58,454 bases of DNA. Origin: an uncultured Candidatus Saccharibacteria bacterium. GTDB taxonomy: Bacteria; Patescibacteriota; Minisyncoccia; Phycocordibacterales; UBA918. Below, piece by piece: positions 1-58,454 of this stretch. The notes under the pieces are model-generated. The model searched no databases. It had not been told where the DNA came from and was given only the letters and a program-made list of their open reading frames with translations. Made by a program: the position numbers and the translations under genes. Positions within the stretch are counted from its first letter, which is position 1. The number at the start of each line of letters is the position of its first letter. The DNA lies in contig CAYRMI010000002.1 in the NCBI GenBank assembly GCA_964425625.1, positions 1-58,454 of the forward strand, read 5' to 3'.

Positions 1-436
1 AGGTCGGGGGTGATGCCGTCAACTCCTCCTGGGCCGATGCTACCTACGAGTATGTCTACTCGCTGACCTCCCATAATGGCACCCTCTACGCCGGGTTAGG
101 CTCCACCGCTGGTGATGCCGAAGTCTGGGCCTATAACGGCAGTACCTGGAGCAAGGTCGGGGGTGATGCCGTCAACTCCTCCTGGGCCGATGCTACCTAC
201 GAGTATGTTTTCTCGCTGACCTCCCATAATGGCACGCTCTACGCGGGGCTTGGCTCTAATGCCGGTGATGCCGAAGTCTGGGCCTATAACGGCAGTACCT
301 GGAGCAAGGTCGGGGGTGATGCCGTCAACTCCTCCTGGGCCGATGCTACCTACGAGTATGTCTACTCGCTGACCTCCCATAATGGCACCCTCTACGCCGG
401 GTTAGGCTCCACCGCCGGCGACGCCGAAGTCTGGGC
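1..436 (+). repeat. 153-bp coding tandem repeat, about 2.85 copies visible
   Basis: AGGTCGGGGGTGATGCC recurs at 1, 154 and 307. 111-208 is identical to 264-361. Confidence 0.97.
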
Positions 437-2408
437 TTTCCCCACACCGACTATCGCTGGTACCTTAACCGGTAGTTCAGCTTTCAATAATTTCAATCTC
501 GCCGATGGCGCGCGGGTTTTTAGTAGCAGTGCTTCCACTTCTAACTTAACTATGGCTAGCTCCACGAGAATAGAAACCAACGCCAACCTTAGTGTGGCAG
601 GAACCCTAACCGCCAACCCCGGCACCACCCTCACCTTGGCCTCTGGCGCTACCACCACCGTCGGTACCCTAAACCTCCTTGGTGCCGCTAGTAGCACCAT
701 CACTCTTAATAGCACCGCCTCCGGCACACAGTCCAACTTTGTCCTCACTGGTTCATCAGCGGTGACATATACAACTATCAAAGACAACACTGCCTGTGGT
801 AGTGTCGGTGGTGTCATCGATGTATCGGGGGCTAATAACACCGATGGTGGCAACACCACCTGCTGGACCTTTGTGGCGGAAACAGGTTCTTCAAGTCTAG
901 CCTTAGCGCAGTCATATACTTTCTATACCGGAGAAGCCACCACCACCCTTGGTACTATCACTATCACCGACGCCCTGACCCCAACCATTACCGCGGCTAA
1001 CAACCTTCGCCTCACCATCGCCACTACGACCACCAACTTCCGGTTTGATACGGGGGTCACCACCCCGACCTTTGGTGGTAGTGCTTCCGGTAAAGTAGCG
1101 GGTACAGTTTCCTATGAAGACGGGGGAGCCACCCTCCTCATCGACGTCACAGAGAACTTCGCGGCTACCAATACGCTCACTATCGCTGGTATACAAGTCG
1201 GTAGCTTTGGCACTGTTTCTACCACCACCAGCCAGCTTCAGCTACACACCGATGGTAACAGTACCGGTACCCCAGCGGCACAATCAAACGAAACCTTCCG
1301 GATCACTGGCCTGCTGACACTAGCCAACCACGACGCCGGACAAGCCGATAACCAATTTAGTTACCAAAACCGGACTGAGGCTACCTTCTTTGCTTTCAAG
1401 CTTACCCCGACCGGAGAAACAGCCACCATGACGGATATGGTCGTGACCTTAAGTGGTATACAACCAGGGTTAACCACCGAGAAACTCCATACCTTCAAAC
1501 TCTACCGCGATAACAACAACGATGGACTACTAGATGGTGGTGATACACTGATTGATAGCAACGGTATCATGACTATCAATGGTCAACATGGCGCCATCAC
1601 CTGGAGCACCGACTTCCTCGCTACCACTACTTCTGACTACCTCATCATCGCCGACACGGTGGGGATTGATTTTGATGATGCGATTGTCTTCTTACTCCCC
1701 ACCACTGGTATCACCGCCACGGGTCAAACCTCAAACTACCAACCCACCATCAGCAGTACCGTCTCAGACATCCAACACCACCGTTTCCGCAGTGGTGGAG
1801 GCAAAAGCAACGCTGACCGGGTGGGTGGCGCACCACCAGCGGGGGGTAGTGTGGAGACTGGGGGTGAGAGTGGTGGCGGGAATCAGACTGGCGAAGTACC
1901 GGAAGGGGAGAACATCGTCGCTGATCCTGACTTTAGACAGCCTACTAACACCGGTACCCCAGACAACCAATGGACTAACCCGACTAACGCCTATAACTCC
2001 GATGGGGTCTACGCCACCGCTTCTTCCACCAACTTCAGTCAATCGTACTACAACTTCGGCTTTGGTATCCCCCAGGGCAACGCCATCAGTGGTATAGCAG
2101 TGAAGCTCGATGCTTCTGGTACTACCGCCGCGGGCACCATTGACGTTGCGCTCTCGTGGGACAATGGCAATTCATACACCACCGCCAAAGCCACCCCCAC
2201 CTTAAGTGGCGGCGACATTGTCTACACCGTGGGCGGGCCAGGCGACACCTGGGGACGAAACTGGAGCCAGAGTGAGTTTGCGAATGGTACCTTTATCCTG
2301 CGTATTAAGGCAGAGCCTTCAAGCAACACCCTTAAGCTCGATGCTCTCGAGGTACGCGTCCATCACCAAGCCACCGGTGGCGGGAGTGGTGGCGGGGGGA
2401 GGAGTTAG
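3..2408 (+). CDS. 3' part of a large secreted/surface protein (5'-truncated by window edge): 51-aa beta-propeller-like repeats, Thr/Gly-rich beta-sandwich domains, Gly-rich C-terminus
   Basis: Frame +3 is open from base 3 through the ORF-track start (552) to TAG 2408 (hand translated). Repeat unit KVGGDAVNSSWADATYEYVYSLTSHNGTLYAGLGSTAGDAEVWAYNGSTWS. Dx[DN]xDG-type motif DNNNDG. Ends GGGSGGGGRS. Confidence 0.85.
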   Translation, partial: VGGDAVNSSWADATYEYVYSLTSHNGTLYAGLGSTAGDAEVWAYNGSTWSKVGGDAVNSSWADATYEYVFSLTSHNGTLYAGLGSNAGDAEVWAYNGSTWSKVGGDAVNSSWADATYEYVYSLTSHNGTLYAGLGSTAGDAEVWAFPTPTIAGTLTGSSAFNNFNLADGARVFSSSASTSNLTMASSTRIETNANLSVAGTLTANPGTTLTLASGATTTVGTLNLLGAASSTITLNSTASGTQSNFVLTGSSAVTYTTIKDNTACGSVGGVIDVSGANNTDGGNTTCWTFVAETGSSSLALAQSYTFYTGEATTTLGTITITDALTPTITAANNLRLTIATTTTNFRFDTGVTTPTFGGSASGKVAGTVSYEDGGATLLIDVTENFAATNTLTIAGIQVGSFGTVSTTTSQLQLHTDGNSTGTPAAQSNETFRITGLLTLANHDAGQADNQFSYQNRTEATFFAFKLTPTGETATMTDMVVTLSGIQPGLTTEKLHTFKLYRDNNNDGLLDGGDTLIDSNGIMTINGQHGAITWSTDFLATTTSDYLIIADTVGIDFDDAIVFLLPTTGITATGQTSNYQPTISSTVSDIQHHRFRSGGGKSNADRVGGAPPAGGSVETGGESGGGNQTGEVPEGENIVADPDFRQPTNTGTPDNQWTNPTNAYNSDGVYATASSTNFSQSYYNFGFGIPQGNAISGIAVKLDASGTTAAGTIDVALSWDNGNSYTTAKATPTLSGGDIVYTVGGPGDTWGRNWSQSEFANGTFILRIKAEPSSNTLKLDALEVRVHHQATGGGSGGGGRS

Positions 2409-2462
2409 AGGGGCTAGGAGGGCGAGTGGTTGGGGTTGGCTTGTTTAACAACCTAAACCAAA

Positions 2463-2500
2463 TCCCCTAAATGTACCTGTTAACAGGTACATTTAGGGGA
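2463..2500. repeat. 38-bp perfect palindrome, family A copy 1
   Basis: TCCCCTAAATGTACCTGTT|AACAGGTACATTTAGGGGA. Same core at 30676 and 31124. Confidence 0.95.
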
Positions 2501-2526
2501 GGGTCATTGAAGATGGTCAAAAAAAG

Positions 2527-2557
2527 AGGTGGCAAAATCCGAAGGATTTTGCCACCT
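2527..2557. terminator. 14-bp hairpin, likely intrinsic terminator
   Basis: AGGTGGCAAAATCC-GAA-GGATTTTGCCACCT downstream of the large surface gene, preceded by an A-run. Confidence 0.55.
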
Positions 2558-2668
2558 TAGGCCACTACCTAATGGCACAAGTTATACACAATATAACTAT
2601 TAATAGGTAAAAATCTGGCAGTAGTTTGCTAAAATAGAACAGTAAAGTAATTATTAAAAAAACAAAAT

Positions 2669-3382
2669 ATGAACACACAAAATATTATTAATGCCACTTG
2701 GCAATCCTTAGTTGCTTCCACTCTAGCCATCGCTATAGTGGCGGTTAGCTTCTTTATTATTGAGCCTCAGATGGGTCAGGCAGCCACTAGTGGTCCATTT
2801 ACCATCAAGACTACTATTACCGATGAGATATCCTTTACCGCTAATGCTACCAACGTCACAGCGACTGGTTCTATTAATGGTATTACTGGAGGTACCGCTA
2901 ACGGTTCGACTAGTGTCACAGTGCGTACCAACAGCAACACTGGCTATAGTATGACGATTGCTTTTGCAAGCAACTCGACAGACAATGCCATGAAAGGAGA
3001 TGTGAGTGGTAGTACAGCAATTCACGACTATCCAGCAGTATCATCGACTACGCCAACCTTCCTGTTTTCCACCGCTAGTACCTCTTCGGTGTTTGGTTAT
3101 ACCGTGAGTGCGGATGCCGGTGCTACTGACTTGGCCCAGGCTTTCTTGGATGATGGAGCTGATTGTAATATTCCAATCGGTAGTGGTGGAGCTTACACCG
3201 CAGACCGCTGTTGGATGGAACCAATGACTAGTGCTTTTGAAATAATCGATCGAGGCACAGCGGCTGCTTCTGGCGCCACTAGTACGATCCACTTCCGCGT
3301 GCATGTACCAAACCTACCTAACCCATCGCTAGTAGCCGACACTTATACGGCCACGGCAACCTTGACAGCAGTTAACCAGTAG
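2669..3382 (+). CDS. Secreted WxL-like / pilin-like beta-sandwich protein (paralog 1)
   Basis: N-terminal hydrophobic signal ending near PQMGQA. Motifs GGTANGSTSVTV, GYSMTI and C-terminal TYTATATLTA resemble WxL-fold strands. One Cys pair. Confidence 0.6.
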   Translation: MNTQNIINATWQSLVASTLAIAIVAVSFFIIEPQMGQAATSGPFTIKTTITDEISFTANATNVTATGSINGITGGTANGSTSVTVRTNSNTGYSMTIAFASNSTDNAMKGDVSGSTAIHDYPAVSSTTPTFLFSTASTSSVFGYTVSADAGATDLAQAFLDDGADCNIPIGSGGAYTADRCWMEPMTSAFEIIDRGTAAASGATSTIHFRVHVPNLPNPSLVADTYTATATLTAVNQ

Positions 3383-3402
3383 CGATATTGTAGTCACATC
3401 TT

Positions 3403-4461
3403 ATGACTACAAAAATGTGTGTTCAATTTTGTATCTCTATTGTAGTAGCTGGTTTGGCCATAAGTTTTTTGCCTAACGTTGGTCTAGCCCAAGACAACAC
3501 CCCCACTTCTGATGAGGGTGTTGTTGCTAGTTCTACCGAAATAACTAGTCCAGTGGTGGTGGAGGAAATCCCTTGGTTTCGTATCGAGAAGTTGACGGGT
3601 GATAATCAAGCGATCGGTGACTTTGTGGTGGGGCCAGGGCGGGCGGAGATAGAAGTAAAGCCTGGTCAGACGGTGATTTATGAAATATCAGTCTCAAACC
3701 GAATTAGTGATAATCGCATCTTTGAGCTGACGGTGGAAGACGTGGCTGGTTCAAATGATGCCAGTCAAGCGGTGGTATTGCTCGGTGACGCGGTCGGACC
3801 ATACACGATTAAGGACTATATTTCTTTCCCTAAAAATACCTTCACCCTTCGCCTAGGGGAAAGAGCTCGTATTCCAGTAACGGTATCCATACCACCAAAC
3901 GCTGCTCCGGGTGGCTATTATGGTAGTGTGCTCGTGTCTACAGTGCAGGAAGAGCCCTTAAGTGAAGGACAGACCACTAGGTCACCTATTGTCGCTAGGG
4001 TGGGGACACTATTTTTTGTGACGGTGCCTGGGGAAATGAAATATGAAGGAGAAACCAAAGCTTTGACTCTAAAAAATAATCGTTTTTGGTATGAGAAAGG
4101 ACCGATAGTTTTAAATGTAATTTACGAAAATACTGGTTCGGTTCACCTTAATCCCTACGGCGAATTGCGCATCAAGAATCTGTTTGGTGAGGAGGTAGGT
4201 TTTGTTGAGTTGGAACCTTGGTTTGTTCTCCCTAAATCACTTCGTTCACGAGAAGTGACTTGGGATCGAGAATTGTTGTTTGGGCGCTATGTGGCTAGTG
4301 TCAGCATTAACCGTGGCTACGAGGATATAGTCGATGAGCAATCAGTGGTCTTTTGGGTCTTGCCGTGGAAAGTGGTAGCTGGTATTTTTGCTCTGGTATT
4401 TATCATCTTCTTTGGTTTTAGAATCTTCTTTAGAACGTTTGAGTTTAAACGCAAGACTTAG
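3403..4461 (+). CDS. DUF916/DUF3324-like (CscA-like) membrane-anchored protein
   Basis: Signal peptide; IPVTVSIPPNAAPGGYYGSVLVS...RVGTLFFVTVPG; NTGSVHLNPYGELRIKNLFG; C-terminal TM helix followed by basic tail FKRKT. Confidence 0.65.
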   Translation: MTTKMCVQFCISIVVAGLAISFLPNVGLAQDNTPTSDEGVVASSTEITSPVVVEEIPWFRIEKLTGDNQAIGDFVVGPGRAEIEVKPGQTVIYEISVSNRISDNRIFELTVEDVAGSNDASQAVVLLGDAVGPYTIKDYISFPKNTFTLRLGERARIPVTVSIPPNAAPGGYYGSVLVSTVQEEPLSEGQTTRSPIVARVGTLFFVTVPGEMKYEGETKALTLKNNRFWYEKGPIVLNVIYENTGSVHLNPYGELRIKNLFGEEVGFVELEPWFVLPKSLRSREVTWDRELLFGRYVASVSINRGYEDIVDEQSVVFWVLPWKVVAGIFALVFIIFFGFRIFFRTFEFKRKT

Positions 4462-4470
4462 CTTGTCTCT

Positions 4471-5238
4471 ATGACGCTTCGTTCCTTTACAATCTTGACA
4501 GCAGAAACTCTAGTCTTGACGGGAGTAATTTTGTCTATTTTGTTAGTTGGGGAAGCACAGGTACGGACTAGTACGAGCTATAAGTTAGAAAGTGATAGTA
4601 TCAACTTCGGTGGTGGTTTATCGTCTTCTTCCAACTATTCCCTAGAAAGTACCGGAGGGGAGATAGCAACCGGTAAGTCAGACAGTGCTTCCTATAGCTT
4701 GAGGGCTGGCTATCAGCAGATGCAAGAGGTGTTTATTAGTATGACAGCCCCTGGAAATGTAATAATGACGCCCAGTATAGGCGGTCTTACTGGCGGTACG
4801 GCTAATGGTTCAACTAGTGTGAATGTAATAACGGATAGTCCAAGTGGCTATTCACTAACCATCAGGGCTGAGAGTTCGCCTGCTATGCAAAAAGGGGCTG
4901 ATACTATAAATGACTACGTACCAGAAGCGTCACCCAATCCCGACCCGTCATTTATCACCGCTGCTACTGATGCCCACTTCGGCTTTTCGCCCCAAGGGTC
5001 TGATGTGGTTTTGCGATACCGAAATAATAGTTCAATTTGTAGTGCTGGTTCTCTTAGTACGGCAGAGGTTTGTTGGGATGGGTTTTCAACGTCAGAAAAA
5101 TTACTAGCCTCTGGGGGTGACAATCAACCCAGTGGCGCCACTACCACGCTTTACTTTAAGGTAGAACTGGGCGGTAATGTGACTAGACCGCCAGGAGCTT
5201 ATATTGCCACTACTACCTTAACTGCTTTGCCACTATGA
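4471..5238 (+). CDS. Secreted WxL-like protein (paralog 2) with extra Ser/Tyr-rich N-terminal segment
   Basis: Shares GGTANGSTSV, GYSLTI, a Cys pair, SGATTTLYF and GAYIATTTLTA with 2669-3382. Confidence 0.6.
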   Translation: MTLRSFTILTAETLVLTGVILSILLVGEAQVRTSTSYKLESDSINFGGGLSSSSNYSLESTGGEIATGKSDSASYSLRAGYQQMQEVFISMTAPGNVIMTPSIGGLTGGTANGSTSVNVITDSPSGYSLTIRAESSPAMQKGADTINDYVPEASPNPDPSFITAATDAHFGFSPQGSDVVLRYRNNSSICSAGSLSTAEVCWDGFSTSEKLLASGGDNQPSGATTTLYFKVELGGNVTRPPGAYIATTTLTALPL

Positions 5239-6815
5239 AATATGGTATTGTTTTGCTGTTAATTTTTGCCATATTTATCCCAAGCGCTACTTCGGCAGTG
5301 ACAAGTGATTTTAATATTAGGGCCTTTGTGGGGGATGATATAACTCCGCCCAGTACCCCAGCTTTACTGGCTGCTATGCCAGTGGCGCAAACTCAGATAG
5401 ATGTTGACTGGGGTACTTCAACCGATAACTGGATTTTGGGCGGGTACGTATTGCTGCGCGATGGTCTACCGATTGCGACCACTACTTTGACAAATTATAG
5501 CGATACTGGCTTGACCCCAGCCACGCTTTATAATTATGAGGTTTATGCTTTTGATACCGCCAATAATATTTCTTCCACCTCAAATAGCCTGGCGACCAGT
5601 ACTTTTGCCGTACCAGTTACTCCCACCACCACACCAGCGGTGAGTAAGCCACCGTCAGGTACACAGATACTGATGCTAGAGAATTTCTCGAGCACGGAGA
5701 ATGAGACGTCGGTAAATCTAGCCTGGGACACCAACATGCCGTCTCGCTTCACTCTGCGCTGGGGGCGAACTGATACTTATAATGGTGGTTATATTGAAAG
5801 TGATGTCTATCAGTTAAATCATAAGACAATCATTTCAGATTTGGAACCAGGAACAGTCTACCTTTTTGAACTAATCGGACACTCGGCGTTGGGGCGTACT
5901 GTGCTACTTAAAACGGGTGAATTTACAACTGCTACCAGAGAAGCTAATCGTATTGTACCAAACGTGGAGCGACTAGTGGCGGAAGTGGTCAAAACTGACG
6001 TCCGTTTACAGTTTGCTCTACCGGCTACTGAAGTCGGGGCGCGTGTGCGGGTTGTTAGGAGTCATTTTGGTTGGCCGGCTAGTCCTTATGATGGGGCAAT
6101 TATTTTTGAAGGTAATGCAAATGAAATCTGGGACAGGCAGGCCTTGCGTGATCATAAAGTCCAATATTATACCGTCTTTGTTATTGGCGAGGATGGTAGC
6201 CTTTCTTCCGGGGCAGTGGTGGTGGCCAGATGGGTGGCTGATACAGAAATGGGTACAGGGGAGGGAGAAGAAAAAGATGATAAAGTCGTTGTGCCGATAC
6301 AGCCAGAGCCAGAAATTCTCCTCCCGCTCTTAAGTGAAGATGAGATTGTTATTAAACAAGGAGATAATATCTTTACTTTTTTAACTGAAGCAATTGCACT
6401 CTCTTATCATGAACCATTCAGTATCAGTATTAGTAAAGACGCCTTACCTAAACACCTGAAGGTAATTATAGTGACCTTACTCGATCCAACCGATCAAAGA
6501 CAGAGTTACTCTTTCTTACTTAGGATTAACAAGGACGGGACAGCTTACGAAGCAATGATTGCTCCACTTGAGGTGGCTGGAACTTCACGCTTGCAAGTTG
6601 AAGTATTTGATTTTGAGCAGTTGGTAGTAGGCCGGTATCGTAAGCAAATAGATTTTGTTCTAACCGAAAAGATCACTCCAACAGTCGTTTTCCCGGATGC
6701 ACTAATTCAACCGTTCAAAAATACTTCTGGATTTATATTTGGGACAGGGGTGTTTGCGCTTTTTATTTGGCTATTTTTCTGGCGTCGCGGGCGTAAAACT
6801 GAGGATAAGCTCTAG
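5235..6815 (+). CDS. Fibronectin type III-like repeat surface protein with C-terminal membrane anchor
   Basis: FN3-like WGTSTDN...YSDTGLTPATLYNYEVYAFD and ISDLEPGTVYLFEL. Signal peptide; C-terminal TM plus RRGRK. ATGA overlap with the upstream stop. Confidence 0.75.
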   Translation: MKYGIVLLLIFAIFIPSATSAVTSDFNIRAFVGDDITPPSTPALLAAMPVAQTQIDVDWGTSTDNWILGGYVLLRDGLPIATTTLTNYSDTGLTPATLYNYEVYAFDTANNISSTSNSLATSTFAVPVTPTTTPAVSKPPSGTQILMLENFSSTENETSVNLAWDTNMPSRFTLRWGRTDTYNGGYIESDVYQLNHKTIISDLEPGTVYLFELIGHSALGRTVLLKTGEFTTATREANRIVPNVERLVAEVVKTDVRLQFALPATEVGARVRVVRSHFGWPASPYDGAIIFEGNANEIWDRQALRDHKVQYYTVFVIGEDGSLSSGAVVVARWVADTEMGTGEGEEKDDKVVVPIQPEPEILLPLLSEDEIVIKQGDNIFTFLTEAIALSYHEPFSISISKDALPKHLKVIIVTLLDPTDQRQSYSFLLRINKDGTAYEAMIAPLEVAGTSRLQVEVFDFEQLVVGRYRKQIDFVLTEKITPTVVFPDALIQPFKNTSGFIFGTGVFALFIWLFFWRRGRKTEDKL

Positions 6816-6883
6816 TGTTCTTTTACTGGTTTGTCGCTATAGTATTGGTAGTTATAATTTTTAGTAAAGAGCTTTACAAACAT

Positions 6884-7906
6884 ATGATTAAAGTAGCAAT
6901 TAATGGATTTGGTCGTATTGGTCGAACTTTCTTTCGTCTAGCCTATGGTAATCCTAACTTCGAAGTAGTGGCGGTGAACGATCTTGGTGATATAAATAAT
7001 TTAGCCTACCTTTTGGAATATGATTCAGTTTATGGTCGTAGTCCATTTACAGTGGCCGTTAAAGACAGCTCTTTGCAAGTTCAAGGCAAGACCGTAGCCT
7101 TCACGCAAGAGAAAGAACCAAACAACCTACCCTGGGGACAAATGGGGGTAGACATAGTGGTTGAATCGACTGGTTTCTTTACTAGCTATGAAGGAGCCAA
7201 GTTACATTTGGAAGCTGGGGCAAAGCGAGTAGTCATTTCAGCGCCAGTCAAAGGTGAAGCAGATCAAGCTGGGGTGGCTGGAGCAACGGTTTTGATGGGA
7301 GTAAATGAAGAGATGCTTGATTCTTGTCTTATCACTTCTAACGCCTCTTGCACCACCAACGCCACCAGCCCACTAATTGCTATTCTGAAGCAAGCAATCG
7401 GTATCGATAAAGCAGTTCTCAATACCGTTCATGCCTATACCGCTTCTCAGACTCTAGTTGATGCTCCTAGCAAGAAGGACTTCCGCGCTGGCCGAGCCGC
7501 TTCTCTAAATATTGTTCCGAGCACGACTGGGGCGGCGATTGCTACTACTCTGGCTCATCCGGAATTGACTAACAAATTTGATGGTATCGCCATGCGGGTA
7601 CCAGTACCAGTCGGTTCAATCGTGGATGTAACCTTTATTGCCAGTCGTAACACAACCGTCGAAGAGGTAAATAATGCACTTATAAACGCTAGCAAAGATG
7701 CTCGCTGGCGAAATTTATTTGCTGTGACTGATGAAGAGATTGTTTCCACTGACATTATTGGCTCTCGCGTCGGTTCGATTGCCGACCTGTCTTTTACAAA
7801 AGTAGTTGATGGTAATCTCGTAAAAGTACTGGCTTGGTATGATAATGAAACTAGTTACACTCAGACTTTAGTGGAGCATGTGCAGGCTATAGCTAGACGT
7901 TTGTAA
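6884..7906 (+). CDS. gap: Glyceraldehyde-3-phosphate dehydrogenase, type I
   Basis: KVAINGFGRIGR, catalytic SNASCTTN, AWYDNE. ATG 6884 preferred over GTG 6815. Confidence 0.97.
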   Translation: MIKVAINGFGRIGRTFFRLAYGNPNFEVVAVNDLGDINNLAYLLEYDSVYGRSPFTVAVKDSSLQVQGKTVAFTQEKEPNNLPWGQMGVDIVVESTGFFTSYEGAKLHLEAGAKRVVISAPVKGEADQAGVAGATVLMGVNEEMLDSCLITSNASCTTNATSPLIAILKQAIGIDKAVLNTVHAYTASQTLVDAPSKKDFRAGRAASLNIVPSTTGAAIATTLAHPELTNKFDGIAMRVPVPVGSIVDVTFIASRNTTVEEVNNALINASKDARWRNLFAVTDEEIVSTDIIGSRVGSIADLSFTKVVDGNLVKVLAWYDNETSYTQTLVEHVQAIARRL

Positions 7907-7913
7907 TATATTT

Positions 7914-8402
7914 ATGGCCAATTTGGCAATAATTAAAACTATTCATCTAGCGACTGACCATGCTGGACTAGAGCTCAAAGACGCTGTTGGAGCTTGGCTT
8001 AGCGAAGCAGGTTATAAAGTGTTTGATCATGGAGCCAAAACCTATGTTGCAGAAGATGATTATCCGGACTATATAAGTCAAGCCGCTAAGGCCGTAAGTA
8101 GCGCACCAGAAGGAGAGCGAGCGATAATTTTTGGTGGGTCGGGTAATGGTGAAGCGATGATGGCCAACCGCTATCCTAATGTCAGAGCAGCTGTTTATTA
8201 TGGTGGTGTACCAGAAATTGTCGCCCTCTCCCGCGAACATAATGATGCCAATATTTTGTCTATCGGGGCGCGTTTTGTAACTTTTCTTGAGGTCAAAGAT
8301 GTAATCTCTGTTTGGCTAAATACCGCGGTAGCGAAGGATGAGAAGTACGTGAGGAGAAACAAGAAAATCGAACTTTACACTAAGCAAATTCGCAATCTAT
8401 GA
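7914..8402 (+). CDS. rpiB: Ribose-5-phosphate isomerase B family
   Basis: ATDHAG, DDYPD, GGSGNGEAMMANR, SREHNDANILSIGAR. Confidence 0.93.
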   Translation: MANLAIIKTIHLATDHAGLELKDAVGAWLSEAGYKVFDHGAKTYVAEDDYPDYISQAAKAVSSAPEGERAIIFGGSGNGEAMMANRYPNVRAAVYYGGVPEIVALSREHNDANILSIGARFVTFLEVKDVISVWLNTAVAKDEKYVRRNKKIELYTKQIRNL

Positions 8403-9052
8403 TACCTATTGTACCGGCCGTAATACCTAGTTCAGCGTCTTTTTTGCGCGAACTATTACCGCAGCTCCATTTTTCCCCAGAGATACACGTTGATGTGGTG
8501 GATGGACAATTTGTACCCTTTACTTCTTGGCCCTATGAACCAGTCGGAGCGCCGGTAGAAACTAAGAGTGTGACTGACTCTTTTACTTTAGAAGTAGATT
8601 TGATGGTCAATAACCCGCTACAAGCCGGAAAGGATTGGTTGGAAGCCGGGGCCGATATGTTAGTATTTCACATTGAGACAATAACTTTAAATGACTTTAA
8701 AGAGTTTGCCGAGCAGACTAAAGTTTCGCTTGGAATTTCGGCTTTAAATGATACTCCGCTCGAGGATTTGTTCACCTACGCTGATTATGTTGATTATATA
8801 CAGTTAATGGGGATTGCTAAAATTGGTGCTCAAGGACAATCTTTTGATGAAAGAGTATTGGAGCGAATCGAGATAGTTAAGCGTCATTTTCCTAGGTTAC
8901 CAATCTCAGTTGATGGTAGCGTCAATAAAGATACAATCAAACGTTTAAGTCAGGCGGGGGTAGATCGACTAATTTGCGGTTCGGCTATCGTGAAGGCGAA
9001 GGATCCTAAGATTTCTCATTATAATTTGTCTCAACTTTTAACCACCAACTAA
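8399..9052 (+). CDS. rpe: Ribulose-phosphate 3-epimerase
   Basis: IHVDVVDGQFVP, LEVDLMV, ISVDGSVN, LICGSAI. Confidence 0.88.
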   Translation: MIPIVPAVIPSSASFLRELLPQLHFSPEIHVDVVDGQFVPFTSWPYEPVGAPVETKSVTDSFTLEVDLMVNNPLQAGKDWLEAGADMLVFHIETITLNDFKEFAEQTKVSLGISALNDTPLEDLFTYADYVDYIQLMGIAKIGAQGQSFDERVLERIEIVKRHFPRLPISVDGSVNKDTIKRLSQAGVDRLICGSAIVKAKDPKISHYNLSQLLTTN

Positions 9053-9103
9053 CAACTTAAGTCTACTTTGTTTTTCTTTAGCCTGTTATACTCTCTTAAG
9101 TAT

Positions 9104-10000
9104 ATGCATTACATTACATCGGCTGAGGTAACTGAGTTAGAATTAAAAGCCAATCAAATTCGGCAAAGTATTATTGAGATGCTGGTGGCAGCAGGCAGTG
9201 GACACACCGCTGGTCCGTTGGGGATGGCGGATATTTTTACGTTACTCTATTTTAAAGTGCTTCAGCACGACCCCAAAAACCCTCTCTGGGAAGAGCGTGA
9301 TCGAGTAGTGCTATCAAACGGCCACATTTGTCCGGTCTTGTATGCTACGCTGGCCCATGCTGGTTATTTTCCGATTGAGGAACTCATCACGCTAAGAAAA
9401 TTTGGTTCTCGCCTACAGGGACATCCACACCGTACGGCTTTGCCGGGGATTGAGACTAGTTCTGGTCCACTCGGTTCAGGTCTATCCCAAGCCGTCGGAA
9501 TGGCCTTAGCTGAACGGATTGATAATCCCTATTCATCAAAATATATCTATTGTTTGGCTGGTGATGGCGAATTAAATGAAGGACAAATCTGGGAAGCTGC
9601 CATGCTGGCTGGTAAGGAGAAGCTTCATAATCTAATTCTTATTATTGATCGTAATGGTATTCAAATTGATGGTTATACCAAAGACGTGATGCCCCTTGAA
9701 CCACTCGCAGAAAAATTTGAAGCTTTCAATTTTGATGTGCAGGAAGTTGATGGTCATAATATAAGAGCCGTAAATGATGCTATCGGCAAAGCTCAAGCAA
9801 TTTATAGTCAACCTTCAGTTATTATTGCGCATACAATCGCCTCTAAAGGGGTGGATGTGTTTGAGCGCGATTTTCGTTGGCATGGCAATCCACCTGGGAA
9901 AGGTCCAGAAGATAGGGTGCCAAAAGACAAACAAGCCGAAGTAGCTCTGACTAAACTCAGGACGTTGGCGGGACTTATTGCTAAAGAGAATATTGATTAA
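9104..10000 (+). CDS. tkt: Transketolase N-terminal (TPP-binding) subunit
   Basis: GSGHTAG, LSNGH, GSLG-like SGPLGSGLS, GDGELNEGQIWEA...DRN. ATG 9104 lies 11 nt after TGTTATACT. Confidence 0.93.
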   Translation: MHYITSAEVTELELKANQIRQSIIEMLVAAGSGHTAGPLGMADIFTLLYFKVLQHDPKNPLWEERDRVVLSNGHICPVLYATLAHAGYFPIEELITLRKFGSRLQGHPHRTALPGIETSSGPLGSGLSQAVGMALAERIDNPYSSKYIYCLAGDGELNEGQIWEAAMLAGKEKLHNLILIIDRNGIQIDGYTKDVMPLEPLAEKFEAFNFDVQEVDGHNIRAVNDAIGKAQAIYSQPSVIIAHTIASKGVDVFERDFRWHGNPPGKGPEDRVPKDKQAEVALTKLRTLAGLIAKENID

Positions 10001-10009
10001 ATATTGATT

Positions 10010-10996
10010 ATGAGAGCATCACACTTAGATAAAAATTTTGCTACCAAGGAAATGATCGTGTTGCCGAGTCGAAATGGCTATGGTGATGGTTTGGTGGAGG
10101 CAGGCAAACGAGACTCAAGAATCGTGGCTTTATCGGCTGACTTGACCGAGTCCACCCGTACCCTACCTTTTGCTGAGCTTTTTCCAGAACGCTTTGTGCA
10201 AGTGGGTATTGCCGAACAAAATATGGCCTCAGTAGCCTCTGGTATGGCCGCCATGGGGAAGATACCTTTTATTGCCTCCTATGCTATGTTCTCGCCAGGA
10301 CGCAACTGGGAGCAGATACGTACTACGATTGCTTACAATAATAGTAACGTGAAGGTGATTGGCGCTCACGCTGGGATATCAGTTGGTCCAGATGGAGCCA
10401 CTCATCAAGCGATAGAAGACTTAGCGATTATGCGAGTGATACCAAACATGATTGTGATTGCACCGGCTGATTTGCATGAAGCAAGAAAAGCGATTTTGGC
10501 AGCGGCTAAATACGAAGGCCCAGTCTATATCCGTGTTGGGCGTAGCAATACACCGGTGGTGACTACGCCGGAGTCGCCGTTTGAAATTGGTAAGGCAGAG
10601 ATAATGTATGCGCGTAAAAATGAAGCAAAGACAAACATCACTTTGGTGGTAACAGGGACGTTACTTTACAATGCCCTAAAAGCAGCCGAGATACTTGAGG
10701 AGGGTGAGCTGGGAGTGAGTGTTTTACATATGCCGACTATTAAGCCACTTGATACTGAAGCTTTACTAAAAGTAGCTAAGGAAAGTGCTGGTCTAGTAAC
10801 AATTGAAGAGCACCAAAAAATTGGTGGCCTGGGTAGCGCGGTAGCTGAGTATTTGGCGGAAGCGCATCCGACTAAGATTTTGCGGATTGGAGTAGATGAT
10901 CGGTTTGGCCAGTCTGGAGAACCGGAAGAATTGATAGAGCATTATGGCATGGGTGTATCTCATATTGTAGAGGCAGGGAAGAAGTTTCTAACTTAA
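10010..10996 (+). CDS. tkt: Transketolase C-terminal (pyrimidine-binding) subunit
   Basis: GIAEQNM, GPDGATHQ, IEEHQKIGGLGSAV, RFGQSG. Confidence 0.93.
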   Translation: MRASHLDKNFATKEMIVLPSRNGYGDGLVEAGKRDSRIVALSADLTESTRTLPFAELFPERFVQVGIAEQNMASVASGMAAMGKIPFIASYAMFSPGRNWEQIRTTIAYNNSNVKVIGAHAGISVGPDGATHQAIEDLAIMRVIPNMIVIAPADLHEARKAILAAAKYEGPVYIRVGRSNTPVVTTPESPFEIGKAEIMYARKNEAKTNITLVVTGTLLYNALKAAEILEEGELGVSVLHMPTIKPLDTEALLKVAKESAGLVTIEEHQKIGGLGSAVAEYLAEAHPTKILRIGVDDRFGQSGEPEELIEHYGMGVSHIVEAGKKFLT

Positions 10997-11030
10997 ACCA
11001 AAAATCGGCCAGCTGGCCGATTTTTGGTTT
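10995..11030. terminator. 36-bp perfect palindrome between convergent genes (bidirectional terminator)
   Basis: AAACCAAAAATCGGCCAG|CTGGCCGATTTTTGGTTT. Confidence 0.75.
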
Positions 11031-11045
11031 GAACGCAACTCTAAA

Positions 11046-12050
11046 TTAACTAACTTTTACTGCTTCATAAGAAGCGGGGCGGTTTTTGAGGTGCTCCAAT
11101 AAGGCACTTTCTGTCAGTAGTCCAGCTTGAGCACCGACGTACTGTACTACCGACATAGAATTGACTGGTCCCCAGGTGAGGGCTTCGGCCGGGGTCTTAC
11201 CTAAAGCAATAGCAGCGGTAAAAGTGGAGGCAAAGGAGTCGCCGGCACCGGTACGATCGACTGGTGGCTTAGGGTCAGGGTACATCGGCATAAACCAGGC
11301 CTGGTCATGCTCATCAACCACAAAAGCGCCATTTGGACCATCGGTGATGACTGGTAAAGTTGGTCCGAGTTTTTTAAATTCACGCAGTAGGGTAGGGACA
11401 TTTTGCTCAGTTGTCCTTAGTATTTCCTGCGCTTCTTCTTTGTTGCAGAAGAAGATTTCGGTGGCTTCGTAAAGATCTTTGAGCACTTCATGACCGAGTT
11501 TGATTTGGAAAGTACCGGGTTGAAAGACAAGCTTAGTATCGTTATGTTTTACATATTCTGCTATTTCATGGTGTAAGGGTAAGCCATGCTCGCCAATCGA
11601 GGAAAAATAGAGATAACGTGGAGCTACCGCAAAGTCAGGTAACGTATAAGGAAAAACCTCATGTTTGATCAGAATAGTGCGCTCTGGACCATAGCGCAGT
11701 ACGTAGTGATAATTAGTGGCTTTGCCTTCGTGTAATTTTACGTATTCGGTATTGACCCCTTCGGTGCGCAGGGCTTCGAGGCAATCTTTACCGTTACGAT
11801 CATGTCCGAGATTGGTCACGAGGGCAGTTTTAAGTCCCAGGCGATGGGCTGACACGGCGGCGTTTGGCGAATTGCCAACAGCGTTTACGATTACCACTTC
11901 CTCATAAGGTAGCTTGCTTCCAAAAGGCATGTGTAGAGTATAGCGACCGGTATCCATGTCCTGACTGACGTCAGCTGCGTCTTTGTTTAGTTGTATAAAA
12001 GCATCGACGACAATATCGCCGATGGCAACAAAATCATATTGTTCTGACAT
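11046..12050 (-). CDS. PfkB/ribokinase family carbohydrate kinase
   Basis: N-terminal AIGD..VD and GNSPNAAV; C-terminal VDRTGAGDSF anion-hole motif. Confidence 0.9.
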   Translation of the reverse strand: MSEQYDFVAIGDIVVDAFIQLNKDAADVSQDMDTGRYTLHMPFGSKLPYEEVVIVNAVGNSPNAAVSAHRLGLKTALVTNLGHDRNGKDCLEALRTEGVNTEYVKLHEGKATNYHYVLRYGPERTILIKHEVFPYTLPDFAVAPRYLYFSSIGEHGLPLHHEIAEYVKHNDTKLVFQPGTFQIKLGHEVLKDLYEATEIFFCNKEEAQEILRTTEQNVPTLLREFKKLGPTLPVITDGPNGAFVVDEHDQAWFMPMYPDPKPPVDRTGAGDSFASTFTAAIALGKTPAEALTWGPVNSMSVVQYVGAQAGLLTESALLEHLKNRPASYEAVKVS

Positions 12051-12151
12051 ATGTTAATTATCATAACATTTATACTAGCTGGCCTTGGTGGCTATTTTAC
12101 TTTTTTGGGGAGTAGTGCAGGCAGGGCTTTTGTGTGATATCTTGTTGGCAT

Positions 12152-12772
12152 ATGACAGCAACATTGCCAATCAAAAAACGTGTAAGTGAAGATAAAAACT
12201 TTGATTTAAAGGAATTAATACCAGCGGTTATTTATGGGCCAAAGCAGGACTCGGTATCAGTGATGGTAAACCGTAAAGAATTTGAGAAAATGTTTAAGGT
12301 GGTGGGAGAATCATCTGTGATTGAACTGACTGGTCTAGAAAAAACGATTACAACGCTGGTTAAGGACGTTACTTTTGCACCAATCAAGGGTGGAATTGTG
12401 CATATTGATTTTTATGCTTTGGAGAAGGGGAAAGAGGTTGTCACTCATGTCCCGTTACACTTCATTGGTGAGTCGGCAGCGGCTAAGCTTGGGGCGGTGG
12501 TGAATAAAGTCATGCACGAAGTGACCGTGACCTGTCAGCCAGCTGACTTACCGACTTATCTTGATATTGATTTGAGTTTAATTGATACCGTTGAAGCGAA
12601 AATTACAGTGTCTGATATTGTCTGTCCTAAGGGAGTCAAAATAAATGCTGAGCCGGCAGAAGTAGTGGCGCTGGCAGAAATAATAAAAGAAGAAATAGAG
12701 CCAGAGGTGGTAGTTGATATAAAAGATATTCCTGTGGAACAAAAAGGAAAGGAAGAGGAAGTTGTCGCCTAA
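12152..12772 (+). CDS. rplY: 50S ribosomal protein L25/CTC (long form)
   Basis: IPAVIYG, HIDFY, VPLHFIGES, LPTYLDIDLS. ATG 12152. Confidence 0.9.
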   Translation: MTATLPIKKRVSEDKNFDLKELIPAVIYGPKQDSVSVMVNRKEFEKMFKVVGESSVIELTGLEKTITTLVKDVTFAPIKGGIVHIDFYALEKGKEVVTHVPLHFIGESAAAKLGAVVNKVMHEVTVTCQPADLPTYLDIDLSLIDTVEAKITVSDIVCPKGVKINAEPAEVVALAEIIKEEIEPEVVVDIKDIPVEQKGKEEEVVA

Positions 12773-12787
12773 ACTTCACTCTAGACA

Positions 12788-12831
12788 GAAACAAAGACAC
12801 CTAGTCGGATACGACTAGGTGTCTTTGTTTC
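12788..12831 (+). terminator. 20-bp hairpin after rplY
   Basis: GAAACAAAGACACCTAGTCG-GATA-CGACTAGGTGTCTTTGTTTC. Confidence 0.75.
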
Positions 12832-12861
12832 GGTTGGGGTTTGGTATAATGATTTTTAATT

Positions 12862-14229
12862 ATGCAACAGATTGTTTTTTTGGTGAGCTTTGTTTTTATT
12901 GGTCTGTTCGTGTTTGTTTCGCCGATCATGGCTGAAACTGAAGCCGAACGAAGGACTCGGCTTGAGACAGAGCTACAAAACGTAGAGCGACAAATTTTGA
13001 CTCAGAGCCGGTTAGTAGAAGACAAACAATTGGAGCGTCGTTCACTCGAGCGAGACGTGTCAATTATTGAAGGTCAAATAAAACAAGCCCAGCTTGGTAT
13101 TCAGGCCCGAGCGGTAGCAATTATCCAGTTGGAAGACCAGATTGGTGAAAAGGCTATCACTATTAATATTCTCGAGGATAAATTGAAAAAGCAGAAAGAG
13201 TCATTAGCTGATTTGATAAGAAAATCAGTCTTGCTAGACAATTATTCTTTAGTGGAAGTGATGCTTAGTCGACAAAACTTCTCTGAGTTTTTTAGCGATG
13301 TAGCCACTTACCAGTCACTTAAAGAATCGCTAAATGAATCTTTGACCGTGTTGGAAGCGATTCATCGTGATACCTATGCGCAAAAAAGTCAGCTTGAGTC
13401 TAAACAGGAAACAGAAGCCGAAATGAAACGAATTCAAGAACTGCAAAAAGTTGAAATAGAACAAAAAGAGAAAGAAAAAGAGAGTATTCTTAAGGTCACT
13501 AAAGGAGAAGAAAAAGCCTATCAACAACTACTAGAATCACAACAGCGCACAGCTTCACAACTTCGAAACGCACTCTTCCAGCTTCTAGGCGGTGGTGGGG
13601 GCATTCCTTTCCCAGAAGCAGTTGAGTTAGCTAGTTATGCGCAACGCCAGACGGGGGTAGCAGCTTCGCTTATTTTGGCAATTTTGGAGCAAGAGACAAA
13701 CCTCGGCTCCAATCTTGGTAGTTGTGTTTATAACGATATCCGTGGTGGTAAGGTGGTAATGCATCCCGATCGTGATGCACCAATCTTCTTGGCCGTCTCA
13801 GCGGTTTTGGGTTTTGATCCAGTCACTCGTACCGTCTCTTGCCCGATTGTCAGTAACGGACAGCGTTATGGCTGGGGTGGAGCTATGGGTCCTTCGCAGT
13901 TTATTCCTTCAACTTGGGCTATTTACGGTGGAATTGTTAACCAGGGTAGTGGTTGGACTTATAACCAAGCGGATGATGCGATTAGACGGATTAATGGTAG
14001 TGGTTTGCCAGCCAATCCATTTAACAATCGTGATGCTTTTCTGGCGACGGCTTTACTATTACGTGATAACGGCGCTTCGGGTACTTATAGTAGCGACCGT
14101 TTAGCGGCCTTACGTTATTATGCTGGTTGGGGTGGAGCGACCAGTCCAGCCAATGCTTTTTATGGTGATCAAGTAATGAATCGTAAAGCCAGATTACAAC
14201 AAGAGATGCAAGTCCTCTTAGGAAGTTAG
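12862..14229 (+). CDS. Secreted coiled-coil protein with C-terminal lytic transglycosylase (SLT/lysozyme-like) domain
   Basis: Signal peptide; about 210-aa E/Q/K-rich coil; ILEQETNLG (putative catalytic Glu); GAMGPSQFIPSTW; ALRYYAG. Confidence 0.8.
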   Translation: MQQIVFLVSFVFIGLFVFVSPIMAETEAERRTRLETELQNVERQILTQSRLVEDKQLERRSLERDVSIIEGQIKQAQLGIQARAVAIIQLEDQIGEKAITINILEDKLKKQKESLADLIRKSVLLDNYSLVEVMLSRQNFSEFFSDVATYQSLKESLNESLTVLEAIHRDTYAQKSQLESKQETEAEMKRIQELQKVEIEQKEKEKESILKVTKGEEKAYQQLLESQQRTASQLRNALFQLLGGGGGIPFPEAVELASYAQRQTGVAASLILAILEQETNLGSNLGSCVYNDIRGGKVVMHPDRDAPIFLAVSAVLGFDPVTRTVSCPIVSNGQRYGWGGAMGPSQFIPSTWAIYGGIVNQGSGWTYNQADDAIRRINGSGLPANPFNNRDAFLATALLLRDNGASGTYSSDRLAALRYYAGWGGATSPANAFYGDQVMNRKARLQQEMQVLLGS

Positions 14230-14237
14230 CAAGAAAG

Positions 14238-14265
14238 TTGCTTTATTACGTAACTTTGCTATAGT
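14238..14265 (+). promoter_or_regulatory. sigma70 promoter of rpmE
   Basis: TTGCTT-16-TATAGT with TG extension, 11 nt before the ATG. Confidence 0.6.
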
Positions 14266-14276
14266 AGCCACCACAT

Positions 14277-14546
14277 ATGAAAGCTGATATTCACCCAAAA
14301 AATTATCGTCTAGTCATTTTTAAAGATAACTCAAGCAGTGAGCGATTTTTAATTGGATCAACTATAGAAACAAATAAGACCGATACCTGGACAGATGGCA
14401 AAGAGTACCCACTGGCTTCAGTGGAAATTTCTAGTGCCTCGCACCCATTTTATACTGGTCAAGAGAAAATTATGGATACCGCTGGACGGGTAGAGCGATT
14501 CAAGGCTAGAGCCTCAAAGGCCGCTACCGAAAGCAAGAAACGTTAA
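14277..14546 (+). CDS. rpmE2: 50S ribosomal protein L31 type B (Zn-free)
   Basis: [25 protein letters not shown]; no CxxC. Confidence 0.95.
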
Positions 14547-14682
14547 CCGAGCACCTTCTAGTTTGTTACAATCTAGAATATGATTTTGTTACCTTGTCAA
14601 TTCTCACTTGTTTTTTGACGTAGCTTGCAGAGAACGTGCTCGGCGGATTTTTGTATGGTCAAAAATAAGATATTATAAAGAT

Positions 14683-15669
14683 ATGGATTATAATGAAACA
14701 GAACTAGAGACCTTTAGAGAGAATCAAAAAACTCAATTTTTGGCCAGTCAATTTGATTTACTCTCAGCAAAGATAAAAGAATCTCTAGACCTAGGAGAAG
14801 CCGACCCGGCTTTAGCGGAAATGGCTAATGAAGAGGTTACTAAAATCGAACAACAAAGACAAAATTTATATACAGAGATGCAAAGAATCATGGAGGCTAA
14901 TAAGGAAGAGGAAGAGAAGCCATATGGAGTAATCTTAGAGGTTAGAGCCGGAGCTGGGGGTGATGAAGCAGCTCTTTTTGCCGAAGAGTTAGCGTCTATG
15001 TATTTGGCTTTTGCTGAGCGTAAGGGCTGGGCCTATTCTACCGAGCATGAGTCGCGTGGTCCTTCGGGTGGTTACAAGGAGGCAACGTTTGAAATTGTTC
15101 ATCCTAAGGTGTATGAAAATTTGCGTTACGAGACTGGTGTGCATCGAGTGCAACGTATCCCGGTGACCGAGAAAATGGGACGCATTCATACATCAACAGC
15201 GTCAGTGGCTATTTTGCCAATGCGACGTAAACCGACGATAGAGATTAACCCGACCGATATTATGATGGAGTTTTCCCGCTCTGGTGGGGCTGGTGGACAA
15301 AACGTAAATAAAGTAGAAACAGCGGTACGTTTGGTACACTTACCAACCGGTATTGAGGTGCGTAGTCAGTCAGAGCGTTCGCAGCTAAAAAATCGCGAGA
15401 AAGCGATGAGTATTTTGGTAGCCAAACTAGAAGCAGCTCATGAAGAAGAGGAAGCACGTTCCCATGCTTCTGAGCGTAAAAACCAAATTGGCACAGGTGA
15501 TCGCTCGGAAAAAATTCGAACTTACAATTTCCCACAAAACCGAATAACAGATCATCGAATAAAGGTTTCTTGGCACAATATGGAAGGGGTGATGGCTGGC
15601 GGAATTGAACCAATTATTGATGCTTTAGAAGCCTACGCTAGTGGGACGGAGGTGGTTGCGCCTGATTAG
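14683..15669 (+). CDS. prfA: Peptide chain release factor 1
   Basis: [18 protein letters not shown] (PxT anticodon motif), [20 protein letters not shown]. Confidence 0.95.
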
Positions 15670-15727
15670 CTAATATGATAGCATCACGGAGCTTAAGCGC
15701 AGTGCGCTTTTTTGCTTAGTATTCATT

Positions 15728-16495
15728 ATGTCAACACACACGAACAATTCATCACTTATCGAGCGCCTTTTTAATGTTGGTGCTCACTTTGGTTTTAAAA
15801 AGAGTCGACGTCATCCAACCGTCACACCATTTCTCTATGGTACAAAAGAAGGAAACGATATCTTCGATTTGGAAAAGACTTCAGATCTTATCGCGAAAGC
15901 TACTGAGGTAATAAAGGAGGCTGGACTTAGTGGTAAAACAGTTGTCTTTGTCGGGACCAAGACCGAAGTAGTTGATATCGTCACTAAAGCAGCCGAAAGA
16001 GTGGCTATGCCTTACGTGGTTAATCGTTGGATAGGAGGTATGCTGACTAACTTCTCAGAAATTAAAAAGCGTATTAACCGATTAGAAGAACTCCAGACTG
16101 GCACCGCTTCAGGTGAGTTAGAAAGAAAGTACACCAAAAAAGAACGCATGGTACTTAGTCGCGAGGCCACTAAGCTCGATCATAACTTTAAGGGTATTAG
16201 TAAGCTCTCACGTATTCCAGATTTGATGGTAGTAGTTGACCCTCGTCATGATAATATTGCAGTCAAAGAGGCTCGAAATATGAAAGTACCAATTATCGGA
16301 ATTATGAGTTCAGATTGCGATGTGTCACTGGTTAATTATCCCGTACTAGTCAACGACTCGCTAAAAGGTAGTGTAACGACGGTACTAGAGGAGTTAACTT
16401 CTGCCTTGGCTACTGGTCAATCGGCTTATGTGCCAAAACCAGCCACGCCAAGAACGATGGATGCTCGTCCGCGTCCACGTACTCCACGCCAATAA
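15728..16495 (+). CDS. rpsB: 30S ribosomal protein S2
   Basis: GAHFG, FVGTK, RWIGGMLTNF, AVKEA. Confidence 0.96.
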   Translation: MSTHTNNSSLIERLFNVGAHFGFKKSRRHPTVTPFLYGTKEGNDIFDLEKTSDLIAKATEVIKEAGLSGKTVVFVGTKTEVVDIVTKAAERVAMPYVVNRWIGGMLTNFSEIKKRINRLEELQTGTASGELERKYTKKERMVLSREATKLDHNFKGISKLSRIPDLMVVVDPRHDNIAVKEARNMKVPIIGIMSSDCDVSLVNYPVLVNDSLKGSVTTVLEELTSALATGQSAYVPKPATPRTMDARPRPRTPRQ

Positions 16496-16551
16496 GGATA
16501 GATGTTGCGATTAATTGTTCTTTAGTAAATCAATAAACTGGAAAATTATCT

Positions 16552-17136
16552 ATGGAAATAACTTCAACCCAATTAAAGGAACTACGCGATAAGACTGGTA
16601 TCTCGGTGATGCAGTGCAAGAAAGCGCTAGAAGAGGCTGACGGTGATATGGAGAAAGCAGTGATTATTCTCAAGCGTAAGCGTAGTGAAGCGGCTGACAA
16701 AAAGTCAGACCGTGAACTAGGTGCTGGTTCGATTGGTTCTTATGTACATAATACCCACGAAGTAGCGGCGATGGTACTACTGGCTTGTGAGACTGACTTT
16801 GTGTCTAAAAATGAGGAGTTTGTGGCGCTGGCGCGTGATATTGCAATGCATGTGGCGGCTACTAATCCAACCTATATTACTAAAGTTGAAGTACCAGCAG
16901 AGGTACTAAAGAAGGCAGAAGAAGTATTCTTACGTGAAGTAACTGATAAGCCAGCTGAGATGCAGGCAAAAATAATCGAAGGTAAGATGGCCTCCTATTT
17001 CAAAGAGCAAATTCTACTTGAGCAACCATTCATTAAAAATCCTGAAACTACTATTGGGGAAATGATTACTGGAGCGGTGCAAAAATTTGGTGAAAATATT
17101 TCGGTGGTTCAGATTTCTCGTCTGTCAGTAAAGTAA
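16552..17136 (+). CDS. tsf: Elongation factor Ts (short form)
   Basis: LRDKTGISVMQCKKAL, CETDFV, LLEQPFIK; follows rpsB. Confidence 0.95.
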   Translation: MEITSTQLKELRDKTGISVMQCKKALEEADGDMEKAVIILKRKRSEAADKKSDRELGAGSIGSYVHNTHEVAAMVLLACETDFVSKNEEFVALARDIAMHVAATNPTYITKVEVPAEVLKKAEEVFLREVTDKPAEMQAKIIEGKMASYFKEQILLEQPFIKNPETTIGEMITGAVQKFGENISVVQISRLSVK

Positions 17137-17145
17137 TGATCGTTT

Positions 17146-17586
17146 ATGTTTAGTGCTGGACCACTATTTTTAATCAGTGCCAGTTTGTTTGTTGTGTGGT
17201 CTTTCGTGACCAGGCAAGAACAAGTTCGAGGTAGCCGACTTTTTCTCTCTGGTTTAAGGGCTCGGTGCGATAGTGTTTTTGAAGCGGTGTATCTTTATTT
17301 ACGGGAACGAGTGAGACGAATCGTTCGTCATACCATCAAGCTTTCTTGGTACTATAGCCTTCATTCAGCTCTTCGAGCGATATTGACTATCCTAGTGAAG
17401 CTGTATGACAGCCTTGAACTAGTATTTATAAACAACCGTGAGAATGCCCGAAAACTGCGAGCGGAGAAAAGGGGAGTGACGGGAGTGAAAAGTCACTTGA
17501 CCATGATTAGCGAACATAAGGCTGAGTCGGCCTTGACGCCGAGCCAAAAAAAGAAATTGAAAGCTAAAAGACTGGCCGGGGAATAA
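17146..17586 (+). CDS. Hypothetical membrane protein
   Basis: N-terminal TM helix, basic C-terminus, 9 nt after tsf. Confidence 0.7.
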   Translation: MFSAGPLFLISASLFVVWSFVTRQEQVRGSRLFLSGLRARCDSVFEAVYLYLRERVRRIVRHTIKLSWYYSLHSALRAILTILVKLYDSLELVFINNRENARKLRAEKRGVTGVKSHLTMISEHKAESALTPSQKKKLKAKRLAGE

Positions 17587-17590
17587 GAAG

Positions 17591-17618
17591 TTGCGATTTT
17601 TTCAAAACCAGTCATAAT
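17591..17618 (+). promoter_or_regulatory. Putative promoter of the tRNA-Thr precursor
   Basis: TTGCGA-16-CATAAT. Confidence 0.5.
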
Positions 17619-17631
17619 AGCAGTCCAGAAC

Positions 17632-17919
17632 GCCACCTTAGCTCGGGCGGGAGAGTTGAAACAGTATGGGATATTGTTTCAAAGTTTTGTCAAAACCGTT
17701 GCTTACTTAGTGAAGTATGTGGTAGAAAGGTTGAGTAGTAAAAAAGTAAAGTATTGCCATCTTAGCTCAGTTGGTAGAGCAACGGTTTTGTAAACCGTGG
17801 GTCGTCAGTTCAAATCTGACAGATGGCTCCGAGTGAGTGGAGTAAAAAAGAGACACCACAGTGTTTATTTTTTATTCCCGAGCGAGGACCTTCTGTATGC
17901 TCTGCATACAGGTGGCTCC
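17632..17919 (+). other. tRNA-like outer 5' arm and 3' end enclosing the tRNA-Thr gene
   Basis: GCCACCT-TA-GCTC-GGGCGGGA-GAGT at 17632 and AGGTGGC-T-CCGA at 17910 form a perfect 7-bp acceptor-like pair. Confidence 0.45.
17756..17828 (+). tRNA. tRNA-Thr(TGT)
   Basis: Acceptor GCCATCT/AGATGGC; D-arm GCTC/GAGC; anticodon arm ACGGT-TTTGTAA-ACCGT; T-arm GTCAG-TTCAAAT-CTGAC; discriminator T; CCA not fully encoded (CCG). Confidence 0.96.
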
Positions 17920-18026
17920 GATTAATTACCAGGTTTGTGGAAAGAGATACTTAGGTGGGAGAGTTAAAACAGTCTGTTGAGGGCTTTATTTATAGTCATA
18001 ATGAGTATATACTCTGACTTAATCCT

Positions 18027-19589
18027 ATGAATGACTTAGATCAAGGGCATCTCTTGCCATACGCTCGACGACAGGATTTTCGAGTCGGTCGAGCGACTGA
18101 TTTGGCTGGTCGTCAGCGCCTGTTTTACCGCCTTTTGGAAATCTTACCAGGCGCTTTTTCTTGGCTTACCCTAATCGGGGTAGTGTTACTGTCTATTTAT
18201 GTTCCTTTTGTGGCGTCATATTTTGTGATTGCTTTTGCCTTATACTGGGTTCTGAAAACCGCCTTTCTCTCTTACCACTTAAGATATAACTGGAAAAGAC
18301 TTCGTCATCATATGTCACTTGATTGGCAAGGAATGATTGCGAGGTTCAATTATGATCACTTATATCACGTAGTAATTTTGCCTTTTTATAAAGAACCAGA
18401 TGAGGTGGTAGCGGCCAGTCTCGAGTCACTCGTGCGCGTACACTATGATAAAAAAAATATTATTATTGTGCTGGCTGCCGAAGAGAGAGCCGGAGAATCA
18501 GGTCTCAGGACCTTAGATAACATGAAGAATCGTTATGCATCGCAATTCGGTTTCTTTTTGACCACAATTCATCCGGCGGACCAGCCTGGAGAAATAATCG
18601 GTAAAGGCTCAAACGCCTCTTATGCTGCTGAACAGGTAAGGAAGCAGGTATTAGATGTGCATGGTATCCCTTACAGCGAAACCCTGGTCTCTATTTTTGA
18701 TATTGATACAGTTTTGTATCCAGATTATCTTAATTGTTTAGTGTGGCATTTTATGACGGCCGAAAGACCGCTCAAAAGTTCATTTCAACCAGTACCAATT
18801 TTTAATAATAATATCTGGGAGGCACCAGCCGTCTCACGGGTAGTGGCCATGAGTAGTACTTTTTGGGAGATGATCCAACAAGAGCGACCAGAGCGCATGG
18901 CAACTTTTTCATCACACTCGGTGAGCTTCCAGGCGCTCTATGAAGTGGGGTATTGGCAAACTAATATGGTTAGTGAAGACTCGCGTATCTTCTGGAACTT
19001 GCTGATTGCCAATAATGGTCAGTACGATGTAATACCGCTATCTTATCCGGTATCGATGGATGCTAATGCCACTTCGTCTTTATGGCGAACCCTGGTGCAG
19101 ATTTATAAGCAACATCGTCGGTGGACTTACGGCGTGGAAAATCTCTGCTATGTTATTTATCATTTCACCCAAAACAAAACCATTCCTTTAGCGCAACGCC
19201 TAAAGATAACCTTTCAACAGGCGGAAGGTTACTGGTCTCTGGTGACTAACCCTATCATGCTTTTTATTCTCGGCTGGGCACCAATATTTCTCGGTGGACA
19301 GGAGTTCCACCAAACTGTCTTGTCTTACAATTTACCAATTATGGTGCGTGACTTACTCATTCTTGCTATGTTTGGTTTGGTGATTTCCTCAATTATTTCA
19401 CTGTCACTAATCCCACCTCGACCAAATGGTGCTAGTCGTTTCAAATATTTGGTAATGGCGGTGCAGTGGGTGATGGTACCGGCGACTATGATTATCTTTA
19501 GTGCCATCCCGGGACTTGATGCTCAAACCAGATTGATGTTTGGCAAATATATGGGCTTTTGGGTAACTCCTAAAGAGCGAAAGCTGTGA
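18027..19589 (+). CDS. Membrane glycosyltransferase, family 2-like
   Basis: GKGSN, IFDIDT (DxD), SEDSR, QHRRW (QxxRW) and flanking TM helices. Confidence 0.88.
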   Translation: MNDLDQGHLLPYARRQDFRVGRATDLAGRQRLFYRLLEILPGAFSWLTLIGVVLLSIYVPFVASYFVIAFALYWVLKTAFLSYHLRYNWKRLRHHMSLDWQGMIARFNYDHLYHVVILPFYKEPDEVVAASLESLVRVHYDKKNIIIVLAAEERAGESGLRTLDNMKNRYASQFGFFLTTIHPADQPGEIIGKGSNASYAAEQVRKQVLDVHGIPYSETLVSIFDIDTVLYPDYLNCLVWHFMTAERPLKSSFQPVPIFNNNIWEAPAVSRVVAMSSTFWEMIQQERPERMATFSSHSVSFQALYEVGYWQTNMVSEDSRIFWNLLIANNGQYDVIPLSYPVSMDANATSSLWRTLVQIYKQHRRWTYGVENLCYVIYHFTQNKTIPLAQRLKITFQQAEGYWSLVTNPIMLFILGWAPIFLGGQEFHQTVLSYNLPIMVRDLLILAMFGLVISSIISLSLIPPRPNGASRFKYLVMAVQWVMVPATMIIFSAIPGLDAQTRLMFGKYMGFWVTPKERKL

Positions 19590-19601
19590 TAATGTATTTA
19601 T

Positions 19602-20747
19602 ATGCAACCAAAAGTTAAACCATTATCACTCTGGCGCCGAAAATTTGTGTTTGGCAGTTTACTACTAGCTTTTTTGGTTAGCCTGCCAGTTTTTATGTTT
19701 TATGCGACGGGGTACCGTTATGATTTTACTGCCAAAAAACCAACTTTCACAGCGACTGGAGCCTTCTATATTGTCGCTGATACGCCTGATAATGAGATTT
19801 ATTTAGACGATGAACTAGCCACCAATGTTCGTTCTTTTCGCAATGCCTTTTATCTGCAGGGGATAGAGCCGGGTATTCATAAAGTACACGTACAAGCTCC
19901 TTTGGTACATACTTGGGTAAAAGAATTACCCGTGGTTGCACATATCGTGACTGAAGTTAGTACTTTCAACTTACCGTTATTACCACAAGTTAGATTAATA
20001 CCAGAATATTTGTCAGTTAATAATGTCGCGGTGATTTTTGCAAAAAGTTCAACCACCCCCGTCTTGTCATATATCGGTACATCAACCCCTTTCTTAATGG
20101 CTACAACTACCGCTACTTCAACGTATCGTGTAAATCAAGAATACTCACTACTGCAAACTCTTTTTACCGAGCAAGCCTCCACAACTGTCGCGCGAATTTT
20201 ACAGCAAGAGGAGATACGTAATAATAACTTTGGCTTTTCTACTTCATCAAAAATCGATGTTGTAGAGGACCAGTTTGGTACCACCACTGTAGCCCATAAC
20301 AACGTCACTTTGTTTGAGAGGGGAGGAGAGGTCTTTGCTTTAGCTGAGCCGACAAGTTTCCGAGAAGTACCTTATTACTTTTGTACTCCAACTATCACCG
20401 AAGAAGATATAGTAGCTGATGCGACAGAGGCTGAGATCGAGTTAGAAGAGATGATTAGTAAAGAAGAAAATGTAGCAGAAGAAAACGGTACCTGTCGTGA
20501 GGAGATCAAAATCCACAGTCAAGGACAGACAGTGGTGGGTTTTAATTTCTTCCCCACTAATCCAAATTTGGTACTTTTACACTTAACCGATGGGGTGTAT
20601 GTAATCGAGATAGACGATCGGGCCTGGCAAAACGTTCAGCCACTATATTTAGGTAGAGACTTAGAAATGTTGATTTACCGTGATGGCATTTTTATAAAAG
20701 AACAAGGTTTAATCTTCGAGGTTTTGCCGGAAATTTTGGTAATTTAG
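19602..20747 (+). CDS. Membrane-anchored PEGA-like domain protein
   Basis: N-terminal TM followed by YATGYRYDF; TPDNEIYLDD...GIEPGIHKVHV. Confidence 0.6.
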   Translation: MQPKVKPLSLWRRKFVFGSLLLAFLVSLPVFMFYATGYRYDFTAKKPTFTATGAFYIVADTPDNEIYLDDELATNVRSFRNAFYLQGIEPGIHKVHVQAPLVHTWVKELPVVAHIVTEVSTFNLPLLPQVRLIPEYLSVNNVAVIFAKSSTTPVLSYIGTSTPFLMATTTATSTYRVNQEYSLLQTLFTEQASTTVARILQQEEIRNNNFGFSTSSKIDVVEDQFGTTTVAHNNVTLFERGGEVFALAEPTSFREVPYYFCTPTITEEDIVADATEAEIELEEMISKEENVAEENGTCREEIKIHSQGQTVVGFNFFPTNPNLVLLHLTDGVYVIEIDDRAWQNVQPLYLGRDLEMLIYRDGIFIKEQGLIFEVLPEILVI

Positions 20748-20887
20748 CAACCTTGAAAAAGCTTACCCTCCTTCAGGTTAATTTAGTAAATAGCCAATAA
20801 ATACTCTCATTCACTTAGTTATTTAGACAGACAAATAGGTAAAAATTTGCTATAATATCCGCATATTTTTTAGTAAGTAATTTCGGC

Positions 20888-22957
20888 ATGGCAGAAAAAA
20901 AAGATAAGAAAACGGGTAATTATGACGCATCGTCAATTTCAGTCCTTGAGGGATTGGATCCGGTACGTAAACGACCAGGTATGTACATTGGTACAACCGG
21001 TCCAGAAGGTTTACATCATTTGATCTGGGAGGTTTTCGATAACTCACGCGATGAAGCGATGGGTGGTTTTGCCAATCGGGTGGAGGTAATGCTTCTGCCT
21101 GACGGTTATGTGCGGGTGGTCGATAATGGTCGTGGTATTCCAGTTGACATGCATAAGCAGACTGGGGTATCGGCTCTGGAAACAATTCTTTGTACACTAC
21201 ACGCTGGCGGTAAATTTGGCGGTGAGGATAGTGGCTATAAAGTCTCAGGTGGTTTGCATGGGGTGGGTGTATCGGTAGTCAACGCTCTGTCAATTCACGT
21301 AATAGCGGAAGTACATCGTGATGGAGGTTATTTTATTCAGGAATACAATATCGGTAAACCAAAGGCTAAGGTTAAAAAAGTAGGCTCATCAAAACTACAA
21401 GGTACCATTATTACCTTCAAACCTGATCCTGCGATTTTTCCCGATACCACATTTGATTATAAAAAGATCGTCAACCATTTGCGTCAGCAGGCGTACTTAG
21501 TTAAGGCGATGCGGTTGTCAGTCCTTGATGCTCGTGATTTGGATGAAAAAGCGCAAAAAAGGCTCGACCTGCGAGGGGTTCAGTATGTCAGTGATTTACA
21601 CTTGGAAGTACCACAAAACCATTTTTATTTTGAGGGAGGTTTACGTTCACTCGTGGCCTTCAATAACCACTACCAGAAACCTGTTCATAAGAACATCTTC
21701 TACGTAGAAAAGAATGACGTAGACAAGGCTGTCTTATCAGTGGAAGTGGCTTTGCAGTACGTTGATGATATATCGGCTCGTATTTCCGCTTTTGCTAATA
21801 ATATCTACAACCCAGAGCAGGGGACTCATGTTACTGGCTTCAAAACCGCTTTGACGCGCACCCTCAATAACTACGCCAAGAAAAATAACTTCTTTTCGGT
21901 CAAAGAAAAAGATGCTGGTTTCACTGGAGACGATGTACTCGAGGGAATTACGGCAGTGATTTCGGTAAAGATGCCAGAGATACAATTTGAAGGTCAAACA
22001 AAGGCCAAGCTTGGTTCAGTCGAGGCACGGGGAGCGGTTGAGTCGGTTTTTGGTGAAGCTTTTAACAATTATCTGGAAGAGAATCCTGATGATGCCAAAG
22101 CTATCCTCAATAAAGTTATTATTGCGGTCAAGGCGCGTAAGGCAGCTAAGGCAGCCAAGGATAGTGTGCTACGCAAGGGAGCACTCGAAGGTATGTCGTT
22201 ACCGGGTAAGTTGGCTGATTGTCAGAGTAAGCGGGCCGAAGACTCTGAGTTGTTTATTGTGGAAGGGGACTCAGCCGGTGGCTCGGCCAAAATGGGTCGA
22301 GACCGAAAGACGCAAGCTATCTTGGCTTTACGCGGAAAGATTCTTAACGTTGAACGGGCCCGCATCGATAAGATGTTGGCCTCTGAGCAAATAAAGAATG
22401 TGGTAATTGCCCTAGGGACAGCCATTGGCGATGTGTTTGATATCGGTCGTTTGCGTTACCATAAGATTATTATTGCCACTGATGCTGATGTTGATGGAGC
22501 GCACATTCGTACTCTACTCTTAACTTTGTTTTATCGTTACTTCAAGCCACTGGTAGAAGCTGGTCACATTTACATCGCCCAGCCACCTTTGTATAAAGTG
22601 CAGTTTGGTAAAGAAATTCACTATGCTTTTAGTGACGAAGAGAAGTTTTCGGTGTTACGTGAATTAGGAGTTGAAACCACCGAGGAAGTGGAAGAGGAAG
22701 ATAATGCTGACGAGGAAGTAGAGGTGGTTAAGAAACAAAGTAAAGCACGCATCCAGCGTTATAAGGGTCTTGGGGAGATGAATGCTGATGAGTTATGGGA
22801 GACGACTATGAATCCGGAATTTCGAATCCTTAAACAAGTAACGATTGACGACGCGCTGTTAGCCGATAAAGTTTTTGATATTTTGATGGGAACCGATGTT
22901 TCTAGTCGAAAATCATTTATTCAATCAAATGCCCGGTTGGCAAACCTAGATATTTAG
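20888..22957 (+). CDS. gyrB: DNA gyrase subunit B
   Basis: VRKRPGMYIG, LHAGGKF, GGLHGVG, VEGDSAGGSAK, DADVDGAHI, QRYKGLGEMN, ELWETTM. Confidence 0.93.
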   Translation: MAEKKDKKTGNYDASSISVLEGLDPVRKRPGMYIGTTGPEGLHHLIWEVFDNSRDEAMGGFANRVEVMLLPDGYVRVVDNGRGIPVDMHKQTGVSALETILCTLHAGGKFGGEDSGYKVSGGLHGVGVSVVNALSIHVIAEVHRDGGYFIQEYNIGKPKAKVKKVGSSKLQGTIITFKPDPAIFPDTTFDYKKIVNHLRQQAYLVKAMRLSVLDARDLDEKAQKRLDLRGVQYVSDLHLEVPQNHFYFEGGLRSLVAFNNHYQKPVHKNIFYVEKNDVDKAVLSVEVALQYVDDISARISAFANNIYNPEQGTHVTGFKTALTRTLNNYAKKNNFFSVKEKDAGFTGDDVLEGITAVISVKMPEIQFEGQTKAKLGSVEARGAVESVFGEAFNNYLEENPDDAKAILNKVIIAVKARKAAKAAKDSVLRKGALEGMSLPGKLADCQSKRAEDSELFIVEGDSAGGSAKMGRDRKTQAILALRGKILNVERARIDKMLASEQIKNVVIALGTAIGDVFDIGRLRYHKIIIATDADVDGAHIRTLLLTLFYRYFKPLVEAGHIYIAQPPLYKVQFGKEIHYAFSDEEKFSVLRELGVETTEEVEEEDNADEEVEVVKKQSKARIQRYKGLGEMNADELWETTMNPEFRILKQVTIDDALLADKVFDILMGTDVSSRKSFIQSNARLANLDI

Positions 22958-22962
22958 TTTTA

Positions 22963-23018
22963 GCTTAAGTCACAAAAATACCTTTGCTTAAAAGCAAAGG
23001 TATTTTTGTTACTTAAGC
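22963..23018. terminator. Long hairpin between convergent genes
   Basis: ACAAAAATACCTTTGCTT..AAGCAAAGGTATTTTTGT extended by GCTTAAGT/ACTTAAGC. Confidence 0.75.
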
Positions 23019-23032
23019 GGTGTCAAATAAAC

Positions 23033-24163
23033 TTACTTAGACACCAACGCACTAGCTTTAAATGAGTTATTTCCATTATTGGCGTCAATCTGGGTATCAA
23101 CGACTACGCTGAAGTTTTCTAAGCGAGAGCTGGTAACCGCTGGGAACTCGATCGTTAAGACAGCCCTTTCATTAGGGAGGAGAGTCTTTTCATTACCACT
23201 CTGGTAATTATAGTCGCCCGGTAATTTGGCTTGGTATGACCAAACTTCAGAAGTTTTGTTGCCAATATTGTGTACTGAAAATTGGATAGCACCGACTTCT
23301 CCCGCTCTGATAGTGTTGGTCTTGGTAAAGACACCTGATTTTAAAGTTCCAACACCAAGATAAACAACGGCTAGATCGGGAGTTCCTTTAGGATTAGAAA
23401 CCGGTAACTCGTAGATATAGACGGGATTTGAATCAACGAAAGTCTCTACTGGTTTGGTCGGTTTAGTGTTGGTAGGTTTAGTGACTATATTTGGTGTTGT
23501 TGTGGCTACTGGCACAACTGTAGTTACTGGAGGCTTTACGTCTGGAGAGGTTGTTGCAACCGCTGGGGTAGTGGTAGCTACTCCAGCCACTTCAGGTGCT
23601 ATTGGTTTAGTGGTGGTACTGATTTCAGTCTCGATTGCAATCGAAGCGTTGACAATCGTGGTGGTGGCACTTTGACTAATAGTCGAGGAGGTACTATTGG
23701 AACGATAAAAATGTATAGTATACCCAACGTCAGTAAAACGCTCATTTTTTGTAATGATAGAAAGGTTAATCGACTCGACTGATCCTAAATCATACTTTTT
23801 CTCACATTCCAAGCTGGAGAAATTATTGCCGGAAGTTGAAAGATTTATAGAAGACACGGTGTCCTGATTACAGGCATAACTGAAGGCATAAGTGCCCCTG
23901 TTGTTTGATTTAGTCCAAGAAATAGAAAATGGCTGTCCGGAGTTAACTAAGGTAGCACTGGTATGTAAATTCAATTCGATGGTTTCTAGAGGATTGTAGG
24001 TATAGACGCTTCCGGCGATAGAGGCTAAGGAAGACAGGGCAGAAGGGAAGATGTTAACAATTTGGACTGCTAGCCAAGCGATTAAAATAATAACTCCAAC
24101 TAGGCCCGCTAAGGCCAAAGTCTTGATGACTGGTTGCTTTTGCTCGGGGGTAATATTATTCAT
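23033..24163 (-). CDS. Membrane-anchored surface protein, Thr/Pro linker, C-terminal CARDB-like Ig domain
   Basis: N-terminal TM; TTP-rich linker; PDLAV...FSVHNIGNK...VVVDTQIDANNGNN. Confidence 0.7.
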   Translation of the reverse strand: MNNITPEQKQPVIKTLALAGLVGVIILIAWLAVQIVNIFPSALSSLASIAGSVYTYNPLETIELNLHTSATLVNSGQPFSISWTKSNNRGTYAFSYACNQDTVSSINLSTSGNNFSSLECEKKYDLGSVESINLSIITKNERFTDVGYTIHFYRSNSTSSTISQSATTTIVNASIAIETEISTTTKPIAPEVAGVATTTPAVATTSPDVKPPVTTVVPVATTTPNIVTKPTNTKPTKPVETFVDSNPVYIYELPVSNPKGTPDLAVVYLGVGTLKSGVFTKTNTIRAGEVGAIQFSVHNIGNKTSEVWSYQAKLPGDYNYQSGNEKTLLPNERAVLTIEFPAVTSSRLENFSVVVDTQIDANNGNNSFKASALVSK

Positions 24164-24272
24164 AGTGGCTACCTTTTACCATAGATTAGATATTATGTCA
24201 ATCATAGTGAAAAGTTCGCTTGCTACTTATTGACTTTTTTGTATAGTGTGCTATTATTAAAAAACTTATATT

Positions 24273-24962
24273 ATGCAAGTAGAAACCTGGGATCAATTGA
24301 TAGATGCGTTGCTGTTGCGAAAAATATCATTCGTGGTGACATTTTTTGTGGTTTTTCTTTTGTCATATGCCTTATTATCGTGGTTAGATTGGTTACCTGA
24401 GCCAATCATAGAATCAGAGACAACAGTTGAAGAAAAAGTTTTAGAAACCGCTTTAATGATGGGGGTAGTTGACTCTTTAATATCAAAAGATGAAGAACAG
24501 CCAGTGATACTTCCAAGCAGACCATTATTTCCTGATACTATAGTAATAGATAAATTAGACAGGACAATTCCAGTACTAAATCCTACTTCAAAGACGGTTG
24601 AAGATCTGGACGCCTCGCTTCTCTATGGAGTAGTAAGACATCCTGATTCGGCGACACTCGAACAAATCGGTACAGTGTTTGTGCTAGGACATTCTAGCTA
24701 TCTACCTACCGTGCTCAACCGAAATTTCCAAGCTTTCAATGGAATTCAGAATTTACAATTTGGTGACACTATTCGTCTGCAGTCAGAAGAAGTCGAATAC
24801 GTATATCGAGTCGATCGAGTATATCGAGCCAAAGCTCAGGATGTAACTGTACCGATAGCCGGTGATGTCCAGCGCTTAGTTTTGGCCACCTGTAATAGTT
24901 TTGGTACTGTAGATGACCGCTATATTGTCGAGGCCGGCTTACTAGAGACGAAAACTCTCTAA
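24273..24962 (+). CDS. Sortase family transpeptidase
   Basis: N-terminal TM; GHSS (His); LVLATC (TLxTC-like Cys); DRYIVEA (Arg). Confidence 0.85.
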   Translation: MQVETWDQLIDALLLRKISFVVTFFVVFLLSYALLSWLDWLPEPIIESETTVEEKVLETALMMGVVDSLISKDEEQPVILPSRPLFPDTIVIDKLDRTIPVLNPTSKTVEDLDASLLYGVVRHPDSATLEQIGTVFVLGHSSYLPTVLNRNFQAFNGIQNLQFGDTIRLQSEEVEYVYRVDRVYRAKAQDVTVPIAGDVQRLVLATCNSFGTVDDRYIVEAGLLETKTL

Positions 24963-24991
24963 TTGACAAAATCGATATTATAAGATATCAT
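24963..24991 (+). promoter_or_regulatory. Near-consensus promoter for the large Ig-repeat gene
   Basis: TTGACA-17-TATCAT. Confidence 0.65.
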
Positions 24992-25150
24992 TTTACAAAC
25001 TTACTATTGTTCCTCCCGCCAAGCTAGTAGCTGGCAAGTCCTTTCTCTCCTCCTAATCAGTTTAAAAGTAAATCTAGGCTTAGACTCTAGGTTTAGTTCG
25101 TGGTTTTTATAACTCTTGCGTACATGGGTGTAGGTAGGGGTTCAAAAATT

Positions 25151-28100
25151 ATGAATAAAAGAAAAGACTATATGTTGTTTAATTACATTACAAAAAAAAT
25201 AGTATTAATACTAACCATCTTTTTCGTTGTGGCGGGGGCCTTTTCAGGCGACCTAGGCAACTTACAGAATGGTTCTACTTTATTTGTTCCCCAAACCGTT
25301 TCGGCCTTTGAGCTTACTCCGCCACCACTACCGGATCCGATTGTGCGGACTTGTGTAGTGACGGCTAGTGCCTATGAAGTACCAACTGGAGCAGATTTGG
25401 TAATTTCTTGGCAGACTACAGGCTATACTATCTATACGCTGAATGGTCAGACAATCAATGGACCAAGCGGATCTAAAACTTTCCACAACATTCAAGAAAG
25501 TGATTCCTACACCCTAGTGGCATCTGATGAAAGTGGTAATACCTGTACTTCAAAAGTAACTGTTTATTGTATACCAGTACCACCACCAACTTGTACGCTG
25601 ACCCCAACCACTAAAACAATTAACAGTGGTGAAGCGGTTACCCTAGCCTGGACTACTACCAATGCCAATAGTGCTACCTTGACTGATTTTGGTACGGTGT
25701 CACTCAATGGTTCACAAGGCACTGGCGCTCTAACCGCTAGCAAAACTTATGTCTTATCCGTTTTAGGTAAGAATGGTAATACTATTAGTTGTCAGTCAGT
25801 GATTACGGTAACTCCACCAGTCCCCACGTTCTGTGAATTGAGAATTACCAAGTCGGTTGATAAAACGTCTGCTCGACCTGGTGATGAAGTTAATTACTCT
25901 ATTTTTATAAAGAATATTGGTACAGGTAACTGTAGTGGAAGTGGTGTGAAGATTGTTGATGTACATGATTCACAACTGACATTTATTAGTGCCGGCCAGT
26001 CTAGCAATATACTCCCTGGCTACACTGATATTCCTCTCTACACTGCCAGTACTAGGACGATTGTCTGGAACGGTGACGTCTTAACACCAGGCGAAGAGGG
26101 AACCATGACCTGGAAAGCTCGAATAAATAGTCTGGCCTGTGACACTTCAAAGTTGGTCAAAAATACTGCTAAGGCTACGGCTTTGGAGTTGGGTAACTAT
26201 ACGCAGTGGGTAAATAGCAATATTGTCGAGACCACGGTTACGGCTAATGCTTGTCCGATTCCTGCTCCGACTTGTTCTATGACTCCAGCCAGTATTACTA
26301 TCAACTCTGGTGAAGCAGTGACTTTGACTTGGGTCACTACTAATGCTTCGACCACTAGCCTAACTAGCTTTAACACCGTCCCTCTTAATGGTTCACAAAA
26401 CACTGGTGCTCTAACCGCTAGCAAAACTTATGTCTTGTCGGTCTTGGGTAAGAATGGTAATACCATTAGTTGCCAGTCGGTTATCAATGTAAAAGATACT
26501 CCACCAGCTCCCTCTTGTGATACTTTTACCGCTAACCCAAGTACTATCTTAAAGGGAGGAACTTCGACCTTAGCTTGGACTACTAGTAACATTACTCGGG
26601 TAGTTATAGATAACGGAATTGGTGAAGTGAGAGCGACTGGTACTTTAAGCGTATCGCCACTGTCGACGATTGAATATACACTTAAGGCTTACGGTGTAAG
26701 TGGAGCAGAAGCAACCTGCAAGGCTAAAATTACGGTTAACGAAATACCAGTTATTCCATTACCAGAATGTCTTTCTTTTGTTGCCTCACCTAGTACTTTG
26801 CCAGTTGGAGGTGGAAATGTAGTATTAACTTGGACTACCAAAAATGGTATTAGCGCCTCAATCTTGCCAACGATTGGAGCTGTCAGTTTAAACGGTTCGA
26901 CCACGGTAGCGGTGGCCACTTCGACCAACTTTACCTTAACGGTGCTTGGTCAAAATAATAAGTCAGTGTCATGTGTGGCTCCTGTTATAGTGACTCCTCC
27001 GGTGCCTGTACCGTTTACTTGTGCTAATAACGTCAATTTCTCGGCCAACCCAACTAAGATTAGTCGTGGTGATAATAGTGTTCTTATTTGGACTACTAAT
27101 GGGGTTGATAGCTTAAGTTTAAATCAGGGAATTTCTGCCACTGGTTTAAGTAGCTCAGTGACAGTAGAACCACAAACTACTACTACTTATACACTAACAG
27201 CCAAAAAGGGATCTGAGACAATTTCATGTCCAGTGACAGTGGAAGTAACTACCGGTGGCGGGGGAGGCGGGTCATCATCTCCAACTTGTGAACTAACTGT
27301 TTCCAAGAATAAGATTAAGTCTGGTGATACGGTTACGTTGCGCTGGGATAGCAACCGAGCTACCAATCTAGAATTGATTGATTCAAAAAATAAAGTCTTG
27401 GTGACAACTAAAAACAAGCTAGCAGATGACAAGGACGAATTATTTGATGGTTCAATTAAGGTTTCACCTAAGTCTGATACTACCTATACTTTGACCGTAG
27501 AGCGTGGTTCACGCGATCGGGTGTGTAAAGTAAAAGTAGAGGTTGAGGATAAGCTCGTCGTGACACAGGTGAGAGAGCAAAAGCCACTTATTGCTGGTAT
27601 AGCTTTGACGCAAGTACCATACACTGGTTTTGCGGCTGGTCCAATTATGACCATGTCATTCTATCTGCTATTGATTAGTTGGGCACTTTACTTAGCTTAT
27701 GTACTGGTGATAAAGCGTGATGTGATTGGTGGTTACAAATTAGCGCCTTCTCACATTGTAGCCGAAGCACCAACCCCAGAAGAAATTAGACCGGAATTGT
27801 TTGTTGCTTCAGTTAAAACTCCAATAGCACCAACGTTGATGCATGTTCAACCAAATAATTTGCCGGTTGCTCAAGCAGTGGTCGGTTATGCCAAAAGCCC
27901 CGAAGTGGCTCAGCTGACAGTAGCTCCTACCGTGAAGAGTTTTTCTCAGCAAGCAACGGATGAGGTGGTTACAGCGATAGAAAACCATGCTCATGCTAAG
28001 CGAGCACTACTCTCGAGCGATGCTATTCGACAACTGATTGGTTCAACTAGCAGTTTTGAAGACAGTATCGCAACTCTCAATGAAGTAATTTTGGAAGCAA

Positions 28101-28534
28101 AATCCAAGTATCCATCAGAAGATGGTTGGGTAGTGATTAACGAGAAGCGAATGCATGAACTCTGTCTAAGTTGTAAGGCTAAGCCAGTACCTTCTAGTGT
28201 AGCGCCTTATATACCGACAGTTATACCAGATGGTTCTGGCTCGCTTGCAGAGGCGATTGTGACCGGTAATATTATAGCGGCTTACGAGATGATTGGTCAC
28301 CGACCGATGTTTGCTTTAGCTGACGCAGCTACTGATATGGACTCAGTTTATCGTTATCGTCGTGGTGAAAAAGAAGTTATCTCGGAGTTACTCCTTGAGG
28401 CGACGGCTAAATTAACCGATGATCAATTAAAGAAAATTATTGAAGCTTTAACCGGAGCCTTGGATGGTACTTATACCGATGAGGCGTCAGCGGTGAAGAT
28501 GGCGATTATGAAGGCGGTTAAGGTAGTAGCATAA
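25151..28534 (+). CDS. Large surface protein: Cys-bridged Ig-like repeats, DUF11-like domain, VPYTG motif, TM helix, about 270-aa C-terminal domain
   Basis: Repeated PTC.L...TL.WTT units; LRITKSVDK...PGDEVNYSIFIKNIG (DUF11-like); VPYTG at 27614-27628 then a hydrophobic helix. Start could be 25100, 25151 or 25172. Confidence 0.8.
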   Translation: MNKRKDYMLFNYITKKIVLILTIFFVVAGAFSGDLGNLQNGSTLFVPQTVSAFELTPPPLPDPIVRTCVVTASAYEVPTGADLVISWQTTGYTIYTLNGQTINGPSGSKTFHNIQESDSYTLVASDESGNTCTSKVTVYCIPVPPPTCTLTPTTKTINSGEAVTLAWTTTNANSATLTDFGTVSLNGSQGTGALTASKTYVLSVLGKNGNTISCQSVITVTPPVPTFCELRITKSVDKTSARPGDEVNYSIFIKNIGTGNCSGSGVKIVDVHDSQLTFISAGQSSNILPGYTDIPLYTASTRTIVWNGDVLTPGEEGTMTWKARINSLACDTSKLVKNTAKATALELGNYTQWVNSNIVETTVTANACPIPAPTCSMTPASITINSGEAVTLTWVTTNASTTSLTSFNTVPLNGSQNTGALTASKTYVLSVLGKNGNTISCQSVINVKDTPPAPSCDTFTANPSTILKGGTSTLAWTTSNITRVVIDNGIGEVRATGTLSVSPLSTIEYTLKAYGVSGAEATCKAKITVNEIPVIPLPECLSFVASPSTLPVGGGNVVLTWTTKNGISASILPTIGAVSLNGSTTVAVATSTNFTLTVLGQNNKSVSCVAPVIVTPPVPVPFTCANNVNFSANPTKISRGDNSVLIWTTNGVDSLSLNQGISATGLSSSVTVEPQTTTTYTLTAKKGSETISCPVTVEVTTGGGGGGSSSPTCELTVSKNKIKSGDTVTLRWDSNRATNLELIDSKNKVLVTTKNKLADDKDELFDGSIKVSPKSDTTYTLTVERGSRDRVCKVKVEVEDKLVVTQVREQKPLIAGIALTQVPYTGFAAGPIMTMSFYLLLISWALYLAYVLVIKRDVIGGYKLAPSHIVAEAPTPEEIRPELFVASVKTPIAPTLMHVQPNNLPVAQAVVGYAKSPEVAQLTVAPTVKSFSQQATDEVVTAIENHAHAKRALLSSDAIRQLIGSTSSFEDSIATLNEVILEAKSKYPSEDGWVVINEKRMHELCLSCKAKPVPSSVAPYIPTVIPDGSGSLAEAIVTGNIIAAYEMIGHRPMFALADAATDMDSVYRYRRGEKEVISELLLEATAKLTDDQLKKIIEALTGALDGTYTDEASAVKMAIMKAVKVVA
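25586..26485 (+). repeat. Two copies of a 219-bp Ig-domain unit (25586-25804 and 26267-26485)
   Basis: Offset 681 bp. GCTCTAACCGCTAGCAAAACTTATGTCTT is identical at 25727 and 26408. Confidence 0.9.
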
Positions 28535-28548
28535 CTCTTATTTTAGAA

Positions 28549-28593
28549 AAAACAAAAAGACCGTTCCCTTAATGGGAACGGTCTTTTTGTTTT
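28549..28593. terminator. Bidirectional terminator
   Basis: 20-bp stem AAAACAAAAAGACCGTTCCC-TTAAT-GGGAACGGTCTTTTTGTTTT between convergent genes. Confidence 0.8.
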
Positions 28594-28596
28594 ACT

Positions 28597-30366
28597 TTAA
28601 AGTTTCTTAGTCTCAATTTCGGTCAAAAGATGATTGCCTAACTTATGAAGGTCAATTTGTTTACTTTCTCCACTACGCGATTCTAGAGTGACATTTTTAG
28701 CTTCTACTTCTTGGTCACCAATTACAACAAAGTAAGGGAGTTTGGCTTGCTTAGCCGAACGTATCTTCTTACCCATTGAATCACGCGCATCATCAAAAGT
28801 GGCACGGATACCGACAGCCTTTAGAGCATGGTAAACTTCTTCAGCATAAGGCATATGCACATCAGCTACTGGAATAATCCGCACTTGTTCGGGCGCTAGC
28901 CAGAGTGGGAAGTGGCCGGCTAAGTGTTCAATCAAGACTGCACTAAAACGTTCAATTGAACCCATAATGGCACAGTGAATCATAACAATACGTTCTTTCT
29001 CTCCTTTCTCATTGATACAAGTCAGATCAAAGCGCTCAGGTAAGTTCATGTCAAGTTGAATAGTGGCAACTTGATGTTCACGACCTAGTGAGTCCTTGGC
29101 CATAAAGTCCAACTTTGGACCGTACATGGCGGCTTCTCCAGGAGCTTCGAAGTAATTAGCGTTTCTTTCTTTTGCAATTTCTCGTAATGAATTTTCAGCA
29201 CTGTCCCAAATCTCTTTTGTCCCTAAATATTTACTCAGCTCTGTTGGTTCGTGAAAGGAGAGGCGAACTCTAAGGTTGAAACCAAAGGTACTATAGAAAG
29301 TATCTATAATGTCCCAGATTTTGAAGAACTCCTCTTTTACTTGTGCATGACGACAGAAGACATGAGAATCATCTTGGGTAATCGAAAGAACACGAGTAAG
29401 TCCGCCTAGTTCGCCTGATTGTTCATCCCGGTAAACCATCGTAGTTTCGGCATAGCGTTGAGGCATGTCACGGTAACTGTGTGGTTGGCGGTCAAATATC
29501 TGCGTGTGATGGGGGCAATTCATGGGCTTGAGAGCGTATTCTTTGCCCTCTCTGGTAGTGATACGGAAAAGCTCATCAGCAAATTTTTCCCAATGACCAG
29601 ATGTAACATAAAGGTCTTTTTTTGTGATATGAGGAATTGTCACTCGCTGATAGCCATGTTTTTCTCGTAATTGCCAGATGTAAGTATCGAGTTGATGCCT
29701 AATCATGGTGCCTTTGGGTGTCCAGAGCGGAAGCCCAGCTCCGACGAGTTCTGAGAAGGTAAATAAATCATGTTCCTTACCAAGTTTGCGGTGGTCGCGC
29801 TTTTTTGCTTCCTCAATTTGATTAAGATAGGCATCGAGCTCGTCTTTTGAGTTAAAAGCCAGACCATAGATACGACTAAGCATAGGTTTTTTTTCATCAC
29901 CTCGCCAGTAGGCGCCAGCGACTTTGTCGAGCTTGAAACTATCGGCAGGAATTTCTTCATGCGGATTTTCGGTATGACCACCACGACAAAGGTCAATAAA
30001 TTCACTTTTACCGGTACCACAAGTGTAGAGGGTGATGGTTTCGTCCCGGCTAGCAATCTCGTCGATAAGTTCTAGCTTATAGGGGTTGCCAGCAAATATT
30101 TGTTTGGCTTCCTCTGGCGTTACTTCTTTATGAGACCAGGTAGTCCAAGTATTGAGCAGTTTTTTCATCGCTTTTTCTATATCTTTGAGACTATCATCAC
30201 CCAAGGTTGGGCCACCGGAGAAATCGACGTCATAGTAAAAACCAGTATCGATGGCTGGCCCTAAGGTAAGTTTGGCATGAGGATAGGCGTCTAGGATAGC
30301 TTTGGCCATTACGTGTGCTAGAGTGTGGCGCTTAAATTCTAGTGCTGGGTTTTGTTGACTGCGCAT
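28597..30366 (-). CDS. thrS: Threonine--tRNA ligase (lacks the N-terminal TGS domain)
   Basis: RHTLAH, DLCRGGH, RDHRKLG, KPMNCP, YRDEQSGEL, IQLD, HCAIMGSIERF. Confidence 0.96.
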   Translation of the reverse strand: MRSQQNPALEFKRHTLAHVMAKAILDAYPHAKLTLGPAIDTGFYYDVDFSGGPTLGDDSLKDIEKAMKKLLNTWTTWSHKEVTPEEAKQIFAGNPYKLELIDEIASRDETITLYTCGTGKSEFIDLCRGGHTENPHEEIPADSFKLDKVAGAYWRGDEKKPMLSRIYGLAFNSKDELDAYLNQIEEAKKRDHRKLGKEHDLFTFSELVGAGLPLWTPKGTMIRHQLDTYIWQLREKHGYQRVTIPHITKKDLYVTSGHWEKFADELFRITTREGKEYALKPMNCPHHTQIFDRQPHSYRDMPQRYAETTMVYRDEQSGELGGLTRVLSITQDDSHVFCRHAQVKEEFFKIWDIIDTFYSTFGFNLRVRLSFHEPTELSKYLGTKEIWDSAENSLREIAKERNANYFEAPGEAAMYGPKLDFMAKDSLGREHQVATIQLDMNLPERFDLTCINEKGEKERIVMIHCAIMGSIERFSAVLIEHLAGHFPLWLAPEQVRIIPVADVHMPYAEEVYHALKAVGIRATFDDARDSMGKKIRSAKQAKLPYFVVIGDQEVEAKNVTLESRSGESKQIDLHKLGNHLLTEIETKKL

Positions 30367-30394
30367 ATTTATGTTTTATTCTTTAATAATGTGA

Positions 30395-30596
30395 ACAAAT
30401 AAACGCCCGAGCGAAAATATGACAGGAGTCATATTTTCGCTCGGGCGTTCTTTTCCTAAGAAAGTCGCGGTTCCACCGAGTTTCCGGTCAGTAAATTGAC
30501 CGCTTCTAAGCTACAGATTAGGGAATTTTTTCTTCCAACAACCTTTCGGTTAACCGAAAGGTTGTCTAGTGTTTGGTAGACACCACAATCTCTGTT
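30395..30596 (-). ncRNA. T-box riboswitch leader of thrS
   Basis: Minus strand: CTCGG-TGGAACC-GCG...CGC-CCGAG antiterminator. Overlapping 22-bp terminator (30402-30449) followed by TTTATTT. Stem III CGGTCA/TGACCG precedes the T-box. Confidence 0.85.
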
Positions 30597-30602
30597 TTAA
30601 TT

Positions 30603-30630
30603 ATCGTATCATGCCCACCATTCCAGTCAA
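30603..30630 (-). promoter_or_regulatory. thrS promoter
   Basis: Minus strand TTGACT-16-TACGAT with TG extension, just upstream of the T-box leader. Confidence 0.6.
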
Positions 30631-30675
30631 CCAGTGCTTGCAGACGAAATGACCTTAAAAAAACCCAACTAACCA

Positions 30676-30715
30676 ACCCGCTAAATCTACCTGTTAACAG
30701 GTAGATTTAGCGGGT
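30676..30715. repeat. 40-bp perfect palindrome, family A copy 2
   Basis: ACCCGCTAAATCTACCTGTT|AACAGGTAGATTTAGCGGGT; contains the stop codon of the TrpR-like gene. Confidence 0.95.
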
Positions 30716-31111
30716 CTTGAATGCGCGATTATATATTCTGGACCTGGCTCGAGAACTTACTTTTGCGAGAATTAAGTCTTGTATTAGTTCCACAAATTCG
30801 TTTTTTTCTTTTTTGCTTAGACAGTTGAGTAGGTTGTCAAATTGTCCGTCTTCATATTGTTTATAAATTCTTTGTGCGGTTGAGATACTTACACCCAAAG
30901 CCAGGGCTGTGCGGTAGGTAGAGAAATCATCATTAAAAAGAAGTGCAGCAGCGAATCTTTTGATAATCATTATTTTTTCCGCTTCAGTAAAGAGATCATT
31001 GATAAATACAGAAGCAGTTTGGTTGTTAAGTTTTGAGATTAGCTGAACTAATTTCTGGTGGGCGTGTTTATAGTCAGCACTATCGATTTGCAATTTTGAG
31101 ACGTTGGTCAT
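30707..31111 (-). CDS. TrpR-like (YerC/YecD family) helix-turn-helix regulator
   Basis: LFTEAEKIMIIKRFAAALLF...STYRTALALGVSISTAQRI fits the TrpR-family LT..E...L..R......L....SY..I....G.S..TI.R pattern. Confidence 0.75.
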   Translation of the reverse strand: MTNVSKLQIDSADYKHAHQKLVQLISKLNNQTASVFINDLFTEAEKIMIIKRFAAALLFNDDFSTYRTALALGVSISTAQRIYKQYEDGQFDNLLNCLSKKEKNEFVELIQDLILAKVSSRARSRIYNRAFKTR

Positions 31112-31117
31112 TGTTTA

Positions 31118-31159
31118 AGTATACCCCTAAATCTACCTGTTAACAGGTAGATTTAGGGG
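31118..31159 (-). promoter_or_regulatory. -10 box (TATACT, 31118-31123) abutting 36-bp palindrome family A copy 3 (31124-31159); candidate operator
   Basis: CCCCTAAATCTACCTGTT|AACAGGTAGATTTAGGGG covers the spacer/-35 zone. The ATG is 6 nt after the -10 box. Confidence 0.7.
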
Positions 31160-31194
31160 ATAATTTTTTGTCGTCAGTATTTTTTAACGATTGA

Positions 31195-34100
31195 TTATTT
31201 TTGAGATTGAGGATTTGGGCTAGAGCTAAGGAGCTTAGCACGATCTATGGCAATCGAGGGTTCTTCGTTGCGGATGGTTAGTTTACCTTTGATAGCGATA
31301 CAACTGCCCAAAGTAAATAAAAGTTTTAGTTCAGTGTAGGTCTTGGGGAAGGCAACCATTTCGATTTGGTCATGAGTATCAGCTAACGTAACAAAGGCCA
31401 TTTTTTCGCCCTTTTTGGTAATGAGTTCGCGCACAGCCACCACCATTCCAGCGGTAACTAATTCACCCTTAAGACGAAGTATCGCCAGCTCATTTTTTTC
31501 GGTGACGGCACTTATAATTGAGCCGATACTGGGACGTTTGGCCAGTTCATCCATATAAGCATCAAGTGGATGTCCGGATACATAGACTCCTAGCAGATCT
31601 TTTTCCCAAGTGAGCATTTGGTTTTTGGGAATTGCTTCGGACGGAATCAGGTTTAATGTTTCCTCATTGTTAAGTCCACCAAAAAGTGAGACCTGAGATG
31701 ATTCTTGGCCGGCCATATGCTCCTTGTTAAAAGTCAGTAGCAAATCAAGATTGGCGTACATTGCTCCACGGTCATTAAGTGAGTCAAAGGCACCGGCCAT
31801 GATAAGGGCTTCGAGCGATTTTTTGTTTAAACTACGGTCATGAATGCGGGTGAGAAAATTGGAGAGAGAAGTAAAAGATCCTTTGGCTTTACGTTCGGCA
31901 ATAATTGCTTCTGCAATACCTTCACCAAAATTCTTGATAGTAGCCAGTCCGAATCGAATTGTTTCCTTGCCAGGTACAACCGTAAAGTCTGCAAATGATT
32001 CATTGATATCTGGTGGCAGTACTTCAATCCCCATACGCCCACATTCGCGGATAATTTCGGCGATTTTATCGTTATCGCCAGAGTCGGCCGTGAGGACGGC
32101 CGACATATACTCGACCGGAAAGTTAGCTTTCATGTACGCTGTCTGATAGGCTACGCGACCATAACTAGCAGCGTGAGCCTTATTGAAACCATAGGCAGCG
32201 AAGGGTTCAATTAGGCTCCAAAGCTTTTGGGCGAGATTTGGTGAAAGTTTGCCATACTCTATAAAGCCAGTAAGAAGTTTGTTTTTTTCGGCCGCCATTA
32301 CTTCAGGGATTTTCTTACCCATGGCTTTACGCAACATGTCGGCCTCGAGCCAACTATAACCAGCCAAGATGCGAGCAATAGCCATAACATCGTCTTGGTA
32401 GGTGACTACTCCATAAGAACGATTAAGGACATTCTCCAGCCTAGGGTCTAAATAGGTCACGAGCGTAGGGTTGTGTTTGCGTTCTATGTATTGCGGAATA
32501 GATTCCATTGGTCCAGGACGGTAAAGGGCTACCATGGCGTTTATATCGTGTATAGTAGAAGGCTTCAGTTGCTTGAGAAAGGCGGTCATACCTCCGCCGT
32601 TGAGTTGAAAGAGGCCCATAGTCTCGCCCCGGGCTAGGATGTTGAAAGTTTTTTGGTCATTAAGTGGAATGTTTTCGATATCGACTGCCACATTACGGAT
32701 TTTTTTTACTCGCTTGACGGCATCAGCCAAAATAGCTAAGTTTTTTATACCCAAAAAATCAAACTTAAGTAGACCAACACCATCTTCACCGACACTTTTC
32801 ATCTCATATTGAGTGATAAATTTACCGGACTTAGGGTCTGGTTGGATGGGTACGAATTTATTAAGTGGTTCCGGAGCAATCACTACACCAGCGGCATGCA
32901 CACCAAGGTGACGAACCCGACCCTCGATACGTTTAGCTAGGTCAATCACTTCCCGAGACTCAGCGTCTTTTTTGTAGAGTTCAGCGAGGTCTGGTTCTAT
33001 TTCTAGGGCTTTGGTGATGGTCATAGGGAAACCCTGACTACCGATGGGAATGAGTTTGGCTATGCGGTCGCCAGTGGAGTAAGGGTGACCAAGCGCGCGG
33101 GCCACGTCGCGCACAGCGGCACGGGCCATCATGGTACCAAAGGTACCAATTTGCGCGACCTTGTCGGCACCGTATTTTGTCTTGGCGTATTCAATTATTT
33201 CATCACGCCGATTATCAGCAAAGTCCATATCAATATCAGGTGCTGAAGGTCGCTCGGGATTGAGGAAGCGTTCGAAGGGAAGATTATATTCAAGTGGATC
33301 TACGTTGGTAATACCAAGTACGTAGGTAGTGAGAGAGCCGGCCACCGAACCGCGTATGGTAGTAAGGATACCGCGTTCGCGCGATTCACGGAGTAAGTCA
33401 CCGACTACTAAGAAGTATTTGGCGTAACCTTTGGTCTTGATCACACTAAGTTCATAATCAAGTCGGTCCTTAATGGCTTTATCATTTGGGTCTAGTTTGC
33501 GCCAAGTCAGACCAGAGTAGGCTGTGGCCATAAGTTCTTCGTCTGGATTTTTACCACTCTCAATCGGGTAATCAGGAAAATACCAATGTGTGCCAATTTC
33601 GATTTCAACCTGGCAAGACTCAGCAATTTTCACTGTATTGGACAAGGCCTCAGGGTTGTCCTTGAAGTACTCTTTGGCCTGCTCTTGGGTAATGAAGGAA
33701 AAATCTTCACCGGAGTCTATGTCGCTTGTGGTATCTACTACGCCACCGTTTTGGATTTTGATTAGTACCTCGCGAGCAATTCTATCGTCGGGCTTCAGGT
33801 AGTAGACATCGTGAGCAGCAACTAGTGGGGTGTTAGTTTGATCGGCTAAGTTAATAATTTTTGTTTGGATTTTTTGGTGGTCCAAGACTTCCGGGTGATG
33901 TGATATTTCCAAAAAGCAATTTTCACCAAAAACCCTTTTGTACCAATCGAGTCTTTCCGAGGCGTGCTCTGTTCGATCGTCTTTATAGGCTCTAGCTACT
34001 TCTCCGGCAAAGGAGGGTATGATGCAGACTATATCTTCCGCATATCGTTTTAGAAGTTCGTCATCGACCCGCGGCCGATAATAAAAACCTTCAAGGTTTG

Positions 34101-34443
34101 AGTCGGTGACTAACTTGATAAGATTTTGGTAGCCGGTAAATGTTTTAGCCAAGAGGACCAGGCGGGCTCGGGGCTTATCAATAGCTTCCTTGTTATGGCG
34201 GGTGCGGGGAGCTAAGTACGCATCAAGACCAATGATCGGTTTGATCCCTTCTTTGGTACAGGCTTTATAGAAATCAATCGCTCCGTAAAGAGCACCATTG
34301 TCAGTTAGAGCCAAGGCTGTTTGATTATCGGCTTTGGCCTCATGCGCTAGTTCCTTTGGGGTAGGGAGAGCGTTTAGAAGTGAGTAGTGCGAGTGTACAT
34401 GAAGGTGGACAAAGCTTGAGTTTAGGGGTTTCTGGTCAGACAT
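31195..34443 (-). CDS. dnaE: DNA polymerase III alpha subunit
   Basis: HLHVHSHYSLL (PHP), RGSVAGSL, FERFLNPER..PDIDMDF, KFDFLG, YGFNKAH, OB-fold KKGEKMAFV. Confidence 0.97.
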   Translation of the reverse strand: MSDQKPLNSSFVHLHVHSHYSLLNALPTPKELAHEAKADNQTALALTDNGALYGAIDFYKACTKEGIKPIIGLDAYLAPRTRHNKEAIDKPRARLVLLAKTFTGYQNLIKLVTDSNLEGFYYRPRVDDELLKRYAEDIVCIIPSFAGEVARAYKDDRTEHASERLDWYKRVFGENCFLEISHHPEVLDHQKIQTKIINLADQTNTPLVAAHDVYYLKPDDRIAREVLIKIQNGGVVDTTSDIDSGEDFSFITQEQAKEYFKDNPEALSNTVKIAESCQVEIEIGTHWYFPDYPIESGKNPDEELMATAYSGLTWRKLDPNDKAIKDRLDYELSVIKTKGYAKYFLVVGDLLRESRERGILTTIRGSVAGSLTTYVLGITNVDPLEYNLPFERFLNPERPSAPDIDMDFADNRRDEIIEYAKTKYGADKVAQIGTFGTMMARAAVRDVARALGHPYSTGDRIAKLIPIGSQGFPMTITKALEIEPDLAELYKKDAESREVIDLAKRIEGRVRHLGVHAAGVVIAPEPLNKFVPIQPDPKSGKFITQYEMKSVGEDGVGLLKFDFLGIKNLAILADAVKRVKKIRNVAVDIENIPLNDQKTFNILARGETMGLFQLNGGGMTAFLKQLKPSTIHDINAMVALYRPGPMESIPQYIERKHNPTLVTYLDPRLENVLNRSYGVVTYQDDVMAIARILAGYSWLEADMLRKAMGKKIPEVMAAEKNKLLTGFIEYGKLSPNLAQKLWSLIEPFAAYGFNKAHAASYGRVAYQTAYMKANFPVEYMSAVLTADSGDNDKIAEIIRECGRMGIEVLPPDINESFADFTVVPGKETIRFGLATIKNFGEGIAEAIIAERKAKGSFTSLSNFLTRIHDRSLNKKSLEALIMAGAFDSLNDRGAMYANLDLLLTFNKEHMAGQESSQVSLFGGLNNEETLNLIPSEAIPKNQMLTWEKDLLGVYVSGHPLDAYMDELAKRPSIGSIISAVTEKNELAILRLKGELVTAGMVVAVRELITKKGEKMAFVTLADTHDQIEMVAFPKTYTELKLLFTLGSCIAIKGKLTIRNEEPSIAIDRAKLLSSSPNPQSQK

Positions 34444-34468
34444 GGTTTTTAGATTATAGCATTCGCTC

Positions 34469-34619
34469 GGGATTGCCTCAAAAAAAAGACACAGATAAAA
34501 GCCCCAGCGGGCTTTTTCTTATGCTCGGCGACCGGTCCTGCCACAGCGCTTCGCGCAATTAAGGGGTGGCAGGCACCGGCTCCGGTCGCCTGCGCAATGT
34601 CTTTTTTTGAGGCAATCCC
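34469..34619. repeat. Structured dispersed repeat copy 1 (119-bp core 34486-34604 inside about 22-bp terminal inverted arms)
   Basis: Core is 118/119 identical to 35335-35453. Arms GGGATTGCCTC(A8)GACA / TGTC(T7)GAGGCAATCCC. Confidence 0.95.
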
Positions 34620-34633
34620 TCGCTCTTTGGTGG

Positions 34634-34670
34634 AAGTTTTTCTGTAGAGGCTTAGCCTCCGCAGAAACTT
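34634..34670. repeat. Imperfect palindrome, family B (core GAGGCTTAGCCTC)
   Basis: GAGGCTTAGCCTCC at 34647 is identical to 42052. Confidence 0.6.
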
Positions 34671-34717
34671 ATAAATAGCTGGTAGGAAAATTTTGCAGGT
34701 AAGGTATAATTTTTGAA

Positions 34718-35347
34718 ATGTCTAAAGCTAAATACCTGGTGGGAATTGACGAAGCTGGACGTGGGCCTTTGGCTGGGCCGGTGGCGGTGGGGGTGGTTTG
34801 TGTGCCGAGGGATTTTAATTGGCGGTTAATCCCGGGAGTGGGTGATTCTAAGCAAGTGAAGGAGAAAAATCGCGAAGCGATTTTTCTCCTAGCCAAAAGA
34901 CTAAAGCAGGAAAAAGTGTTTGATTACGCCGTGACACTGGTTAGTGCAAAAATAATTGACCAAAAGGGAATTAGTAAAGCAGTACAAATTGGTATCGATA
35001 AAGGTCTTAGGAAGTTGGCTCTGTCGGAGAATGAGGTGGAGGTGAAACTCGATGGTTTGTTGCAGGCCCCGGCAGAATACCGAAACCAAGAGACAATTAT
35101 TAAAGGTGATGATAAGGAGTTGGTGATTGGTTTAGCGTCGATTTTGGCCAAGGTAACGCGTGATACATATATGAAGAAGTTGGCCAAGAATAATGAGTAC
35201 TTGGCTTATGAATTTGCTACTCATAAAGGTTATGGGACGAAAATGCACCGGGAAGCTATCGTCCAAAACGGTCTATCCGGAGAACATCGTGTTAGCTTTT
35301 GTAAGAGTTTACTCGCTCTTGAGTACCTCAAACCAAGACACAGATAA
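34718..35347 (+). CDS. rnhB: Ribonuclease HII
   Basis: GIDEAGRGPLAGPV, DSKQ, IKGD, ASILAKVTRD, HKGYGT. The stop codon lies inside repeat copy 2. Confidence 0.96.
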   Translation: MSKAKYLVGIDEAGRGPLAGPVAVGVVCVPRDFNWRLIPGVGDSKQVKEKNREAIFLLAKRLKQEKVFDYAVTLVSAKIIDQKGISKAVQIGIDKGLRKLALSENEVEVKLDGLLQAPAEYRNQETIIKGDDKELVIGLASILAKVTRDTYMKKLAKNNEYLAYEFATHKGYGTKMHREAIVQNGLSGEHRVSFCKSLLALEYLKPRHR

Positions 35348-35466
35348 AAGCCCCAGCGGGCTTTTTCTTATGCTCAGCGACCGGTCCTGCCACAGCGCTT
35401 CGCGCAATTAAGGGGTGGCAGGCACCGGCTCCGGTCGCCTGCGCAATGTCTTTGTTTGCGGTGCTC
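35321..35466. repeat. Structured dispersed repeat copy 2
   Basis: Same 119-bp core; different, imperfect outer arms GAGTACCTCAAACCAAGACA / TGTCTTTGTTTGCGGTGCTC. Confidence 0.95.
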
Positions 35467-35566
35467 CTTCGCTATATAAATCGAAGCCCGTTTTGTAGAA
35501 GAAATTCTTAAGGAAAATCTGTAAGAGTCCATGATTGAGGTCTTTAATCTAATCCAGACAATTTAG

Positions 35567-35594
35567 TTGCTTTTTTGCAAGGATTTGCTATAGT
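35567..35594 (+). promoter_or_regulatory. rpmF promoter
   Basis: TTGCTT-16-TATAGT with TG extension (same boxes as the rpmE promoter), 9 nt before the ATG. Confidence 0.6.
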
Positions 35595-35603
35595 TTCCCC
35601 ACT

Positions 35604-35876
35604 ATGGTTATTCGAATGCGACATACGCGGTCACATACCGCCAATCGACGCTCACATCACGCTCTTAAGGCCCCTAATTTGGCTGTATGTAAGAATTGTG
35701 AATCAGAGCATCGTCCACACCACATGTGCTTAAATTGTGGTTATTACAAGGGCAGAGTAGTGATTGATTTGCTAGAAAAGAAAAAAGGTCGTGAGGCTAG
35801 ATTGCAAGCCAAGCGGGAAGCTATCCGTGGAGAAGTGGCGGTTGCACCAACCGAAACTCCAGCTAAGCAAAAATAA
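35604..35876 (+). CDS. rpmF: 50S ribosomal protein L32 with C-terminal extension
   Basis: RRSHHAL, CKNC...HHMCLNCGYYKGR. Confidence 0.93.
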   Translation: MVIRMRHTRSHTANRRSHHALKAPNLAVCKNCESEHRPHHMCLNCGYYKGRVVIDLLEKKKGREARLQAKREAIRGEVAVAPTETPAKQK

Positions 35877-35975
35877 ACTCTAGTGTAAGCCCCGTCTGGG
35901 GGCTTTGTGGATTTTGCACATTGTCAGTCTTGTTACGTGTTAAACTGTAAGCAGTAAAAGTTAGTACATTAAAAT

Positions 35976-36878
35976 ATGGCCAATCGACACGTTTCAAGAA
36001 GTATCGTTCTCCAATCACTCTTTGAGTGGGATTTAAATGCAATAGAAAGAAAAGCCGTTATTGAAGTTTTAGATAGAAATATTGAGGAGTTTGCGCCCAA
36101 TAAGACAGACCGACCATTTATGGAACGTCTCCTTGATGGCATTTTAGGCAAGCAAACAGAGTTGGATTTAGTTATTACCAAGGCCGCCCCAGAGTGGCCA
36201 ATTGAACGTATCTCACCGGTAGACCGTAATATCCTACGTCTAGGTCTCTATGAGCTTCTATTTGCTGACCGCTCTGAGGTGCCAGCCAAGGTAGCTATCA
36301 ATGAAGCGATTGAGTTGGCTAAGCAATTTGGTGGCGATAATAGTAGCCGTTTTGTTAATGGAGTACTTGGGGCAGTTTACAAGGAAATAGGTGAGCCCGG
36401 TAAGGAGGAAACCAGTAAGCGCAAGAAGCGAGAATTGCCATTTGACCAAATGCCAATTCAACGATTGGCAGGAGCGGTGGTTTACGCTGAGGAAAATGGT
36501 GAGATGTACTTGGCTCTGGTGCATGACATTTTTGGCCACTGGACGTTATCTAAGGGTAAAATTGAAGAAAACGAAAGTGTCGAAGCGGGCGCGGTCCGGG
36601 AACTCAAGGAAGAAATGGGTCTAGATGTCACGATTGAGGCGGAACTCGGCAAAAATGAATACGTAGCTTCACACCCAGAATTGGGCAAAGTGCGCAAGCA
36701 GGTTCACTACTATCTAGCTTCTTCTCCACACACCGAAATAACCCTAGAGCAAAAGGGAGGTTTGGATGATGCTCGGTGGTTTAGAGTAGCTGATATCCTG
36801 GAACTAAACTTCTACGAAGATATCCTACCTATCGTCACCAAGGCGGTGACTATGTTGGTTGGCAGACGCAGTAAATAA
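35976..36878 (+). CDS. nusB: NusB antitermination factor fused to a C-terminal NUDIX hydrolase
   Basis: NusB: DRNILRLGLYEL, VAINEAIELAKQFG, FVNGVLG. NUDIX box GKIEENESVEAGAVRELKEEMGL (36555-36623). Confidence 0.92.
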   Translation: MANRHVSRSIVLQSLFEWDLNAIERKAVIEVLDRNIEEFAPNKTDRPFMERLLDGILGKQTELDLVITKAAPEWPIERISPVDRNILRLGLYELLFADRSEVPAKVAINEAIELAKQFGGDNSSRFVNGVLGAVYKEIGEPGKEETSKRKKRELPFDQMPIQRLAGAVVYAEENGEMYLALVHDIFGHWTLSKGKIEENESVEAGAVRELKEEMGLDVTIEAELGKNEYVASHPELGKVRKQVHYYLASSPHTEITLEQKGGLDDARWFRVADILELNFYEDILPIVTKAVTMLVGRRSK

Positions 36879-36908
36879 TGGTACGCTCAAAGATAATTTA
36901 CTATCAGA

Positions 36909-37646
36909 TTGGCTAACGATTTTACTCCCATGTCTACCGAAGAAAACTTCCTCGCTCTGAACTTGACCGCCTTGGAAAAGATATTAGCAGTCACTTTTAA
37001 AGATAAAACATTGTTATTGTCGGCGATTACTCACCGTTCCTATTTAAATGAACACCGAGAGGCGACTTGGGAACATAATGAACGCTTAGAATTCTTGGGT
37101 GATGCGGTACTCGAACTTGTCGTTACTGACTATCTTTTTTCAAAGTACCCTGAAAAACCAGAAGGGGAACTCACTGCTATACGAGCAGCTTTGGTTAATA
37201 CTATTTCACTGGCTACTGCTTCAGAGGAGATGGCGGTAAATCAATTTTTACTCATGTCCAAGGGTGAAGCAAAAGATGAGGGTCGGGCCAGACAATATAT
37301 TCTCGCTAATGTGTTTGAGGCTTGTATTGGGGCCATCTACTTAGACCAGGGCTATGCTATGGCCCAAACCTTCATCGCCGATAGATTATTTAAAAACACT
37401 GAAGACATTGTGAAGATGCGTCTCTGGCAAGACGCCAAGAGTCGCTTCCAAGAGCTAGCCCAAGAGCATGCTTCGATTACGCCGACTTATGAGACAGTCT
37501 CGCAAGAAGGTCCAGATCATGATCGGGTATTTACGGTCGGGGTATATTTACGACATGAAAAAGTCGCCGAGGGTAAAGGCCGGTCTAAGCAAGAAGCTGA
37601 GCAAGAGGCCGCTAAGGCAGCGGTCAAGGCTAAGGGGTGGCAATAA
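36909..37646 (+). CDS. rnc: Ribonuclease III
   Basis: HNERLEFLGDAVLEL, ANVFEACIGAIYLDQG, dsRBD with GKGRSKQEAEQEAA. ATG 36930 is the likely start. Confidence 0.96.
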   Translation: MANDFTPMSTEENFLALNLTALEKILAVTFKDKTLLLSAITHRSYLNEHREATWEHNERLEFLGDAVLELVVTDYLFSKYPEKPEGELTAIRAALVNTISLATASEEMAVNQFLLMSKGEAKDEGRARQYILANVFEACIGAIYLDQGYAMAQTFIADRLFKNTEDIVKMRLWQDAKSRFQELAQEHASITPTYETVSQEGPDHDRVFTVGVYLRHEKVAEGKGRSKQEAEQEAAKAAVKAKGWQ

Positions 37647-37685
37647 GCCAAAATGAACTAATAAGTACGTGCTATAATTTTAGAT

Positions 37686-38300
37686 ATGTCTAGTATCGGC
37701 TATAACTATACCAAGGGTTTTACGTTAGTTGAATTATTGGTAGTAATCACGGTCATTGGGATATTAAGTACCGTGGCCATGATGAGTTTTCAGGAGGTGC
37801 GTGAGCAAGCCAGAGATAAGACCCGCATGGCGACTATCAAAGAAATTCAGCTGGCTCTTGCGTCCTATTTTGATTTGTATGGGGAATATCCTGAGCCTTG
37901 TGATTCCGATGTGGCAGATTGGTCTGGTAGTGTAAAAGCCGGGACATTTCAATGTGATGATCCTGACCAACCTTTCATCTTAGGTAATCCTGGAGCTGGT
38001 CGGCCGTTTGTCCCAACTTTTATGGAGCAAATGCCTAGAGATCCTTTGTATGAAACCCTGCCAGACAATTTTGGTTATGTTTACACTACTAATGCGACTC
38101 GGGATTCCTATAAGTTAATGGTCTACGGATCAGTTGAAGATGACTTAGTGGAGTGGAATGATCCGTTGGCAAGATGTCCCAAGGCTTGTGATGGTGAGGC
38201 TGGTACAGCTGATGTTTGCAATAACGGATCGGCTGAATTCACCGCCACCTTTGCTAGTACTTATGCCATCTATGCTGGATCGGCTATGTTATGCAAATAA
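37686..38300 (+). CDS. Type IV pilin / GspG-like prepilin
   Basis: KG^FTLVELLVVI class III signal, ARDKTR, C-terminal Cys residues. Confidence 0.9.
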   Translation: MSSIGYNYTKGFTLVELLVVITVIGILSTVAMMSFQEVREQARDKTRMATIKEIQLALASYFDLYGEYPEPCDSDVADWSGSVKAGTFQCDDPDQPFILGNPGAGRPFVPTFMEQMPRDPLYETLPDNFGYVYTTNATRDSYKLMVYGSVEDDLVEWNDPLARCPKACDGEAGTADVCNNGSAEFTATFASTYAIYAGSAMLCK

Positions 38301-38359
38301 ATTGACATAGCAATAGTATTTTGAGCCCCAGACTTTAAGGACATGATATAATTTAAAAA

Positions 38360-39142
38360 GTGAAAAAATTTACTCAAAAAATTAAAACTGGCTTTACCCT
38401 TATTGAACTTTTGCTAGTGGTGGCGGTGATTGGGATTTTGGTGACCGTAGTGACAATGAATTATAGCAACACTGCTGCGAATTCAAGAGACGCCCAGCGT
38501 CAGGCTGATTTACGCAATCTACAACAAACGCTTGAGGCCTACAAAAACCGTCATGGTCAATACCCTGAGCAATGTACACCAAAAGGTGGAGCAAATGGTT
38601 GGTCGGGCCAAATCGGCACGGACTATGAATGTGCTAATACAGACGAGCCGTTCATCTTAGGTAATCCTGGAGCTGGTCGGCAGTTTGTCCCTGATTTTAT
38701 GCCAGTCTTACCAACCGACCCCAAGCTACCAAGCGGGCGGACTGATGTTGGTTATGTCTATACGACTAACGCAGAGGGTTCAGTTTACAAAATAATGGCC
38801 ATGAATACCGTGGAGGCTGATGAAGGTCTGATTAGTGCTGGTGTAGGCGACAATAACCCGTACATGCATCCATTTAGAAGTTGTGATATGCAGGTTGGTA
38901 TTACCTCTAGTGGGGATGCTTCAGGTCTTCTTGGTTCGACTCTGTGTAGTGTTGTGTACACAGCACCAGCTGCGAGTTTCATCCCAGACTACTGCTTCTT
39001 AAATCATTCTCGTTTTAAAAGCTCCTATGCTCTCTGGGGTGGGGCAGCACCTATCTTAGGCGTGGTTCCTGATACTGATTTTGCTTTAAGTCCGGCTGAA
39101 AGGTATTCTGTGAAAGATACAGCCGCAATAGTGTGTAAATAG
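38360..39142 (+). CDS. Type IV pilin / GspG-like prepilin
   Basis: TG^FTLIELLLVV, SRDAQRQADL, LPTDP. Confidence 0.9.
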   Translation: MKKFTQKIKTGFTLIELLLVVAVIGILVTVVTMNYSNTAANSRDAQRQADLRNLQQTLEAYKNRHGQYPEQCTPKGGANGWSGQIGTDYECANTDEPFILGNPGAGRQFVPDFMPVLPTDPKLPSGRTDVGYVYTTNAEGSVYKIMAMNTVEADEGLISAGVGDNNPYMHPFRSCDMQVGITSSGDASGLLGSTLCSVVYTAPAASFIPDYCFLNHSRFKSSYALWGGAAPILGVVPDTDFALSPAERYSVKDTAAIVCK

Positions 39143-39150
39143 TAATAAAT

Positions 39151-39729
39151 ATGTTTAATAATAAATATTTAGTAGGATTTACTTTAGTAGAATTATTGGT
39201 AGTGATTAGTATAATAGGTCTCCTTTCCACTATTTTGTTTGCCAGTTTTGATGAGTCGAGAGCACAAGCTAGAGATAAAGCACGACTGGTGGCGCTAAAA
39301 GAGATGCAACTAGCAATTGAGCAGTATCGTTCTCAGACTGGTGAATATCCGCAAGCAAATTGTGGAAGTGCTACCGATGATTATAGTAGTAATTTCGCTG
39401 GTCCTGCTCCTGCGATATATGCAGGGGTACCAGACTTTTTAGAATGTGTAAGTAATGCTTATCGCGCTTTTTATATAAAAGGGTTGGTACCAGACTATAT
39501 CGCTCGATTACCCTTTGACTCCAAGTTTGAACTTGAAAATGATCGGGGGTTTTATTACCGTTCTGATAAATACTCCTACAAGCTGATGGCATATGATGTG
39601 GTGGAAGCTCTGACGGTAGACAGTTTTACGCATGAGTTTGCACGCTGTCCTAGCGCAATTGGAGCCTGTGCCGGAGGTGTACCGACCACTACCTATGCTG
39701 TTTATAGCCCAGGGGCGGAAGATTGGTAG
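39151..39729 (+). CDS. Type IV pilin / GspG-like prepilin
   Basis: VG^FTLVELLVVI, ARDKAR, G.YP. Confidence 0.9.
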   Translation: MFNNKYLVGFTLVELLVVISIIGLLSTILFASFDESRAQARDKARLVALKEMQLAIEQYRSQTGEYPQANCGSATDDYSSNFAGPAPAIYAGVPDFLECVSNAYRAFYIKGLVPDYIARLPFDSKFELENDRGFYYRSDKYSYKLMAYDVVEALTVDSFTHEFARCPSAIGACAGGVPTTTYAVYSPGAEDW

Positions 39730-39750
39730 TACCTGTTATAGTAGTGTGTA

Positions 39751-42018
39751 ATGTACCTTAAAGAATTATCCATCAACGGTTTTAAATCTTTCGCCAAAAA
39801 AAGCGAGCTGGGTTTTTCTGCACCGATTACGGCGATAGTGGGTCCCAATGGCTCCGGTAAGAGTAATGTCGCCGAATCCTTCCGCTTTGTGCTCGGGGAA
39901 CAGTCAGTCAAATCCATGCGTGGCAAGCGAGGCGAGGACCTGATTTGGGGTGGCTCCAGTAGTGTCTCTAGGGGTAATCGCGCTAGTGTGGTAGTGACGC
40001 TCGATAATACCAATCGAGTTTTCCCGCTTGATTTTAGTGAGATTATTATCGAACGAGTGGTACATCGTGATGGCCAAAATGACTATTTGCTTAACGGTTC
40101 TAATGTTCGACTAAAAGATATTCAAGAACTACTAGCCTCGGCCAATATTGGCTCGACCGGCCATCATATTATTTCTCAAGGTGAGGCCGACCGTATCCTT
40201 TCGGCTAATGCCAAAGAACGGCGCGAGATGATTGAAGACGCGCTTGGCTTAAAGATCTATCAATACAAAAAACAAGAAGCGGAACGCAAGCTAACTAAAA
40301 CACTCGAGAATGTGTCTCAAGTAGAATCGCTCCGGCGCGAAGCGGCTCCGCATCTGAAGTACCTAGAGAAGCAAATTCAAAAAATTGAAAAATCACTACA
40401 GGTACAAAGTGAGCTACGACTCACCTACGCCGAATACTTAAAGCGCGAGGATGTCTATATTGCACACCACCACGACCGCCTACAGACCGAAAGGCGAGTG
40501 CCCGAAGCTGAGCTAGAGCAGGTAAAGAAAGCCTTGCGCGAGGCTAAAGAGACCCTACAGGCATCCGAGACCAAGCAAGACTCAAGCGAGATCATCAATG
40601 CGCAAGAGGCCTTAGCTAAAGCCGTTCGGGAGAGACAACAGAGCGAACGCGAATATAGTAAGTGTGAGGGTCAGATAGTGCTACTGGCGCGCCGTATAGA
40701 GGAGCATGAGCGTAGAGCCAAGCAGGTAGAAGGTAAGCCGATACCGTACCAAGAGGTAAAGTCCTTAATCGATACGCTTGAGCAACAGGTAGAAAAAGCC
40801 ATCGCTCGAGCGGAGGTTTCCCATCTAGAACGGGCTTTAACTGACATTGTGCATCGGCTTAAGTTATTTTTGGAGCGTCGCGATGATGCCACTGATGACA
40901 CGACTCTGTTTGACCATGAGGAGCGCAATCGCCTACAAAAAGAATTAACGGAACTAGGTAAACGAGTAACTGACGCCACAGAGCTTGAAACCAAGGTTAG
41001 ACTAGCTTATGAGGCGATGGAAAAGGCTAGAGCGACCCAAGCCACCGAAGGTCGCGAAGCGGAACGGGCGGTCTTTCGTCTAGTCGGTGAGGAGCGTGAA
41101 TTAGAGAACAAACTGGAACGGATTGACCGGGAGTTGTCTATTTTAGATCGTGATCGCACTGAATTTAAGGAGGAGCTTCAAGAAGCTGTAACTCTGCTCG
41201 GACGTGGGGCGGCTGATTATTTTACTTTTGTCTTAAAGAGTGAGAGCGGGGCTGAGGTAATTGAGGCTGAAGTGGTAGGGGAGTCACGTGAAGTGCAAAG
41301 ACAGCGTCGACACAATTTGGAAAAGTTAAAAATTCGTCTGGAGGAACTGGGTATTGGAGCTACTGAAGATGTGATGAAGGAGCACAAAGACGCCAAAGAA
41401 CGCGATGAGTTTTTGGCTCATGAACTAGAGGATCTGACGCAATCCATCGCCAAACTACGAGAACTTATCACCGACCTAGAGGCCAAGCTCGATGAGCAAT
41501 TTGGCGTGGGTATTGAAAAAATCTCCACCGAGTTCAACCGCTTCTTTACTTTGATGTTTGGTGGTGGGGAAGCCGAGTTGGTGCGGGTTGTGATGAAGGT
41601 AGAGGAGGGAGATGAAGAGATGGAAGGTGAGAAAGCAAATAGTTTTGTACCCAACAGTAGTCGGGACGGTATTGAGTTGTCAGTAAAGCTACCAAACAAG
41701 CGAGTAAAGGGGCTAGAGATGCTTTCTGGTGGTGAACGAGCCCTGACATCCATTGCCCTCATCTTTGCCATGAGTCAGGTCAACCCACCACCGTTTATTA
41801 TTCTCGATGAGACCGATGCCGCGCTCGATGAGGCCAATAGCCGTCGTTATGGCGATATGATTGAGGCCTTGGCCAAGAAATCCCAACTCATCCTCATTAC
41901 TCACAATCGTGAGACAATGAGTCGGGCAGGCGTACTCTATGGCGTCACAATGGGTGGTGATGGTATCTCCAAGCTCCTTTCGGTCAAGCTCGATGAAGCG
42001 GTCGCTGTCGCCAAATAG
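39751..42018 (+). CDS. smc: SMC-family ATPase, short (755 aa), no recognisable hinge
   Basis: GFKSF, Walker A GPNGSGKSN, signature LSGGE, Walker B ILDETDAALD. Confidence 0.88.
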   Translation: MYLKELSINGFKSFAKKSELGFSAPITAIVGPNGSGKSNVAESFRFVLGEQSVKSMRGKRGEDLIWGGSSSVSRGNRASVVVTLDNTNRVFPLDFSEIIIERVVHRDGQNDYLLNGSNVRLKDIQELLASANIGSTGHHIISQGEADRILSANAKERREMIEDALGLKIYQYKKQEAERKLTKTLENVSQVESLRREAAPHLKYLEKQIQKIEKSLQVQSELRLTYAEYLKREDVYIAHHHDRLQTERRVPEAELEQVKKALREAKETLQASETKQDSSEIINAQEALAKAVRERQQSEREYSKCEGQIVLLARRIEEHERRAKQVEGKPIPYQEVKSLIDTLEQQVEKAIARAEVSHLERALTDIVHRLKLFLERRDDATDDTTLFDHEERNRLQKELTELGKRVTDATELETKVRLAYEAMEKARATQATEGREAERAVFRLVGEERELENKLERIDRELSILDRDRTEFKEELQEAVTLLGRGAADYFTFVLKSESGAEVIEAEVVGESREVQRQRRHNLEKLKIRLEELGIGATEDVMKEHKDAKERDEFLAHELEDLTQSIAKLRELITDLEAKLDEQFGVGIEKISTEFNRFFTLMFGGGEAELVRVVMKVEEGDEEMEGEKANSFVPNSSRDGIELSVKLPNKRVKGLEMLSGGERALTSIALIFAMSQVNPPPFIILDETDAALDEANSRRYGDMIEALAKKSQLILITHNRETMSRAGVLYGVTMGGDGISKLLSVKLDEAVAVAK

Positions 42019-42045
42019 AGGACTCTACTATGACAAGCTGTGCCG

Positions 42046-42070
42046 TTGAGGGAGGCTTAGCCTCCCTCAA
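42046..42070. repeat. Palindrome family B / terminator after smc
   Basis: TTGAGGGAGGCT-T-AGCCTCCCTCAA. Confidence 0.7.
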
Positions 42071-42146
42071 AATAGTTTGACAGAAACTAATTTCTGTTTA
42101 ATAATAATATGTCCGGCGATTTGACCGGACACTTAGAGGAGTAAAG

Positions 42147-42509
42147 ATGGAGAAGATTGAAAGAAAGATTGTCTGCCAACACACTGAGGTTGGTGCTCTG
42201 TCGGCAAGTGTGGTACTGGCGGAGGAAGTGGAGGTGAAGAAGGTCCAAGCCATGCGGAATCGTCTGCTTCGGCGCAAAGGGTCACCCTTTGTCGACGTGG
42301 CGTTGGTGCGTGATGAGAAAGATCCATCGTCATTTCGCTTGACGGCCGAACTTGGTCTTTATACCCCAGAATGCTGCTACTTTGAAGGCATTGGTCTGTT
42401 CCGTAACGAGGTGGAAAAGCTTCTTCGGGCACACTACTGCATCGACTGCAGTTTGCTCCATCAACCGCCACCGCGGCGCAAGCCTATACCTGCCCGTAAG
42501 GGAAAGTAA
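42147..42509 (+). CDS. Hypothetical protein (orphan, Cys-containing)
   Basis: GAGGAG 5 nt before the ATG, TTGACA upstream, hairpin terminator downstream; no family recognised. Confidence 0.6.
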   Translation: MEKIERKIVCQHTEVGALSASVVLAEEVEVKKVQAMRNRLLRRKGSPFVDVALVRDEKDPSSFRLTAELGLYTPECCYFEGIGLFRNEVEKLLRAHYCIDCSLLHQPPPRRKPIPARKGK

Positions 42510-42540
42510 ACGCTAAGACCGGAGTTTGTTCTTCAAGACC

Positions 42541-42567
42541 AAAAGGCTTGCCCCGGCGAGCCTTTTT
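42541..42567 (+). terminator. Intrinsic terminator
   Basis: AAAAGGCTTGC-CCCG-GCGAGCCTTTT with T-run. Confidence 0.65.
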
Positions 42568-42671
42568 GCTTACCTTCTTATAGGATGATTCGCCAAAGTC
42601 TAATGAAAAATTAAATAAAGTAAAAAATCTGTAACTTAGCGAAAACATCCAATCAATCGGATGTTTTTAGT

Positions 42672-42706
42672 TTCCCCTGAGTAAGGTCGAACCTTACTCA
42701 GGGGAA
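42672..42706. repeat. 16-bp perfect hairpin (core AGGTCGAACCT)
   Basis: TTCCCCTGAGTAAGGT-CGA-ACCTTACTCAGGGGAA. Confidence 0.8.
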
Positions 42707-42799
42707 TAAAAAGCGGACGGGCCATAGCAATGGACGTTCAAGCATTGGGTAGGGTTTGTCTAAGCAACGATCAATTCGTTGTTTAGACGATTATATCAC

Positions 42800-44737
42800 T
42801 TAGACGAGTTCAAAATCTAGCTGGCGTTCCTCTTTGTCGGCGCGCATCAGCTTAACCATCACCTTATCACCGAGCGAATAGGTCTTACCGGTCTTTTGAC
42901 CTTTAATACGGTACTTACTGGCTTCATGTTCAAAGTAATCGCTTTTGATAGTCGCTAAGCGCACCATACCGTCAGCCATACAAGTAGACTCCTGGACATA
43001 GATACCCCAGTCAGTCACACCAGTAATCACGCCGTCAAAAGTTTCACCGATGCGGTTCATGAGGTATTCGACTTGCTTGAATTTAATCGAATCACGTTCG
43101 GCTGTGACAGCTTCCATTTCCCGCTGGGAAGACTTGATACACATCTGTTCGTACTGTTGAAGTTCCTTTGGTCCAATATGTGAACCATCGAGGTGCTTGC
43201 GTAACAGGCGGTGAGCCATCAGGTCGGGGTAACGACGAATTGGGGAAGTAAAGTGAGTATAAAATTTGAAGGCCAGGCCAAAGTGCCCGATGTTTTTGGT
43301 GGAATAAACAGCTTTGGCCATCGAGCGGATAGTGGCGGTCTTGATGAGGTTGGCTTCTGGCTTACCCTCGATATCTTTAAGTAATTTGTTGATAGTGGTA
43401 GCTTTGACTGTACCTTTATGAACTTCAAACTCGTAGCCAATGGCGCGTAGGAAAATACCCAGTTCCTCTAGTTTGTCGGGATTGGGAGTATCGTGGATAC
43501 GATAAACGAAAGCTAAGTCCTTATTCTTGCTCTTCGCTAGGTCATAGATATGAGTAGCTACTTCGCGGTTGGCTAGCAACATGAAGTCTTCAATCATGAG
43601 CATAGTCTCAACTCGTTCTTTCACAAAAGCGCGAATTGGCGCCCCTCGCTCATCGAGTTCAAACTTAACTTCGGGTTGGTCAAAAGCAATCGCTCCTTGT
43701 GCATAACGCTTATGGCGTAGTTTGCGTCCCAGAGTCATTAGGGTAGTGAGGTCTGCTAGGTGTGGACCCTCTCCGGTATCAAGTACTTTTTGGGCTTCCT
43801 CGTAACTAAAACGCTTATCCGAATGGATAATAGTCTGACCATACCAGGCATTTACTATGTGGGCGTCAGGGGTGATTTCAAATACGGCGGAAAAAGCGAG
43901 TCGGTCCTCATTAGGGCGCAGCGAACAGAGGTCATTGGAAAGGACTTCCGGTAGCATGGGAATAACTCTGTCTACCAGGTAGACCGAAGTAGCCCGTTCC
44001 CGGGCTTCCTCATCAATACCGTCATGATCACGCACGTAGTGAGACACATCGGCAATATGAATACCAACTTCAATATTGCCATTAGGTAGAACAAGACAAG
44101 ACAGGGCGTCATCGAAGTCCTTGGCATCTACCGGGTCAATAGTCATTGTCATGACGTCGCGCATATCGCGACGTTTAGGGTCCTTGAGAGCGTCCGCAAA
44201 AATTTGTTCTTTGGTCTCATAGAGAGTATGGGCGGCTTGTTGAACCGATTCAGGAAAAGCTTTGGAAAAACCACCCGAGCGGATAATGGCCTGCATCTCG
44301 GTCTCATGATCACCCGCGTGACCAAGAACCTCAGTGATTTTGGCAATGGGGTCCATCAAGGGCTGGCTCCATTTGGTTATTTCTACCACTACCTTCATAC
44401 CGAGGTCGACCGGGTTGGCCTCAGGTAAGAGGGGACGGACGTGAATTCGGGAGTTGTCAGGAGCTAGGTATTTCATCATTTTGCCGTCAACCAGTTTTTC
44501 TTTGACAGTACCAATAAACTCACGGTAGGCGGCTTTGACAACTTCCTCGACCTTACCTTCTTGACGTCGGCCGGGGACTTTCTTTTTCAGGGAAATGCGC
44601 ACAATATCGCCATCGAGCGCAAAACCGAGGTTTTCGCGTTCGATAATAATATCCTCTTCATGACCCTCGGCCTTCACAAAACCAGTGCCCTTACCGCGCA
44701 CCATAATTGGTCCATCGAATGTAGTGTTATTTGACAT
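42800..44737 (-). CDS. rnr: Ribonuclease R (RNB family), without N-terminal HTH
   Basis: CSD KGTGFV, TIDPVDAKDFDDA, HFTSPIRRYPDL, C-terminal S1 domain. ATG at 44737. Confidence 0.93.
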   Translation of the reverse strand: MSNNTTFDGPIMVRGKGTGFVKAEGHEEDIIIERENLGFALDGDIVRISLKKKVPGRRQEGKVEEVVKAAYREFIGTVKEKLVDGKMMKYLAPDNSRIHVRPLLPEANPVDLGMKVVVEITKWSQPLMDPIAKITEVLGHAGDHETEMQAIIRSGGFSKAFPESVQQAAHTLYETKEQIFADALKDPKRRDMRDVMTMTIDPVDAKDFDDALSCLVLPNGNIEVGIHIADVSHYVRDHDGIDEEARERATSVYLVDRVIPMLPEVLSNDLCSLRPNEDRLAFSAVFEITPDAHIVNAWYGQTIIHSDKRFSYEEAQKVLDTGEGPHLADLTTLMTLGRKLRHKRYAQGAIAFDQPEVKFELDERGAPIRAFVKERVETMLMIEDFMLLANREVATHIYDLAKSKNKDLAFVYRIHDTPNPDKLEELGIFLRAIGYEFEVHKGTVKATTINKLLKDIEGKPEANLIKTATIRSMAKAVYSTKNIGHFGLAFKFYTHFTSPIRRYPDLMAHRLLRKHLDGSHIGPKELQQYEQMCIKSSQREMEAVTAERDSIKFKQVEYLMNRIGETFDGVITGVTDWGIYVQESTCMADGMVRLATIKSDYFEHEASKYRIKGQKTGKTYSLGDKVMVKLMRADKEERQLDFELV

Positions 44738-44785
44738 GTAGAGGAGAGTGTAGCATGGACAAGTAAAAGAGGCTATAACGTTCAC

Positions 44786-44814
44786 TTGACCGAAAGCTTG
44801 GCTTCTGGTAATCT
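44786..44814 (+). promoter_or_regulatory. rpsP promoter
   Basis: TTGACC-17-TAATCT with TG extension, 9 nt before the ATG. Confidence 0.55.
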
Positions 44815-44823
44815 TCTGCCACT

Positions 44824-45141
44824 ATGTTAATGATGCGTTTACAACGAGTGGGTCGCAAAAATGAGCCATCTTACCGCGTGGTGGTGGTGGACAAGCGAGC
44901 CAGTACAAAGGCTAATAAGAATATCGATAACCTCGGCTTTTATAACCCCAAGCTAGGTGTGATTGAGATTGATGGTGAAAAGGCTAAGCATTGGTTGGCT
45001 CAGGGTGTGCAAGCTTCCGATACTGTACATAATATGCTTGTAACCAAGAAAATCATTGATGCCAAGAAGATCAATGTTCTACCTAAAATGTCTAACCGCA
45101 AAGCCGAAGTTGCTCCAGAGACAGCTCCTGTGGCTGTCTAA
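44824..45141 (+). CDS. rpsP: 30S ribosomal protein S16
   Basis: MRLQRVGRKNEPSYRVVV, LGFYNP, GVQASDTV. Confidence 0.96.
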   Translation: MLMMRLQRVGRKNEPSYRVVVVDKRASTKANKNIDNLGFYNPKLGVIEIDGEKAKHWLAQGVQASDTVHNMLVTKKIIDAKKINVLPKMSNRKAEVAPETAPVAV

Positions 45142-45158
45142 CTCAACCTTTAGATATT

Positions 45159-45190
45159 CACAAAACACGTGCTTCTGCACGTGTTTTGTG
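45159..45190 (+). terminator. 14-bp hairpin after rpsP
   Basis: CACAAAACACGTGC-TTCT-GCACGTGTTTTGTG. Confidence 0.7.
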
Positions 45191-45287
45191 TTGACGGGAG
45201 ACTAAGGCTCTCGTACTATATGTATAGCAACGCCCACCCTAAGCGGTGTTGGTGTCTGCTTACCAGATTAGCTAAGAAAATTGATGT

Positions 45288-45641
45288 ATGGATACTCATG
45301 AAGATAAGCAGTTTCTCGAGACTTTAGTCAAAGCGCTCGTAGATCACCCGGAAAGTGTAAGAATTAATCGTACTGTCGATGAGATGGGGGTTCTCCTCAC
45401 TCTTGACGTACACGCTGAAGATATGGGTAAGATTATCGGTCGCTCAGGCAATACGGCCAAAGCCATCCGTACCTTACTCCGAGTGGTTGGTATGAAGCAC
45501 GATGCTCGAGTAAACCTAAAGATTAACGAACCAGAAGGCGGACGAGCAATGACCCAAGAGATGAGCGAGGCGATGCGGGAGGACAATCCGGTTTCGACGC
45601 CTAAGTCGCTAGACGAAGCTATCGAAGATTTGAAAATATAA
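45288..45641 (+). CDS. khpA: KH-domain RNA-binding protein (KhpA/YlqC)
   Basis: LVKALVDHPESV, DMGKIIGRSGNTAKAIRTLL; follows rpsP. Confidence 0.92.
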   Translation: MDTHEDKQFLETLVKALVDHPESVRINRTVDEMGVLLTLDVHAEDMGKIIGRSGNTAKAIRTLLRVVGMKHDARVNLKINEPEGGRAMTQEMSEAMREDNPVSTPKSLDEAIEDLKI

Positions 45642-45956
45642 ATTGACGATTCGCTTTGTTGCAGTTCAGTAAAATAATTCTCACCGTACTATACGTACGA
45701 CTTGCATTATTTTCTTCCTGCGTCTCGCGATTCATTCAATTTATTGTCTTCAAATAAACCTAAAGATTTAATACTGAAAAATTTCCTTGTTGGACTACAA
45801 GATTTTTCGGTCAAAGTACTATTCGTACATTTCTCTCAAAATTTTTGTCCGCCTCTAAATTTTCTCAGTCTTAAACTTTAGCAATTTGAAAATATAAACT
45901 AAGGCGTAGCCTACCAGAAAATTCTCAGCAGAATTTTCTTACGGCTTTTGCAACTG

Positions 45957-45994
45957 CAAAGTAAAGACCAGACATCCGTCTGGTCTTTACTTTG
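45957..45994. repeat. 17-bp perfect hairpin in a hairpin-rich intergenic region
   Basis: CAAAGTAAAGACCAGAC-ATCC-GTCTGGTCTTTACTTTG. Confidence 0.8.
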
Positions 45995-46149
45995 ACTGGC
46001 CGGTTGCTTGCAGATGTTCGTCGCCGGTCAATTGCTGATGCCTTCACTAAACTAAACAGAGTGCTACGCGCCTGGCTTTTTCTGTGCTAGGATTTTAAGT
46101 GATCTACACTATTAGCTTAGTTTATCTAATCAGTATAAGCAAATAAATT

Positions 46150-46503
46150 ATGTTTTTAACATTAAAACAATATAAATTTTTTAAATGTTTAGTTTTAGCA
46201 ATTGATATCCTCCCTCCCATTCTTTTCCTGTTACTTTTAGTGAGTGGTAACTCATGGCTGGCTATGGGTACTTTAGTTGGAATAGTGGCCCTTACTTCAA
46301 GTACTTTTGTTCCTGTGCCTATACTTTCAATTTTAAATATCATTATCATAGTAGTAACTGCAGCTATTTTAGTGAAGAGTAAAAAGTCTGTCGTTGAAGA
46401 AGGTTATCGCTCGGCATTAGTTTTGGGGGTGATACTTTTTAGCCTATTTACAGCTTTATATTTGTTTCTATTCTTTGTAAATCCAATTACACTATCTCAT
46501 TAA
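46150..46503 (+). CDS. Hypothetical AT-rich integral membrane protein
   Basis: Three to four hydrophobic segments; stop is 1 nt before the trmD ATG. Confidence 0.6.
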   Translation: MFLTLKQYKFFKCLVLAIDILPPILFLLLLVSGNSWLAMGTLVGIVALTSSTFVPVPILSILNIIIIVVTAAILVKSKKSVVEEGYRSALVLGVILFSLFTALYLFLFFVNPITLSH

Positions 46504-46504
46504 T

Positions 46505-47188
46505 ATGCATTTTCACGTTATTACATTATTCCCAGAGGTTTGCGAAGCGTACACGAGCGCGAGTATTTTGGGGCGGGCGCAAAAGGTAGAGAAAGGGAAG
46601 GGGGCTAAGGTAAAAGGGAAGCAGATAGATGTTTCTTACTACAATCCGCGGGATTTTTCGACCGATAAACACCACAAAGTGGATGAGCGTCCTTATGGTG
46701 GTGGTCCGGGTATGGTGATGATGGTGGAGCCGGTTTTGAAAGCTTGGGAAAAAGCGGTTGGTAAAAAGACCGCAAGCCTGAAGAAAGGGAAGGTGAAGAC
46801 ACTTATTATGTCGCCCCGCGGTACGCTTTTTACCCAAGCGCTAGCCAAAGAGTATGCAGATCAGTACGACCATCTCGTACTTATTTCAGGTCGCTACGAA
46901 GGCATCGATTCGCGGGTAAAAGAAATCCTTAGTGCCGAAGAGGTATCGGTTGGTGAGTACGTCCTGACCGGTGGGGAACTCCCAGCCCTCACTATTATTG
47001 ATGCCGTGGCGCGGAACGTACCAGGCGTGCTCGGAACTTTTGAATCACTAGAAGACGAGCGGGTCTCGAGCGGAGAAATGTACACGCGTCCCGAAGTCTT
47101 TGCTTACAAGAAGAAAAGATACTCCGTGCCAGAAGTCCTGCTTGGTGGTAATCACGCCGAGATAGAAAAGTGGAAGAAAGGCAAATAA
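46505..47188 (+). CDS. trmD: tRNA (guanine-N1)-methyltransferase
   Basis: ITLFPE, VDERPYGGGPGMVM, SGRYEGIDSR, SVGEYVLTGGELPA, VPEVLLGGNH. Confidence 0.96.
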   Translation: MHFHVITLFPEVCEAYTSASILGRAQKVEKGKGAKVKGKQIDVSYYNPRDFSTDKHHKVDERPYGGGPGMVMMVEPVLKAWEKAVGKKTASLKKGKVKTLIMSPRGTLFTQALAKEYADQYDHLVLISGRYEGIDSRVKEILSAEEVSVGEYVLTGGELPALTIIDAVARNVPGVLGTFESLEDERVSSGEMYTRPEVFAYKKKRYSVPEVLLGGNHAEIEKWKKGK

Positions 47189-47284
47189 TTTTGCCTTTCT
47201 TCCGACCCAGCTGAGAAGCTGGGATTTTCGATGTAAAAGACGAGAAAATAGGAGGGAAGCGAGTTTGTATTTATAATCCTGTGT

Positions 47285-47392
47285 TAATGGGTATAAGTCC
47301 GATATAATTTTGATTTATGTGGTGTAGTTATAAAAATCGCAACGGTAAATTACAGCACAAGAGTTGGCTAAATAACGGACTTATACCCATTA
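47285..47392. mobile_element. Putative 108-bp MITE-like element or invertible segment
   Basis: Perfect 17-bp terminal inverted repeats TAATGGGTATAAGTCCG / CGGACTTATACCCATTA around 74 bp; ends in TA. Confidence 0.45.
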
Positions 47393-47450
47393 TCAAGCAT
47401 TAATAGTTTGCTTTTGTCAACTAGACAAAAGTACTGCCAAGAGTTTGGAC

Positions 47451-47478
47451 TTGCGGTTTTTCTCAGGTTTGCTATAAT
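47451..47478 (+). promoter_or_regulatory. rpoBC promoter
   Basis: TTGCGG-16-TATAAT with TG extension; implies a leader of about 180 nt. Confidence 0.6.
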
Positions 47479-47662
47479 CCCGCCACATACGCAAAGGGTC
47501 TCGATTGTGTTTTGGGTGGGAGATTTTTGTTGTAGCGGAATAGTCACGCGCGTGATGCCGATATTAGCAAAATAAAACAGAATAAAATTCAGTAAACGCA
47601 ATTATTTGCGATTTTTGTCTTTTAGGCTGTTTTAGGGGGAGGTATAAGTTTTATATATTTAT

Positions 47663-50600
47663 ATGTCAGCAGCAAAAAAAGGAGGTGAGGCGACCGTGTC
47701 GGTTGGCAATATGCCACAGAAGTTTTTCCAAGTCAGTCGAGCGCCACAGATTCCACTACCCGATTTGATTGAGCCACAGCGCTTGTCTTACCGGTGGTTT
47801 GTGGAAACTGCGCTAAAAGAGATTTTCACTGAATTTTCACCGATCAGTGACTACTCAGAAAAAAAGTTCGAGCTTAAGTTCAAAAAGTACGAACTAGGTG
47901 CTCCTAAGTGTACCCCTGAGTTTGCCAAGGAAAATAAACTCACCTACGAAGCTCCACTACGGGCCCAAGTCATTCTCAAGAATAAGACTTTTGAGAGTGA
48001 GAAAGACCAGGAAATTTTCATGACTGACCTGCCGGTCATGACCGAGCATGGTACTTTCATCATCAATGGTGTAGAGCGAGTCATTGTCCCCCAATTAGCT
48101 CGTTCTTACGGTATCTTCTTCACCGCTGAAGAAACTAAGGGTCGCCAACTCTTTGGTGCCAAAATCATTCCAGCTCGTGGCGCTTGGATTGAACTAGAGT
48201 CTGAAGCCGATGGAGTAATTTATGTAAAAATCGACCGTAAGAAGAAGTTTCCCGTTTCTTCACTATTACGTGTGCTTGGTGTTGAAAAAGAAAAAGACAT
48301 GATTACCCTCATGAAGGGTGTAGAGCGTGGTGAGGAATATATGAAGGCAACTATTGCCAAAGATCCGGCCAAGTCAGTCGATGAGTCATTTGTTGAAATC
48401 TACCGCCGTCTGCGCGATGGTGATTTGGCGACTGTAGAAAACGCCCGGGAGTTTGTGCGTTCTATTTTTGCCCCTGAGCGTTACGATCTTTCTGAGATTG
48501 GTCGACATCACTTCAATGAGCGCTTTGGTCGTCCGATCGACGAGAAAGCAACTAGCGAAAGAACTATTTCAATTGAAGACGTTCGCCTTATCTTGACCCA
48601 CATCGTGACCCAAAATCACGAACCAGGAGCTTTACCAGACGATATTGACCACCTCGGCTTCCGTCGCGTGCGCTACTTTGGGGAAATGCTCCAACAGCGC
48701 GTTCGGGTGGGTATGACGCGCATGAAACGAAATATTCAGGACCGTATGTCGACTATCGAGGCGGAGACTAGTTTGCCAATGCAGATCATCAACCCTCGTC
48801 CGCTTCAGGCTGCAATCAAGGAATTTTTCAGCACCAACCAACTTTCGCAATTCTCCCAACAACAAAACATCCTCGCGGAAATCGAGCACTTGCGTACTCT
48901 ATCCGCTCTTGGACCCGGTGGACTCACCCGCGAACGAGCCGGCTTTGAAGTGCGTGACATTCACACTTCTCACTACGGACGCCTCTGTCCTATCCACACT
49001 CCAGAAGGACCAAACATCGGTCTGATTCTCCGTCTAGCGATGTACTCTAGAGTAAATCGCTTTGGCATTATTGAGACCCCTTACGCTAAAGTCGAAAAGG
49101 GTGTGGTAACCGGTGAGGTTGTTTACTTTAATGCTCATGAAGAAGAAAAGTTTAATATTGCTCATGCTGCGGTAGAGGTAGATGCCAACGGAAAAATTAA
49201 GCCAGAGATGGTAGAAGCGCGTCGCAAAGGTGATCCTTTTATCATTCCGCGCAAGGAGGTTGATTATATGGATATTGCTACCAATCAAGCTTTCTCGGTA
49301 GCTACTTCGATGATTCCATTCCTTAATCATGACGATGCTAACCGTACCTTGATGGGTAGTAACATGCAGAAGCAGGCGACTCCTTGTGTCATTCAGGAAG
49401 CCCCACTAGTGGCTACTGGAGTGGAAGGTATGGTAGCTCGTGATACTGGACGCGTAATCTACGCCACCGAAGCTGGTGAAGTGATTGAGTGTGATGCTAA
49501 GCATATCGTGGTCAAAAATAAAGATGGTAAGAAAAAAGACTACCCACTGACTTCTTTCCAACGAACCAACGATTTTTCTGCTTTCTATCATCGCCCATCA
49601 GTCACGATTGGTGACAAAGTAAAGACCGGTGATCTACTAGCTGATACCTCTTCTACCGACAACGGTCAAATCGCCGTCGGACAAAATGCTCTAGTGGCAT
49701 TTATGAGTTGGAATGGTGCTAACTACGAAGATGCGATCGTTATTTCTGAGCGCCTGGTGAAACAAAGCAAGTTTTCTACTATTCACCTTGATGAGCTAGA
49801 AGTTTCGGTGCGCGACACCAAGCTTGGACCAGAGGTTACTTCTTCGGATATTCCTAACGTGTCTGAGCTCAAGCTCCGTAACCTCGATGAGAACGGTATC
49901 ATCCGTATCGGTGCAGAAGTGCGTCCGGGGGATATTTTGGTCGGTAAAGTCACACCAAAAGGTGAGACTCAACTAACACCAGAGGAACGTCTACTACGCT
50001 CTATCTTTGGTGAGAAGGCTAAGGACGTAAAAGACACTTCATTGCGCCTCGAGGCTGGTAAGCGAGGACGTATCATTGGTGTAAAAATCTTCTCACGTGA
50101 GAACGGTGATCAACTGGAAAGTGGTGTGATTAAACGAATTCATGTCACTATCGCTCAAGTACGTAACGTATCAGTGGGTGATAAGCTTGCTGGGCGACAT
50201 GGTAACAAAGGTGTTATCTCACGTATTTTACCGGAAGAAGATATGCCTTATACCGAAGATGGTCGACCGATTGATATTCTGCTGACACCACTGGGTGTAC
50301 CGTCTCGTATGAACCTCGGACAGATTCTAGAACTACACTTGGGTATGGCCGCCAACACCTTGGGTTACCAAGCTATCGTACCACCGTTTGCGGGGGCAAC
50401 CGAAAATCACGTCAAAGCTGAACTCAAAGCCGCTGGTTTGCCAGAGGATGGAAAGATACAGTTACGTGATGGTCTGACTGGTGAGCAATTTGCGCAGAAG
50501 ACAGCGGTTGGTTACATGTACATCTTGAAGCTTCACCACATGGTAGAAGACAAGATCCACATGCGTTCAATTGGGCCGTACTCACTTATTACTCAACAGC

Positions 50601-50887
50601 CACTCGGTGGAAAGGCGCAAGTGGGAGGTCAGCGCTTCGGCGAAATGGAAGTCTGGGCGCTTCTTGGTTATGGTGCGGCTTACACTTTGCGAGAAATGCT
50701 CACTATAAAATCGGATGATATTGTTGGTCGTTCAGCCGCCTTCGATGCTATCGTCCGTGGTGAAAAAATTAGTCATCCTCATACACCAGCCGCCTTTAAC
50801 GTACTTATAAATCAACTTCGCGGTCTATCACTTGACGTTAAATTGGAAAAGGCCGATCGGGTGGAGCGCACTCGTCGTGAGGTTTAG
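47663..50887 (+). CDS. rpoB: RNA polymerase beta subunit
   Basis: FIINGVERV, RDIHTSHYGRLCPIHTPEGPNIG, GDKLAGRHGNKG, GGQRFGEMEVWAL. Confidence 0.98.
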   Translation: MSAAKKGGEATVSVGNMPQKFFQVSRAPQIPLPDLIEPQRLSYRWFVETALKEIFTEFSPISDYSEKKFELKFKKYELGAPKCTPEFAKENKLTYEAPLRAQVILKNKTFESEKDQEIFMTDLPVMTEHGTFIINGVERVIVPQLARSYGIFFTAEETKGRQLFGAKIIPARGAWIELESEADGVIYVKIDRKKKFPVSSLLRVLGVEKEKDMITLMKGVERGEEYMKATIAKDPAKSVDESFVEIYRRLRDGDLATVENAREFVRSIFAPERYDLSEIGRHHFNERFGRPIDEKATSERTISIEDVRLILTHIVTQNHEPGALPDDIDHLGFRRVRYFGEMLQQRVRVGMTRMKRNIQDRMSTIEAETSLPMQIINPRPLQAAIKEFFSTNQLSQFSQQQNILAEIEHLRTLSALGPGGLTRERAGFEVRDIHTSHYGRLCPIHTPEGPNIGLILRLAMYSRVNRFGIIETPYAKVEKGVVTGEVVYFNAHEEEKFNIAHAAVEVDANGKIKPEMVEARRKGDPFIIPRKEVDYMDIATNQAFSVATSMIPFLNHDDANRTLMGSNMQKQATPCVIQEAPLVATGVEGMVARDTGRVIYATEAGEVIECDAKHIVVKNKDGKKKDYPLTSFQRTNDFSAFYHRPSVTIGDKVKTGDLLADTSSTDNGQIAVGQNALVAFMSWNGANYEDAIVISERLVKQSKFSTIHLDELEVSVRDTKLGPEVTSSDIPNVSELKLRNLDENGIIRIGAEVRPGDILVGKVTPKGETQLTPEERLLRSIFGEKAKDVKDTSLRLEAGKRGRIIGVKIFSRENGDQLESGVIKRIHVTIAQVRNVSVGDKLAGRHGNKGVISRILPEEDMPYTEDGRPIDILLTPLGVPSRMNLGQILELHLGMAANTLGYQAIVPPFAGATENHVKAELKAAGLPEDGKIQLRDGLTGEQFAQKTAVGYMYILKLHHMVEDKIHMRSIGPYSLITQQPLGGKAQVGGQRFGEMEVWALLGYGAAYTLREMLTIKSDDIVGRSAAFDAIVRGEKISHPHTPAAFNVLINQLRGLSLDVKLEKADRVERTRREV

Positions 50888-50909
50888 TTCATAATTAGTA
50901 ATATAAAAT

Positions 50910-53900
50910 ATGTCAAACATGTCAACCTTCCAAAAGCCTCACGCCCCGACTGAATACACTGGTATTAGTCTGCGTCTAGCTTCACCGGATACTATCTTGG
51001 ACTGGTCTCACGGAGAAATCACAAAACCGGAAACCATCAACTACCGTACTCAGCGCCCTGAGAAGCATGGTCTTTTTGATGAAAGAATCTTTGGACCAGT
51101 GGAAGACTACGAGTGTGCTTGTAAGAAGTACCGTGGCATTCGCTACAAGGGAATTGTTTGTGAGAAGTGTGGAGTAGAGATCACTCGCGCTATCGTGCGT
51201 CGTGAGCGCATGGGTCATATCGATCTATGTATACCGGTCTCACACATCTGGTTCTTACGTGGTGTGCCAAGTCGCATTGCGATGATTTTGGGAATTTCCG
51301 CAGCGGATATAGAAAAAGTAATTTACTTCGCTGGGTACATTGTCACTAAAGTAAGTGAAGAGCATCGTAATCGGTTGCAGAGAGAACTTGAGGCTGAATT
51401 CAAATCTAAGCTTAAAGCCCTACAAAACGAAGATGCTAAAGAAGTATTGCAAACCCGCATGGAAGAAACCAAGAAAGAGATAGATAGTCTAAGGCCGGGA
51501 ACGGTGCTTGACGAGATGAGTTTTCACCGTTTTTCTATTAAGTACAGTACTCTGTTTGAAGCCCGCATTGGTGCGGAGGCAATCTACGATTTGTTTAAGG
51601 CTGTAAATCTTTCGGAATTGTTAACTCAGTTGGAAAAGAGTCGCGAGACAGCCGGAGCAATGGAGCGAGTGAAGCTTGATAAGAGAATGTCCCTGATCCG
51701 TGGAATGATAAACGCCGAAGTACGTCCTGAGTGGATGTTTCTCACTCGAATTCCGGTTATTCCGCCAGCCATTCGCCCGATGGTGGCACTCGAAGGTGGA
51801 CGTCATGCTTCCTCAGACCTAAATGACCTCTATCGTCGCGTCATCAATCGTAACAATCGTCTCAAGAAACTGATTGATATCATGGCGCCTGATGTGATCT
51901 TGCGAAATGAGAAGCGTATTCTCCAAGAAGCCGTTGATGCCTTGATTGATAACTCGATTCGTCATGGTGGTGGTGCTTACTCAGCGATGAGTCAGGCGCA
52001 ACGTCGACCACTAAAGTCTCTCTCAGATTACCTTAAGAGTAAGCAGGGTTACTTCCGCCAAAACCTACTTGGAAAACGAGTAGATTATTCAGGACGTTCG
52101 GTGATTGTGATTGGACCAGACTTGGCGCTAGATCAATGTGGTCTACCTAAGCATATGGCCCTAGAACTTTTCCGTCCATTTGTGATTGCGCAACTGCTCA
52201 AGCAAGAACTAGCTTACAACATTCGTGGCGCCGGCCGATTGATCGAAGATGGTGTGCCAGAAGTTTGGGCTATCTTGGAAGATGTGATTCGACATCGTCA
52301 TGTACTTCTCAACCGCGCACCGACTTTGCACCGTCAGGGTATACAAGCTTTTCGTCCAGTTTTGATAGAAGGTAATGCTATTCAAGTCCACCCACTCGTT
52401 TGTCGTGCTTTCAACGCCGACTTCGATGGTGACCAGATGGCCGTACACGTACCACTTTCAGATGAAGCGCAGATGGAGGCACGTGATATTATTTCCGCCA
52501 ACAAGAACATCCTCAAGCCGGGTTCGGCTGAACCGGTGGTATCAGAAAAGCTACTTGATATGGCCTTGGGTTCATATTGGATGACCAAGCTTATGCCGGG
52601 AGCAAAGGGTGAAGGAAAATACTTTGCTTCACCGAATGATGCTATTAATGCCTACGATCATGGCGTGATAGATTTCCGCGCCAAGGTAAATGTCCTCGCG
52701 ACTGATACGCCAAAGTACCAGCAATTTGAAGGTAAGCTGTTTGAGACCTCGGTCGGTCGTCTCATCTTTAACAGTGTGTTGCCAGCTGATCACATGTTCA
52801 TCAATGATGTGATTGTGCAGCGTACCCTTTTCTCAGTAATTATCGATATTATTGATTCTCGTGGTCCTGAGGCTGTGCCACCAATTGTTGACCGTCTGAA
52901 GAAGCTTGGTCTAAAGTATGCCACGATGTCTGGTACCACTTGGGGTATCGATGAAGTGAGTGTACCAAAGCAAAAACCAGCGATTATTGAGAAGTCACGT
53001 GGAGAAGAGAAAAATGTGATGGACGCTTTTGCTGAGGGTCTCATCTCTCGTGATGAACGTCGTCGTATGGTGGTGGAGATCTGGCACCGCGCCAAGACCG
53101 AACTAGAAAAAGTGCTACCGGAGACACTGGACCAGAATGGTTCAGCTTATGAAATGTGGAAGTCTGGCGCTCGAGGATCACTTGGACAGATTGCACAGAT
53201 GGCGGGTATGAAGGGACTTATTGTTAACACGAGAGGCGAGACAATTGAATTCCCAGTACTCTCATCTATGAAAGAGGGTATGACACCGTTGGAGTATTTC
53301 ATCACGACCCACGGTTCACGTAAGGGACTAGCTGACACCGCGCTCCAGACTGCCAAGGCTGGTTACCTCACTCGACGACTCTTCGTGGTGGCTCAGGACG
53401 CGATTGTGACTGAAGCTGATTGTAAGACTAAGCAAGGGGTTAATATTGGTCGAATTTCTGCTTCTGGTATTGAAATCGCTTTCTCGAAGGCTATCAAAGG
53501 ACGAATTCTGTCTGAAGACGCCGTTGATACTAAGGGTAATGTTATTTTCCCTAAAGGTCATTTGCTTAGTCGAAAAGACGCGATTGCTGTTGAGGAATCA
53601 ACTTGTGAATCAGTTGAGGTTCGTTCACCGATGACTTGTAAGACGCTACGTGGTGTATGTCAGTACTGTTACGGTATTGACCTGACGACCAATGAGATGG
53701 TGGATATTGGTGAAGCGGTTGGTACGGTGGCCGCCCAAGCGATTGGTGAACCAGGTACACAGCTAACGATGAACACCAAGCACGCTGGTGGAGCGGCTTC
53801 GGTTGGTGGTGACGTGACCTCTGGTCTACCGCGTGTAGAAGAAGTCTTTGAGAAGCGTGAACCAAAGATTCCGGCTGTTATCTCTCACTGCGAAGGTCAG

Positions 53901-54572
53901 GTGGTTGATATCCGCACTGAAGGCCGGGAGAAGGTGATTGTGGTGGCGCCAGACATGACCGCCAAGGGCGCACCAAAGAAGAAAGACAATATCGAGTATG
54001 AAGTAAATTACCGTCGCGTCGTGGCTGTCTCCAAGGGAGATACTGTCTACTCGGGTCAACTTTTGACCGATGGTTCGGCTTCACTACCGGAATTATTTAA
54101 GTACGGAAACCAAGAAATCACTCAGGACTACATCATTTCTGAAGTAAACAAGATTTACGAACTACAAGGTGTGACGATTGCACGCAAGCACATTGAACTG
54201 ATTGTCAAGCAGATGATGTCACGGATGAAAGTCACCGCTTCTGGCGACAGTCGATTCACTGTCGGGGAAGTGATTGAAGAATGGATTATTGCTGAGGAGA
54301 ATGCAAAGCTCAAGGCCGATGGTAAGGAGCCAGCCAAGGCTGATAGACTTATCTTAGGTATCACTGAGACCTCACTGTCTCGTAAGAGTTTCCTCTCGGC
54401 TGCTTCCTTCCAAAATACTACCCGCGTCTTAATCAATGCCGCGGTGAAGGGAAGTCACGATAATCTAGCTGGTCTTATGGAAAACGTCATCATCGGTAAA
54501 CTTATCCCAGCCGGCTCTGGCTTCAAGGGTAGTAAGAAGTACGAGATGATTGAGGAGTTGAACGGAAGATAA
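50910..54572 (+). CDS. rpoC: RNA polymerase beta' subunit
   Basis: Zn ribbon CACKKY..CEKC, NLLGKRVDYSGRSVI, NADFDGD, GEPGTQLTM, SAASFQ. Confidence 0.98.
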   Translation: MSNMSTFQKPHAPTEYTGISLRLASPDTILDWSHGEITKPETINYRTQRPEKHGLFDERIFGPVEDYECACKKYRGIRYKGIVCEKCGVEITRAIVRRERMGHIDLCIPVSHIWFLRGVPSRIAMILGISAADIEKVIYFAGYIVTKVSEEHRNRLQRELEAEFKSKLKALQNEDAKEVLQTRMEETKKEIDSLRPGTVLDEMSFHRFSIKYSTLFEARIGAEAIYDLFKAVNLSELLTQLEKSRETAGAMERVKLDKRMSLIRGMINAEVRPEWMFLTRIPVIPPAIRPMVALEGGRHASSDLNDLYRRVINRNNRLKKLIDIMAPDVILRNEKRILQEAVDALIDNSIRHGGGAYSAMSQAQRRPLKSLSDYLKSKQGYFRQNLLGKRVDYSGRSVIVIGPDLALDQCGLPKHMALELFRPFVIAQLLKQELAYNIRGAGRLIEDGVPEVWAILEDVIRHRHVLLNRAPTLHRQGIQAFRPVLIEGNAIQVHPLVCRAFNADFDGDQMAVHVPLSDEAQMEARDIISANKNILKPGSAEPVVSEKLLDMALGSYWMTKLMPGAKGEGKYFASPNDAINAYDHGVIDFRAKVNVLATDTPKYQQFEGKLFETSVGRLIFNSVLPADHMFINDVIVQRTLFSVIIDIIDSRGPEAVPPIVDRLKKLGLKYATMSGTTWGIDEVSVPKQKPAIIEKSRGEEKNVMDAFAEGLISRDERRRMVVEIWHRAKTELEKVLPETLDQNGSAYEMWKSGARGSLGQIAQMAGMKGLIVNTRGETIEFPVLSSMKEGMTPLEYFITTHGSRKGLADTALQTAKAGYLTRRLFVVAQDAIVTEADCKTKQGVNIGRISASGIEIAFSKAIKGRILSEDAVDTKGNVIFPKGHLLSRKDAIAVEESTCESVEVRSPMTCKTLRGVCQYCYGIDLTTNEMVDIGEAVGTVAAQAIGEPGTQLTMNTKHAGGAASVGGDVTSGLPRVEEVFEKREPKIPAVISHCEGQVVDIRTEGREKVIVVAPDMTAKGAPKKKDNIEYEVNYRRVVAVSKGDTVYSGQLLTDGSASLPELFKYGNQEITQDYIISEVNKIYELQGVTIARKHIELIVKQMMSRMKVTASGDSRFTVGEVIEEWIIAEENAKLKADGKEPAKADRLILGITETSLSRKSFLSAASFQNTTRVLINAAVKGSHDNLAGLMENVIIGKLIPAGSGFKGSKKYEMIEELNGR

Positions 54573-54590
54573 TTAAAGTAGGTTAAGAGC

Positions 54591-54637
54591 AAAGGCCACC
54601 GAGCACCTCCCCTTTGGGGAGGTGCTCGGTGGCCTTT
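54591..54637 (+). terminator. 22-bp perfect hairpin after rpoC
   Basis: AAAGGCCACCGAGCACCTCCCC-TTT-GGGGAGGTGCTCGGTGGCCTTT. Confidence 0.8.
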
Positions 54638-54914
54638 TGCGTGCTAGAAAAACAAAATAGGAAAACTTGATGCCGTGCCTCGCTCAACACGCGTTCATTT
54701 TTCCTCTCGAATTGTGTCTTAGGTCAAAATAAGAGATGGTCCCATATCTTGATTGGCAGCTCGCTACAGTCAGATTCTCTTTTGTAGGTCGAATCTGACT
54801 AAGCGCCTGCATCACCACAAGAGTATTTCCGTTTCTATATTCCTTTCAGTCATTAGAAACTAGGTCAAATTCGCAATAGTCGACGCGGTGCGTCTCTTTT
54901 GCTCAATTAACAAT

Positions 54915-54942
54915 CCCCGGCAAGCGCTAGGGCTTGCCGGGG
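54915..54942 (-). terminator. GC-rich hairpin after the orphan ORF
   Basis: CCCCGGCAAGC-GCTAGG-GCTTGCCGGGG, 9 nt past the stop. Confidence 0.6.
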
Positions 54943-54951
54943 GTATGGACT

Positions 54952-55173
54952 TCACGTCTTTTCATGAGCGTTGATCTGTTCCTGGGTGGGCGTGATCCAT
55001 TTGATGCCGTATTCCTTATAGGTACCCGGCCTTTTGAAGGACACGTGCCACATACCGTGCTCGTTCTCCTCGAAGGCGGTAGCTGGGATGGTGTGGCCGT
55101 CGACCTCGATATTTACAGGCCACGTCTTATGGTCGAGGGGGATCAGTTTGGCAAAGAAGGTAGCTAGGGACAT
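54952..55173 (-). CDS. Small hypothetical protein (73 aa)
   Basis: AAGGAG 6 nt before the ATG; promoter TTGCTT-16-TATAAT (55211-55238); downstream hairpin. Confidence 0.6.
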   Translation of the reverse strand: MSLATFFAKLIPLDHKTWPVNIEVDGHTIPATAFEENEHGMWHVSFKRPGTYKEYGIKWITPTQEQINAHEKT

Positions 55174-55286
55174 CTTTCTCTCCTTATGGCGGGTGATTGA
55201 ACCAACTTATATTATAGCACATTTTGCCAAGAAAGCAAAGTTTTGGGCAGTTCTTCAGTTTTGCCGTATACTAGAGCTAATTATTT

Positions 55287-57050
55287 ATGTCTGATGTGGT
55301 GCAACAAATAAAAGACCGTCTCAGTATTTTGGATGTTATTTCACCGTACGTGGAGTTGCATAAGGCGGGGAAGAGCTTTAAGGGTAAATCACCATTCACG
55401 AATGAGCGCACACCCTCGTTTTATGTTTCACCGGAGCGCGGGATGTACTACTGCTTCTCGACCAGCCAAGGTGGCGATATGTTCACTTTTATTCAAGTGA
55501 TGGAGGGAGTCGATTTTAAGGGGGCGTTGAAGATTTTGGCGGATAAAGCGCGGGTGGAGCTGGTCCCGGTTTCGCCGGAGAAACAGACTGAACGTGATCG
55601 TTTGTACGCGGTACTTGGTGCCTCGGCCAAGTTCTATAGTGAGCAGTTAAAGGAAGCGCCGGAGGCTTTGGCTTACTTAAAAAAGCGCGGAGTTAGCGAG
55701 GCGACTATGCAAAGTTGGCAGATTGGTTTTGCACCGGGGCCACCTCAATCTGGCTGGCGAGTAGCCAAAGAATATCTGCGTAGTTTGGGTTTTACTGATA
55801 CTGAACTAATAAAAGCCGGTTTGATTAAAGGCGGAGACCAGGGTAAGGAACACTACGACGTCTTTCGCAATCGCATTATGTTTCCACTGTTTGACCAGAG
55901 TGGTCGAGTGGTGGCTTTTTCAGGCCGGACGCTTGAGACGGGTCCGGATATACCAAAGTACGTAAATTCACCGGAGACTGAACTTTATAAAAAATCGGAG
56001 CTACTTTATGGTTATGATCGAGCCAAACATGGCATTCGTCACTTGGACTTTTCGCTTATTGTCGAAGGTCAATTTGACGTAGTAATGAGTCATCAAGCTG
56101 GCTATGTAAATACAGTGGCGGTTTCGGGAACAGCTTTTACACTACAGCACGTACAACTTCTAGAGCGTCTATCAAACAAAGTAGTATTGGCGCTCGATGC
56201 CGATAAAGCCGGTATTGCGGCGGCCAAACGGTCGGCCGATCTCATGTTGCGGCGTGGTCTGGATGTTAAGGTAGCCATGCTTCCTGATGGCAAGGACCCG
56301 GCTGATATGGTACTTGAAGACACTAAGGAATTTAAGCATATCATCGGGCAGTCAGTGCATGTGATAGAGTTTTTATTACAAATATTAATCAAGTCTGGGC
56401 TAGACCAAAGAACGCTTAAACTGAGGGCGAGGGAAGAAGTGATACCCTACATCCCTCTACTACCAAACAAAATAGACCAAGATCACTTTGAACAAGTGGT
56501 GGCCGATTTACTGAAGACCACCAAGGATGCGGTGCATTATGAAGTCGAGCGAAGTGCCGAACAGGGTTCCCAAAAAGAAAGAGAAATAAAATTAGTCTCT
56601 GTTACCAAGGATAATGAACAAAATCAGAGCGATGAAATCGGCAACCGCCGGGAAGTATTGTTGACCTATCTAATTGGAGTATTACCACTTTTTTCACCCG
56701 TCGTTGCGGATAAAATAAAAGTCGTACTTTCTGATATTACTGGTGTGTCATACTTTGAGTTGGAAAGTCAGGTATCAGTTTCCCAAAAAGCCGAGGTTTT
56801 ATTTAGAAATGAGACGATGGGGGAAACACAACCAAAACTAATTTTTGAAACAGAAGTGGTCCATGCCCTCAATCAGTTAAGGCAATTGATTGTCCGCTTA
56901 CGCCTCAAGGACGCCAAAGGCCTACTCCAGCAAGCTGAACTAGATAATGACGAAGAAGCCATCATGGCTCAGCTATCTGATGTGCATAAAAGCCAAAAGA
57001 CGCTGCAGATAGAACCTTATACGCTAGACTTGCTAAAAGAGAGTAGTTAG
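55287..57050 (+). CDS. dnaG: DNA primase
   Basis: Zn-binding region (SPF..ERTPSF..YYCFS), RIMFP, KYVNSPET, Toprim IVEGQFDV, LDADKAG, KDPAD. Confidence 0.96.
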   Translation: MSDVVQQIKDRLSILDVISPYVELHKAGKSFKGKSPFTNERTPSFYVSPERGMYYCFSTSQGGDMFTFIQVMEGVDFKGALKILADKARVELVPVSPEKQTERDRLYAVLGASAKFYSEQLKEAPEALAYLKKRGVSEATMQSWQIGFAPGPPQSGWRVAKEYLRSLGFTDTELIKAGLIKGGDQGKEHYDVFRNRIMFPLFDQSGRVVAFSGRTLETGPDIPKYVNSPETELYKKSELLYGYDRAKHGIRHLDFSLIVEGQFDVVMSHQAGYVNTVAVSGTAFTLQHVQLLERLSNKVVLALDADKAGIAAAKRSADLMLRRGLDVKVAMLPDGKDPADMVLEDTKEFKHIIGQSVHVIEFLLQILIKSGLDQRTLKLRAREEVIPYIPLLPNKIDQDHFEQVVADLLKTTKDAVHYEVERSAEQGSQKEREIKLVSVTKDNEQNQSDEIGNRREVLLTYLIGVLPLFSPVVADKIKVVLSDITGVSYFELESQVSVSQKAEVLFRNETMGETQPKLIFETEVVHALNQLRQLIVRLRLKDAKGLLQQAELDNDEEAIMAQLSDVHKSQKTLQIEPYTLDLLKESS

Positions 57051-57098
57051 ACCTTACCACTGGACATTTTTGGTTTTTTCTGTATAGTGTGTAGCACT

Positions 57099-58454
57099 AT
57101 GGCTACCAAAAAGGCCTCAAAAAAAGCAGTAAAAAAAGCGGTAAAAACCGTTACATCAAAGAAAAAACTACCCAAGACAACAAAAAAGTCAGTGGTAAAA
57201 AAAGCCGTGAAGCCTAAAAGTAAGGTAGTAAAGACTGTAGCTAAAAAAGCTGGGAAAACTGTAAAAACAGCTACTGTCAAGAAGAAAGTGCCAAAGACAA
57301 AGGCAGTTAAAAAAGCGGTGGTAAAAAAAGCCCCAGCCAAAAAGCTGGTTAGTAAGGTGGCTAAGAAACCGGTAGTACTAAAACCGACTACCTTAACCAA
57401 AAGTGAAAAAATACTTGAGCTAAAAGCGGCTGAGCTGATGAAGCTGGGTCGCGAGCGCGGGTATGTTACTTACGACGAGTTACTACGATCGTTTCCTGAA
57501 ATTGAAAAAGATATCGAGTATCTAGATGTTCTGTATGGACGTTTTGCGACGGCCGGTATTGATGTACTGCAAAGTGGCGGTATGCTCGGTGATGATCCAA
57601 GTATAGATATCATTGCGCAAAAGAACGCTTTCAAGCGTAGTGATAGTGGTTATGATTCAATTCAGATGTACTTACGAGAGATTGGTCAGTATCCACTTTT
57701 AAATGCTCACGAAGAAAGAGTTTTGGCTAAGCGCATTGTCGATGGCGATGAAGAAGCTCGTAACCTATTGGCTCGGGCTAACCTGCGTCTCGTGGTGTCA
57801 ATTGCCAAGAAGTACGTTGGTCGTTCACCAGATTTGACTCTACTTGACCTCATTCAAGAAGGGAACCTAGGTCTCTTTAAAGCGGTAGACAAGTTTGATT
57901 TTACCAAAGGCTTCAAGTTTTCCACTTATGCCACCTGGTGGATTCGTCAAGCTATCACCCGAGCTCTAGCCGATCAATCACGTACCATTCGTATTCCGGT
58001 TCACATGGTGGAGACTATGGCTAAGTATAAGCAAGTCTCGCGCCGTCTAGCCCAAGACTTGGGGCGCGATCCGATGCCAGAAGAAATTGCTACTGAGATG
58101 GGAGTGGAGGTAGAAAAAATCTACCAAATTGAAAAAATTAGCCAAGACACTATTTCACTGGAATTACCGGTAGGAGATGACGATGATCGTTCGCGACTAT
58201 CTGACTTTATTTCCGATGATAAAATAATTTCTCCTGATCAAGAAGTAGCGCACAGCATTTTAACTGATCAGATTACTGAAATTCTTGACACTCTGTCAGA
58301 GAAGGAACGAAAGATCCTAGAAATGCGACATGGTTTGCTCGATGGTACTTACCATACTCTAGAAGAGGTAGGGAAAGAGTTTGGCGTAACTCGCGAACGT
58401 ATTCGCCAAATCGAAGCGAAAGCTTTGGAGAAGATTAGACAACACGAGAAGGCA
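57099..58454 (+). CDS. rpoD: Primary sigma70 factor with Lys-rich N-terminal extension (runs off window end; absent from ORF track)
   Basis: Hand translation from ATG 57099: region 1.1-like [81 protein letters not shown]. Confidence 0.96.

Follow-up and report, generated by a model that had tools for sequence, protein, structure and literature searches.

The perfect palindrome at positions 2463–2500 of the window (the whole 58,454-nucleotide stretch of DNA that was analysed) belongs to a family of palindromes of which two further copies bracket a gene for a TrpR-like protein, P0001. It is read here, with moderate confidence, as a lineage-specific dispersed copy that would form a hairpin of about -29 kcal/mol after the upstream stop codon, very likely still binds P0001 and may serve as a local roadblock or insulator. 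A role as a conserved switch of the downstream operon is not supported by comparison with orthologous loci. The ThrS protein of this genome (G000, 1.03 Mb) shares 87% identity with its counterpart in Ca. Kaiserbacteria RIFCSPLOWO2_01_FULL_45_25, and the lineage is, as judged from its sequence, Kaiserbacteria-like Patescibacteria.

The palindrome, designated copy 1, reads TCCCCTAAATGTACCTGTT followed without a loop by AACAGGTACATTTAGGGGA and is 38 nt long, with 19-nt arms. An earlier note on this DNA had described it as a further copy of a palindrome found elsewhere in the window, which was borne out: copies 2 and 3, which bracket the minus-strand ORF 30707–31111 (Table 1), have 34 of 36 bases in common with it. 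Over the 36 nt shared by copies 1–3, the differences fall at arm position 9, which is G, C or A and is always mirrored in the opposite arm; copy 2 additionally has CCGC where the others have CCCC. Core positions 2–7 and 11–15 of copy 1 are those of copies 2 and 3, which are of the autoregulatory type. The weak likeness to copy 2 that the note had seen in the 5′ flank (CTAAACCAA and CTAACCAA) is real, since a BLAST match extends over query positions 48–91 (86%). The note had also correctly placed the palindrome 54 nt past the stop codon of ORF 3–2408 (2406–2408), and the -10 box TGCTAAAAT at 2627–2635, which orthologous promoters keep as TTTGCTAAAAT. A whole-genome scan, in which a reversed control pattern gave no matches, located copy 4 on contig 12 (G000:C12:5683–5744), so that class A copies in this genome number four in total.

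Table 1. Features around the palindrome copies in the window; '.' marks features given without a strand.
Feature	Positions	Strand	Remarks
Upstream large ORF	3–2408	+	5′ open; Gly-rich C-terminus; no Pfam family; stop 54 nt before the palindrome
Left flank CTAAACCAAAT	2449–2462	.	Resembles flanks of copy 2 and of several relatives' copies; minus strand gives the T-rich tail TTTGGTTTAG
Copy 1, orphan, class A palindrome (CCCCTAAATgTACCTGTT / AACAGGTAcATTTAGGGG)	2463–2500	.	19-nt arms, zero loop; RNA hairpin -28.9 kcal/mol
Second hairpin	2527–2557	-	14 bp, -22.1 kcal/mol; T-run on minus strand only
Motif GTTATACACAA	2581–2591	+	Conserved upstream of orthologous operons, ~38 nt ahead of the -10
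Degenerate site TAACTATTAATAGGTA	2594–2609	.	Covers the -35 region; 16-nt core matched with 3 mismatches; weak lead
Extended -10 TGCTAAAAT of downstream operon	2627–2635	+	Kept in orthologs
First gene of downstream operon	2669–3382	+	237 aa; no Pfam family; orthologs in 129/164 other family genomes
Class B palindrome CCTTTCGGTTAACCGAAAGG, thrS leader	30538–30565	.	Orphan; gene of its specificity class absent from the genome
Copy 2	30676–30715	.	Overlaps stop codon of the TrpR-like gene
TrpR-like gene, P0001	30707–31111	-	134 aa; presumed binder, from profile and fold comparisons
Copy 3	31124–31159	.	12 nt upstream of the ATG of the TrpR-like gene

P0001 matches the Pfam family HTH_23 and falls below the cut-off for Trp_repressor (21.3 vs 27 bits), while NCBIfam and PHROGs returned no significant family. 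A profile of 18 homologs matches the TrpR-like structures 3G1C (HisR type; E 4.4e-7), 3FRW (3.7e-6) and 3KOR (1.8e-5). When an AlphaFold (AF2) model of P0001 with a pLDDT of 89 was compared by Foldseek, TrpR or TrpR-like proteins made up nearly all of the best matches, including ranks 1–8 (3FRW, TMt 0.76), with E values of only ~0.3. On the evidence of the profile and the predicted model, P0001 carries the signature of the TrpR fold and family.

Homologs of P0001 occur in 81 of the 165 genomes of the taxonomic family, with at most five matches per genome; a search with P0001 alone led to one short Kaiserbacteria contig. Of 37 TrpR-like genes that were examined, 31 are bracketed by two palindromes belonging to a single class (10 or more of 12 arm pairs), compared with 3.9% of background windows, and the other six have one clear copy and one degraded or mis-windowed copy. 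The palindrome classes differ among paralogs (for example, TACCTGTTAACAGGTA, TAGTACGGTTAACCGTACTA, CCTTTCGATTAATCGAAAGG and ATCGCGGTTAACCGCGAT), and the recognition helix tracks the class: S[IVL]ST.QR goes with ACCTG, SDSTVRE with TCGCG, and W..SP[ST]TA with TAGTAC, the last pairing recurring in two separate subfamilies. The published TrpR motif is TGTAcTnGTnnACnAgTACA (PMC9413887), and the class palindromes have the same architecture.

Because the bracketing, the co-variation of helix and palindrome, and the profile and fold comparisons agree, the premise of the earlier note that the TrpR-like protein binds the palindrome is well supported, and these proteins are predicted to bind palindromes of their own class. 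Copy 1 matches the gene-flanking copies at all conserved positions and is therefore a predicted cognate-type site that should be bound too. A distant, YerC-like paralog branch (149 aa) is likewise bracketed by palindromes, of another type (ACTTATCATCGATGATAAGT or TATA centre), at L098 (G040:C13), positions 1338–1896, and at L096 and L097 (G103).

The arrangement is comparable to that of E. coli TrpR, with its trp operators and autoregulated trpR, and of HisR/YerC in Firmicutes (PF01371; 1TRO, 3G1C). P0001 resembles these proteins in being small, all-helical and TrpR-like in fold; their sites, like those described here, are palindromes of ~20 bp with a centre of the GT-nn-AC type (PMC9413887). 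A site also lies beside the gene's own start codon in both cases, which suggests autoregulation. Unlike in the TrpR and HisR systems, the gene here is bracketed on both sides, the palindromes are perfect and span 24–62 nt, each genome holds many fast-diverging paralogs with a private site each, and the orphan sites are neither linked to promoters nor conserved at orthologous genes. The proteins further differ from TrpR in having a C-terminal basic tail, which TrpR lacks.

Fourteen further genomes, every one from the same genus, have 1–4 copies each of a 28-nt class A pattern when up to three mismatches are allowed, and an exact search of 185,579 species genomes found the class A pattern only in Patescibacteria MAGs, several of them already covered by the family search. 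Orphan copies, outside the gene-flanking positions, lie in convergent, tandem and divergent gene contexts, beside genes with no common function (flavoprotein/pseudouridine synthase, SAM synthetase, glycosyltransferase/FtsW, MBL hydrolase, ABC ATPase, GDSL lipase, NYN, dnaE), and appear to form no coherent regulon in these data. Across 42 distinct copies, positions 2–7 and 12–15 are near-invariant, positions 8–11 show up to three pair types while still being 88–100% complementary, and symmetry falls to background past position 17. Orthologous orphans in G085 and G110 are far better conserved than their flanks and stand two mirrored double substitutions apart.

Several orphans are nested in other hairpins. 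Copy 4 still has the outer-stem sequences (AAAACCGG/CCGGTTTT) found in G103 in the orthologous terminator between PNPOx and tRNA-Pro, but its apex is formed by the class A core. One hairpin of the thrS leader is topped by a perfect palindrome that differs from relative to relative; the one in G000 and G040 is of class B. An orthologous position that follows an MBL-hydrolase gene and precedes a canonical terminator has a TrpR-type palindrome in 4 of 30 genomes (class C in G000 and G071, class A in G040, a TCGA-centred variant in G076) and the terminator only in the others. The orphan copies thus show constraint on sequence, as would be imposed by protein contacts, constraint on the hairpin and its symmetry, and copy-and-replace dynamics where hairpins lie.

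Some of these loci have features of their own. The thrS leader (30395–30600; L153–L156, L174, L186) is T-box-like, with conserved AGAGATTG..ACCAAACACCAG ... GAAGCTCGGTGGAACCGCGG and a terminator hairpin; at the Rfam gathering threshold only tRNA was called in the window, and neither this leader nor the palindrome matched a family. Its class B palindrome in G000 and G040 is identical over 22 nt to the sites flanking a TrpR-like gene of G126. At copy 4, a duplicate of the final ~20 nt of tRNA-Pro(GGG) lies ~195 nt downstream and abuts the palindrome (G000:C12:5402–5744; L004, 1218–1545), resembling what an insertion at the 3′ end of the tRNA would leave behind; in G103, G071 and G124 the terminator lies directly beside tRNA-Pro. 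Upstream of the C4_18387 ortholog (L010, 761–1450, and L015, from G085 and G110), a long non-coding stretch contains blocks that are almost the same in both species (e.g. GAACTGAGTATAATATCTCTAATACTCAGTTATAT) and may be a structured RNA.

The earlier note had suggested that the TrpR-like protein may control surface or attachment structures through copy 1, and this is not supported. None of the 29 orthologous operons compared has a TTAA- or TATA-centred palindrome of this kind in the 450 nt upstream, and these palindrome-free loci include genomes with class A palindromes elsewhere (G103, G040 and G149); the note itself had suggested this conservation check and had counted absence from orthologous operons against its own proposal. 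The palindrome centre (2481.5) lies ~150 nt upstream of the -10 (2630–2635), and the conserved promoter block GTTATACACAA...TTGCTAAAAT is entirely downstream of the palindrome; copy 1 is therefore outside the conserved promoter. Promoter prediction found no promoter-like site inside copy 1. Operators of the TrpR/HisR family overlap the promoter that they regulate and are conserved upstream of orthologous targets, neither of which is seen for copy 1, and they match the protein's own sites, as copy 1 does (34 of 36 bases against copy 3). The note's labels for the flanking genes are also to be taken loosely: ORF 3–2408, called a giant adhesin, has no Pfam match, and the term WxL-like goes back to a single sub-threshold match to WxLIP_PGBD (E 0.002) in ORF 3403–4461.

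The spacer that contains copy 1 is variable. Orthologous promoters conserve GTTATACACAA, a spacer of ~38 nt and then TTTGCTAAAAT; the distance from the upstream stop codon to GTTATACACAA is 4–80 nt in 12 of 18 measurable relatives, compared with 172 nt in G000, and the extra DNA in G000 contains copy 1 and the second hairpin at 2527–2557. Seven relatives have unrelated hairpins upstream of the first gene of the operon. GTTATACACAA itself is kept in many species of the genus (2581–2591 and loci L050–L078) and may bind a conserved factor. At the other end of the spacer, G-rich sequence runs on past the TAG stop of the upstream ORF (2409–2448; AGGGGCTAGGAGGGCGAGTGGTTGGGGTTGG) and resembles a continuation of the Gly-rich tail; by its sequence, this stop codon may be recent.

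Four public sequencing runs yielded only contigs that are broken at the palindrome, and gave neither ends of transcripts nor a presence/absence junction. One public contig (X12 record 3), ~92% identical, contains the 3′ end of the upstream gene and the palindrome and then departs from the window, in a form indistinguishable from a repeat-induced chimera. The public RNA run X18 covers only 3098–3380.

It is rather unlikely that copy 1 is a true operator, at which P0001 would repress or tune the 2669 operon, as a recently recruited regulon member, by looping or cooperative binding to copy 1 and to the weak site at 2594–2609. The core of copy 1 is the same as that of the gene-flanking copies, and the weak site, 120 nt away, is the sole match to the 16-nt core with at most three mismatches in the whole genome. 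Its position over the -35 region would fit looping and is what leaves this explanation some probability; one orphan in G070 also fills an 86-nt divergent promoter region. Yet ~5 such imperfect matches are expected genome-wide by chance, and the right half of the weak site overlaps sequence common to the closest orthologous promoters. The absence of the palindrome from orthologous operons, its distance from the -10, the lack of a common function among genes beside orphans and the retention of orphans where no class A gene was found argue in the same direction.

The earlier note had also allowed a terminator or REP role, a fallback that comes closer to the data than its operator proposal: the stable stem past the stop codon agrees with it, whereas the + strand has no T-run and the bracketed gene encodes no HUH Y1 transposase. 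As RNA, copy 1 folds into a 17-bp stem of -28.9 kcal/mol, which suffices for a terminator stem, and the region of the two hairpins has a z-score of -9.3 on either strand. On the + strand the stem is followed by GGGTCATTGA, with no T-run, and T-rich sequence (TTTGGTTTAG) occurs on the minus strand only, so copy 1 would be a poor canonical terminator for the upstream gene. It shares with bidirectional intrinsic terminators a stable, GC-containing stem past a stop codon, and copy 4 matches them with full A-run and T-run flanks between convergent genes. Unlike such terminators, copy 1 has no T-run on the transcribed strand, and the 30-nt core keeps its sequence from one species and locus to the next. 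The second hairpin (2527–2557) sits between two + strand genes; an A-run precedes it on the + strand, and no minus-strand gene lies nearby.

Perfect palindromes are abundant in this genome. Those with zero loop and arms of at least 12 nt number 22, compared with ~0.07 expected by our own calculation from the genome base composition. With arms of at least 9 nt there are 35, compared with ~4 expected, and most perfect palindromes in G000 are terminators of the bidirectional kind, whose A/T runs are mirrored and whose 4-nt centres are self-complementary (CTAG, TTAA, AGCT, TATA). In quasipalindrome mutagenesis, template switching 'perfects' hairpins. The excess of perfect palindromes and the mirrored changes in situ would fit such perfecting, and template switching between hairpins, or quasipalindrome-type copying, is the favoured putative route by which copies arise.

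This abundance is one of the points that speak for a hairpin acting independently of the protein, an unlikely reading in which copy 1 would be no more than a hairpin of RNA or DNA, whether a terminator, a stabiliser of the mRNA 3′ end or a neutral relic, would owe its likeness to a TrpR site to copying, and P0001 would be irrelevant. Class A orphans are conserved and symmetric in G085, G110, G040, G043 and G070, in which no class A gene was found; four of these genomes (G085, G040, G043 and G070, 95–98% complete) have orphans and no TrpR-like gene flanked by class A palindromes. G000 itself retains palindromes of classes B and C, for which it has no matching gene, and orphans are nested within terminator and leader hairpins. 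These palindromes interrupt assemblies (G103:C81, for instance, ends in one), so that the absence of a cognate gene from some genomes could be assembly loss. Against a protein-independent role, the cognate P0001 is encoded here and its flanking site is 34/36 identical to copy 1, so that binding would be hard to avoid; the near-invariance of positions 2–7 and 12–15 in the 42 copies exceeds the needs of a hairpin, and the + strand lacks the T-run that a terminator would use.

The palindrome–gene–palindrome modules behave differently from the orphans. They occupy ~9 recurrent syntenic slots among housekeeping genes, including dnaE/thrS, dprA/topA, metG/tatD, recJ, uvrD, aaRS/mreB and secA. Empty slots in G000 are clean, with no solo-palindrome footprints; no module was found within 1.5 kb of thrS in 80 public relatives, and no module remnant in G040. 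The recurrent slots and clean empty slots suggest that the modules are inherited and come and go as whole units, with a faster turnover of the orphans. An amino-acid regulon was considered and dropped, the slot neighbours being mixed housekeeping genes, as was a decayed module beside copy 1, with no TrpR-like coding remnant in 2380–2700 (best tblastn E ~0.1). Upstream of dnaE lies a 144-nt direct repeat (34481–34624 and 35330–35473), 94% identical and 849 nt apart.

Very improbable, on the present comparisons, is a recombination or mobility site, with the palindromes as att- or REP-like ends that move either the whole module or the palindrome alone and copy 1 as a landing pad or footprint. Close relatives of the gene do occur in different slots (dnaE/thrS and dprA/topA), ~10–28 nt of flank are common to non-orthologous copies (G118, G040:C7 and copy 2), and copy 4 abuts the duplicated tRNA-Pro 3′ end. 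In G103, moreover, an NYN-domain gene is bracketed by two class A copies (L079 (G103:C78), 804–1953), which lie 1122 nt apart, each with a duplicate of ~60 nt of right flank. But the slots are kept across genera, as by inheritance, those that are empty are clean of solo palindromes, and copy 1 has no TrpR-like gene remnant beside it. No recombinase or transposase is linked to modules or palindromes, and the four Y1_Tnp-like (PF01797) genes of G000 carry unrelated hairpins, which also set aside a RAYT link. No target-site duplication was seen, and orthologous spacers, at 67–80% identity, are too diverged for a clean empty-site comparison; the intergenic alignment of G000 with G103 is likewise too diverged for insertion mapping.

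The REPtrons of Gammaproteobacteria (REP/RAYT) offer a further comparison. As in these, the gene has extragenic palindromes of its own on both sides and dispersed copies lie at gene 3′ ends, and as with REP elements the copies form hairpins with mirrored changes. Unlike in REPtrons, the protein here is a TrpR-like HTH protein and not an HUH Y1 transposase, each class has only 1–4 copies per genome, and the RAYT-like genes of G000 carry unrelated hairpins. It is decidedly doubtful, though conceivable, that TrpR-like proteins and their private palindromes constitute a REPtron-like system without an HUH transposase, in which palindromes would be copied, genome-wide, into the apices of existing hairpins (terminators, leader stems and gene 3′ ends), the HTH gene would drive or police their spread, and copy 1 would be a colonisation event and no regulon site.

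The palindrome family, the co-variation of protein and palindrome, the non-conservation at orthologous operons and the nesting of orphans in older hairpins can be read directly from the sequences. In the favoured reading, that of a dispersed copy with a local role, a palindrome recognised by P0001 would have been copied into the variable spacer that separates the upstream ORF's stop codon from the conserved promoter block. There the transcript of the upstream ORF would end in a hairpin of high stability, and the duplex DNA of the site would very likely still be bound by a P0001 dimer. The bound site may then be a roadblock that keeps read-through away from the operon promoter, rather than a promoter operator. 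RTP of B. subtilis, a dimeric DNA-binding protein of small size, is encoded next to its own Ter sites and has a few further roadblock sites scattered in intergenic DNA. P0001 resembles it as a small DNA-binding protein with its gene beside its own sites and few scattered intergenic sites; it differs in fold, and Ter sites are asymmetric and polar whereas the palindromes here are perfect.

This case tells apart two look-alikes in raw sequence, the operator of a regulator and a dispersed hairpin of the same sequence. It is a warning that regulons should not be inferred from single palindrome matches in these genomes, and it provides evidence for a spread and persistence of such sites that do not depend on promoters. 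For the Patescibacteria, whose few regulators have hardly been studied, it supplies a testable pair of protein and site with a readable specificity code, in which recognition helix is set against half-site. If it is true that the spread is driven by the protein, palindrome dispersal here would represent a system of a new kind.

What the first reader, a model, noticed from the sequence alone, without database searches (positions are those of the whole stretch)
24273..28534. Sortase plus adjacent VPYTG substrate carrying a roughly 270-aa domain after the membrane helix
Seen: a sortase (His, LATC, Arg) lies directly upstream of a 1100-aa Ig-repeat protein in which VPYTG (residues about 839-843 of the long ORF) and a hydrophobic helix are followed by about 270 more residues, including a helical-looking C-terminal region. 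Known: classical LPxTG substrates end within a few basic residues of the helix. Inference: sortase cleavage would release a membrane-tethered cytoplasmic domain, suggesting a one-protein attachment-sensing or signalling device. A divergent CARDB-like gene may belong to the same locus.
Basis: partly seen in the sequence, partly recalled or inferred. Interest (0 to 1): 0.65.

Follow-up and report, generated by a model that had tools for sequence, protein, structure and literature searches.

The report
Sortase substrate with conserved cytoplasmic tail
In a group of ultra-small (Patescibacteria) bacteria, the main surface protein that a sortase enzyme would clip and fix to the cell wall is made as one chain with a conserved, previously undescribed 190-residue domain that stays inside the cell, an arrangement not seen in classical sortase substrates.

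Summary
A sortase gene (24273..24962) lies directly upstream of a 1127-1144 aa surface protein built of Ig-like repeats. In that protein, VPYTG (nt 27614-27628) and a membrane helix are followed by 272 more residues. Independent assemblies show no frameshift.

The arrangement defines a family. The tail domain has no Pfam, NCBIfam, PADLOC or PDB sequence match. It occurs in 494 protein clusters and at least 72 Patescibacteria species.

- 63 species have the same direct fusion.
- 5 species join the tail through a −1 frame change at a conserved A9 tract.
- 3 species have lost the extracellular part but keep a membrane-anchored tail right after the sortase.
- No truly free-standing tail gene was found.
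- A sortase lies upstream in all 64 loci with enough sequence.

Topology and the reduced forms place the tail in the cytoplasm. Its predicted fold weakly but consistently resembles the lid and collar domains of clamp-loader subunits, without an ATPase core.

Best reading: sortase splits the protein into a wall-bound adhesin and a membrane-anchored cytoplasmic module. Nothing yet supports a signalling role. This is a new variant of a known kind.

The parts
24273..24962 (+). Sortase with an N-terminal membrane anchor. Catalytic residues are His140 (24690-24692), Cys207 (24891-24893) and Arg216 (24918-24920). It is nearest to class D sortases but far below the class cut-offs.
   Evidence: Pfam PF04203, E 9.6e-18. 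NCBIfam class D scores 39 bits against a cut-off of 165. The best PDB match is 2LN7, E 4e-5. H, C and R are conserved in 67 orthologues.
25100..28534 (+). Whole substrate ORF, 1144 aa from GTG 25100. The likely start is ATG 25151, giving 1127 aa. The end coordinate includes the stop codon.
   Evidence: Intact in independent contigs.
25151..25255 (+). Likely N-terminal Sec signal: a basic n-region (MNKRK) followed by the hydrophobic core IVLILTIFFVVAGAF.
   Evidence: Hydropathy scan and start-codon context. Orthologues begin in the same way.
25337..27553 (+). Extracellular part: seven ~80-aa Ig-like repeats, each with a Cys pair. Two repeats are near-identical. A DUF11 domain sits at aa 247-362 (nt 25838-26185).
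   Evidence: Pfam DUF11, E 1.8e-11. Repeat listing. Cys positions.
27554..27613 (+). Conserved stalk before the motif: LVVTQVREQKPLIAGIALTQ (family consensus R.Q.P.V.GI.L).
   Evidence: Conservation over 72 loci.
27614..27628 (+). VPYTG, an xPxTG sortase recognition pentapeptide. The presumed cleavage is between T and G.
   Evidence: Cleavage is inferred, not shown.
27629..27715 (+). Stub (FAAGP; family consensus FEAGP) plus a membrane helix with conserved T, F, Y, L, W and Y residues.
   Evidence: Hydropathy. Conservation.
27716..27958 (+). Cytoplasmic linker, predicted disordered. It starts with R-D just after K872 and carries two conserved short motifs: IRPELF (27785-27802; family IRPDVF) and NLP..VVGY (about 27857-27889; family NLPTG.PVVGY).
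   Evidence: AF2 pLDDT 51-81. The motifs are visible in the homologues.
27959..28531 (+). Conserved acidic cytoplasmic tail domain of ~190 aa. It has two subdomains: a small alpha/beta part and a helical bundle. It matches no described family.
   Evidence: AF2 pLDDT about 90. 494 representative clusters. No Pfam, NCBIfam, PADLOC or PDB sequence hit. Foldseek top hits are clamp-loader subunits. pI 4.3-5.2.
23033..24163 (-). Divergently transcribed 376-aa protein with an N-terminal membrane anchor and a weak Ig/CARDB-like C-terminus. It is syntenic with the sortase; membership in the system is undecided.
   Evidence: Weak Pfam hit, E 0.029. Found at the same position in about 60 loci at 29-50% identity.

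Best explanation
The locus encodes a dedicated sortase and its substrate. The substrate is a two-module polypeptide.

1. The N-terminal module, made of Ig-like repeats, is exported through Sec.
2. The VPYTG motif, helix and basic residues stop transfer across the membrane.
3. The sortase cuts between T and G and joins the Ig part to the cell wall.
4. What remains is a short external stub (G-FAAGP), a sequence-conserved membrane helix, a flexible linker and a conserved acidic ~190-aa cytoplasmic domain.

This leftover is not waste. It is the second functional product, a membrane-anchored cytoplasmic module that reaches the membrane by riding on the substrate's sorting signal.

Its predicted fold resembles the lid and collar of clamp-loader subunits, and there is no ATPase core. 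Its most likely role is protein-protein interaction or oligomerisation at the membrane, for example organising the sortase or secretion site. DNA binding or catalysis is less likely.

**Shown:** the architecture, its conservation, the sortase linkage, and the existence of cleavage-independent anchored forms.

**Inferred:** the cleavage itself, persistence of the fragment, and the organiser role.
For: **The fusion is real and selected.**
- Independent contigs show no indels.
- 63 of 72 species genomes have the direct fusion.
- Most of the best 150 of 494 representative clusters are long proteins with the domain at the extreme C-terminus. They carry [VILT]P[YHQE]TG-F[ED]AGP, a helix and R/K before it.

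**The sorting signal is real.**
- P, T and G are invariant.
- A sortase lies upstream on the same strand in all 64 loci with enough DNA, with the catalytic H/C/R conserved.
- The L074 paralogue ends VPHTG + helix + 22 aa.
- The unshifted product in L004 and L057 ends VIKKKVS*.

**The leftover has a life of its own.**
- The stub, the helix residues and the tail are better conserved than the extracellular part. This is not expected of a disposable signal.
- Three species (L038, L045, L048) have lost the Ig part and the motif. They keep a hydrophobic hairpin plus tail starting at or within 27 nt of the end of the sortase gene, which mimics the predicted cleavage product.
- The five 'split' species keep the tail translationally joined through a conserved A9 −1 slip site. 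Third-position-biased divergence (4/4/23 over 37 codons) shows that the −1 frame is read from the tract onward.

**Fold.** Every one of the top 50 PDB hits is a clamp-loader/RFC subunit or RuvB (best E 2.7e-3). The best viral-library hits are again DNA pol III gamma/tau. The domain is acidic.
Against: - No cleavage, anchoring or topology has been measured.
- The fold similarity is weak (TM 0.32, rmsd 12-15 Å, E about 1e-3) and has no sequence support.
- All the genomes are related and the whole gyrB-to-dnaE block is syntenic. Sortase adjacency is therefore partly inherited rather than independent evidence.
- The organiser role is a guess from the fold and from the reduced forms; no partner has been identified.
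- The strongly conserved 20-residue stalk before the motif is unusual for sortase substrates and could mean something else happens there.
Confidence: 0.45

Rival explanations
1. Sortase cleavage, or attachment of the adhesin, changes the state of the membrane-tethered tail. The tail then passes a signal to the cytoplasm. This would be a built-in version of the leftover-peptide sensing known in Streptococcus gordonii, or a Notch / adhesion-GPCR-like logic.
For: - The architecture allows it: cleavage would release a conserved stub, helix and domain.
- There is a precedent for sensing sortase leftovers. The S. gordonii two-component system SGO_1180 senses the membrane-retained C-terminal peptide (PMC11326707).
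- The conserved external stub GFEAGP and the conserved helix could be read by a partner.
Against: - The tail has no kinase, receiver, cyclase, HTH or anti-sigma similarity.
- It is acidic, so direct DNA binding is unlikely.
- No two-component genes were found among the annotated genes of the window.
- The three reduced species make the anchored tail with no cleavable input. There the module would be constitutively 'on'.
Confidence: 0.2
2. The protein is an uncleaved transmembrane receptor or adhesin. It stays in one piece, with Ig repeats outside, one helix and a cytoplasmic domain. The VPYTG region is a conserved juxtamembrane element, and the neighbouring sortase acts on other proteins.
For: - The stalk and motif region is conserved over about 25 residues, more than is usual for sorting signals.
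- The whole block is syntenic by descent.
- Cleavage is untested.
Against: - The conservation pattern is exactly xPxTG, with P, T and G fixed and positions 1 and 3 free.
- The same stalk and motif occur in products that end classically: the L074 paralogue and the unshifted products of L004 and L057.
- The sortase sits 60-340 nt upstream on the same strand in most loci.
Confidence: 0.15
3. The tail is a pre-cleavage helper only. It holds or targets the precursor (stop-transfer, retention, localisation, folding control) until the sortase acts, and is then degraded.
For: - The short basic tail of classical signals serves to retain the precursor (PMC12445088). A larger domain could do the same job more strongly.
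- In the frameshift lineages most product may lack the tail.
Against: - It does not explain why three species keep the anchored tail without any substrate part.
- It does not explain why a 190-aa domain with about 24-40 invariant residues is kept for a job that a few lysines can do.
- Tail-less products (L074, and the unshifted products of L004 and L057) look like competent substrates.
Confidence: 0.12
4. The fusion is an artefact or an accident: a mis-assembled or read-through fusion of a surface-protein gene with an unrelated downstream gene, with no functional meaning.
For: - In six related genomes the two parts are in different frames.
- Gene callers list many short stand-alone 'tail' proteins.
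Against: - The window ORF is reproduced without indels in four runs.
- 63 species have the direct fusion.
- Every frame break sits at an A9 tract that is reproduced in three independent studies each.
- The −1 frame is under coding selection from the tract onward, before any start codon.
- The linker carries conserved motifs.
Confidence: 0.02

Closest known systems
Classical LPXTG cell-wall sorting signal substrates of Gram-positive bacteria (Schneewind model; reviewed in PMC12445088)
   Same: An N-terminal signal peptide, an xPxTG pentapeptide, a hydrophobic segment and then basic residues. A cognate sortase with the His/Cys/Arg triad is encoded next door.
   Different: - The classical signal ends the protein within a few basic residues. 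Here about 270 residues follow, including a conserved folded domain.
- The stub, the helix and the stalk are sequence-conserved.
- The motif is VPYTG. The library search found no paper using it as a sorting motif.
Class D sortases with a dedicated adjacent substrate (Bacillus anthracis SrtC/SrtD, PDB 2LN7; Clostridium perfringens SrtD, PDB 4D70)
   Same: These are the best sequence matches. The one sortase / one neighbouring substrate layout is typical of class D (own knowledge).
   Different: The score is far below the NCBIfam class D cut-off (39 against 165 bits). The recognition motif differs from LPNTA / LPxTA, and the host is a Patescibacterium.
Sensing of the sortase-cleaved C-terminal peptide by a two-component system in Streptococcus gordonii (cited in PMC11326707)
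   Same: The membrane-retained leftover of a sortase substrate has a biological role after cleavage.
   Different: There the leftover is a roughly 30-residue peptide read by a separate histidine kinase. Here the leftover carries its own 190-aa cytoplasmic domain, and no kinase was found among the annotated genes of the window.
Domains II-III (lid and collar) of clamp-loader AAA+ subunits (E. coli gamma, delta and delta-prime; RFC)
   Same: The predicted fold of the tail domain gives these as the top hits in both structure libraries.
   Different: There is no ATPase core and no sequence similarity. The protein is membrane-tethered and acidic, and the scores are weak (E 2.7e-3, TM 0.32).
dnaX-type programmed −1 frameshifting at A AAA AAG (E. 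coli tau/gamma; own knowledge)
   Same: In relatives (L004, L057) the tail is reached only by a −1 shift at ATA AAA AAA AAG, which contains the same heptamer. The short and the long product would share an N-terminal part.
   Different: This does not occur in the window, which is directly fused. No stimulatory element was examined, and transcriptional slippage or phase variation at the A9 tract would explain the data equally well.

Membership tests
Sortase (Pfam PF04203) | Sortase domain match above the curated cut-off | tested here: met
   64.6 bits against 26.6, E 9.6e-18.
Sortase (Pfam PF04203) | Catalytic His, Cys (TLxTC-like) and Arg | tested here: met
   H140, C207 (LATC) and R216. Conserved in 67 orthologues. 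Aligned to the TC and R of 2LN7 and 4D70.
Class D sortase (NCBIfam NF033746) | Score at or above the class cut-off | tested here: not met
   39.2 bits against 165. Class E scores 26.6 against 160, and class C 17.5 against 160. Nearest to class D, but unclassified.
[quoted passage not shown] | N-terminal secretion signal | tested here: met
   MNKRK followed by a hydrophobic core at aa 34-52. No dedicated signal-peptide predictor was available.
[quoted passage not shown] | xPxTG pentapeptide with conserved P, T and G | tested here: met
   VPYTG in the window. Across 72 loci: VPYTG 69, VPHTG 2, TPYTG 1. The clusters also show L/I/T at position 1 and H/Q/E at position 3.
[quoted passage not shown] | Hydrophobic membrane segment a few residues after the motif, followed by basic residues | tested here: met
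   Helix at aa 848-872, then K-R. The same holds in all fused loci.
[quoted passage not shown] | The signal is at the extreme C-terminus (short charged tail, then stop) | tested here: not met
   272 residues follow the helix. 266-328 aa follow the motif in 66 fused loci.
[quoted passage not shown] | Cleavage between T and G and linkage to peptidoglycan | not testable with these tools
   Needs enzyme assays or proteomics.
Clamp-loader / AAA+ lid-collar fold | Significant structural superposition | tested here: inconclusive
   The hits are consistent but weak: E 2.7e-3, TMq 0.32. In the viral library, E 0.07-0.55, with one 113-column match at rmsd 3.8 Å.
Clamp-loader / AAA+ lid-collar fold | AAA+ ATPase core (Walker A and B) | tested here: not met
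   The ordered domain is only ~190 aa, and no AAA family was hit in Pfam or NCBIfam.
Leftover-peptide sensing circuit (S. gordonii type) | Histidine kinase and response regulator associated with the substrate or sortase | tested here: not met
   No kinase or regulator domain was found in the 33 window ORFs put through Pfam.
Programmed −1 frameshift (relatives only) | Slippery X XXY YYZ heptamer at the frame junction, with coding selection in the −1 frame upstream of any start codon | tested here: met
   A AAA AAG in L004 and L057, and A AAA AAA in L064, L070 and L077. An A9 tract sits at all 8 frame breaks, but in only 1 of the in-frame loci. Codon-position differences are 4/4/23. The tract length is reproduced in three studies each. 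Two protein products have not been observed.

The most novel reading that the evidence does not exclude
Sortase acts here as a maturation protease for an intracellular protein as well as an anchoring enzyme. One gene yields a wall-bound adhesin and a membrane-anchored, clamp-loader-collar-like oligomeric module. That module couples surface-protein output to a cytoplasmic process, as a site organiser or as a feedback signal. In some lineages the ratio of tail-bearing to tail-less product is set by a conserved dnaX-like −1 recoding site.
Probability: 0.25. Interest if true: 0.85.

Novelty: new variant of a known kind. Interest (0 to 1): 0.7.

Why it matters
**For sortase biology.** The rule that a sorting signal ends the protein is built into the textbooks and into every substrate-prediction tool. 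Here is a whole family that breaks it: hundreds of clusters and at least 72 species. The leftover of sortase cleavage can therefore be a full-sized, conserved protein in its own right. Prediction pipelines that demand a C-terminal signal will miss these substrates. Gene callers also mis-split some of them.

**For Patescibacteria.** These organisms are mostly uncultured and live attached to other cells. This locus is a conserved, probably major surface-protein system that sits among housekeeping genes. It contains an undescribed cytoplasmic domain family and a candidate recoding site.

**Testability.** The module can be tested outside its host. The sortase, the motif peptide and the tail domain can all be expressed in laboratory strains.

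Tried and rejected
- **Known families for the tail.** I found nothing usable in Pfam (E up to 10), NCBIfam, PADLOC, or PDB sequence and profile searches. The weak hits to DUF6907 (E 0.39) and OSCP (E 0.12-0.62) were dismissed.
- **'The tail is a separate gene in orthologues'.** At first this looked true for L003, L004, L057, L064, L070 and L077, and for many short database proteins. I rejected it. Every break is a −1 shift at an A9 tract, the −1 frame is under coding selection before any start codon, and the called start codons are not conserved.
- **Assembly or homopolymer error as the cause of those breaks.** Rejected for five of the six species: the same A9 tract recurs in two species at one position and three at the other, and contigs from three independent studies confirmed it at each of the two sites checked, L004 and L064. 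It remains possible for L003, which comes from a 13x contig.
- **Mis-assembly of the window ORF.** Rejected.
- **Other sorting signals in the window.** None found.
- **DNA-binding or released transcription factor idea for the tail.** Disfavoured, because the domain is acidic, pI 4.3-5.2.
- **RNA evidence for transcripts or slippage.** No RNA runs could be listed.
- **Literature.** Sortases are known to be common in candidate-phyla-radiation bacteria (PMC6744442). I found nothing on VPYTG, on this tail, or on frameshifting in Patescibacteria.
- **The second 'NLPTG' motif in the linker.** It is not an xPxTG match and lies on the cytoplasmic side, so I did not treat it as a sortase site.

Full report
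**1. What is in the window**

The ORF at 24273..24962 (+) is a sortase. It matches Pfam PF04203 with E 9.6e-18. It has an N-terminal membrane anchor and the catalytic residues His140, Cys207 (in LATC) and Arg216. Its closest curated class is D, but the score of 39 bits is far below the cut-off of 165. Its best solved relatives are the class D enzymes 2LN7 and 4D70.

A long ORF starts 141 nt downstream on the same strand and ends at 28534. It is 1144 aa from the first possible GTG at 25100. The likely start is ATG 25151 (MNKRK...), which is followed by a signal-peptide-like hydrophobic core. The exported part has seven Cys-paired Ig-like repeats of ~80 aa and one DUF11 domain.

VPYTG lies at residues 839-843 of the long ORF (nt 27614-27628). 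A hydrophobic helix follows at 848-872, then K-R-D and 272 more residues.

The ORF is not an assembly product. Contigs from four public runs, from wastewater, soil and freshwater samples of at least three studies, cover 24200-28600 without any insertion or deletion. It is the only xPxT[G/A/S]+helix signal in a real ORF in the 58-kb window. The rest of the window is ordinary Patescibacteria housekeeping DNA: gyrB, thrS, dnaE, rpoBC, ribosomal proteins and pilin-like genes.

**2. The tail is a conserved, undescribed domain**

AlphaFold2, run with a 50-sequence alignment, gives a disordered ~80-residue linker. A confident domain follows at tail residues 82-271, with pLDDT about 90. It has a small alpha/beta subdomain and a helical bundle.

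The domain has no match in Pfam (E up to 10), NCBIfam, PADLOC or PDB sequences. A word-indexed search found 172 relatives, all unnamed Patescibacteria proteins. A full HMM scan of 1.84 billion cluster representatives found 494 at E ≤ 1e-3 and 157 at E ≤ 1e-30.

Of the 133 new representatives listed, 97 are longer than 500 aa and carry the domain at the extreme C-terminus. Nearly all of these have [VILT]P[YHQE]TG-F[ED]AGP, a helix and R/K before it. The domain is acidic, with pI 4.3-5.2. It has about 24-40 invariant residues, for example ExxAH, DGW, SLAE, RP, and DG.Y.DE..AV.

**3. Systematic comparison of loci**

A scan of one genome per GTDB species returned 72 loci, nearly all labelled as Patescibacteria: Paceibacterota, Kaiserbacteria, Nomurabacteria and Parcubacteria. 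Three carry other names that look like mis-binned contigs.

A sortase homologue lies upstream on the same strand in all 64 loci that hold more than about 3 kb upstream. Its H/C/R triad is conserved in 67 sequences. The block is syntenic throughout: gyrB, the reverse-strand 350-aa protein, sortase, substrate with tail, thrS (−) and dnaE (−).

The 72 loci divide as follows:

| Architecture | Species | Notes |
|---|---|---|
| Direct fusion | 63 | As in the window; 266-328 aa follow the motif |
| Two frames | 5 | Joined at an A9 tract (section 5) |
| Reduced | 3 | L038 (=L006), L045, L048 |
| Cut by contig end | 1 | L072 |

Over 72 non-redundant loci (the window and earlier loci included, duplicates removed) the motif is VPYTG in 69, VPHTG in 2 and TPYTG in 1. 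The stalk (R.Q.P.V.GI.L), the stub (GFEAGP) and several helix residues (T, F, Y, L, W, Y) are conserved. Fixed P, T and G with free positions 1 and 3 is the signature of sortase recognition.

Two further observations show that the same stalk, motif and helix work as a classical signal. A paralogue in L074 ends VPHTG + helix + 22 residues. The unshifted product in L004 and L057 ends ...VIKKKVS*.

**4. Topology**

The protein has one signal peptide and one later helix, with K/R on the far side. This places the tail in the cytoplasm.

The three reduced forms point the same way. They have no Ig part and no motif: VPYTGFEAGP has decayed to, for example, ALGVFGGGP. They keep a hydrophobic hairpin plus linker and tail, and the ORF starts at or within 27 nt of the end of the sortase gene. 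These proteins look like the predicted cleavage product made directly.

**5. The 'split' orthologues are not split**

Six species do show one (L003, L004=L054, L057, L064, L070, L077).

In every case the frame change sits at a run of exactly nine A, and the tail frame is −1. Only one of the in-frame loci has an A9 anywhere between the motif and the domain (L044, where it is in frame).

- **Type 1 (L004, L057).** The sequence reads GTC ATA AAA AAA AAG GTT TCT TAG. The zero frame gives a textbook sorting-signal end, VIKKKVS*. The −1 frame gives KKKGFLGF(R/K)FREPV..., which is homologous to the post-helix sequence of the fused proteins and runs on into the tail.
- **Type 2 (L064, L070, L077).** The sequence reads GAA AAA AAA ACG ATG A.., just before the domain.

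Between L004 and L057, the first 37 codons after the tract in the −1 frame differ at codon positions 1/2/3 by 4/4/23, and 30 of 37 residues are identical. L057 has no start codon in that frame before codon 37. That stretch is therefore translated in the −1 frame by ribosomes coming from upstream.

The A9 length is reproduced in contigs from three independent studies for each type. No RNA runs were available. The tail is thus reached by ribosomal −1 frameshifting (A AAA AAG is the E. coli dnaX heptamer; own knowledge), by transcriptional slippage, or by tract-length variation. In any of these cases the link between sorting signal and tail is maintained, and both tail-less and tail-bearing products may be made. 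I found no genuinely free-standing tail gene.

**6. Fold of the tail**

Foldseek against the PDB returns only clamp-loader and RFC subunits and RuvB among the top 50 hits. The best has E 2.7e-3, about 200 aligned columns and TM 0.32.

The viral library again puts DNA pol III gamma/tau-like proteins on top, with E 0.07-0.55. One 113-column match has rmsd 3.8 Å.

The signal is weak but consistent. I read it as a resemblance to the lid plus collar (domains II-III) of clamp-loader subunits. This reading rests on the hit list and secondary-structure order, because the tool gives no target coordinates. There is no ATPase core and no sequence similarity. This is a lead, not a family assignment.

**7. 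Mechanism**

The best-supported reading is a sortase-split two-module protein. Export, stop-transfer at the helix and cleavage at T|G by the neighbouring sortase give a wall-linked Ig adhesin. They also leave a membrane-anchored cytoplasmic module: stub, conserved helix, linker and tail.

Three things argue that the leftover is a functional product:
- the conservation of the stub, helix and tail;
- the cleavage-independent reduced forms;
- the maintenance of the link through recoding sites.

The collar-like fold, the acidity and the lack of catalytic or signalling signatures favour a protein-binding or oligomerising role at the membrane, possibly organising the sortase or secretion site. The reduced forms, which stay next to the sortase, fit that better than a cleavage-triggered signal.

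Cleavage, persistence of the fragment and the organiser role are inferred and untested. Rival explanations, with my estimates, are a signalling device (0.2), an uncleaved receptor (0.15), a pre-cleavage helper only (0.12) and an artefact (0.02).

**8. Comparison with what is known**

Classical sorting signals consist of LPXTG, a hydrophobic domain and a short positively charged C-terminal tail (PMC12445088). This family meets every feature except the last.

Leftover peptides of sortase substrates are known to be sensed in S. gordonii (PMC11326707). Those are short peptides read by a separate kinase.

Sortases are known to be common in candidate-phyla-radiation bacteria (PMC6744442). In the searchable library I found nothing on VPYTG signals, on this tail or on recoding in these organisms.

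**9. Verdict**

This is a new variant of a known kind with a new domain family. Interest 0.7.

Noticed in passing
L004 6959-6985 (=L054, L005), L057 8815-8840, L064 1353-1375, L070 1452-1475, L077 4120-4145, L003 about 6825: In six related species the tail is in the −1 frame relative to the surface protein. The frame change is always at an A9 tract (A AAA AAG or A AAA AAA). The −1 frame shows coding-type divergence before any start codon, and the tract length is reproduced in independent studies. This is a candidate programmed −1 frameshift, transcriptional slippage or phase-variable site that would give tail-less and tail-bearing isoforms.
   Followed up: yes
L006 7001-7972 (=L038), L045 8575 onward, L048 8515 onward: These are reduced forms. 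The tail ORF begins at or within 27 nt of the end of the sortase gene. There are no Ig repeats and the motif has decayed. Two hydrophobic segments precede the linker and tail.
   Followed up: partly
L074 9837-11351; L075 9639-11429: A second substrate gene lies downstream of the tail-bearing one. The L074 paralogue ends VPHTG + helix + 22 aa, a classical signal. The L075 protein has VPETG + helix and then a further hydrophobic stretch before the stop.
   Followed up: partly
window 27785-27802 and about 27857-27889: Two short motifs (IRPELF, family IRPDVF; NLP..VVGY, family NLPTG.PVVGY) are conserved inside the otherwise variable, predicted-disordered cytoplasmic linker. The first reaches pLDDT 70-81, so it may dock on the domain or on a partner.
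   Followed up: no
window 24324-24611: Contigs from runs X1, X3 and X9 carry a second variant of the sortase's N-terminal / linker coding region. It has about 21 substitutions in 231 nt, while the rest of the locus is near-identical. This looks like a local strain-level diversity hot spot.
   Followed up: no
window 23033-24163 (−): A 376-aa membrane-anchored protein with a Thr/Pro-rich middle and a weak Ig/CARDB-like C-terminus. It is transcribed divergently from the sortase and sits at the same position in about 60 related loci (29-50% identity). No family match.
   Followed up: partly
window 37686-39729: Three consecutive genes (204, 260 and 192 aa) each carry the N-terminal methylation motif of type IV pilin-like proteins. 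They lie just upstream of an SMC gene.
   Followed up: no
window 1-6815: The first 2 kb are GC-rich (0.55 against about 0.43 elsewhere) and hold a 618-aa ORF (552-2408) with no Pfam match. Three more ORFs without matches follow (2669-5238), then a 526-aa fn3-containing protein (5235-6815).
   Followed up: no
L003 10020-14552: The dnaE gene of this relative (1510 aa) carries an intein with a LAGLIDADG endonuclease domain, according to precomputed Pfam hits. The window's dnaE (1082 aa) does not.
   Followed up: no
window 19602-20747: A 381-aa ORF with an N-terminal hydrophobic segment and no Pfam or NCBIfam match, between a glycosyltransferase gene and gyrB.
   Followed up: no

Follow-up and report, generated by a model that had tools for sequence, protein, structure and literature searches.

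The lambda cI gene lies between OR and OL, and lacI carries O3 at its 3' end; an operator placed at the 3' end of a repressor gene can either loop to the promoter-proximal operator or block elongation. A comparable proximity of gene and site is found for Tus (TerB) and for the RTP protein of B. subtilis (IR-I), where the gene of a DNA-binding protein stands beside its own autoregulatory sites and a few dispersed sites are intergenic. To our knowledge, the trp pathway is generally absent from CPR bacteria (Patescibacteria), very few transcription factors are present in them, and their gene regulation is almost unstudied. Autoregulation of TrpR and HisR via an upstream palindrome is well known; TrpR-family operators are palindromes of ~20 bp with the consensus TGTAcTnGTnnACnAgTACA, the operators of HisR are 20-bp palindromes with the consensus cacTTTAnnnnnnTAAAgtg, and about half of the hisR genes are preceded by their own site (PMC9413887).

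The locus compared here with these systems belongs to a stretch of 58,454 nucleotides from an uncultured Candidatus Saccharibacteria bacterium, the whole of which is called the window in what follows, and is composed of a small gene of the TrpR superfamily and of the two palindromes that enclose it. Its features, together with those of its surroundings needed below, are the following:

2464-2501, no strand: solo copy of the palindrome, TCCCCTAAATGTACCTGTTAACAGGTACATTTAGGGGA, 38 bp, perfect; candidate extra binding site.
30367-30630, minus strand: thrS promoter (TTGACT-16-TACGAT) and short T-box-like leader; context, outside the module.
30676-30715, no strand: downstream palindrome, 40 bp, perfect; presumed second operator and 3' hairpin.
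30707-31111, minus strand: TrpR-superfamily HTH gene, 134 aa, product all-helical (reading frame, profiles and structural model).
31118-31123, minus strand: -10 box TATACT, read from the sequence, 6 nt before the ATG (31111).
31124-31159, no strand: upstream palindrome, 36 bp, perfect; presumed primary operator.
31141-31146: weak -35 element CTGTTA, inside the core of the upstream palindrome.

The enclosure of the gene by two perfect palindromes, described in a first-pass annotation, is recovered both by direct reading of the sequence and by a repeat finder; the two copies have the 30-mer CTAAATCTACCTGTTAACAGGTAGATTTAG in common, and their centres are 446 bp apart. Along the minus strand, the upstream palindrome, 35 nt past the dnaE stop, is directly followed by TATACT (31123-31118), TAAACA and the ATG (31111), without a Shine-Dalgarno sequence, and it spans the spacer and the -35 zone of the gene's promoter, as had been claimed. 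The claim that the other copy supplies the stop codon is equally correct, the TAA (30709-30707, minus strand) being located within the left arm of the downstream palindrome; the right arm of this site complements the last codons of the gene, and the site as a whole, ~45 nt upstream of the -35 element of the thrS promoter, is predicted to fold in RNA into a hairpin of -36 kcal/mol (z -5.6). The 16-mer TACCTGTTAACAGGTA occurs in three exact copies in the window, where 0.41 are expected even with 3 mismatches allowed, and close inverted repeats with arms of at least 20 nt are only three in the whole 58 kb.

The neighbouring genes are dnaE (31195-34443) and thrS (28597-30366), all on the minus strand, while the rest of the window is made of housekeeping functions, including gyrB, rpoBC, dnaG, smc, pentose-phosphate enzymes and pilins. 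By these genes and by the names of its homologues, the DNA is that of an ultra-small CPR/Patescibacteria organism of Parcubacteria type, known from metagenomes of wastewater or freshwater. The reported absence of trp genes holds for all window ORFs of at least 110 aa, and no his genes are present in the window. The leader of thrS shows an ACC (Thr) specifier, the GGUGGAACCGCG motif and a terminator hairpin (30397-30454); a 28-bp palindrome centred on GTTAAC (30538-30565), at first taken for a second family, is not part of the system, because it lies within this variable leader and is absent from most relatives. The search against Rfam gave only a tRNA at gathering thresholds, with no match to the palindromes, and at E<=10 only weak, likely chance matches overlap them. 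A parS- or Ter-like function near the origin or terminus was also considered and dropped, since the GC skew is positive across the whole window, which places neither origin nor terminus in it, and no dnaA or dnaN is found near gyrB in the window.

The assignment of the 134-aa protein to the TrpR family stands at the superfamily level, where family profiles, distant relatives and predicted fold agree; it does not stand at the level of the protein's own Pfam score, nor as orthology with TrpR, HisR or YerC. Indeed, the window protein matches HTH_23 above the cut-off (27.2 bits), but scores 21.3 bits (E 2.9e-4) with Trp_repressor (PF01371), whose cut-off is 27; with the TrpR equivalog TIGR01321 it reaches 17.3 bits against a cut-off of 67.25 and lies outside that family, and no YerC/YecD model of NCBIfam was reported for it at E<=1, 'YerC' being the name given to homologues in the JGI annotation. 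Among close relatives 16/21 match PF01371 at E<0.01, distant members (profile E 1e-16 to 1e-22) exceed its cut-off (P0056 with 40.2, P0150 with 38.5 and P0170 with 40.9 bits), and a precomputed PF01371 match is present in most of the 120 relatives listed; the named source organisms among these relatives are all Patescibacteria, such as Taylor-, Nomura-, Wolfe-, Giovannoni- and Niyogibacteria. A HMMER scan of all 1.84 billion representatives gave 1,232 clusters with E<=1e-3, of which 409 reach E<=1e-10; the proteins have, with few exceptions, a length of 125-145 aa.

The structural evidence leads in the same direction. When the family profile is compared with the PDB, the only significant matches are the TrpR-like entries 3g1c (E 1.6e-4), 3frw and 3kor, the likeness to 3g1c being at superfamily level only; the AF2 monomer prediction (pLDDT 88, pTM 0.76) is all-helical, with nine helices, the two at the C-terminus being extra with respect to TrpR and HisR. 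The first 20 Foldseek matches in the PDB are all TrpR or TrpR-like (e.g., 1trr, 1zt9, 1tro), with target-normalised TM values of 0.48-0.77 and a probability up to 1.0, but with E-values of 0.1-1. The recognition helix is located around SISTAQRIYKQY, and in a by-eye alignment the equivalents of TrpR T44, R54, I79, T81 and R84 are retained, T44, R54 and R84 facing the conserved T42, R52 and the R of STAQR; the conservation of the equivalents of the corepressor contacts R54 and R84 is only a hint that a ligand of the amino-acid type might be bound. We therefore place the protein, as a divergent member, in a branch of the TrpR superfamily that extends across the Patescibacteria; neither TrpR nor HisR/YerC is its orthologue.

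The loci of this branch were gathered by protein (metagenome scan and exact-protein look-ups), by palindrome (genome scan) and from distant representatives, and the closest of them show 81% identity, while the most distant were recovered with a profile only (E about 1e-17 to 1e-22). A palindrome is present immediately upstream of the ATG in 24/24 loci with a family member, and, wherever the contig extends to the 3' end of the gene, a second one stands at the stop codon or immediately behind it, with its centre mostly 10-12 nt beyond the stop; the centre-to-centre spacing is 416-468 bp, and helical phasing is not conserved. In 222 kb of loci, the locus-specific 16-mer core (<=2 mismatches) is confined to the two bracketing positions, with the exception of the solo copy of the window and of a third copy in L038-L040, placed behind the adjacent gene for a small HExxH membrane protein. 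Within the lineage of the window, the dnaE-X-thrS arrangement (X being the TrpR-like gene) is kept down to 47-50% protein identity, which argues that the bracket is maintained by selection and is not a recent insertion; at least six neighbourhoods are known (dnaE-X-thrS, dprA-X-topA, proS-X-mreB, holin-X-secA, glutaredoxin-X and secY-adk-map-X), and the unit has therefore moved over deep time. As this layout recurs in every relative examined, the palindrome-bracketed gene is best regarded as a conserved self-regulating module, neither a product of chance nor a jumping gene, the palindrome being most likely the protein's own binding site.

The sites of one locus resemble each other more than those of different loci. 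The core changes from lineage to lineage (..CCTGTTAACAGG.., ..GCTGTTAACAGC.., ..CACTGTTAACAGTG.., ..C(C/G)GATTAATC(G/C)G.., ..TAATGTTAACATTA.., ..TATCGATATATCGATA.., ..TACCGATATATCGGTA..), and variants such as CTGTTAACAG, CGATTAATCG, AATGTTAACATT, TATCGATATATCGATA and TACCGATATATCGGTA are shared by both sites of a locus. The identity over the central 24 nt is 20.6/24 within loci and 15.5/24 between loci, a within-locus value that was reached in 0 of 20,000 permutations (p<5e-5). Changes in the site are in one case accompanied by a change in the protein: all members of the MTH- subclade (4/4) have the CGATTAATCG core and the recognition helix STS(Q/R)L, in place of the ST(A/T/S)(Q/H)R of the others. 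An amino-acid-to-base code was sought as well, and none is readable from the five operator classes beyond this R-to-L correlation. The resemblance between the two sites of a locus may in part have another origin than co-evolution with the protein; in L024 both copies have the same asymmetric centre, CCTGTTAAAAGG, which points to gene conversion between them.

The perfect symmetry attributed to all copies is correct for the window, while in relatives several sites have 1-2 asymmetric mismatches; the central 4 nt are nevertheless self-complementary at 43/43 correctly located sites. Outside the ~26-bp core, the arms differ between lineages and remain symmetric, the palindrome being perfect over up to 54 bp in L022 and reduced to 16 bp upstream of the gene in L004. 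The labels of this last locus conflict, as it is Saccharibacteria in the genome collection and the identical protein is Paceibacterota at NCBI, so that its finer taxonomy is uncertain.

The promoter is conserved together with the sites. In 21/24 loci the ATG is preceded by a TAnnnT hexamer at a distance of 3-10 nt (mostly 6 nt); this hexamer is usually TATAAT, TATACT or TATAGT, placed exactly 6 nt away, and no Shine-Dalgarno sequence is found between the -10 box and the ATG; a -10 box at 6 nt from the start codon implies that the mRNA would be leaderless. The upstream site overlaps or abuts the -10 box or covers the -35 element in all the 24 loci: palindromes centred ~18-20 nt from the ATG contain the -10 box, those at ~30 nt (as in the window) abut it, and those at ~41-45 nt cover the -35 element. 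This is apparently the classical geometry of autorepression, at a promoter without a leader.

The site itself resembles the operators of the TrpR family. The earlier counts of matches to the E. coli trp operator (14/18 for copy 1, 12/18 for copies 2 and 3) are arithmetically right, and the core of the solo copy, TGTACCTGTTAACAGGTACA, agrees at 18/20 positions with the consensus TGTAcTnGTnnACnAgTACA, the gene-flanking copies at 16/20 (PMC9413887); by sequence resemblance, the upstream palindrome may thus be described as a putative TrpR-type operator overlapping a promoter.

Taken together, these observations make it probable that a TrpR-fold dimer binds the palindromes, that its binding upstream of the gene mediates negative autoregulation of a leaderless promoter, and that the downstream copy acts as a second operator. 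In such a mechanism the protein, presumably as a dimer, would recognise the dyad (C)TAAAT-N-TACCTGTTAACAGGTA-N-ATTTA(G); as the upstream copy lies across the sigma-70-type promoter of the gene, a dimer bound there would repress the transcription of its own gene. The downstream copy, which would also form a long 3' hairpin in the transcript, may, when occupied, cooperate with the upstream one by looping out ~446 bp of DNA, perhaps with the help of the additional C-terminal helices, or it may act, additionally or instead, as a roadblock or terminator isolating the gene from thrS, which would be served by its own promoter and T-box-like leader; the few copies at other gene 3' ends would be additional binding sites. 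An autorepressor with sites at both ends of its gene, one of the two possibilities of the first-pass annotation, is strongly supported by the sequence comparisons, namely by the bracketing of 24/24 genes, the co-varying sites, the invariable overlap with the promoter, the conserved, apparently leaderless promoter and the TrpR-operator-like site. The lack of a conserved helical phasing between the two sites (416-468 bp) speaks against this reading.

The distribution of the palindrome beyond its own gene is limited. Copies number 3 in the 58 kb of the window, 2-3 per related locus and 1-5 per MAG (genome scan), and solo cores away from any family member occur in several Patescibacteria MAGs (genome scan). 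The solo copy of the window, which shows one symmetric G/C change with respect to the gene-flanking copies, follows the stop codon of ORF 552-2408 by 56 nt and precedes ORF 2669-3382 by 168 nt; elsewhere, solo sites with a clear context are found just after stop codons, two of them between convergent genes and none between divergent genes. In particular, one is 13 nt after a gene for a PolB-like exonuclease, one 23 nt after dnaG and before rpoD, and one, the same in two related MAGs, in the gap between convergent glycosyltransferase and rodA genes; no functional theme emerges among the neighbours of the solo sites (PolB-like exonuclease/GH1, dnaG/rpoD, glycosyltransferase/RodA, GDSL lipase, NYN). 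MAG JTS-AC481 contains five palindromes and only a 16-codon remnant of the gene (L009), which may simply be unassembled in this fragmented MAG. A scattering of palindromes at gene 3' ends, unlinked to TrpR-like genes, had been named as a result that would count against the autorepressor; this holds for the position of the solo copies, yet the palindrome is very strongly linked to the TrpR-like gene. The solo copies may serve as further binding sites, acting as boundaries or roadblocks, or may be terminators in which the core was acquired. The location of all solo copies at gene 3' ends is odd for a classical repressor.

An extension of the autorepressor reading is suggested by these positions, i.e. 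that the protein is a boundary factor for the transcription units of these very small genomes and not only an autorepressor. The long palindromes at gene 3' ends (the two ends of its own gene, the dnaG/rpoD junction, the gaps between convergent genes) would in this case be a sequence-specific roadblock, terminator or insulator, possibly with bridging between them. We regard this as unlikely, though deserving mention; were it true, bacteria would have, in a protein of TrpR fold, a counterpart of the termination factors that act while bound to DNA, with the bracketed gene as the self-calibrating core of the system.

It is improbable that the palindromes are purely structural hairpins, i.e. terminators or RNase III sites at gene 3' ends that no specific protein recognises. 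Such hairpins would account for the location of all copies, solo ones included, just after stop codons, and for the very stable predicted RNA folds (-32 to -36 kcal/mol, z -5.6 to -8.5); long perfect hairpins also follow gyrB (22963-23018) and rpoC (54591-54637) in the same genome, RNase III is encoded in the window, and arms that vary between lineages and stay symmetric fit selection for a hairpin better than protein contacts. However, ordinary terminators are unique in sequence, while the present sites have kept a core of 16-26 nt among diverse Patescibacteria, and this core recurs at both ends of each locus; the upstream copy, placed before or over the -10 box, is outside the mRNA of the gene, and that of L004 has only 16 bp. 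In the window, moreover, no U-tract follows on the transcribed strand, the minus-strand T-run being ~15 nt from the downstream copy and that of the upstream copy being on the opposite strand, strong as the hairpins are. The centre of the site is also to be considered: its constant self-complementarity would be needed by a symmetric dimer on duplex DNA and is needless for an RNA loop. Together with the conserved core and the resemblance to TrpR operators, it favours the recognition of duplex DNA by a symmetric protein, while the symmetric variable arms, the complement of the last codons and the case of L024 indicate that the sites are also under the influence of hairpin formation and of homogenisation between copies, and they can be read as putative operators embedded in hairpins.

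The first-pass annotation had also proposed a REP-like mobile cassette carrying a regulator. In the wider form of this explanation, to be considered highly improbable, palindrome, gene and palindrome would form a mobile or recombination cassette with att- or TIR-like ends, the solo copies being empty sites or footprints and the HTH protein a transposase-derived domain or a recombination directionality factor. The intact unit does occur in at least six neighbourhoods, solo copies exist, the HTH_23 match is accompanied by weak matches to the N-termini of IS630/IS481 transposases, the 11-6-11 layout could be likened to Xer-type sites, and in MAG JTS-AC481 the palindrome is duplicated together with ~170 nt. 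Against it, synteny is stable down to 47-50% protein identity, only 2-5 copies are present per genome sample, and partner palindromes often differ in their arms, each remaining perfectly symmetric (L019, L022, L018), which is not the product of an att-like crossover in the central spacer. Nor are the features of an IS element or of a MITE found, as no target-site duplication or other direct repeat is visible at 30676/31159, no transposase or other catalytic domain is present in the 134-aa protein (Pfam, NCBIfam), no recombinase is adjacent and the dnaE-X-thrS order is stable. A phage or other mobile origin was rejected on the same line, since neither the protein family nor the 22-nt pattern is found in a collection of 2.9 million viral contigs; the REP-like proposal, lacking transposase domain, copy number and viral link, is thus not upheld.

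Binding of the palindromes by another factor (a restriction-modification system or other reader of GTTAAC, or a nucleoid protein), with the gene receiving a regulatory input in place of autoregulation, is the least probable explanation of all: the GTTAAC centre, a known type II restriction site, and the solo copies away from obvious promoters would suit it, but the window contains 14 copies of GTTAAC where 17.9 are expected, an ordinary frequency on which the restriction-site idea was discarded, other lineages have ATTAAT or ATAT at the centre and still keep the bracket, exclusively around members of this family, the R-to-L change in the recognition helix tracks the change of the core, and the site resembles TrpR-family operators.

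With the autoregulated module as the preferred reading, what is new is a large uncharacterised branch of the TrpR superfamily in Patescibacteria with co-varying putative operators at both ends of the gene; no paper on this protein family or on the bracket architecture was found in the literature. The family so defined, whose named sources have until now all been Patescibacteria, amounts to at least 1,200 clusters (50% identity) and is accompanied by a lineage-specific predicted operator, a conserved promoter that would give leaderless transcripts, and a two-site enclosure of the gene with an embedded stop codon. The variants of operator and recognition helix (CTGTTAACAG, CGATTAATCG, CGATATATCG) represent a natural specificity series that may be used without culturing the organisms. 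Should the downstream and solo sites turn out to act as boundaries that depend on the protein, bacteria would have a novel way of marking off their transcription units. A practical effect of the palindromes is that they break or fold back metagenome assemblies. In Logan metagenome contigs and in a weak RNA run, unitigs break at the palindromes.

The comparison with the systems mentioned above, and with REP/BIME elements, can now be drawn more precisely. REP/BIME elements and their RAYT proteins share with this locus the location of palindromic repeats at the 3' ends of genes. REPs, however, are imperfect palindromes, are repeated hundreds of times and have a Y1 transposase (IS200/IS605-like) as their partner, while here 2-5 copies, perfectly symmetric in the window, are associated with the gene of an HTH regulator, which sets the locus apart from the REP/RAYT class. 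The resemblance to Tus/TerB and to RTP/IR-I consists of a small DNA-binding protein, of candidate sites adjacent to its gene and of few further sites, irrespective of promoters; Ter sites, however, are asymmetric, polar and clustered at the terminus, unlike the symmetric sites described here, which lie in a window whose GC skew shows neither terminus nor origin, and the protein fold is different. As in the case of lambda cI and lacI, a repressor gene lies between two sets of cognate operators, repressor and operators being putative in the present case; those are single, well-studied cases with unrelated folds, whereas here the bracket is the hallmark of a whole family, looping would be a prediction, and the sites are single long perfect palindromes, one of them with the stop codon embedded.

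The TrpR-like proteins remain the nearest relatives. HisR/YerC-YecD, the TrpR-like histidine repressor of Firmicutes, gives the best matches in the PDB by sequence profile and by structure (3g1c, 3frw, 3kor), but its consensus cacTTTAnnnnnnTAAAgtg differs from the site found here, HisR is shorter than 100 aa, no his genes are found in this locus, and no downstream flanking site has been reported for HisR. With respect to E. coli TrpR, the window protein falls below the cut-offs of PF01371 and TIGR01321 and is longer by ~30 residues, with its two additional C-terminal helices; there are no trp genes in its vicinity, the site reads CCTG where the trp operator has the CTAG recognition motif, a second putative operator is present at the 3' end of the gene, and the mRNA would be leaderless. 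What the two have in common is a small all-helical HTH protein of TrpR-like fold, a dyad of ~18-20 bp with a centre of the GTTAAC type, and an operator, putative in the present case, that overlaps the promoter of the regulator's own gene, as it does in trpR.

In the distant relative L038, and likewise in L039 and L040, a third copy of the palindrome of that lineage is found 3' of the gene following the regulator; the coordinates of the L038 copies are:

4393-4410 of L038, palindrome copy
4799-4816 of L038, palindrome copy

The gene lying between the second and the third palindrome of L038 encodes a membrane protein of 121 aa carrying a HELIH motif, so that this gene, being followed by the third copy, is bracketed too, and the downstream site of the regulator is at the same time the promoter region of the membrane-protein gene, which is a candidate for a direct target of the TrpR-like regulator. 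In L024, both flanking sites (2485-2510 and 2944-2969) carry an identical asymmetric centre, CCTGTTAAAAGG, which is oriented alike in the two, suggesting that one copy was converted by the other rather than that each was selected for symmetry on its own.

The arrangement observed in the fragmented Paceibacteria MAG JTS-AC481, where an intact TrpR-like gene was not seen, looks like that of a module which has been locally duplicated and has decayed. The palindrome together with approximately 170 nt of thrS-leader-like sequence occurs there as two direct-repeat copies flanking an NYN-domain gene (L010, 803-1000 and 1925-2120), an extra degenerate palindrome being located 95 nt upstream of the first; on the L009 contig (740-830) a terminator is joined to the palindrome, the promoter and the first four codons (MTNV), and a further palindrome-related site is present at 3750-3778 of L013.

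The 16-mer core shared by the three palindromes of the window is also found in three genomes outside the CPR, namely those of the cyanobacterium Limnofasciculus (L012), of Daejeonella (L014) and of L008, and no TrpR-like family member was detected near the core in any of them; one of these copies is contained in a perfect palindrome of 40 bp, the arms of which are unrelated (listed site: L012, 2934-2973), and the three may be chance hairpins or something related. Another copy of the palindrome, differing at two positions, is present in the metagenomes of the Logan unitigs (runs X1 and X3, at the loose ends 31124/31159); its feet are CCGG, its symmetric arms are longer (AAAACAAAACCGG ... CCGGTTTTGTTTT), and it presumably derives from a related organism or from another locus.

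Assemblers are misled by the palindrome sites. The public contig of L029 folds back on itself perfectly, each arm being at least 9,977 nt long and the exact centre being the downstream palindrome, so that dnaE and its neighbours are present a second time in mirror image; an artefact of assembly is almost certainly the cause. The L013 contig terminates within the palindrome 3' of dnaE, and the Logan de Bruijn unitigs break at both flanking palindromes.

The solo palindrome (2464-2501) and the gene ends of the window are accompanied by the following features:

552-2408, ORF of 618 aa, rich in Thr, Gly and Ser
2520-2560, further hairpin, 3' of the solo palindrome
22963-23018, long perfect hairpin directly 3' of gyrB
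54591-54637, long perfect hairpin directly 3' of rpoC

The stems of the gyrB and rpoC hairpins measure 22-27 bp, and this genome appears to terminate its genes, as a rule, with long-stem hairpins of this kind. At positions 1-4000 the GC skew is negative and the GC content is 0.52, while the central part of the window has 0.42-0.47 and the part close to the 3' end reaches 0.48; the secreted-looking ORFs which follow the 618-aa ORF in this region are without a Pfam match, and the ORFs adjoining the solo palindrome may represent acquired surface proteins.

Between the bracketed gene and thrS the following elements are found:

30397-30630, (-) strand, T-box-like thrS leader with conserved elements (alignment A5; L026, 10482-10616)
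30397-30454, terminator hairpin of the leader
30538-30565, 28-bp perfect palindrome ACAACCTTTCGGTTAACCGAAAGGTTGT with a GTTAAC centre, within the leader

The GTTAAC-centred palindrome has a counterpart, CCGTTCGGTTAACCGAACGG, at the equivalent position of the closest relative (L017) and is absent from the thrS leaders of more distant relatives; it is a variable stem and was rejected as a member of the operator family. The leader itself contains the conserved segment AGAGA..GCUACCAAC, where ACC, followed by A, is the Thr specifier, as well as the T-box motif GGUGGAACCGCG. Its Rfam T-box scores, 22.6 bits in the window and 28.6 bits (E 1e-4) in L026, are far from reaching the 93 bits of the gathering cut-off; despite these low scores, the T-box-like elements are kept in eight relatives. 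The leader of thrS thus has the look of a short T-box riboswitch, and may be a reduced form of the T-box in CPR bacteria.

Follow-up and report, generated by a model that had tools for sequence, protein, structure and literature searches.

The rnhB gene, which encodes RNase HII, is flanked in the window (the whole stretch of DNA analysed, 58,454 nucleotides) by two copies of a palindromic non-coding unit. These copies are probably lineage-restricted, MITE-like insertions whose cores have been homogenised by gene conversion, a reading to which we give a probability of about 0.55. The MITE-like character, already envisaged in the original prediction, is suggested by inverted arms, direct flanking repeats of 5-6 bp, the lack of any ORF and the fact that both sites are empty in the nearest syntenic relative.

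Organisation of the two copies

The two cores (Table 1) are in direct orientation, 849 bp apart, on either side of rnhB. They are identical at 118 of their 119 positions, the sole difference being G34527 versus A35376, exactly the one-base difference initially reported, and a match like this one was found in 0 of 100 shuffled sequences. From the cores outward, similarity weakens to about 70% across the arms and extends up to TCGCT(C) on either side. The whole unit, composed of the arms and the core and bordered by direct TCGCT(C) repeats, is about 151 bp long and contains only spurious overlapping ORFs.

Table 1. Features of the two copies and of the adjacent genes (positions in the window)
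Feature	Position	Strand	Remarks
Predicted dnaE promoter	34453..34481	-	TTGAGG (element arm), 17 nt, TG-extended TATAAT (native); 9 nt to ATG
Left flanking direct repeat, copy 1 (TCGCTC)	34463..34468		Putative target-site duplication; aligns with the native spacer of L082
Left arm, copy 1 (GGGATTGCCTCAAAAAAA...)	34469..34485	+	Carries the -35-like TTGAGG of dnaE (minus strand, 34476-34481)
Core, copy 1	34486..34604	+	119 nt, 60% G+C; short hairpin 34497-34516, long two-part helix 34527-34590
Right arm, copy 1	34605..34619	+	Perfect complement of the copy-1 left arm
Right flanking direct repeat, copy 1 (TCGCTC)	34620..34625
rnhB (RNase HII, 209 aa)	34718..35347	+	Encoded by copy 2 from about residue 200 (LEYLKPRHR), plus the stop
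Left flanking direct repeat, copy 2 (TCGCT)	35313..35317		Within the rnhB reading frame
Left arm, copy 2 (CTTGAGTACCTCAAACC)	35318..35334	+	Translated in the rnhB tail
Core, copy 2	35335..35453	+	rnhB stop TAA 35345-35347, then hairpin 35346-35365 and TTTTTCTT
Right arm, copy 2 (GTTTGCGGTGCTCCT)	35454..35468	+	Imperfect complement of the copy-2 left arm
Right flanking direct repeat, copy 2 (TCGCT)	35469..35473		Next codons ATA TAA: would-be pre-insertion end of rnhB

The duplication of a single copy by the assembler, for which nothing speaks beyond the general risk of metagenome assembly, has virtually no chance of accounting for this pair. Indeed, arms and flanks differ between the copies, an independent NCBI assembly (L001) also contains both, and separate contigs span copy 1 (X26) and copy 2 (X28), each with its own flanks. 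Furthermore, the unitig depth in run SRR13355621 (X1) is 13.5 for the 119-nt core and 6.3-7.1 for its flanks, which indicates two copies per genome. The assembly duplication that had been raised as a possible refutation is thus contradicted by these data.

The minimum-free-energy folds of both copies contain the three predicted stems, AAAAGCCC/GGGCTTTT, GGCGACCGG/CCGGTCGCC and CCTGCCAC/GTGGCAGG, the last two being the outer and inner parts of the long helix, which is capped by a GCGC-TTC-GCGC tip. Fold z-scores are -8.2 and -6.2 as RNA and -9.5 as DNA, no shuffle equals them, and the opposite strand of the element folds equally well. The arms are self-complementary and differ between copies, as announced. 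Those of copy 1 form a perfect 18-bp inverted repeat (18/18; 34469-34486 with 34602-34619) that extends through AGACA/TGTCT, and the arms of copy 2 are distinct and pair imperfectly.

Hence, several hallmarks of MITEs are found here: a small non-coding unit, terminal inverted repeats (perfect in copy 1, imperfect in copy 2) and what appear to be target-site duplications at the borders (TCGCTC/TCGCTC and TCGCT/TCGCT), with the same sequence at both sites. Since the flanking pentamer is shared by the two insertions, either target specificity is strong or TCGCT is part of the element, a point that counts against the MITE-like reading. The multiple dispersed copies of MITEs were not found, the window containing these two copies, 849 bp apart, and no more.

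Comparison with related genomes

The nearest syntenic relative (L082) carries thrS, dnaE, rnhB, rpmF, nusB-nudix and rnc at 70-83% protein identity and has neither copy, nor any palindrome, at either site. The dnaE-rnhB spacer has 275 nt in the window versus 115 nt in this relative. No analogous repeats flank rnhB in 11 further relatives with conserved synteny, and the gene itself is ancestral at the locus. Moreover, the removal in silico of copy 2 together with one TCGCT gives an rnhB product ending in ...SFCKSLLAI*, with its stop restored and a length of 201 aa, relatives having 197-201 aa.

Marginal similarity was detected between the element and the spacers of L082. The best match is the terminator upstream of rpmF, and this similarity was therefore treated as a generic likeness to terminators.

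These empty sites bear on the possibility that the 119-nt core alone is mobile or exchangeable and caps older palindromes that are specific to their sites, as in the hairpin-targeted insertion of IS200/IS605-PATE elements. The sharp limit of identity at the core edges, the decoupled histories of core and arms, the subterminal hairpins of the core and the occurrence in the genome of several long perfect palindromes whose halves abut or are separated by a short spacer would agree with such a mobility. However, we hold it to be distinctly unlikely. The arms of both copies and of the X29 orthologue are mutually homologous (GGGAGnnCCTCAAA..AAGACA) and hence are not site-specific sequence, L082 has no palindrome at these two sites, and it is the removal of arms and core together that restores a normal rnhB end. 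In addition, no gene for a TnpA-like (IS200/IS605) transposase is present in the window.

The original prediction also considered that direct repeats enclosing one gene could make rnhB excisable or amplifiable. The copies would then be recombination sites, and the rnhB cassette could be cut out as a circle, lost or amplified, either by homologous recombination or by attC-like site-specific recombination of folded single strands. Besides the arrangement itself, two 119-nt direct repeats that can be identical, contigs of X25 and X30 lead from the dnaE flank through one core into the rpmF flank, and contigs of X17 and X27 join the 3' end of rnhB to its 5' flank. However, these contigs (Logan) are k=31 assemblies in which no 31-mer links both sides of the repeat; since the k-mers are shorter than the 119-nt repeat, the deletion-like and circle-like contigs do not prove such junctions. 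The reciprocal and normal forms are about equally frequent, at low depth, as expected from clipped tips at a two-in, two-out node. As the depth of rnhB is close to that of its flanks in run X1, the gene is ancestral at the locus, and the window encodes no integrase and contains no GTTRRRY-type core sites, we find a cassette very unlikely. We judge just as improbable a more ambitious proposal in which the core represents a novel module of structured DNA or RNA, selected for its fold and swapped between sites apart from the arms, and in which rnhB can be switched as a cassette in nature, by excision or amplification. On this view, the contigs of deletion and circle type from four metagenomes would be genuine. 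From a practical point of view, short-k assemblies across this repeat are a hazard, as they yield artefactual contigs that lack rnhB or appear circular.

Variation of cores and arms

The organism is present in wastewater and freshwater samples, for instance those of run X1 and of GCA_020049755.1. Variants of the element were found in other metagenomes. In the core, 34543A>G occurs with 34567T>C and forms one compensatory pair, 34532C>T and 34587C>T lead to G·U pairs, and the remaining changes are mostly in loops. As to covariation, one of the proposed checks, one compensatory pair, the only one with changes on both sides, was found, and the covariation score is matched or exceeded by 21 of 500 shuffles. 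Furthermore, the variant sequences were reconstructed from the difference tables of the assembler and are in part composites, so covariation counts carry little weight.

In the arms, three positions differ between copy 1 and copy 2 on both sides and are still paired, length variants are symmetric (A9/T8 versus A8/T7), and 35328T>G, found in other strains, mends an arm mismatch. Arm pairing is not universal, since the two arm changes of the X6/X33 strain both break pairs, and this is an argument against the MITE-like reading.

Cores and arms have different histories. Several strains have G at position 35376 of copy 2, so their two cores are identical, and one X29 contig has the same copy-1 right arm as the window but a core with seven clustered changes that, judging from their distribution, is a conversion-like tract. 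The proposal that the unit was recently duplicated is doubtful, since cores are 99-100% alike and arms only about 70%. These values fit an older pair with cores homogenised by gene conversion. Simple recent transposition would not leave such a sharp drop of identity from core to arm, and MITE-like insertion therefore needs gene conversion as an additional assumption.

Effects on rnhB and dnaE

As predicted, copy 2 gives rnhB its stop codon, which lies inside the core. The gene has lost its last two codons and its stop to the element, and the Pfam RNase_HII domain (residues 8-196) is intact despite the element-encoded tail. Copy 2 also places a terminator-like hairpin directly after the new stop (AAAAGCCC-CAGC-GGGCTTTT followed by TCTT), which was not called by a consensus terminator scan and through which a contig from a cDNA library continues.

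On the other side, copy 1 has substituted a better -35-like hexamer upstream of the -10 box of dnaE. The TTGAGG of its left arm, 17 nt from the TATAAT on the minus strand, is located as initially described, and the predicted promoter matches the consensus at 10 of 12 positions. L082 shares the TATAAT and its distance to the ATG and has a different hexamer upstream. The supply of a stop codon and of a -35-like hexamer by the element can be read directly from the sequence. Co-option of the hexamer as a -35 box is unproven, since the -10 box is TG-extended and L082 keeps it with another hexamer. With a perfect, TG-extended -10 box, dnaE may not need any -35 box. From these positions, the copies may have changed the expression of rnhB and dnaE. 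The rewritten end of rnhB and the replaced part of the dnaE promoter are ordinary side effects of such elements.

These effects could also be those of a selected structured motif that is present in two copies but not mobile, for instance a bidirectional terminator or insulator, or a stem cleavable by RNase III that would determine where the rnhB and rpmF transcripts end and how stable they are. Very stable folds on both strands, substitutions that spare the helices, the hairpin followed by TTTTTCTT that begins at the rnhB stop codon and the location of rnc two genes downstream are in line with such a function. So is the cDNA-library contig, which has a depth of 26 and extends over 35281-35633, including copy 2 and the beginning of rpmF, the body of rnhB being scarcely assembled. 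This RNA signal comes from one contig of one run, and two runs of this study, sampled at about 1% of their raw reads, gave 0 reads. Moreover, copy 1, placed between the divergent promoters of dnaE and rnhB, is crossed by no known transcript, and its flanks have no RNA contig. As relatives do without the element, the terminator scan made no call and Rfam gave no match, a non-mobile motif seems to us rather unlikely.

The interior of rnhB contains a perfect palindrome of 12-15 bp. At least 10 related lineages have conserved it, with codons that are mirrored. It may be a more intriguing lead than the element for studies of nucleic-acid structure or mutation bias.

Search for other members and for partner enzymes

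BLAST and covariance-model searches of the window and of 36 related loci (317 kb) found the two copies only. Neither exact nor degenerate patterns derived from three parts of the core matched GTDB genomes, no match to the element was obtained among viral contigs or by BLAST against phages and plasmids, and the 78 matches to a core 19-mer in JGI metagenomes were all chance matches of 20-31 nt. In run X1, a core depth of about twice that of the flanks reveals no dispersed family in the genome. The further copies for which a search had been proposed were thus found neither in these loci and public collections nor by depth in the genome. The restriction to two copies, with no family in any collection searched, argues against the MITE-like reading. 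A literature search on MITEs in Patescibacteria gave nothing relevant.

At the gathering threshold, Rfam detected only a tRNA-Thr in the whole window; when E-values up to 10 were admitted at the locus, the element gave no match. The proposed small RNA family is therefore not borne out, no other member having been found in the window, the 36 related loci or the public collections searched. In addition, the TTCGCTCGGG decamer is enriched in the window (10 matches versus 2.5 expected), and no link with the element was found.

No transposase, RAYT/HUH protein, integrase or recombinase was identified by Pfam among 40 ORFs of the 58-kb window, and this lack of a candidate autonomous partner there argues against the MITE-like reading. 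This result also bears on the other type of element initially proposed, a REPIN/REP spread by a RAYT (HUH) transposase. A long hairpin-forming non-coding repeat in intergenic DNA recalls such elements, but REPs make no flanking duplications, which are present here, and our unit is not composed of two inverted short REPs. With two copies only and no RAYT in 58 kb, this origin is extremely improbable.

Proposed scenario and significance

If the copies are MITE-like insertions, the mobile unit would be built from a 119-nt core, rich in G+C and with a three-way fold, enclosed by terminal inverted arms of about 17-23 bp. Two insertions would have occurred in one Paceibacteria lineage, in an ancestral locus where dnaE is divergent from rnhB and rpmF, each at a TCGCT(C) that was thereby duplicated, and mobilisation would have been provided in trans by a transposase encoded outside the window. 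The pair is probably not recent, gene conversion keeping the cores identical or nearly so. The arms may have diverged and then become symmetric again, arm versus arm, through templated (quasipalindrome/template-switch) mutation or through selection for pairing.

Small genomes characterise the Candidate Phyla Radiation (CPR), and mobile DNA is regarded as scarce in them. As the host belongs to the Paceibacteria (CPR), a clean miniature insertion would be a modest case study of how elements reshape streamlined genomes. Here, the element has altered how a housekeeping gene ends, as well as part of the replicase promoter, with cores that evolve in concert and arms that co-vary.

Comparison with known systems

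Correia elements (CREE/NEMIS) of Neisseria are non-coding sequences of about 100-155 bp with terminal inverted repeats and a flanking duplication. They insert beside or into gene ends, their transcripts adopt long hairpins, and they are known to contribute promoter hexamers as well as structures resembling terminators. At the level of its sequence, the element described here resembles them in these respects. However, Correia elements are present in hundreds of copies instead of two and duplicate TA instead of TCGCT(C), and they belong to another phylum and have no sequence similarity with our element, which, unlike them, has a G+C-rich branched core between short arms. Rickettsia palindromic elements (RPE) and similar MITEs also are palindromic non-coding repeats that join a coding frame without destroying the protein. 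RPEs are found in frame within genes and in many copies, whereas here the element has taken the place of the rnhB stop and of the two codons before it.

REPINs and REPs associated with RAYT share with our element a hairpin-forming intergenic repeat of conserved structure. They differ by their inverted pairs of short REPs, the lack of target duplications, their high number and the RAYT gene, none of which is found here. The attC sites of integrons, such as the VCRs of Vibrio, also are structured imperfect palindromes of about 60-140 nt, directly repeated around one gene, and conserve structure more than sequence. However, no R/L core sites (R''/R', RYYYAAC...GTTRRRY) are found at the ends of our element, no integrase or tyrosine recombinase is encoded in the window and the enclosed gene is ancestral at the locus. 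Moreover, the centre is conserved and the ends are variable here, the reverse being true for attC.

Finally, the homogenisation of inverted-repeat arms through quasipalindrome/template-switch events is documented (PMC8794818, PMC8604942, PMC5941160). This is a mutational process and not an element family, and we invoke it for the arms only, where it would account for concerted, complementary changes such as those of the copy-1 arms and of the symmetric A9/T8 and A8/T7 length variants.

Insertion of a palindromic element on both sides of rnhB

The window comes from a Patescibacteria/Paceibacteria bacterium and consists of housekeeping DNA, with a local order of thrS(-), small HTH gene(-), dnaE(-), rnhB(+), rpmF(+), nusB-NUDIX, rnc, pilins and smc. 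The closest relatives of its RNase HII in GTDB genomes share 56-59% identity, and the best match among 5.8 billion proteins 70%. It carries a real, well-defined, lineage-restricted palindromic insertion element in two copies, both with the layout TCGCT(C), arm, core, arm, TCGCT(C). The two cores differ at one base, as the original prediction had described, namely G34527/A35376, and the arms are about 70% similar between copies out to the flanking TCGCT(C) motifs at either end. In the window, a 64-nt stretch of core sequence matches the two copies alone, with no match in 100 shuffles. All factual statements of the prediction on the locus are correct. The rnhB ORF (34718-35347) ends at a TAA within core 2, and, on the minus strand, the left arm of copy 1 carries TTGAGG, separated by 17 nt from a TG-extended TATAAT that precedes the dnaE ATG by 9 nt.

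Coordinates of the element and of other features of the locus (window positions unless L082 is indicated)
Feature	Position	Remark
Copy 1, TCGCT(C)	34463-34468; 34620-34625	left; right
Copy 1, arms	34469-34485; 34605-34619	left; right
Copy 1, core	34486-34604	119 nt
Copy 2, TCGCT(C)	35313-35317; 35469-35473	left; right
Copy 2, arms	35318-35334; 35454-35468	left; right
Copy 2, core	35335-35453	119 nt
dnaE, -10/start	34453-34458/34441-34443	minus strand
rnhB, -10/start	34705-34710/34718	
rpmF, -10/start	about 35589-35594/35604	
L082, -10/start	about 6166-6171/6181	
E53 palindrome	34860-34890	5214-5246 in L082
rnhB-rpmF spacer	35479-35603	compared with 5780-6080 in L082
HTH_23/Trp-repressor-like gene	30707-31111	minus strand
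37-nt palindrome	2464-2500; 30678-30714; 31124-31160	
Long intergenic hairpins	12785-12834; 22963-23018; 28549-28593; 30397-30454; 45957-45994; 54591-54637	among others
Decamer TTCGCTCGGG	30406-30415; 30436-30445	arms of hairpin 30397-30454
Decamer TTCGCTCGGG	34462-34471	left junction of copy 1
Tandem 153-nt units	1-459	
ORFs lacking a Pfam match	552-5238	

Both copies are real and do not result from an assembly duplication, as an independent assembly, core depth and contigs with own flanks agree. Contig JAHZTO010078122 of the independent assembly GCA_020049755.1 (L001) spans 32500-36756 at 99.93% identity and includes both copies. In run X1 (SRR13355621), the core is a separate 119-nt unitig of depth 13.5, joined by three flanking contigs (7.1, 6.3 and 6.7) and by no flank other than these. 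Core depth of 13.5 against 6.3-7.1 for the flanks, with no further flank, therefore indicates two copies per genome. Furthermore, copy 1 is crossed with its own flanks by a contig of run X26 (34368-34710) and copy 2 by one of run X28.

The closest relative for which DNA was compared, GCA_041736805.1 (L082), is syntenic with the window (70-83% identity for ThrS, DnaE, RNase HII, L32, NusB-NUDIX and RNase III) and lacks the repeat at both sites. Its dnaE-rnhB spacer is 115 nt long versus 275 nt in the window, a difference as large as the element; the dnaE -10 and the 9-nt gap to the ATG are kept, and the hexamer upstream is TAGCAA. At the other site, 3-6 residues follow the SFCK motif of RNase HII in relatives versus 13 in the window. 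Joining the copy-2 flanks with one TCGCT gives the rnhB end ...SFCKSLLAI* (TTA CTC GCT ATA TAA) and a protein of the usual length (201 aa). The dnaE<>rnhB>rpmF order is widespread across the group, and analogous repeats around rnhB were found in none of the 11 relatives examined. Added to the inverted arms and the duplications at their borders, these comparisons show the build of a non-autonomous inverted-repeat element.

The rnhB-rpmF spacer itself is 450-580 nt long in L082 and many other relatives, and about 130 nt (native part) in the window. That of L082 contains an apparent small Cys-rich ORF, so that the element-carrying lineage has apparently lost a small gene here.

Fold and strain variation

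The core stems proposed originally appear as a common three-way structure in folds of both copies, closed by the arms. The core includes a short hairpin (AAAAGCCC-CAGC-GGGCTTTT) and a long two-part helix (outer GGCGACCGG/CCGGTCGCC, inner CCTGCCAC/GTGGCAGG, tip GCGC-TTC-GCGC). No shuffle is as stable as copy 1 (-80.8 kcal/mol, z = -8.2), copy 2 (-71.4 kcal/mol, z = -6.2) or the element folded with DNA parameters (z = -9.5), and the minus strand folds as well as the plus strand.

Variants were recovered from metagenome runs; their rows were reconstructed from difference tables and are in part composites. Among the core variants, 34543A>G co-occurs with 34567T>C, turning an A-T pair of the inner helix into G-C, and 34532C>T and 34587C>T produce G·U pairs. 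Other changes lie in loops (34551, 34560, 34561, 34563, 34565 and a 3-nt deletion) or in or next to the weak basal pairs of the long helix (34525, 34592, 34593). One of these, 34592G>C, unpairs c26-g92, a one-pair contact of the single-sequence fold that the consensus fold lacks. The sole break of a helix pair is 34527G>A (copy 2 of the window), in a terminal pair. At most 1-2 of 13 core events are disruptive (p ~0.02-0.08 by a rough binomial assuming that ~37% of random substitutions disrupt). Six reconstructed sequences contain a single pair with changes on both sides, and their covariation score is reached in 21 of 500 shuffles. These data are weakly consistent with core substitutions that respect the fold.

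Between the arms of copies 1 and 2, three positions changed on both sides with pairing kept (T-A to G-C, G-C to A-T and A-T to C-G). Moreover, 35328 T>G in runs X28 and X35 mends a T·C mismatch in copy 2 and thereby introduces L204R into the tail of RNase HII. The A/T runs of the copy-1 arms (34480-34487 and 34601-34607) vary from A7 to A10 and from T7 to T8 across assemblies and samples, sometimes symmetrically, for instance A9/T8 in L001 versus A8/T7 in the window. Since two arm changes break pairs in the strain of runs X6 and X33, arm pairing is not strictly maintained.

Separate histories of cores and arms

Copy 2 has G at 35376 in runs X6, X17, X28 and X30, where the two cores are probably identical; A at this position is a private change of the window. 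In run X29, one contig links the copy-1 right arm of the window to a core with seven clustered differences, a conversion-like tract. This link lies inside a single 31-mer and therefore comes from real reads. Furthermore, the arms of the copy-1 orthologue in X29 (GGGAGCACCTCAAACC) are nearer to the copy-2 arms than to the copy-1 arms of the window. Given these decoupled core and arm histories, we read the pair as old instead of recently duplicated, as had been proposed. Gene conversion would homogenise the two cores, and the arms would diverge and then be re-symmetrised arm against arm, for example by template switching, a documented mechanism at quasipalindromes (PMC8794818, PMC8604942, PMC5941160).

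Proposed excision or amplification of rnhB

Deletion-type contigs (dnaE flank, one core, rpmF-side flank) occur in runs X25 (1209 nt, depth 9) and X30, and circle-type contigs (rnhB 3' end through the core to the rnhB 5' flank) in X17 and X27. All were built with k=31 and no 31-mer spans the 119-nt repeat, so that core-crossing contigs reflect a path choice of the assembler. X25 also has an rnhB contig (depth 6.9) ending 100-180 nt from the cores; such ends would create short dead ends of the kind removed by assemblers, giving a single, possibly chimeric, path at the repeat node. Parental, deletion-type and circle-type contigs are similar in number, and rnhB depth equals flank depth in X1. Homologous deletion between the 119-bp direct repeats is possible in principle; real rearranged forms at appreciable frequency are unproven and unlikely.

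Transcription

A 353-nt contig of depth 26 from a cDNA-library run (X28) covers 35281-35633, from the rnhB 3' end through copy 2 and the spacer into the start of rpmF. In the same library, the rnhB body barely assembled and copy-1 flanks had no coverage. This single strandless contig fits transcription of copy 2 with read-through of its terminator-like hairpin, and a place for copy 1 in DNA left untranscribed between the divergent promoters. From two raw-read runs of that study, the 1% sampled gave 0 reads. In the window and L082, dnaE, rnhB and rpmF each have the -10 element 7-9 nt upstream of the start codon, which suggests leaderless mRNAs without room for a Shine-Dalgarno sequence.

Other palindromes and repeats

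The most notable side observation is a perfect palindrome inside rnhB, AGGAGAAAAATCGC GAA GCGATTTTTCTCCT, which has a GAA loop and its centre at codon E53 (peptide x-K-N-R-E-A-I-F-x'). A perfect 12-15 bp stem at this position is also found in L082, in related loci L002, L004, L005 and L019, and in four more rnhB genes of Patescibacteria retrieved with a sequence pattern (L171, L212, L217 and L281). The position is conserved in at least 10 related Patescibacteria lineages, and more distant RNase HII genes lack the palindrome. Its outer arm bases vary by lineage and are always complementary, amino acids changing to keep the stem, so that codons are mirrored across it (E/L, P/G, A/R, V/Y). It reflects either a functional DNA/RNA structure or strong palindrome-homogenising mutation in a housekeeping gene. 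Its centre, GCGAAGC, is a known DNA mini-hairpin of exceptional stability. GCGAAGC is complementary to the tip of the long helix of the element, and in the T>C loop variant of that tip the minus strand still forms a GNA triloop.

Perfect palindromes seem unusually abundant in this genome. The window has many intergenic hairpins of 16-27 bp, perfect or near-perfect, with loops of 0-5 nt; most of them, with their A/T tracts, resemble bidirectional terminators. With at most 1 mismatch allowed, the decamer TTCGCTCGGG has 10 sites versus 2.5 expected, a number reached by 0 of 100 shuffles. A 37-nt perfect palindrome, CCCCTAAATsTACCTGTTAACAGGTAsATTTAGGGG, is present in three copies, two of which bracket a 134-aa HTH_23/Trp-repressor-like gene of the thrS-dnaE spacer that is absent from the L082 spacer. 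Gene and palindromes may be an inserted regulator with its own operators or a small mobile module. At the start of the window, a 153-nt unit is present in three tandem copies (86-93% identity, G+C raised to 0.54-0.56), followed by ORFs without a Pfam match.

Class of the element

The element matches no Rfam family, which rules out membership in one, and no relatives were found in JGI metagenomes, viral contigs, phages or plasmids; the small-RNA-family proposal thus found no support in the collections searched. Three different core patterns had 0 matches in 185,579 GTDB species genomes, and a core covariance model run over the window and 36 related loci hit nothing beyond the two copies. Sightings are confined to Logan assemblies of wastewater, freshwater, sludge and soil metagenomes with the species or close relatives. 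Membership tests rule out an attC site. Among 40 window ORFs scanned against Pfam, none encodes a transposase, HUH/RAYT protein or recombinase; a REPIN is ruled out by the lack of HUH/RAYT, the flanking duplications and the number of copies (two). Of the REPIN/MITE-like assignment, only the MITE part is supported: the element lacks many dispersed copies and has inverted ends, a flanking duplication, a small non-coding size and empty sites in relatives. Bacterial MITEs of the Correia, ERIC and RPE types are likewise hairpin-forming inserts that enter gene ends and donate promoter- or terminator-like pieces.
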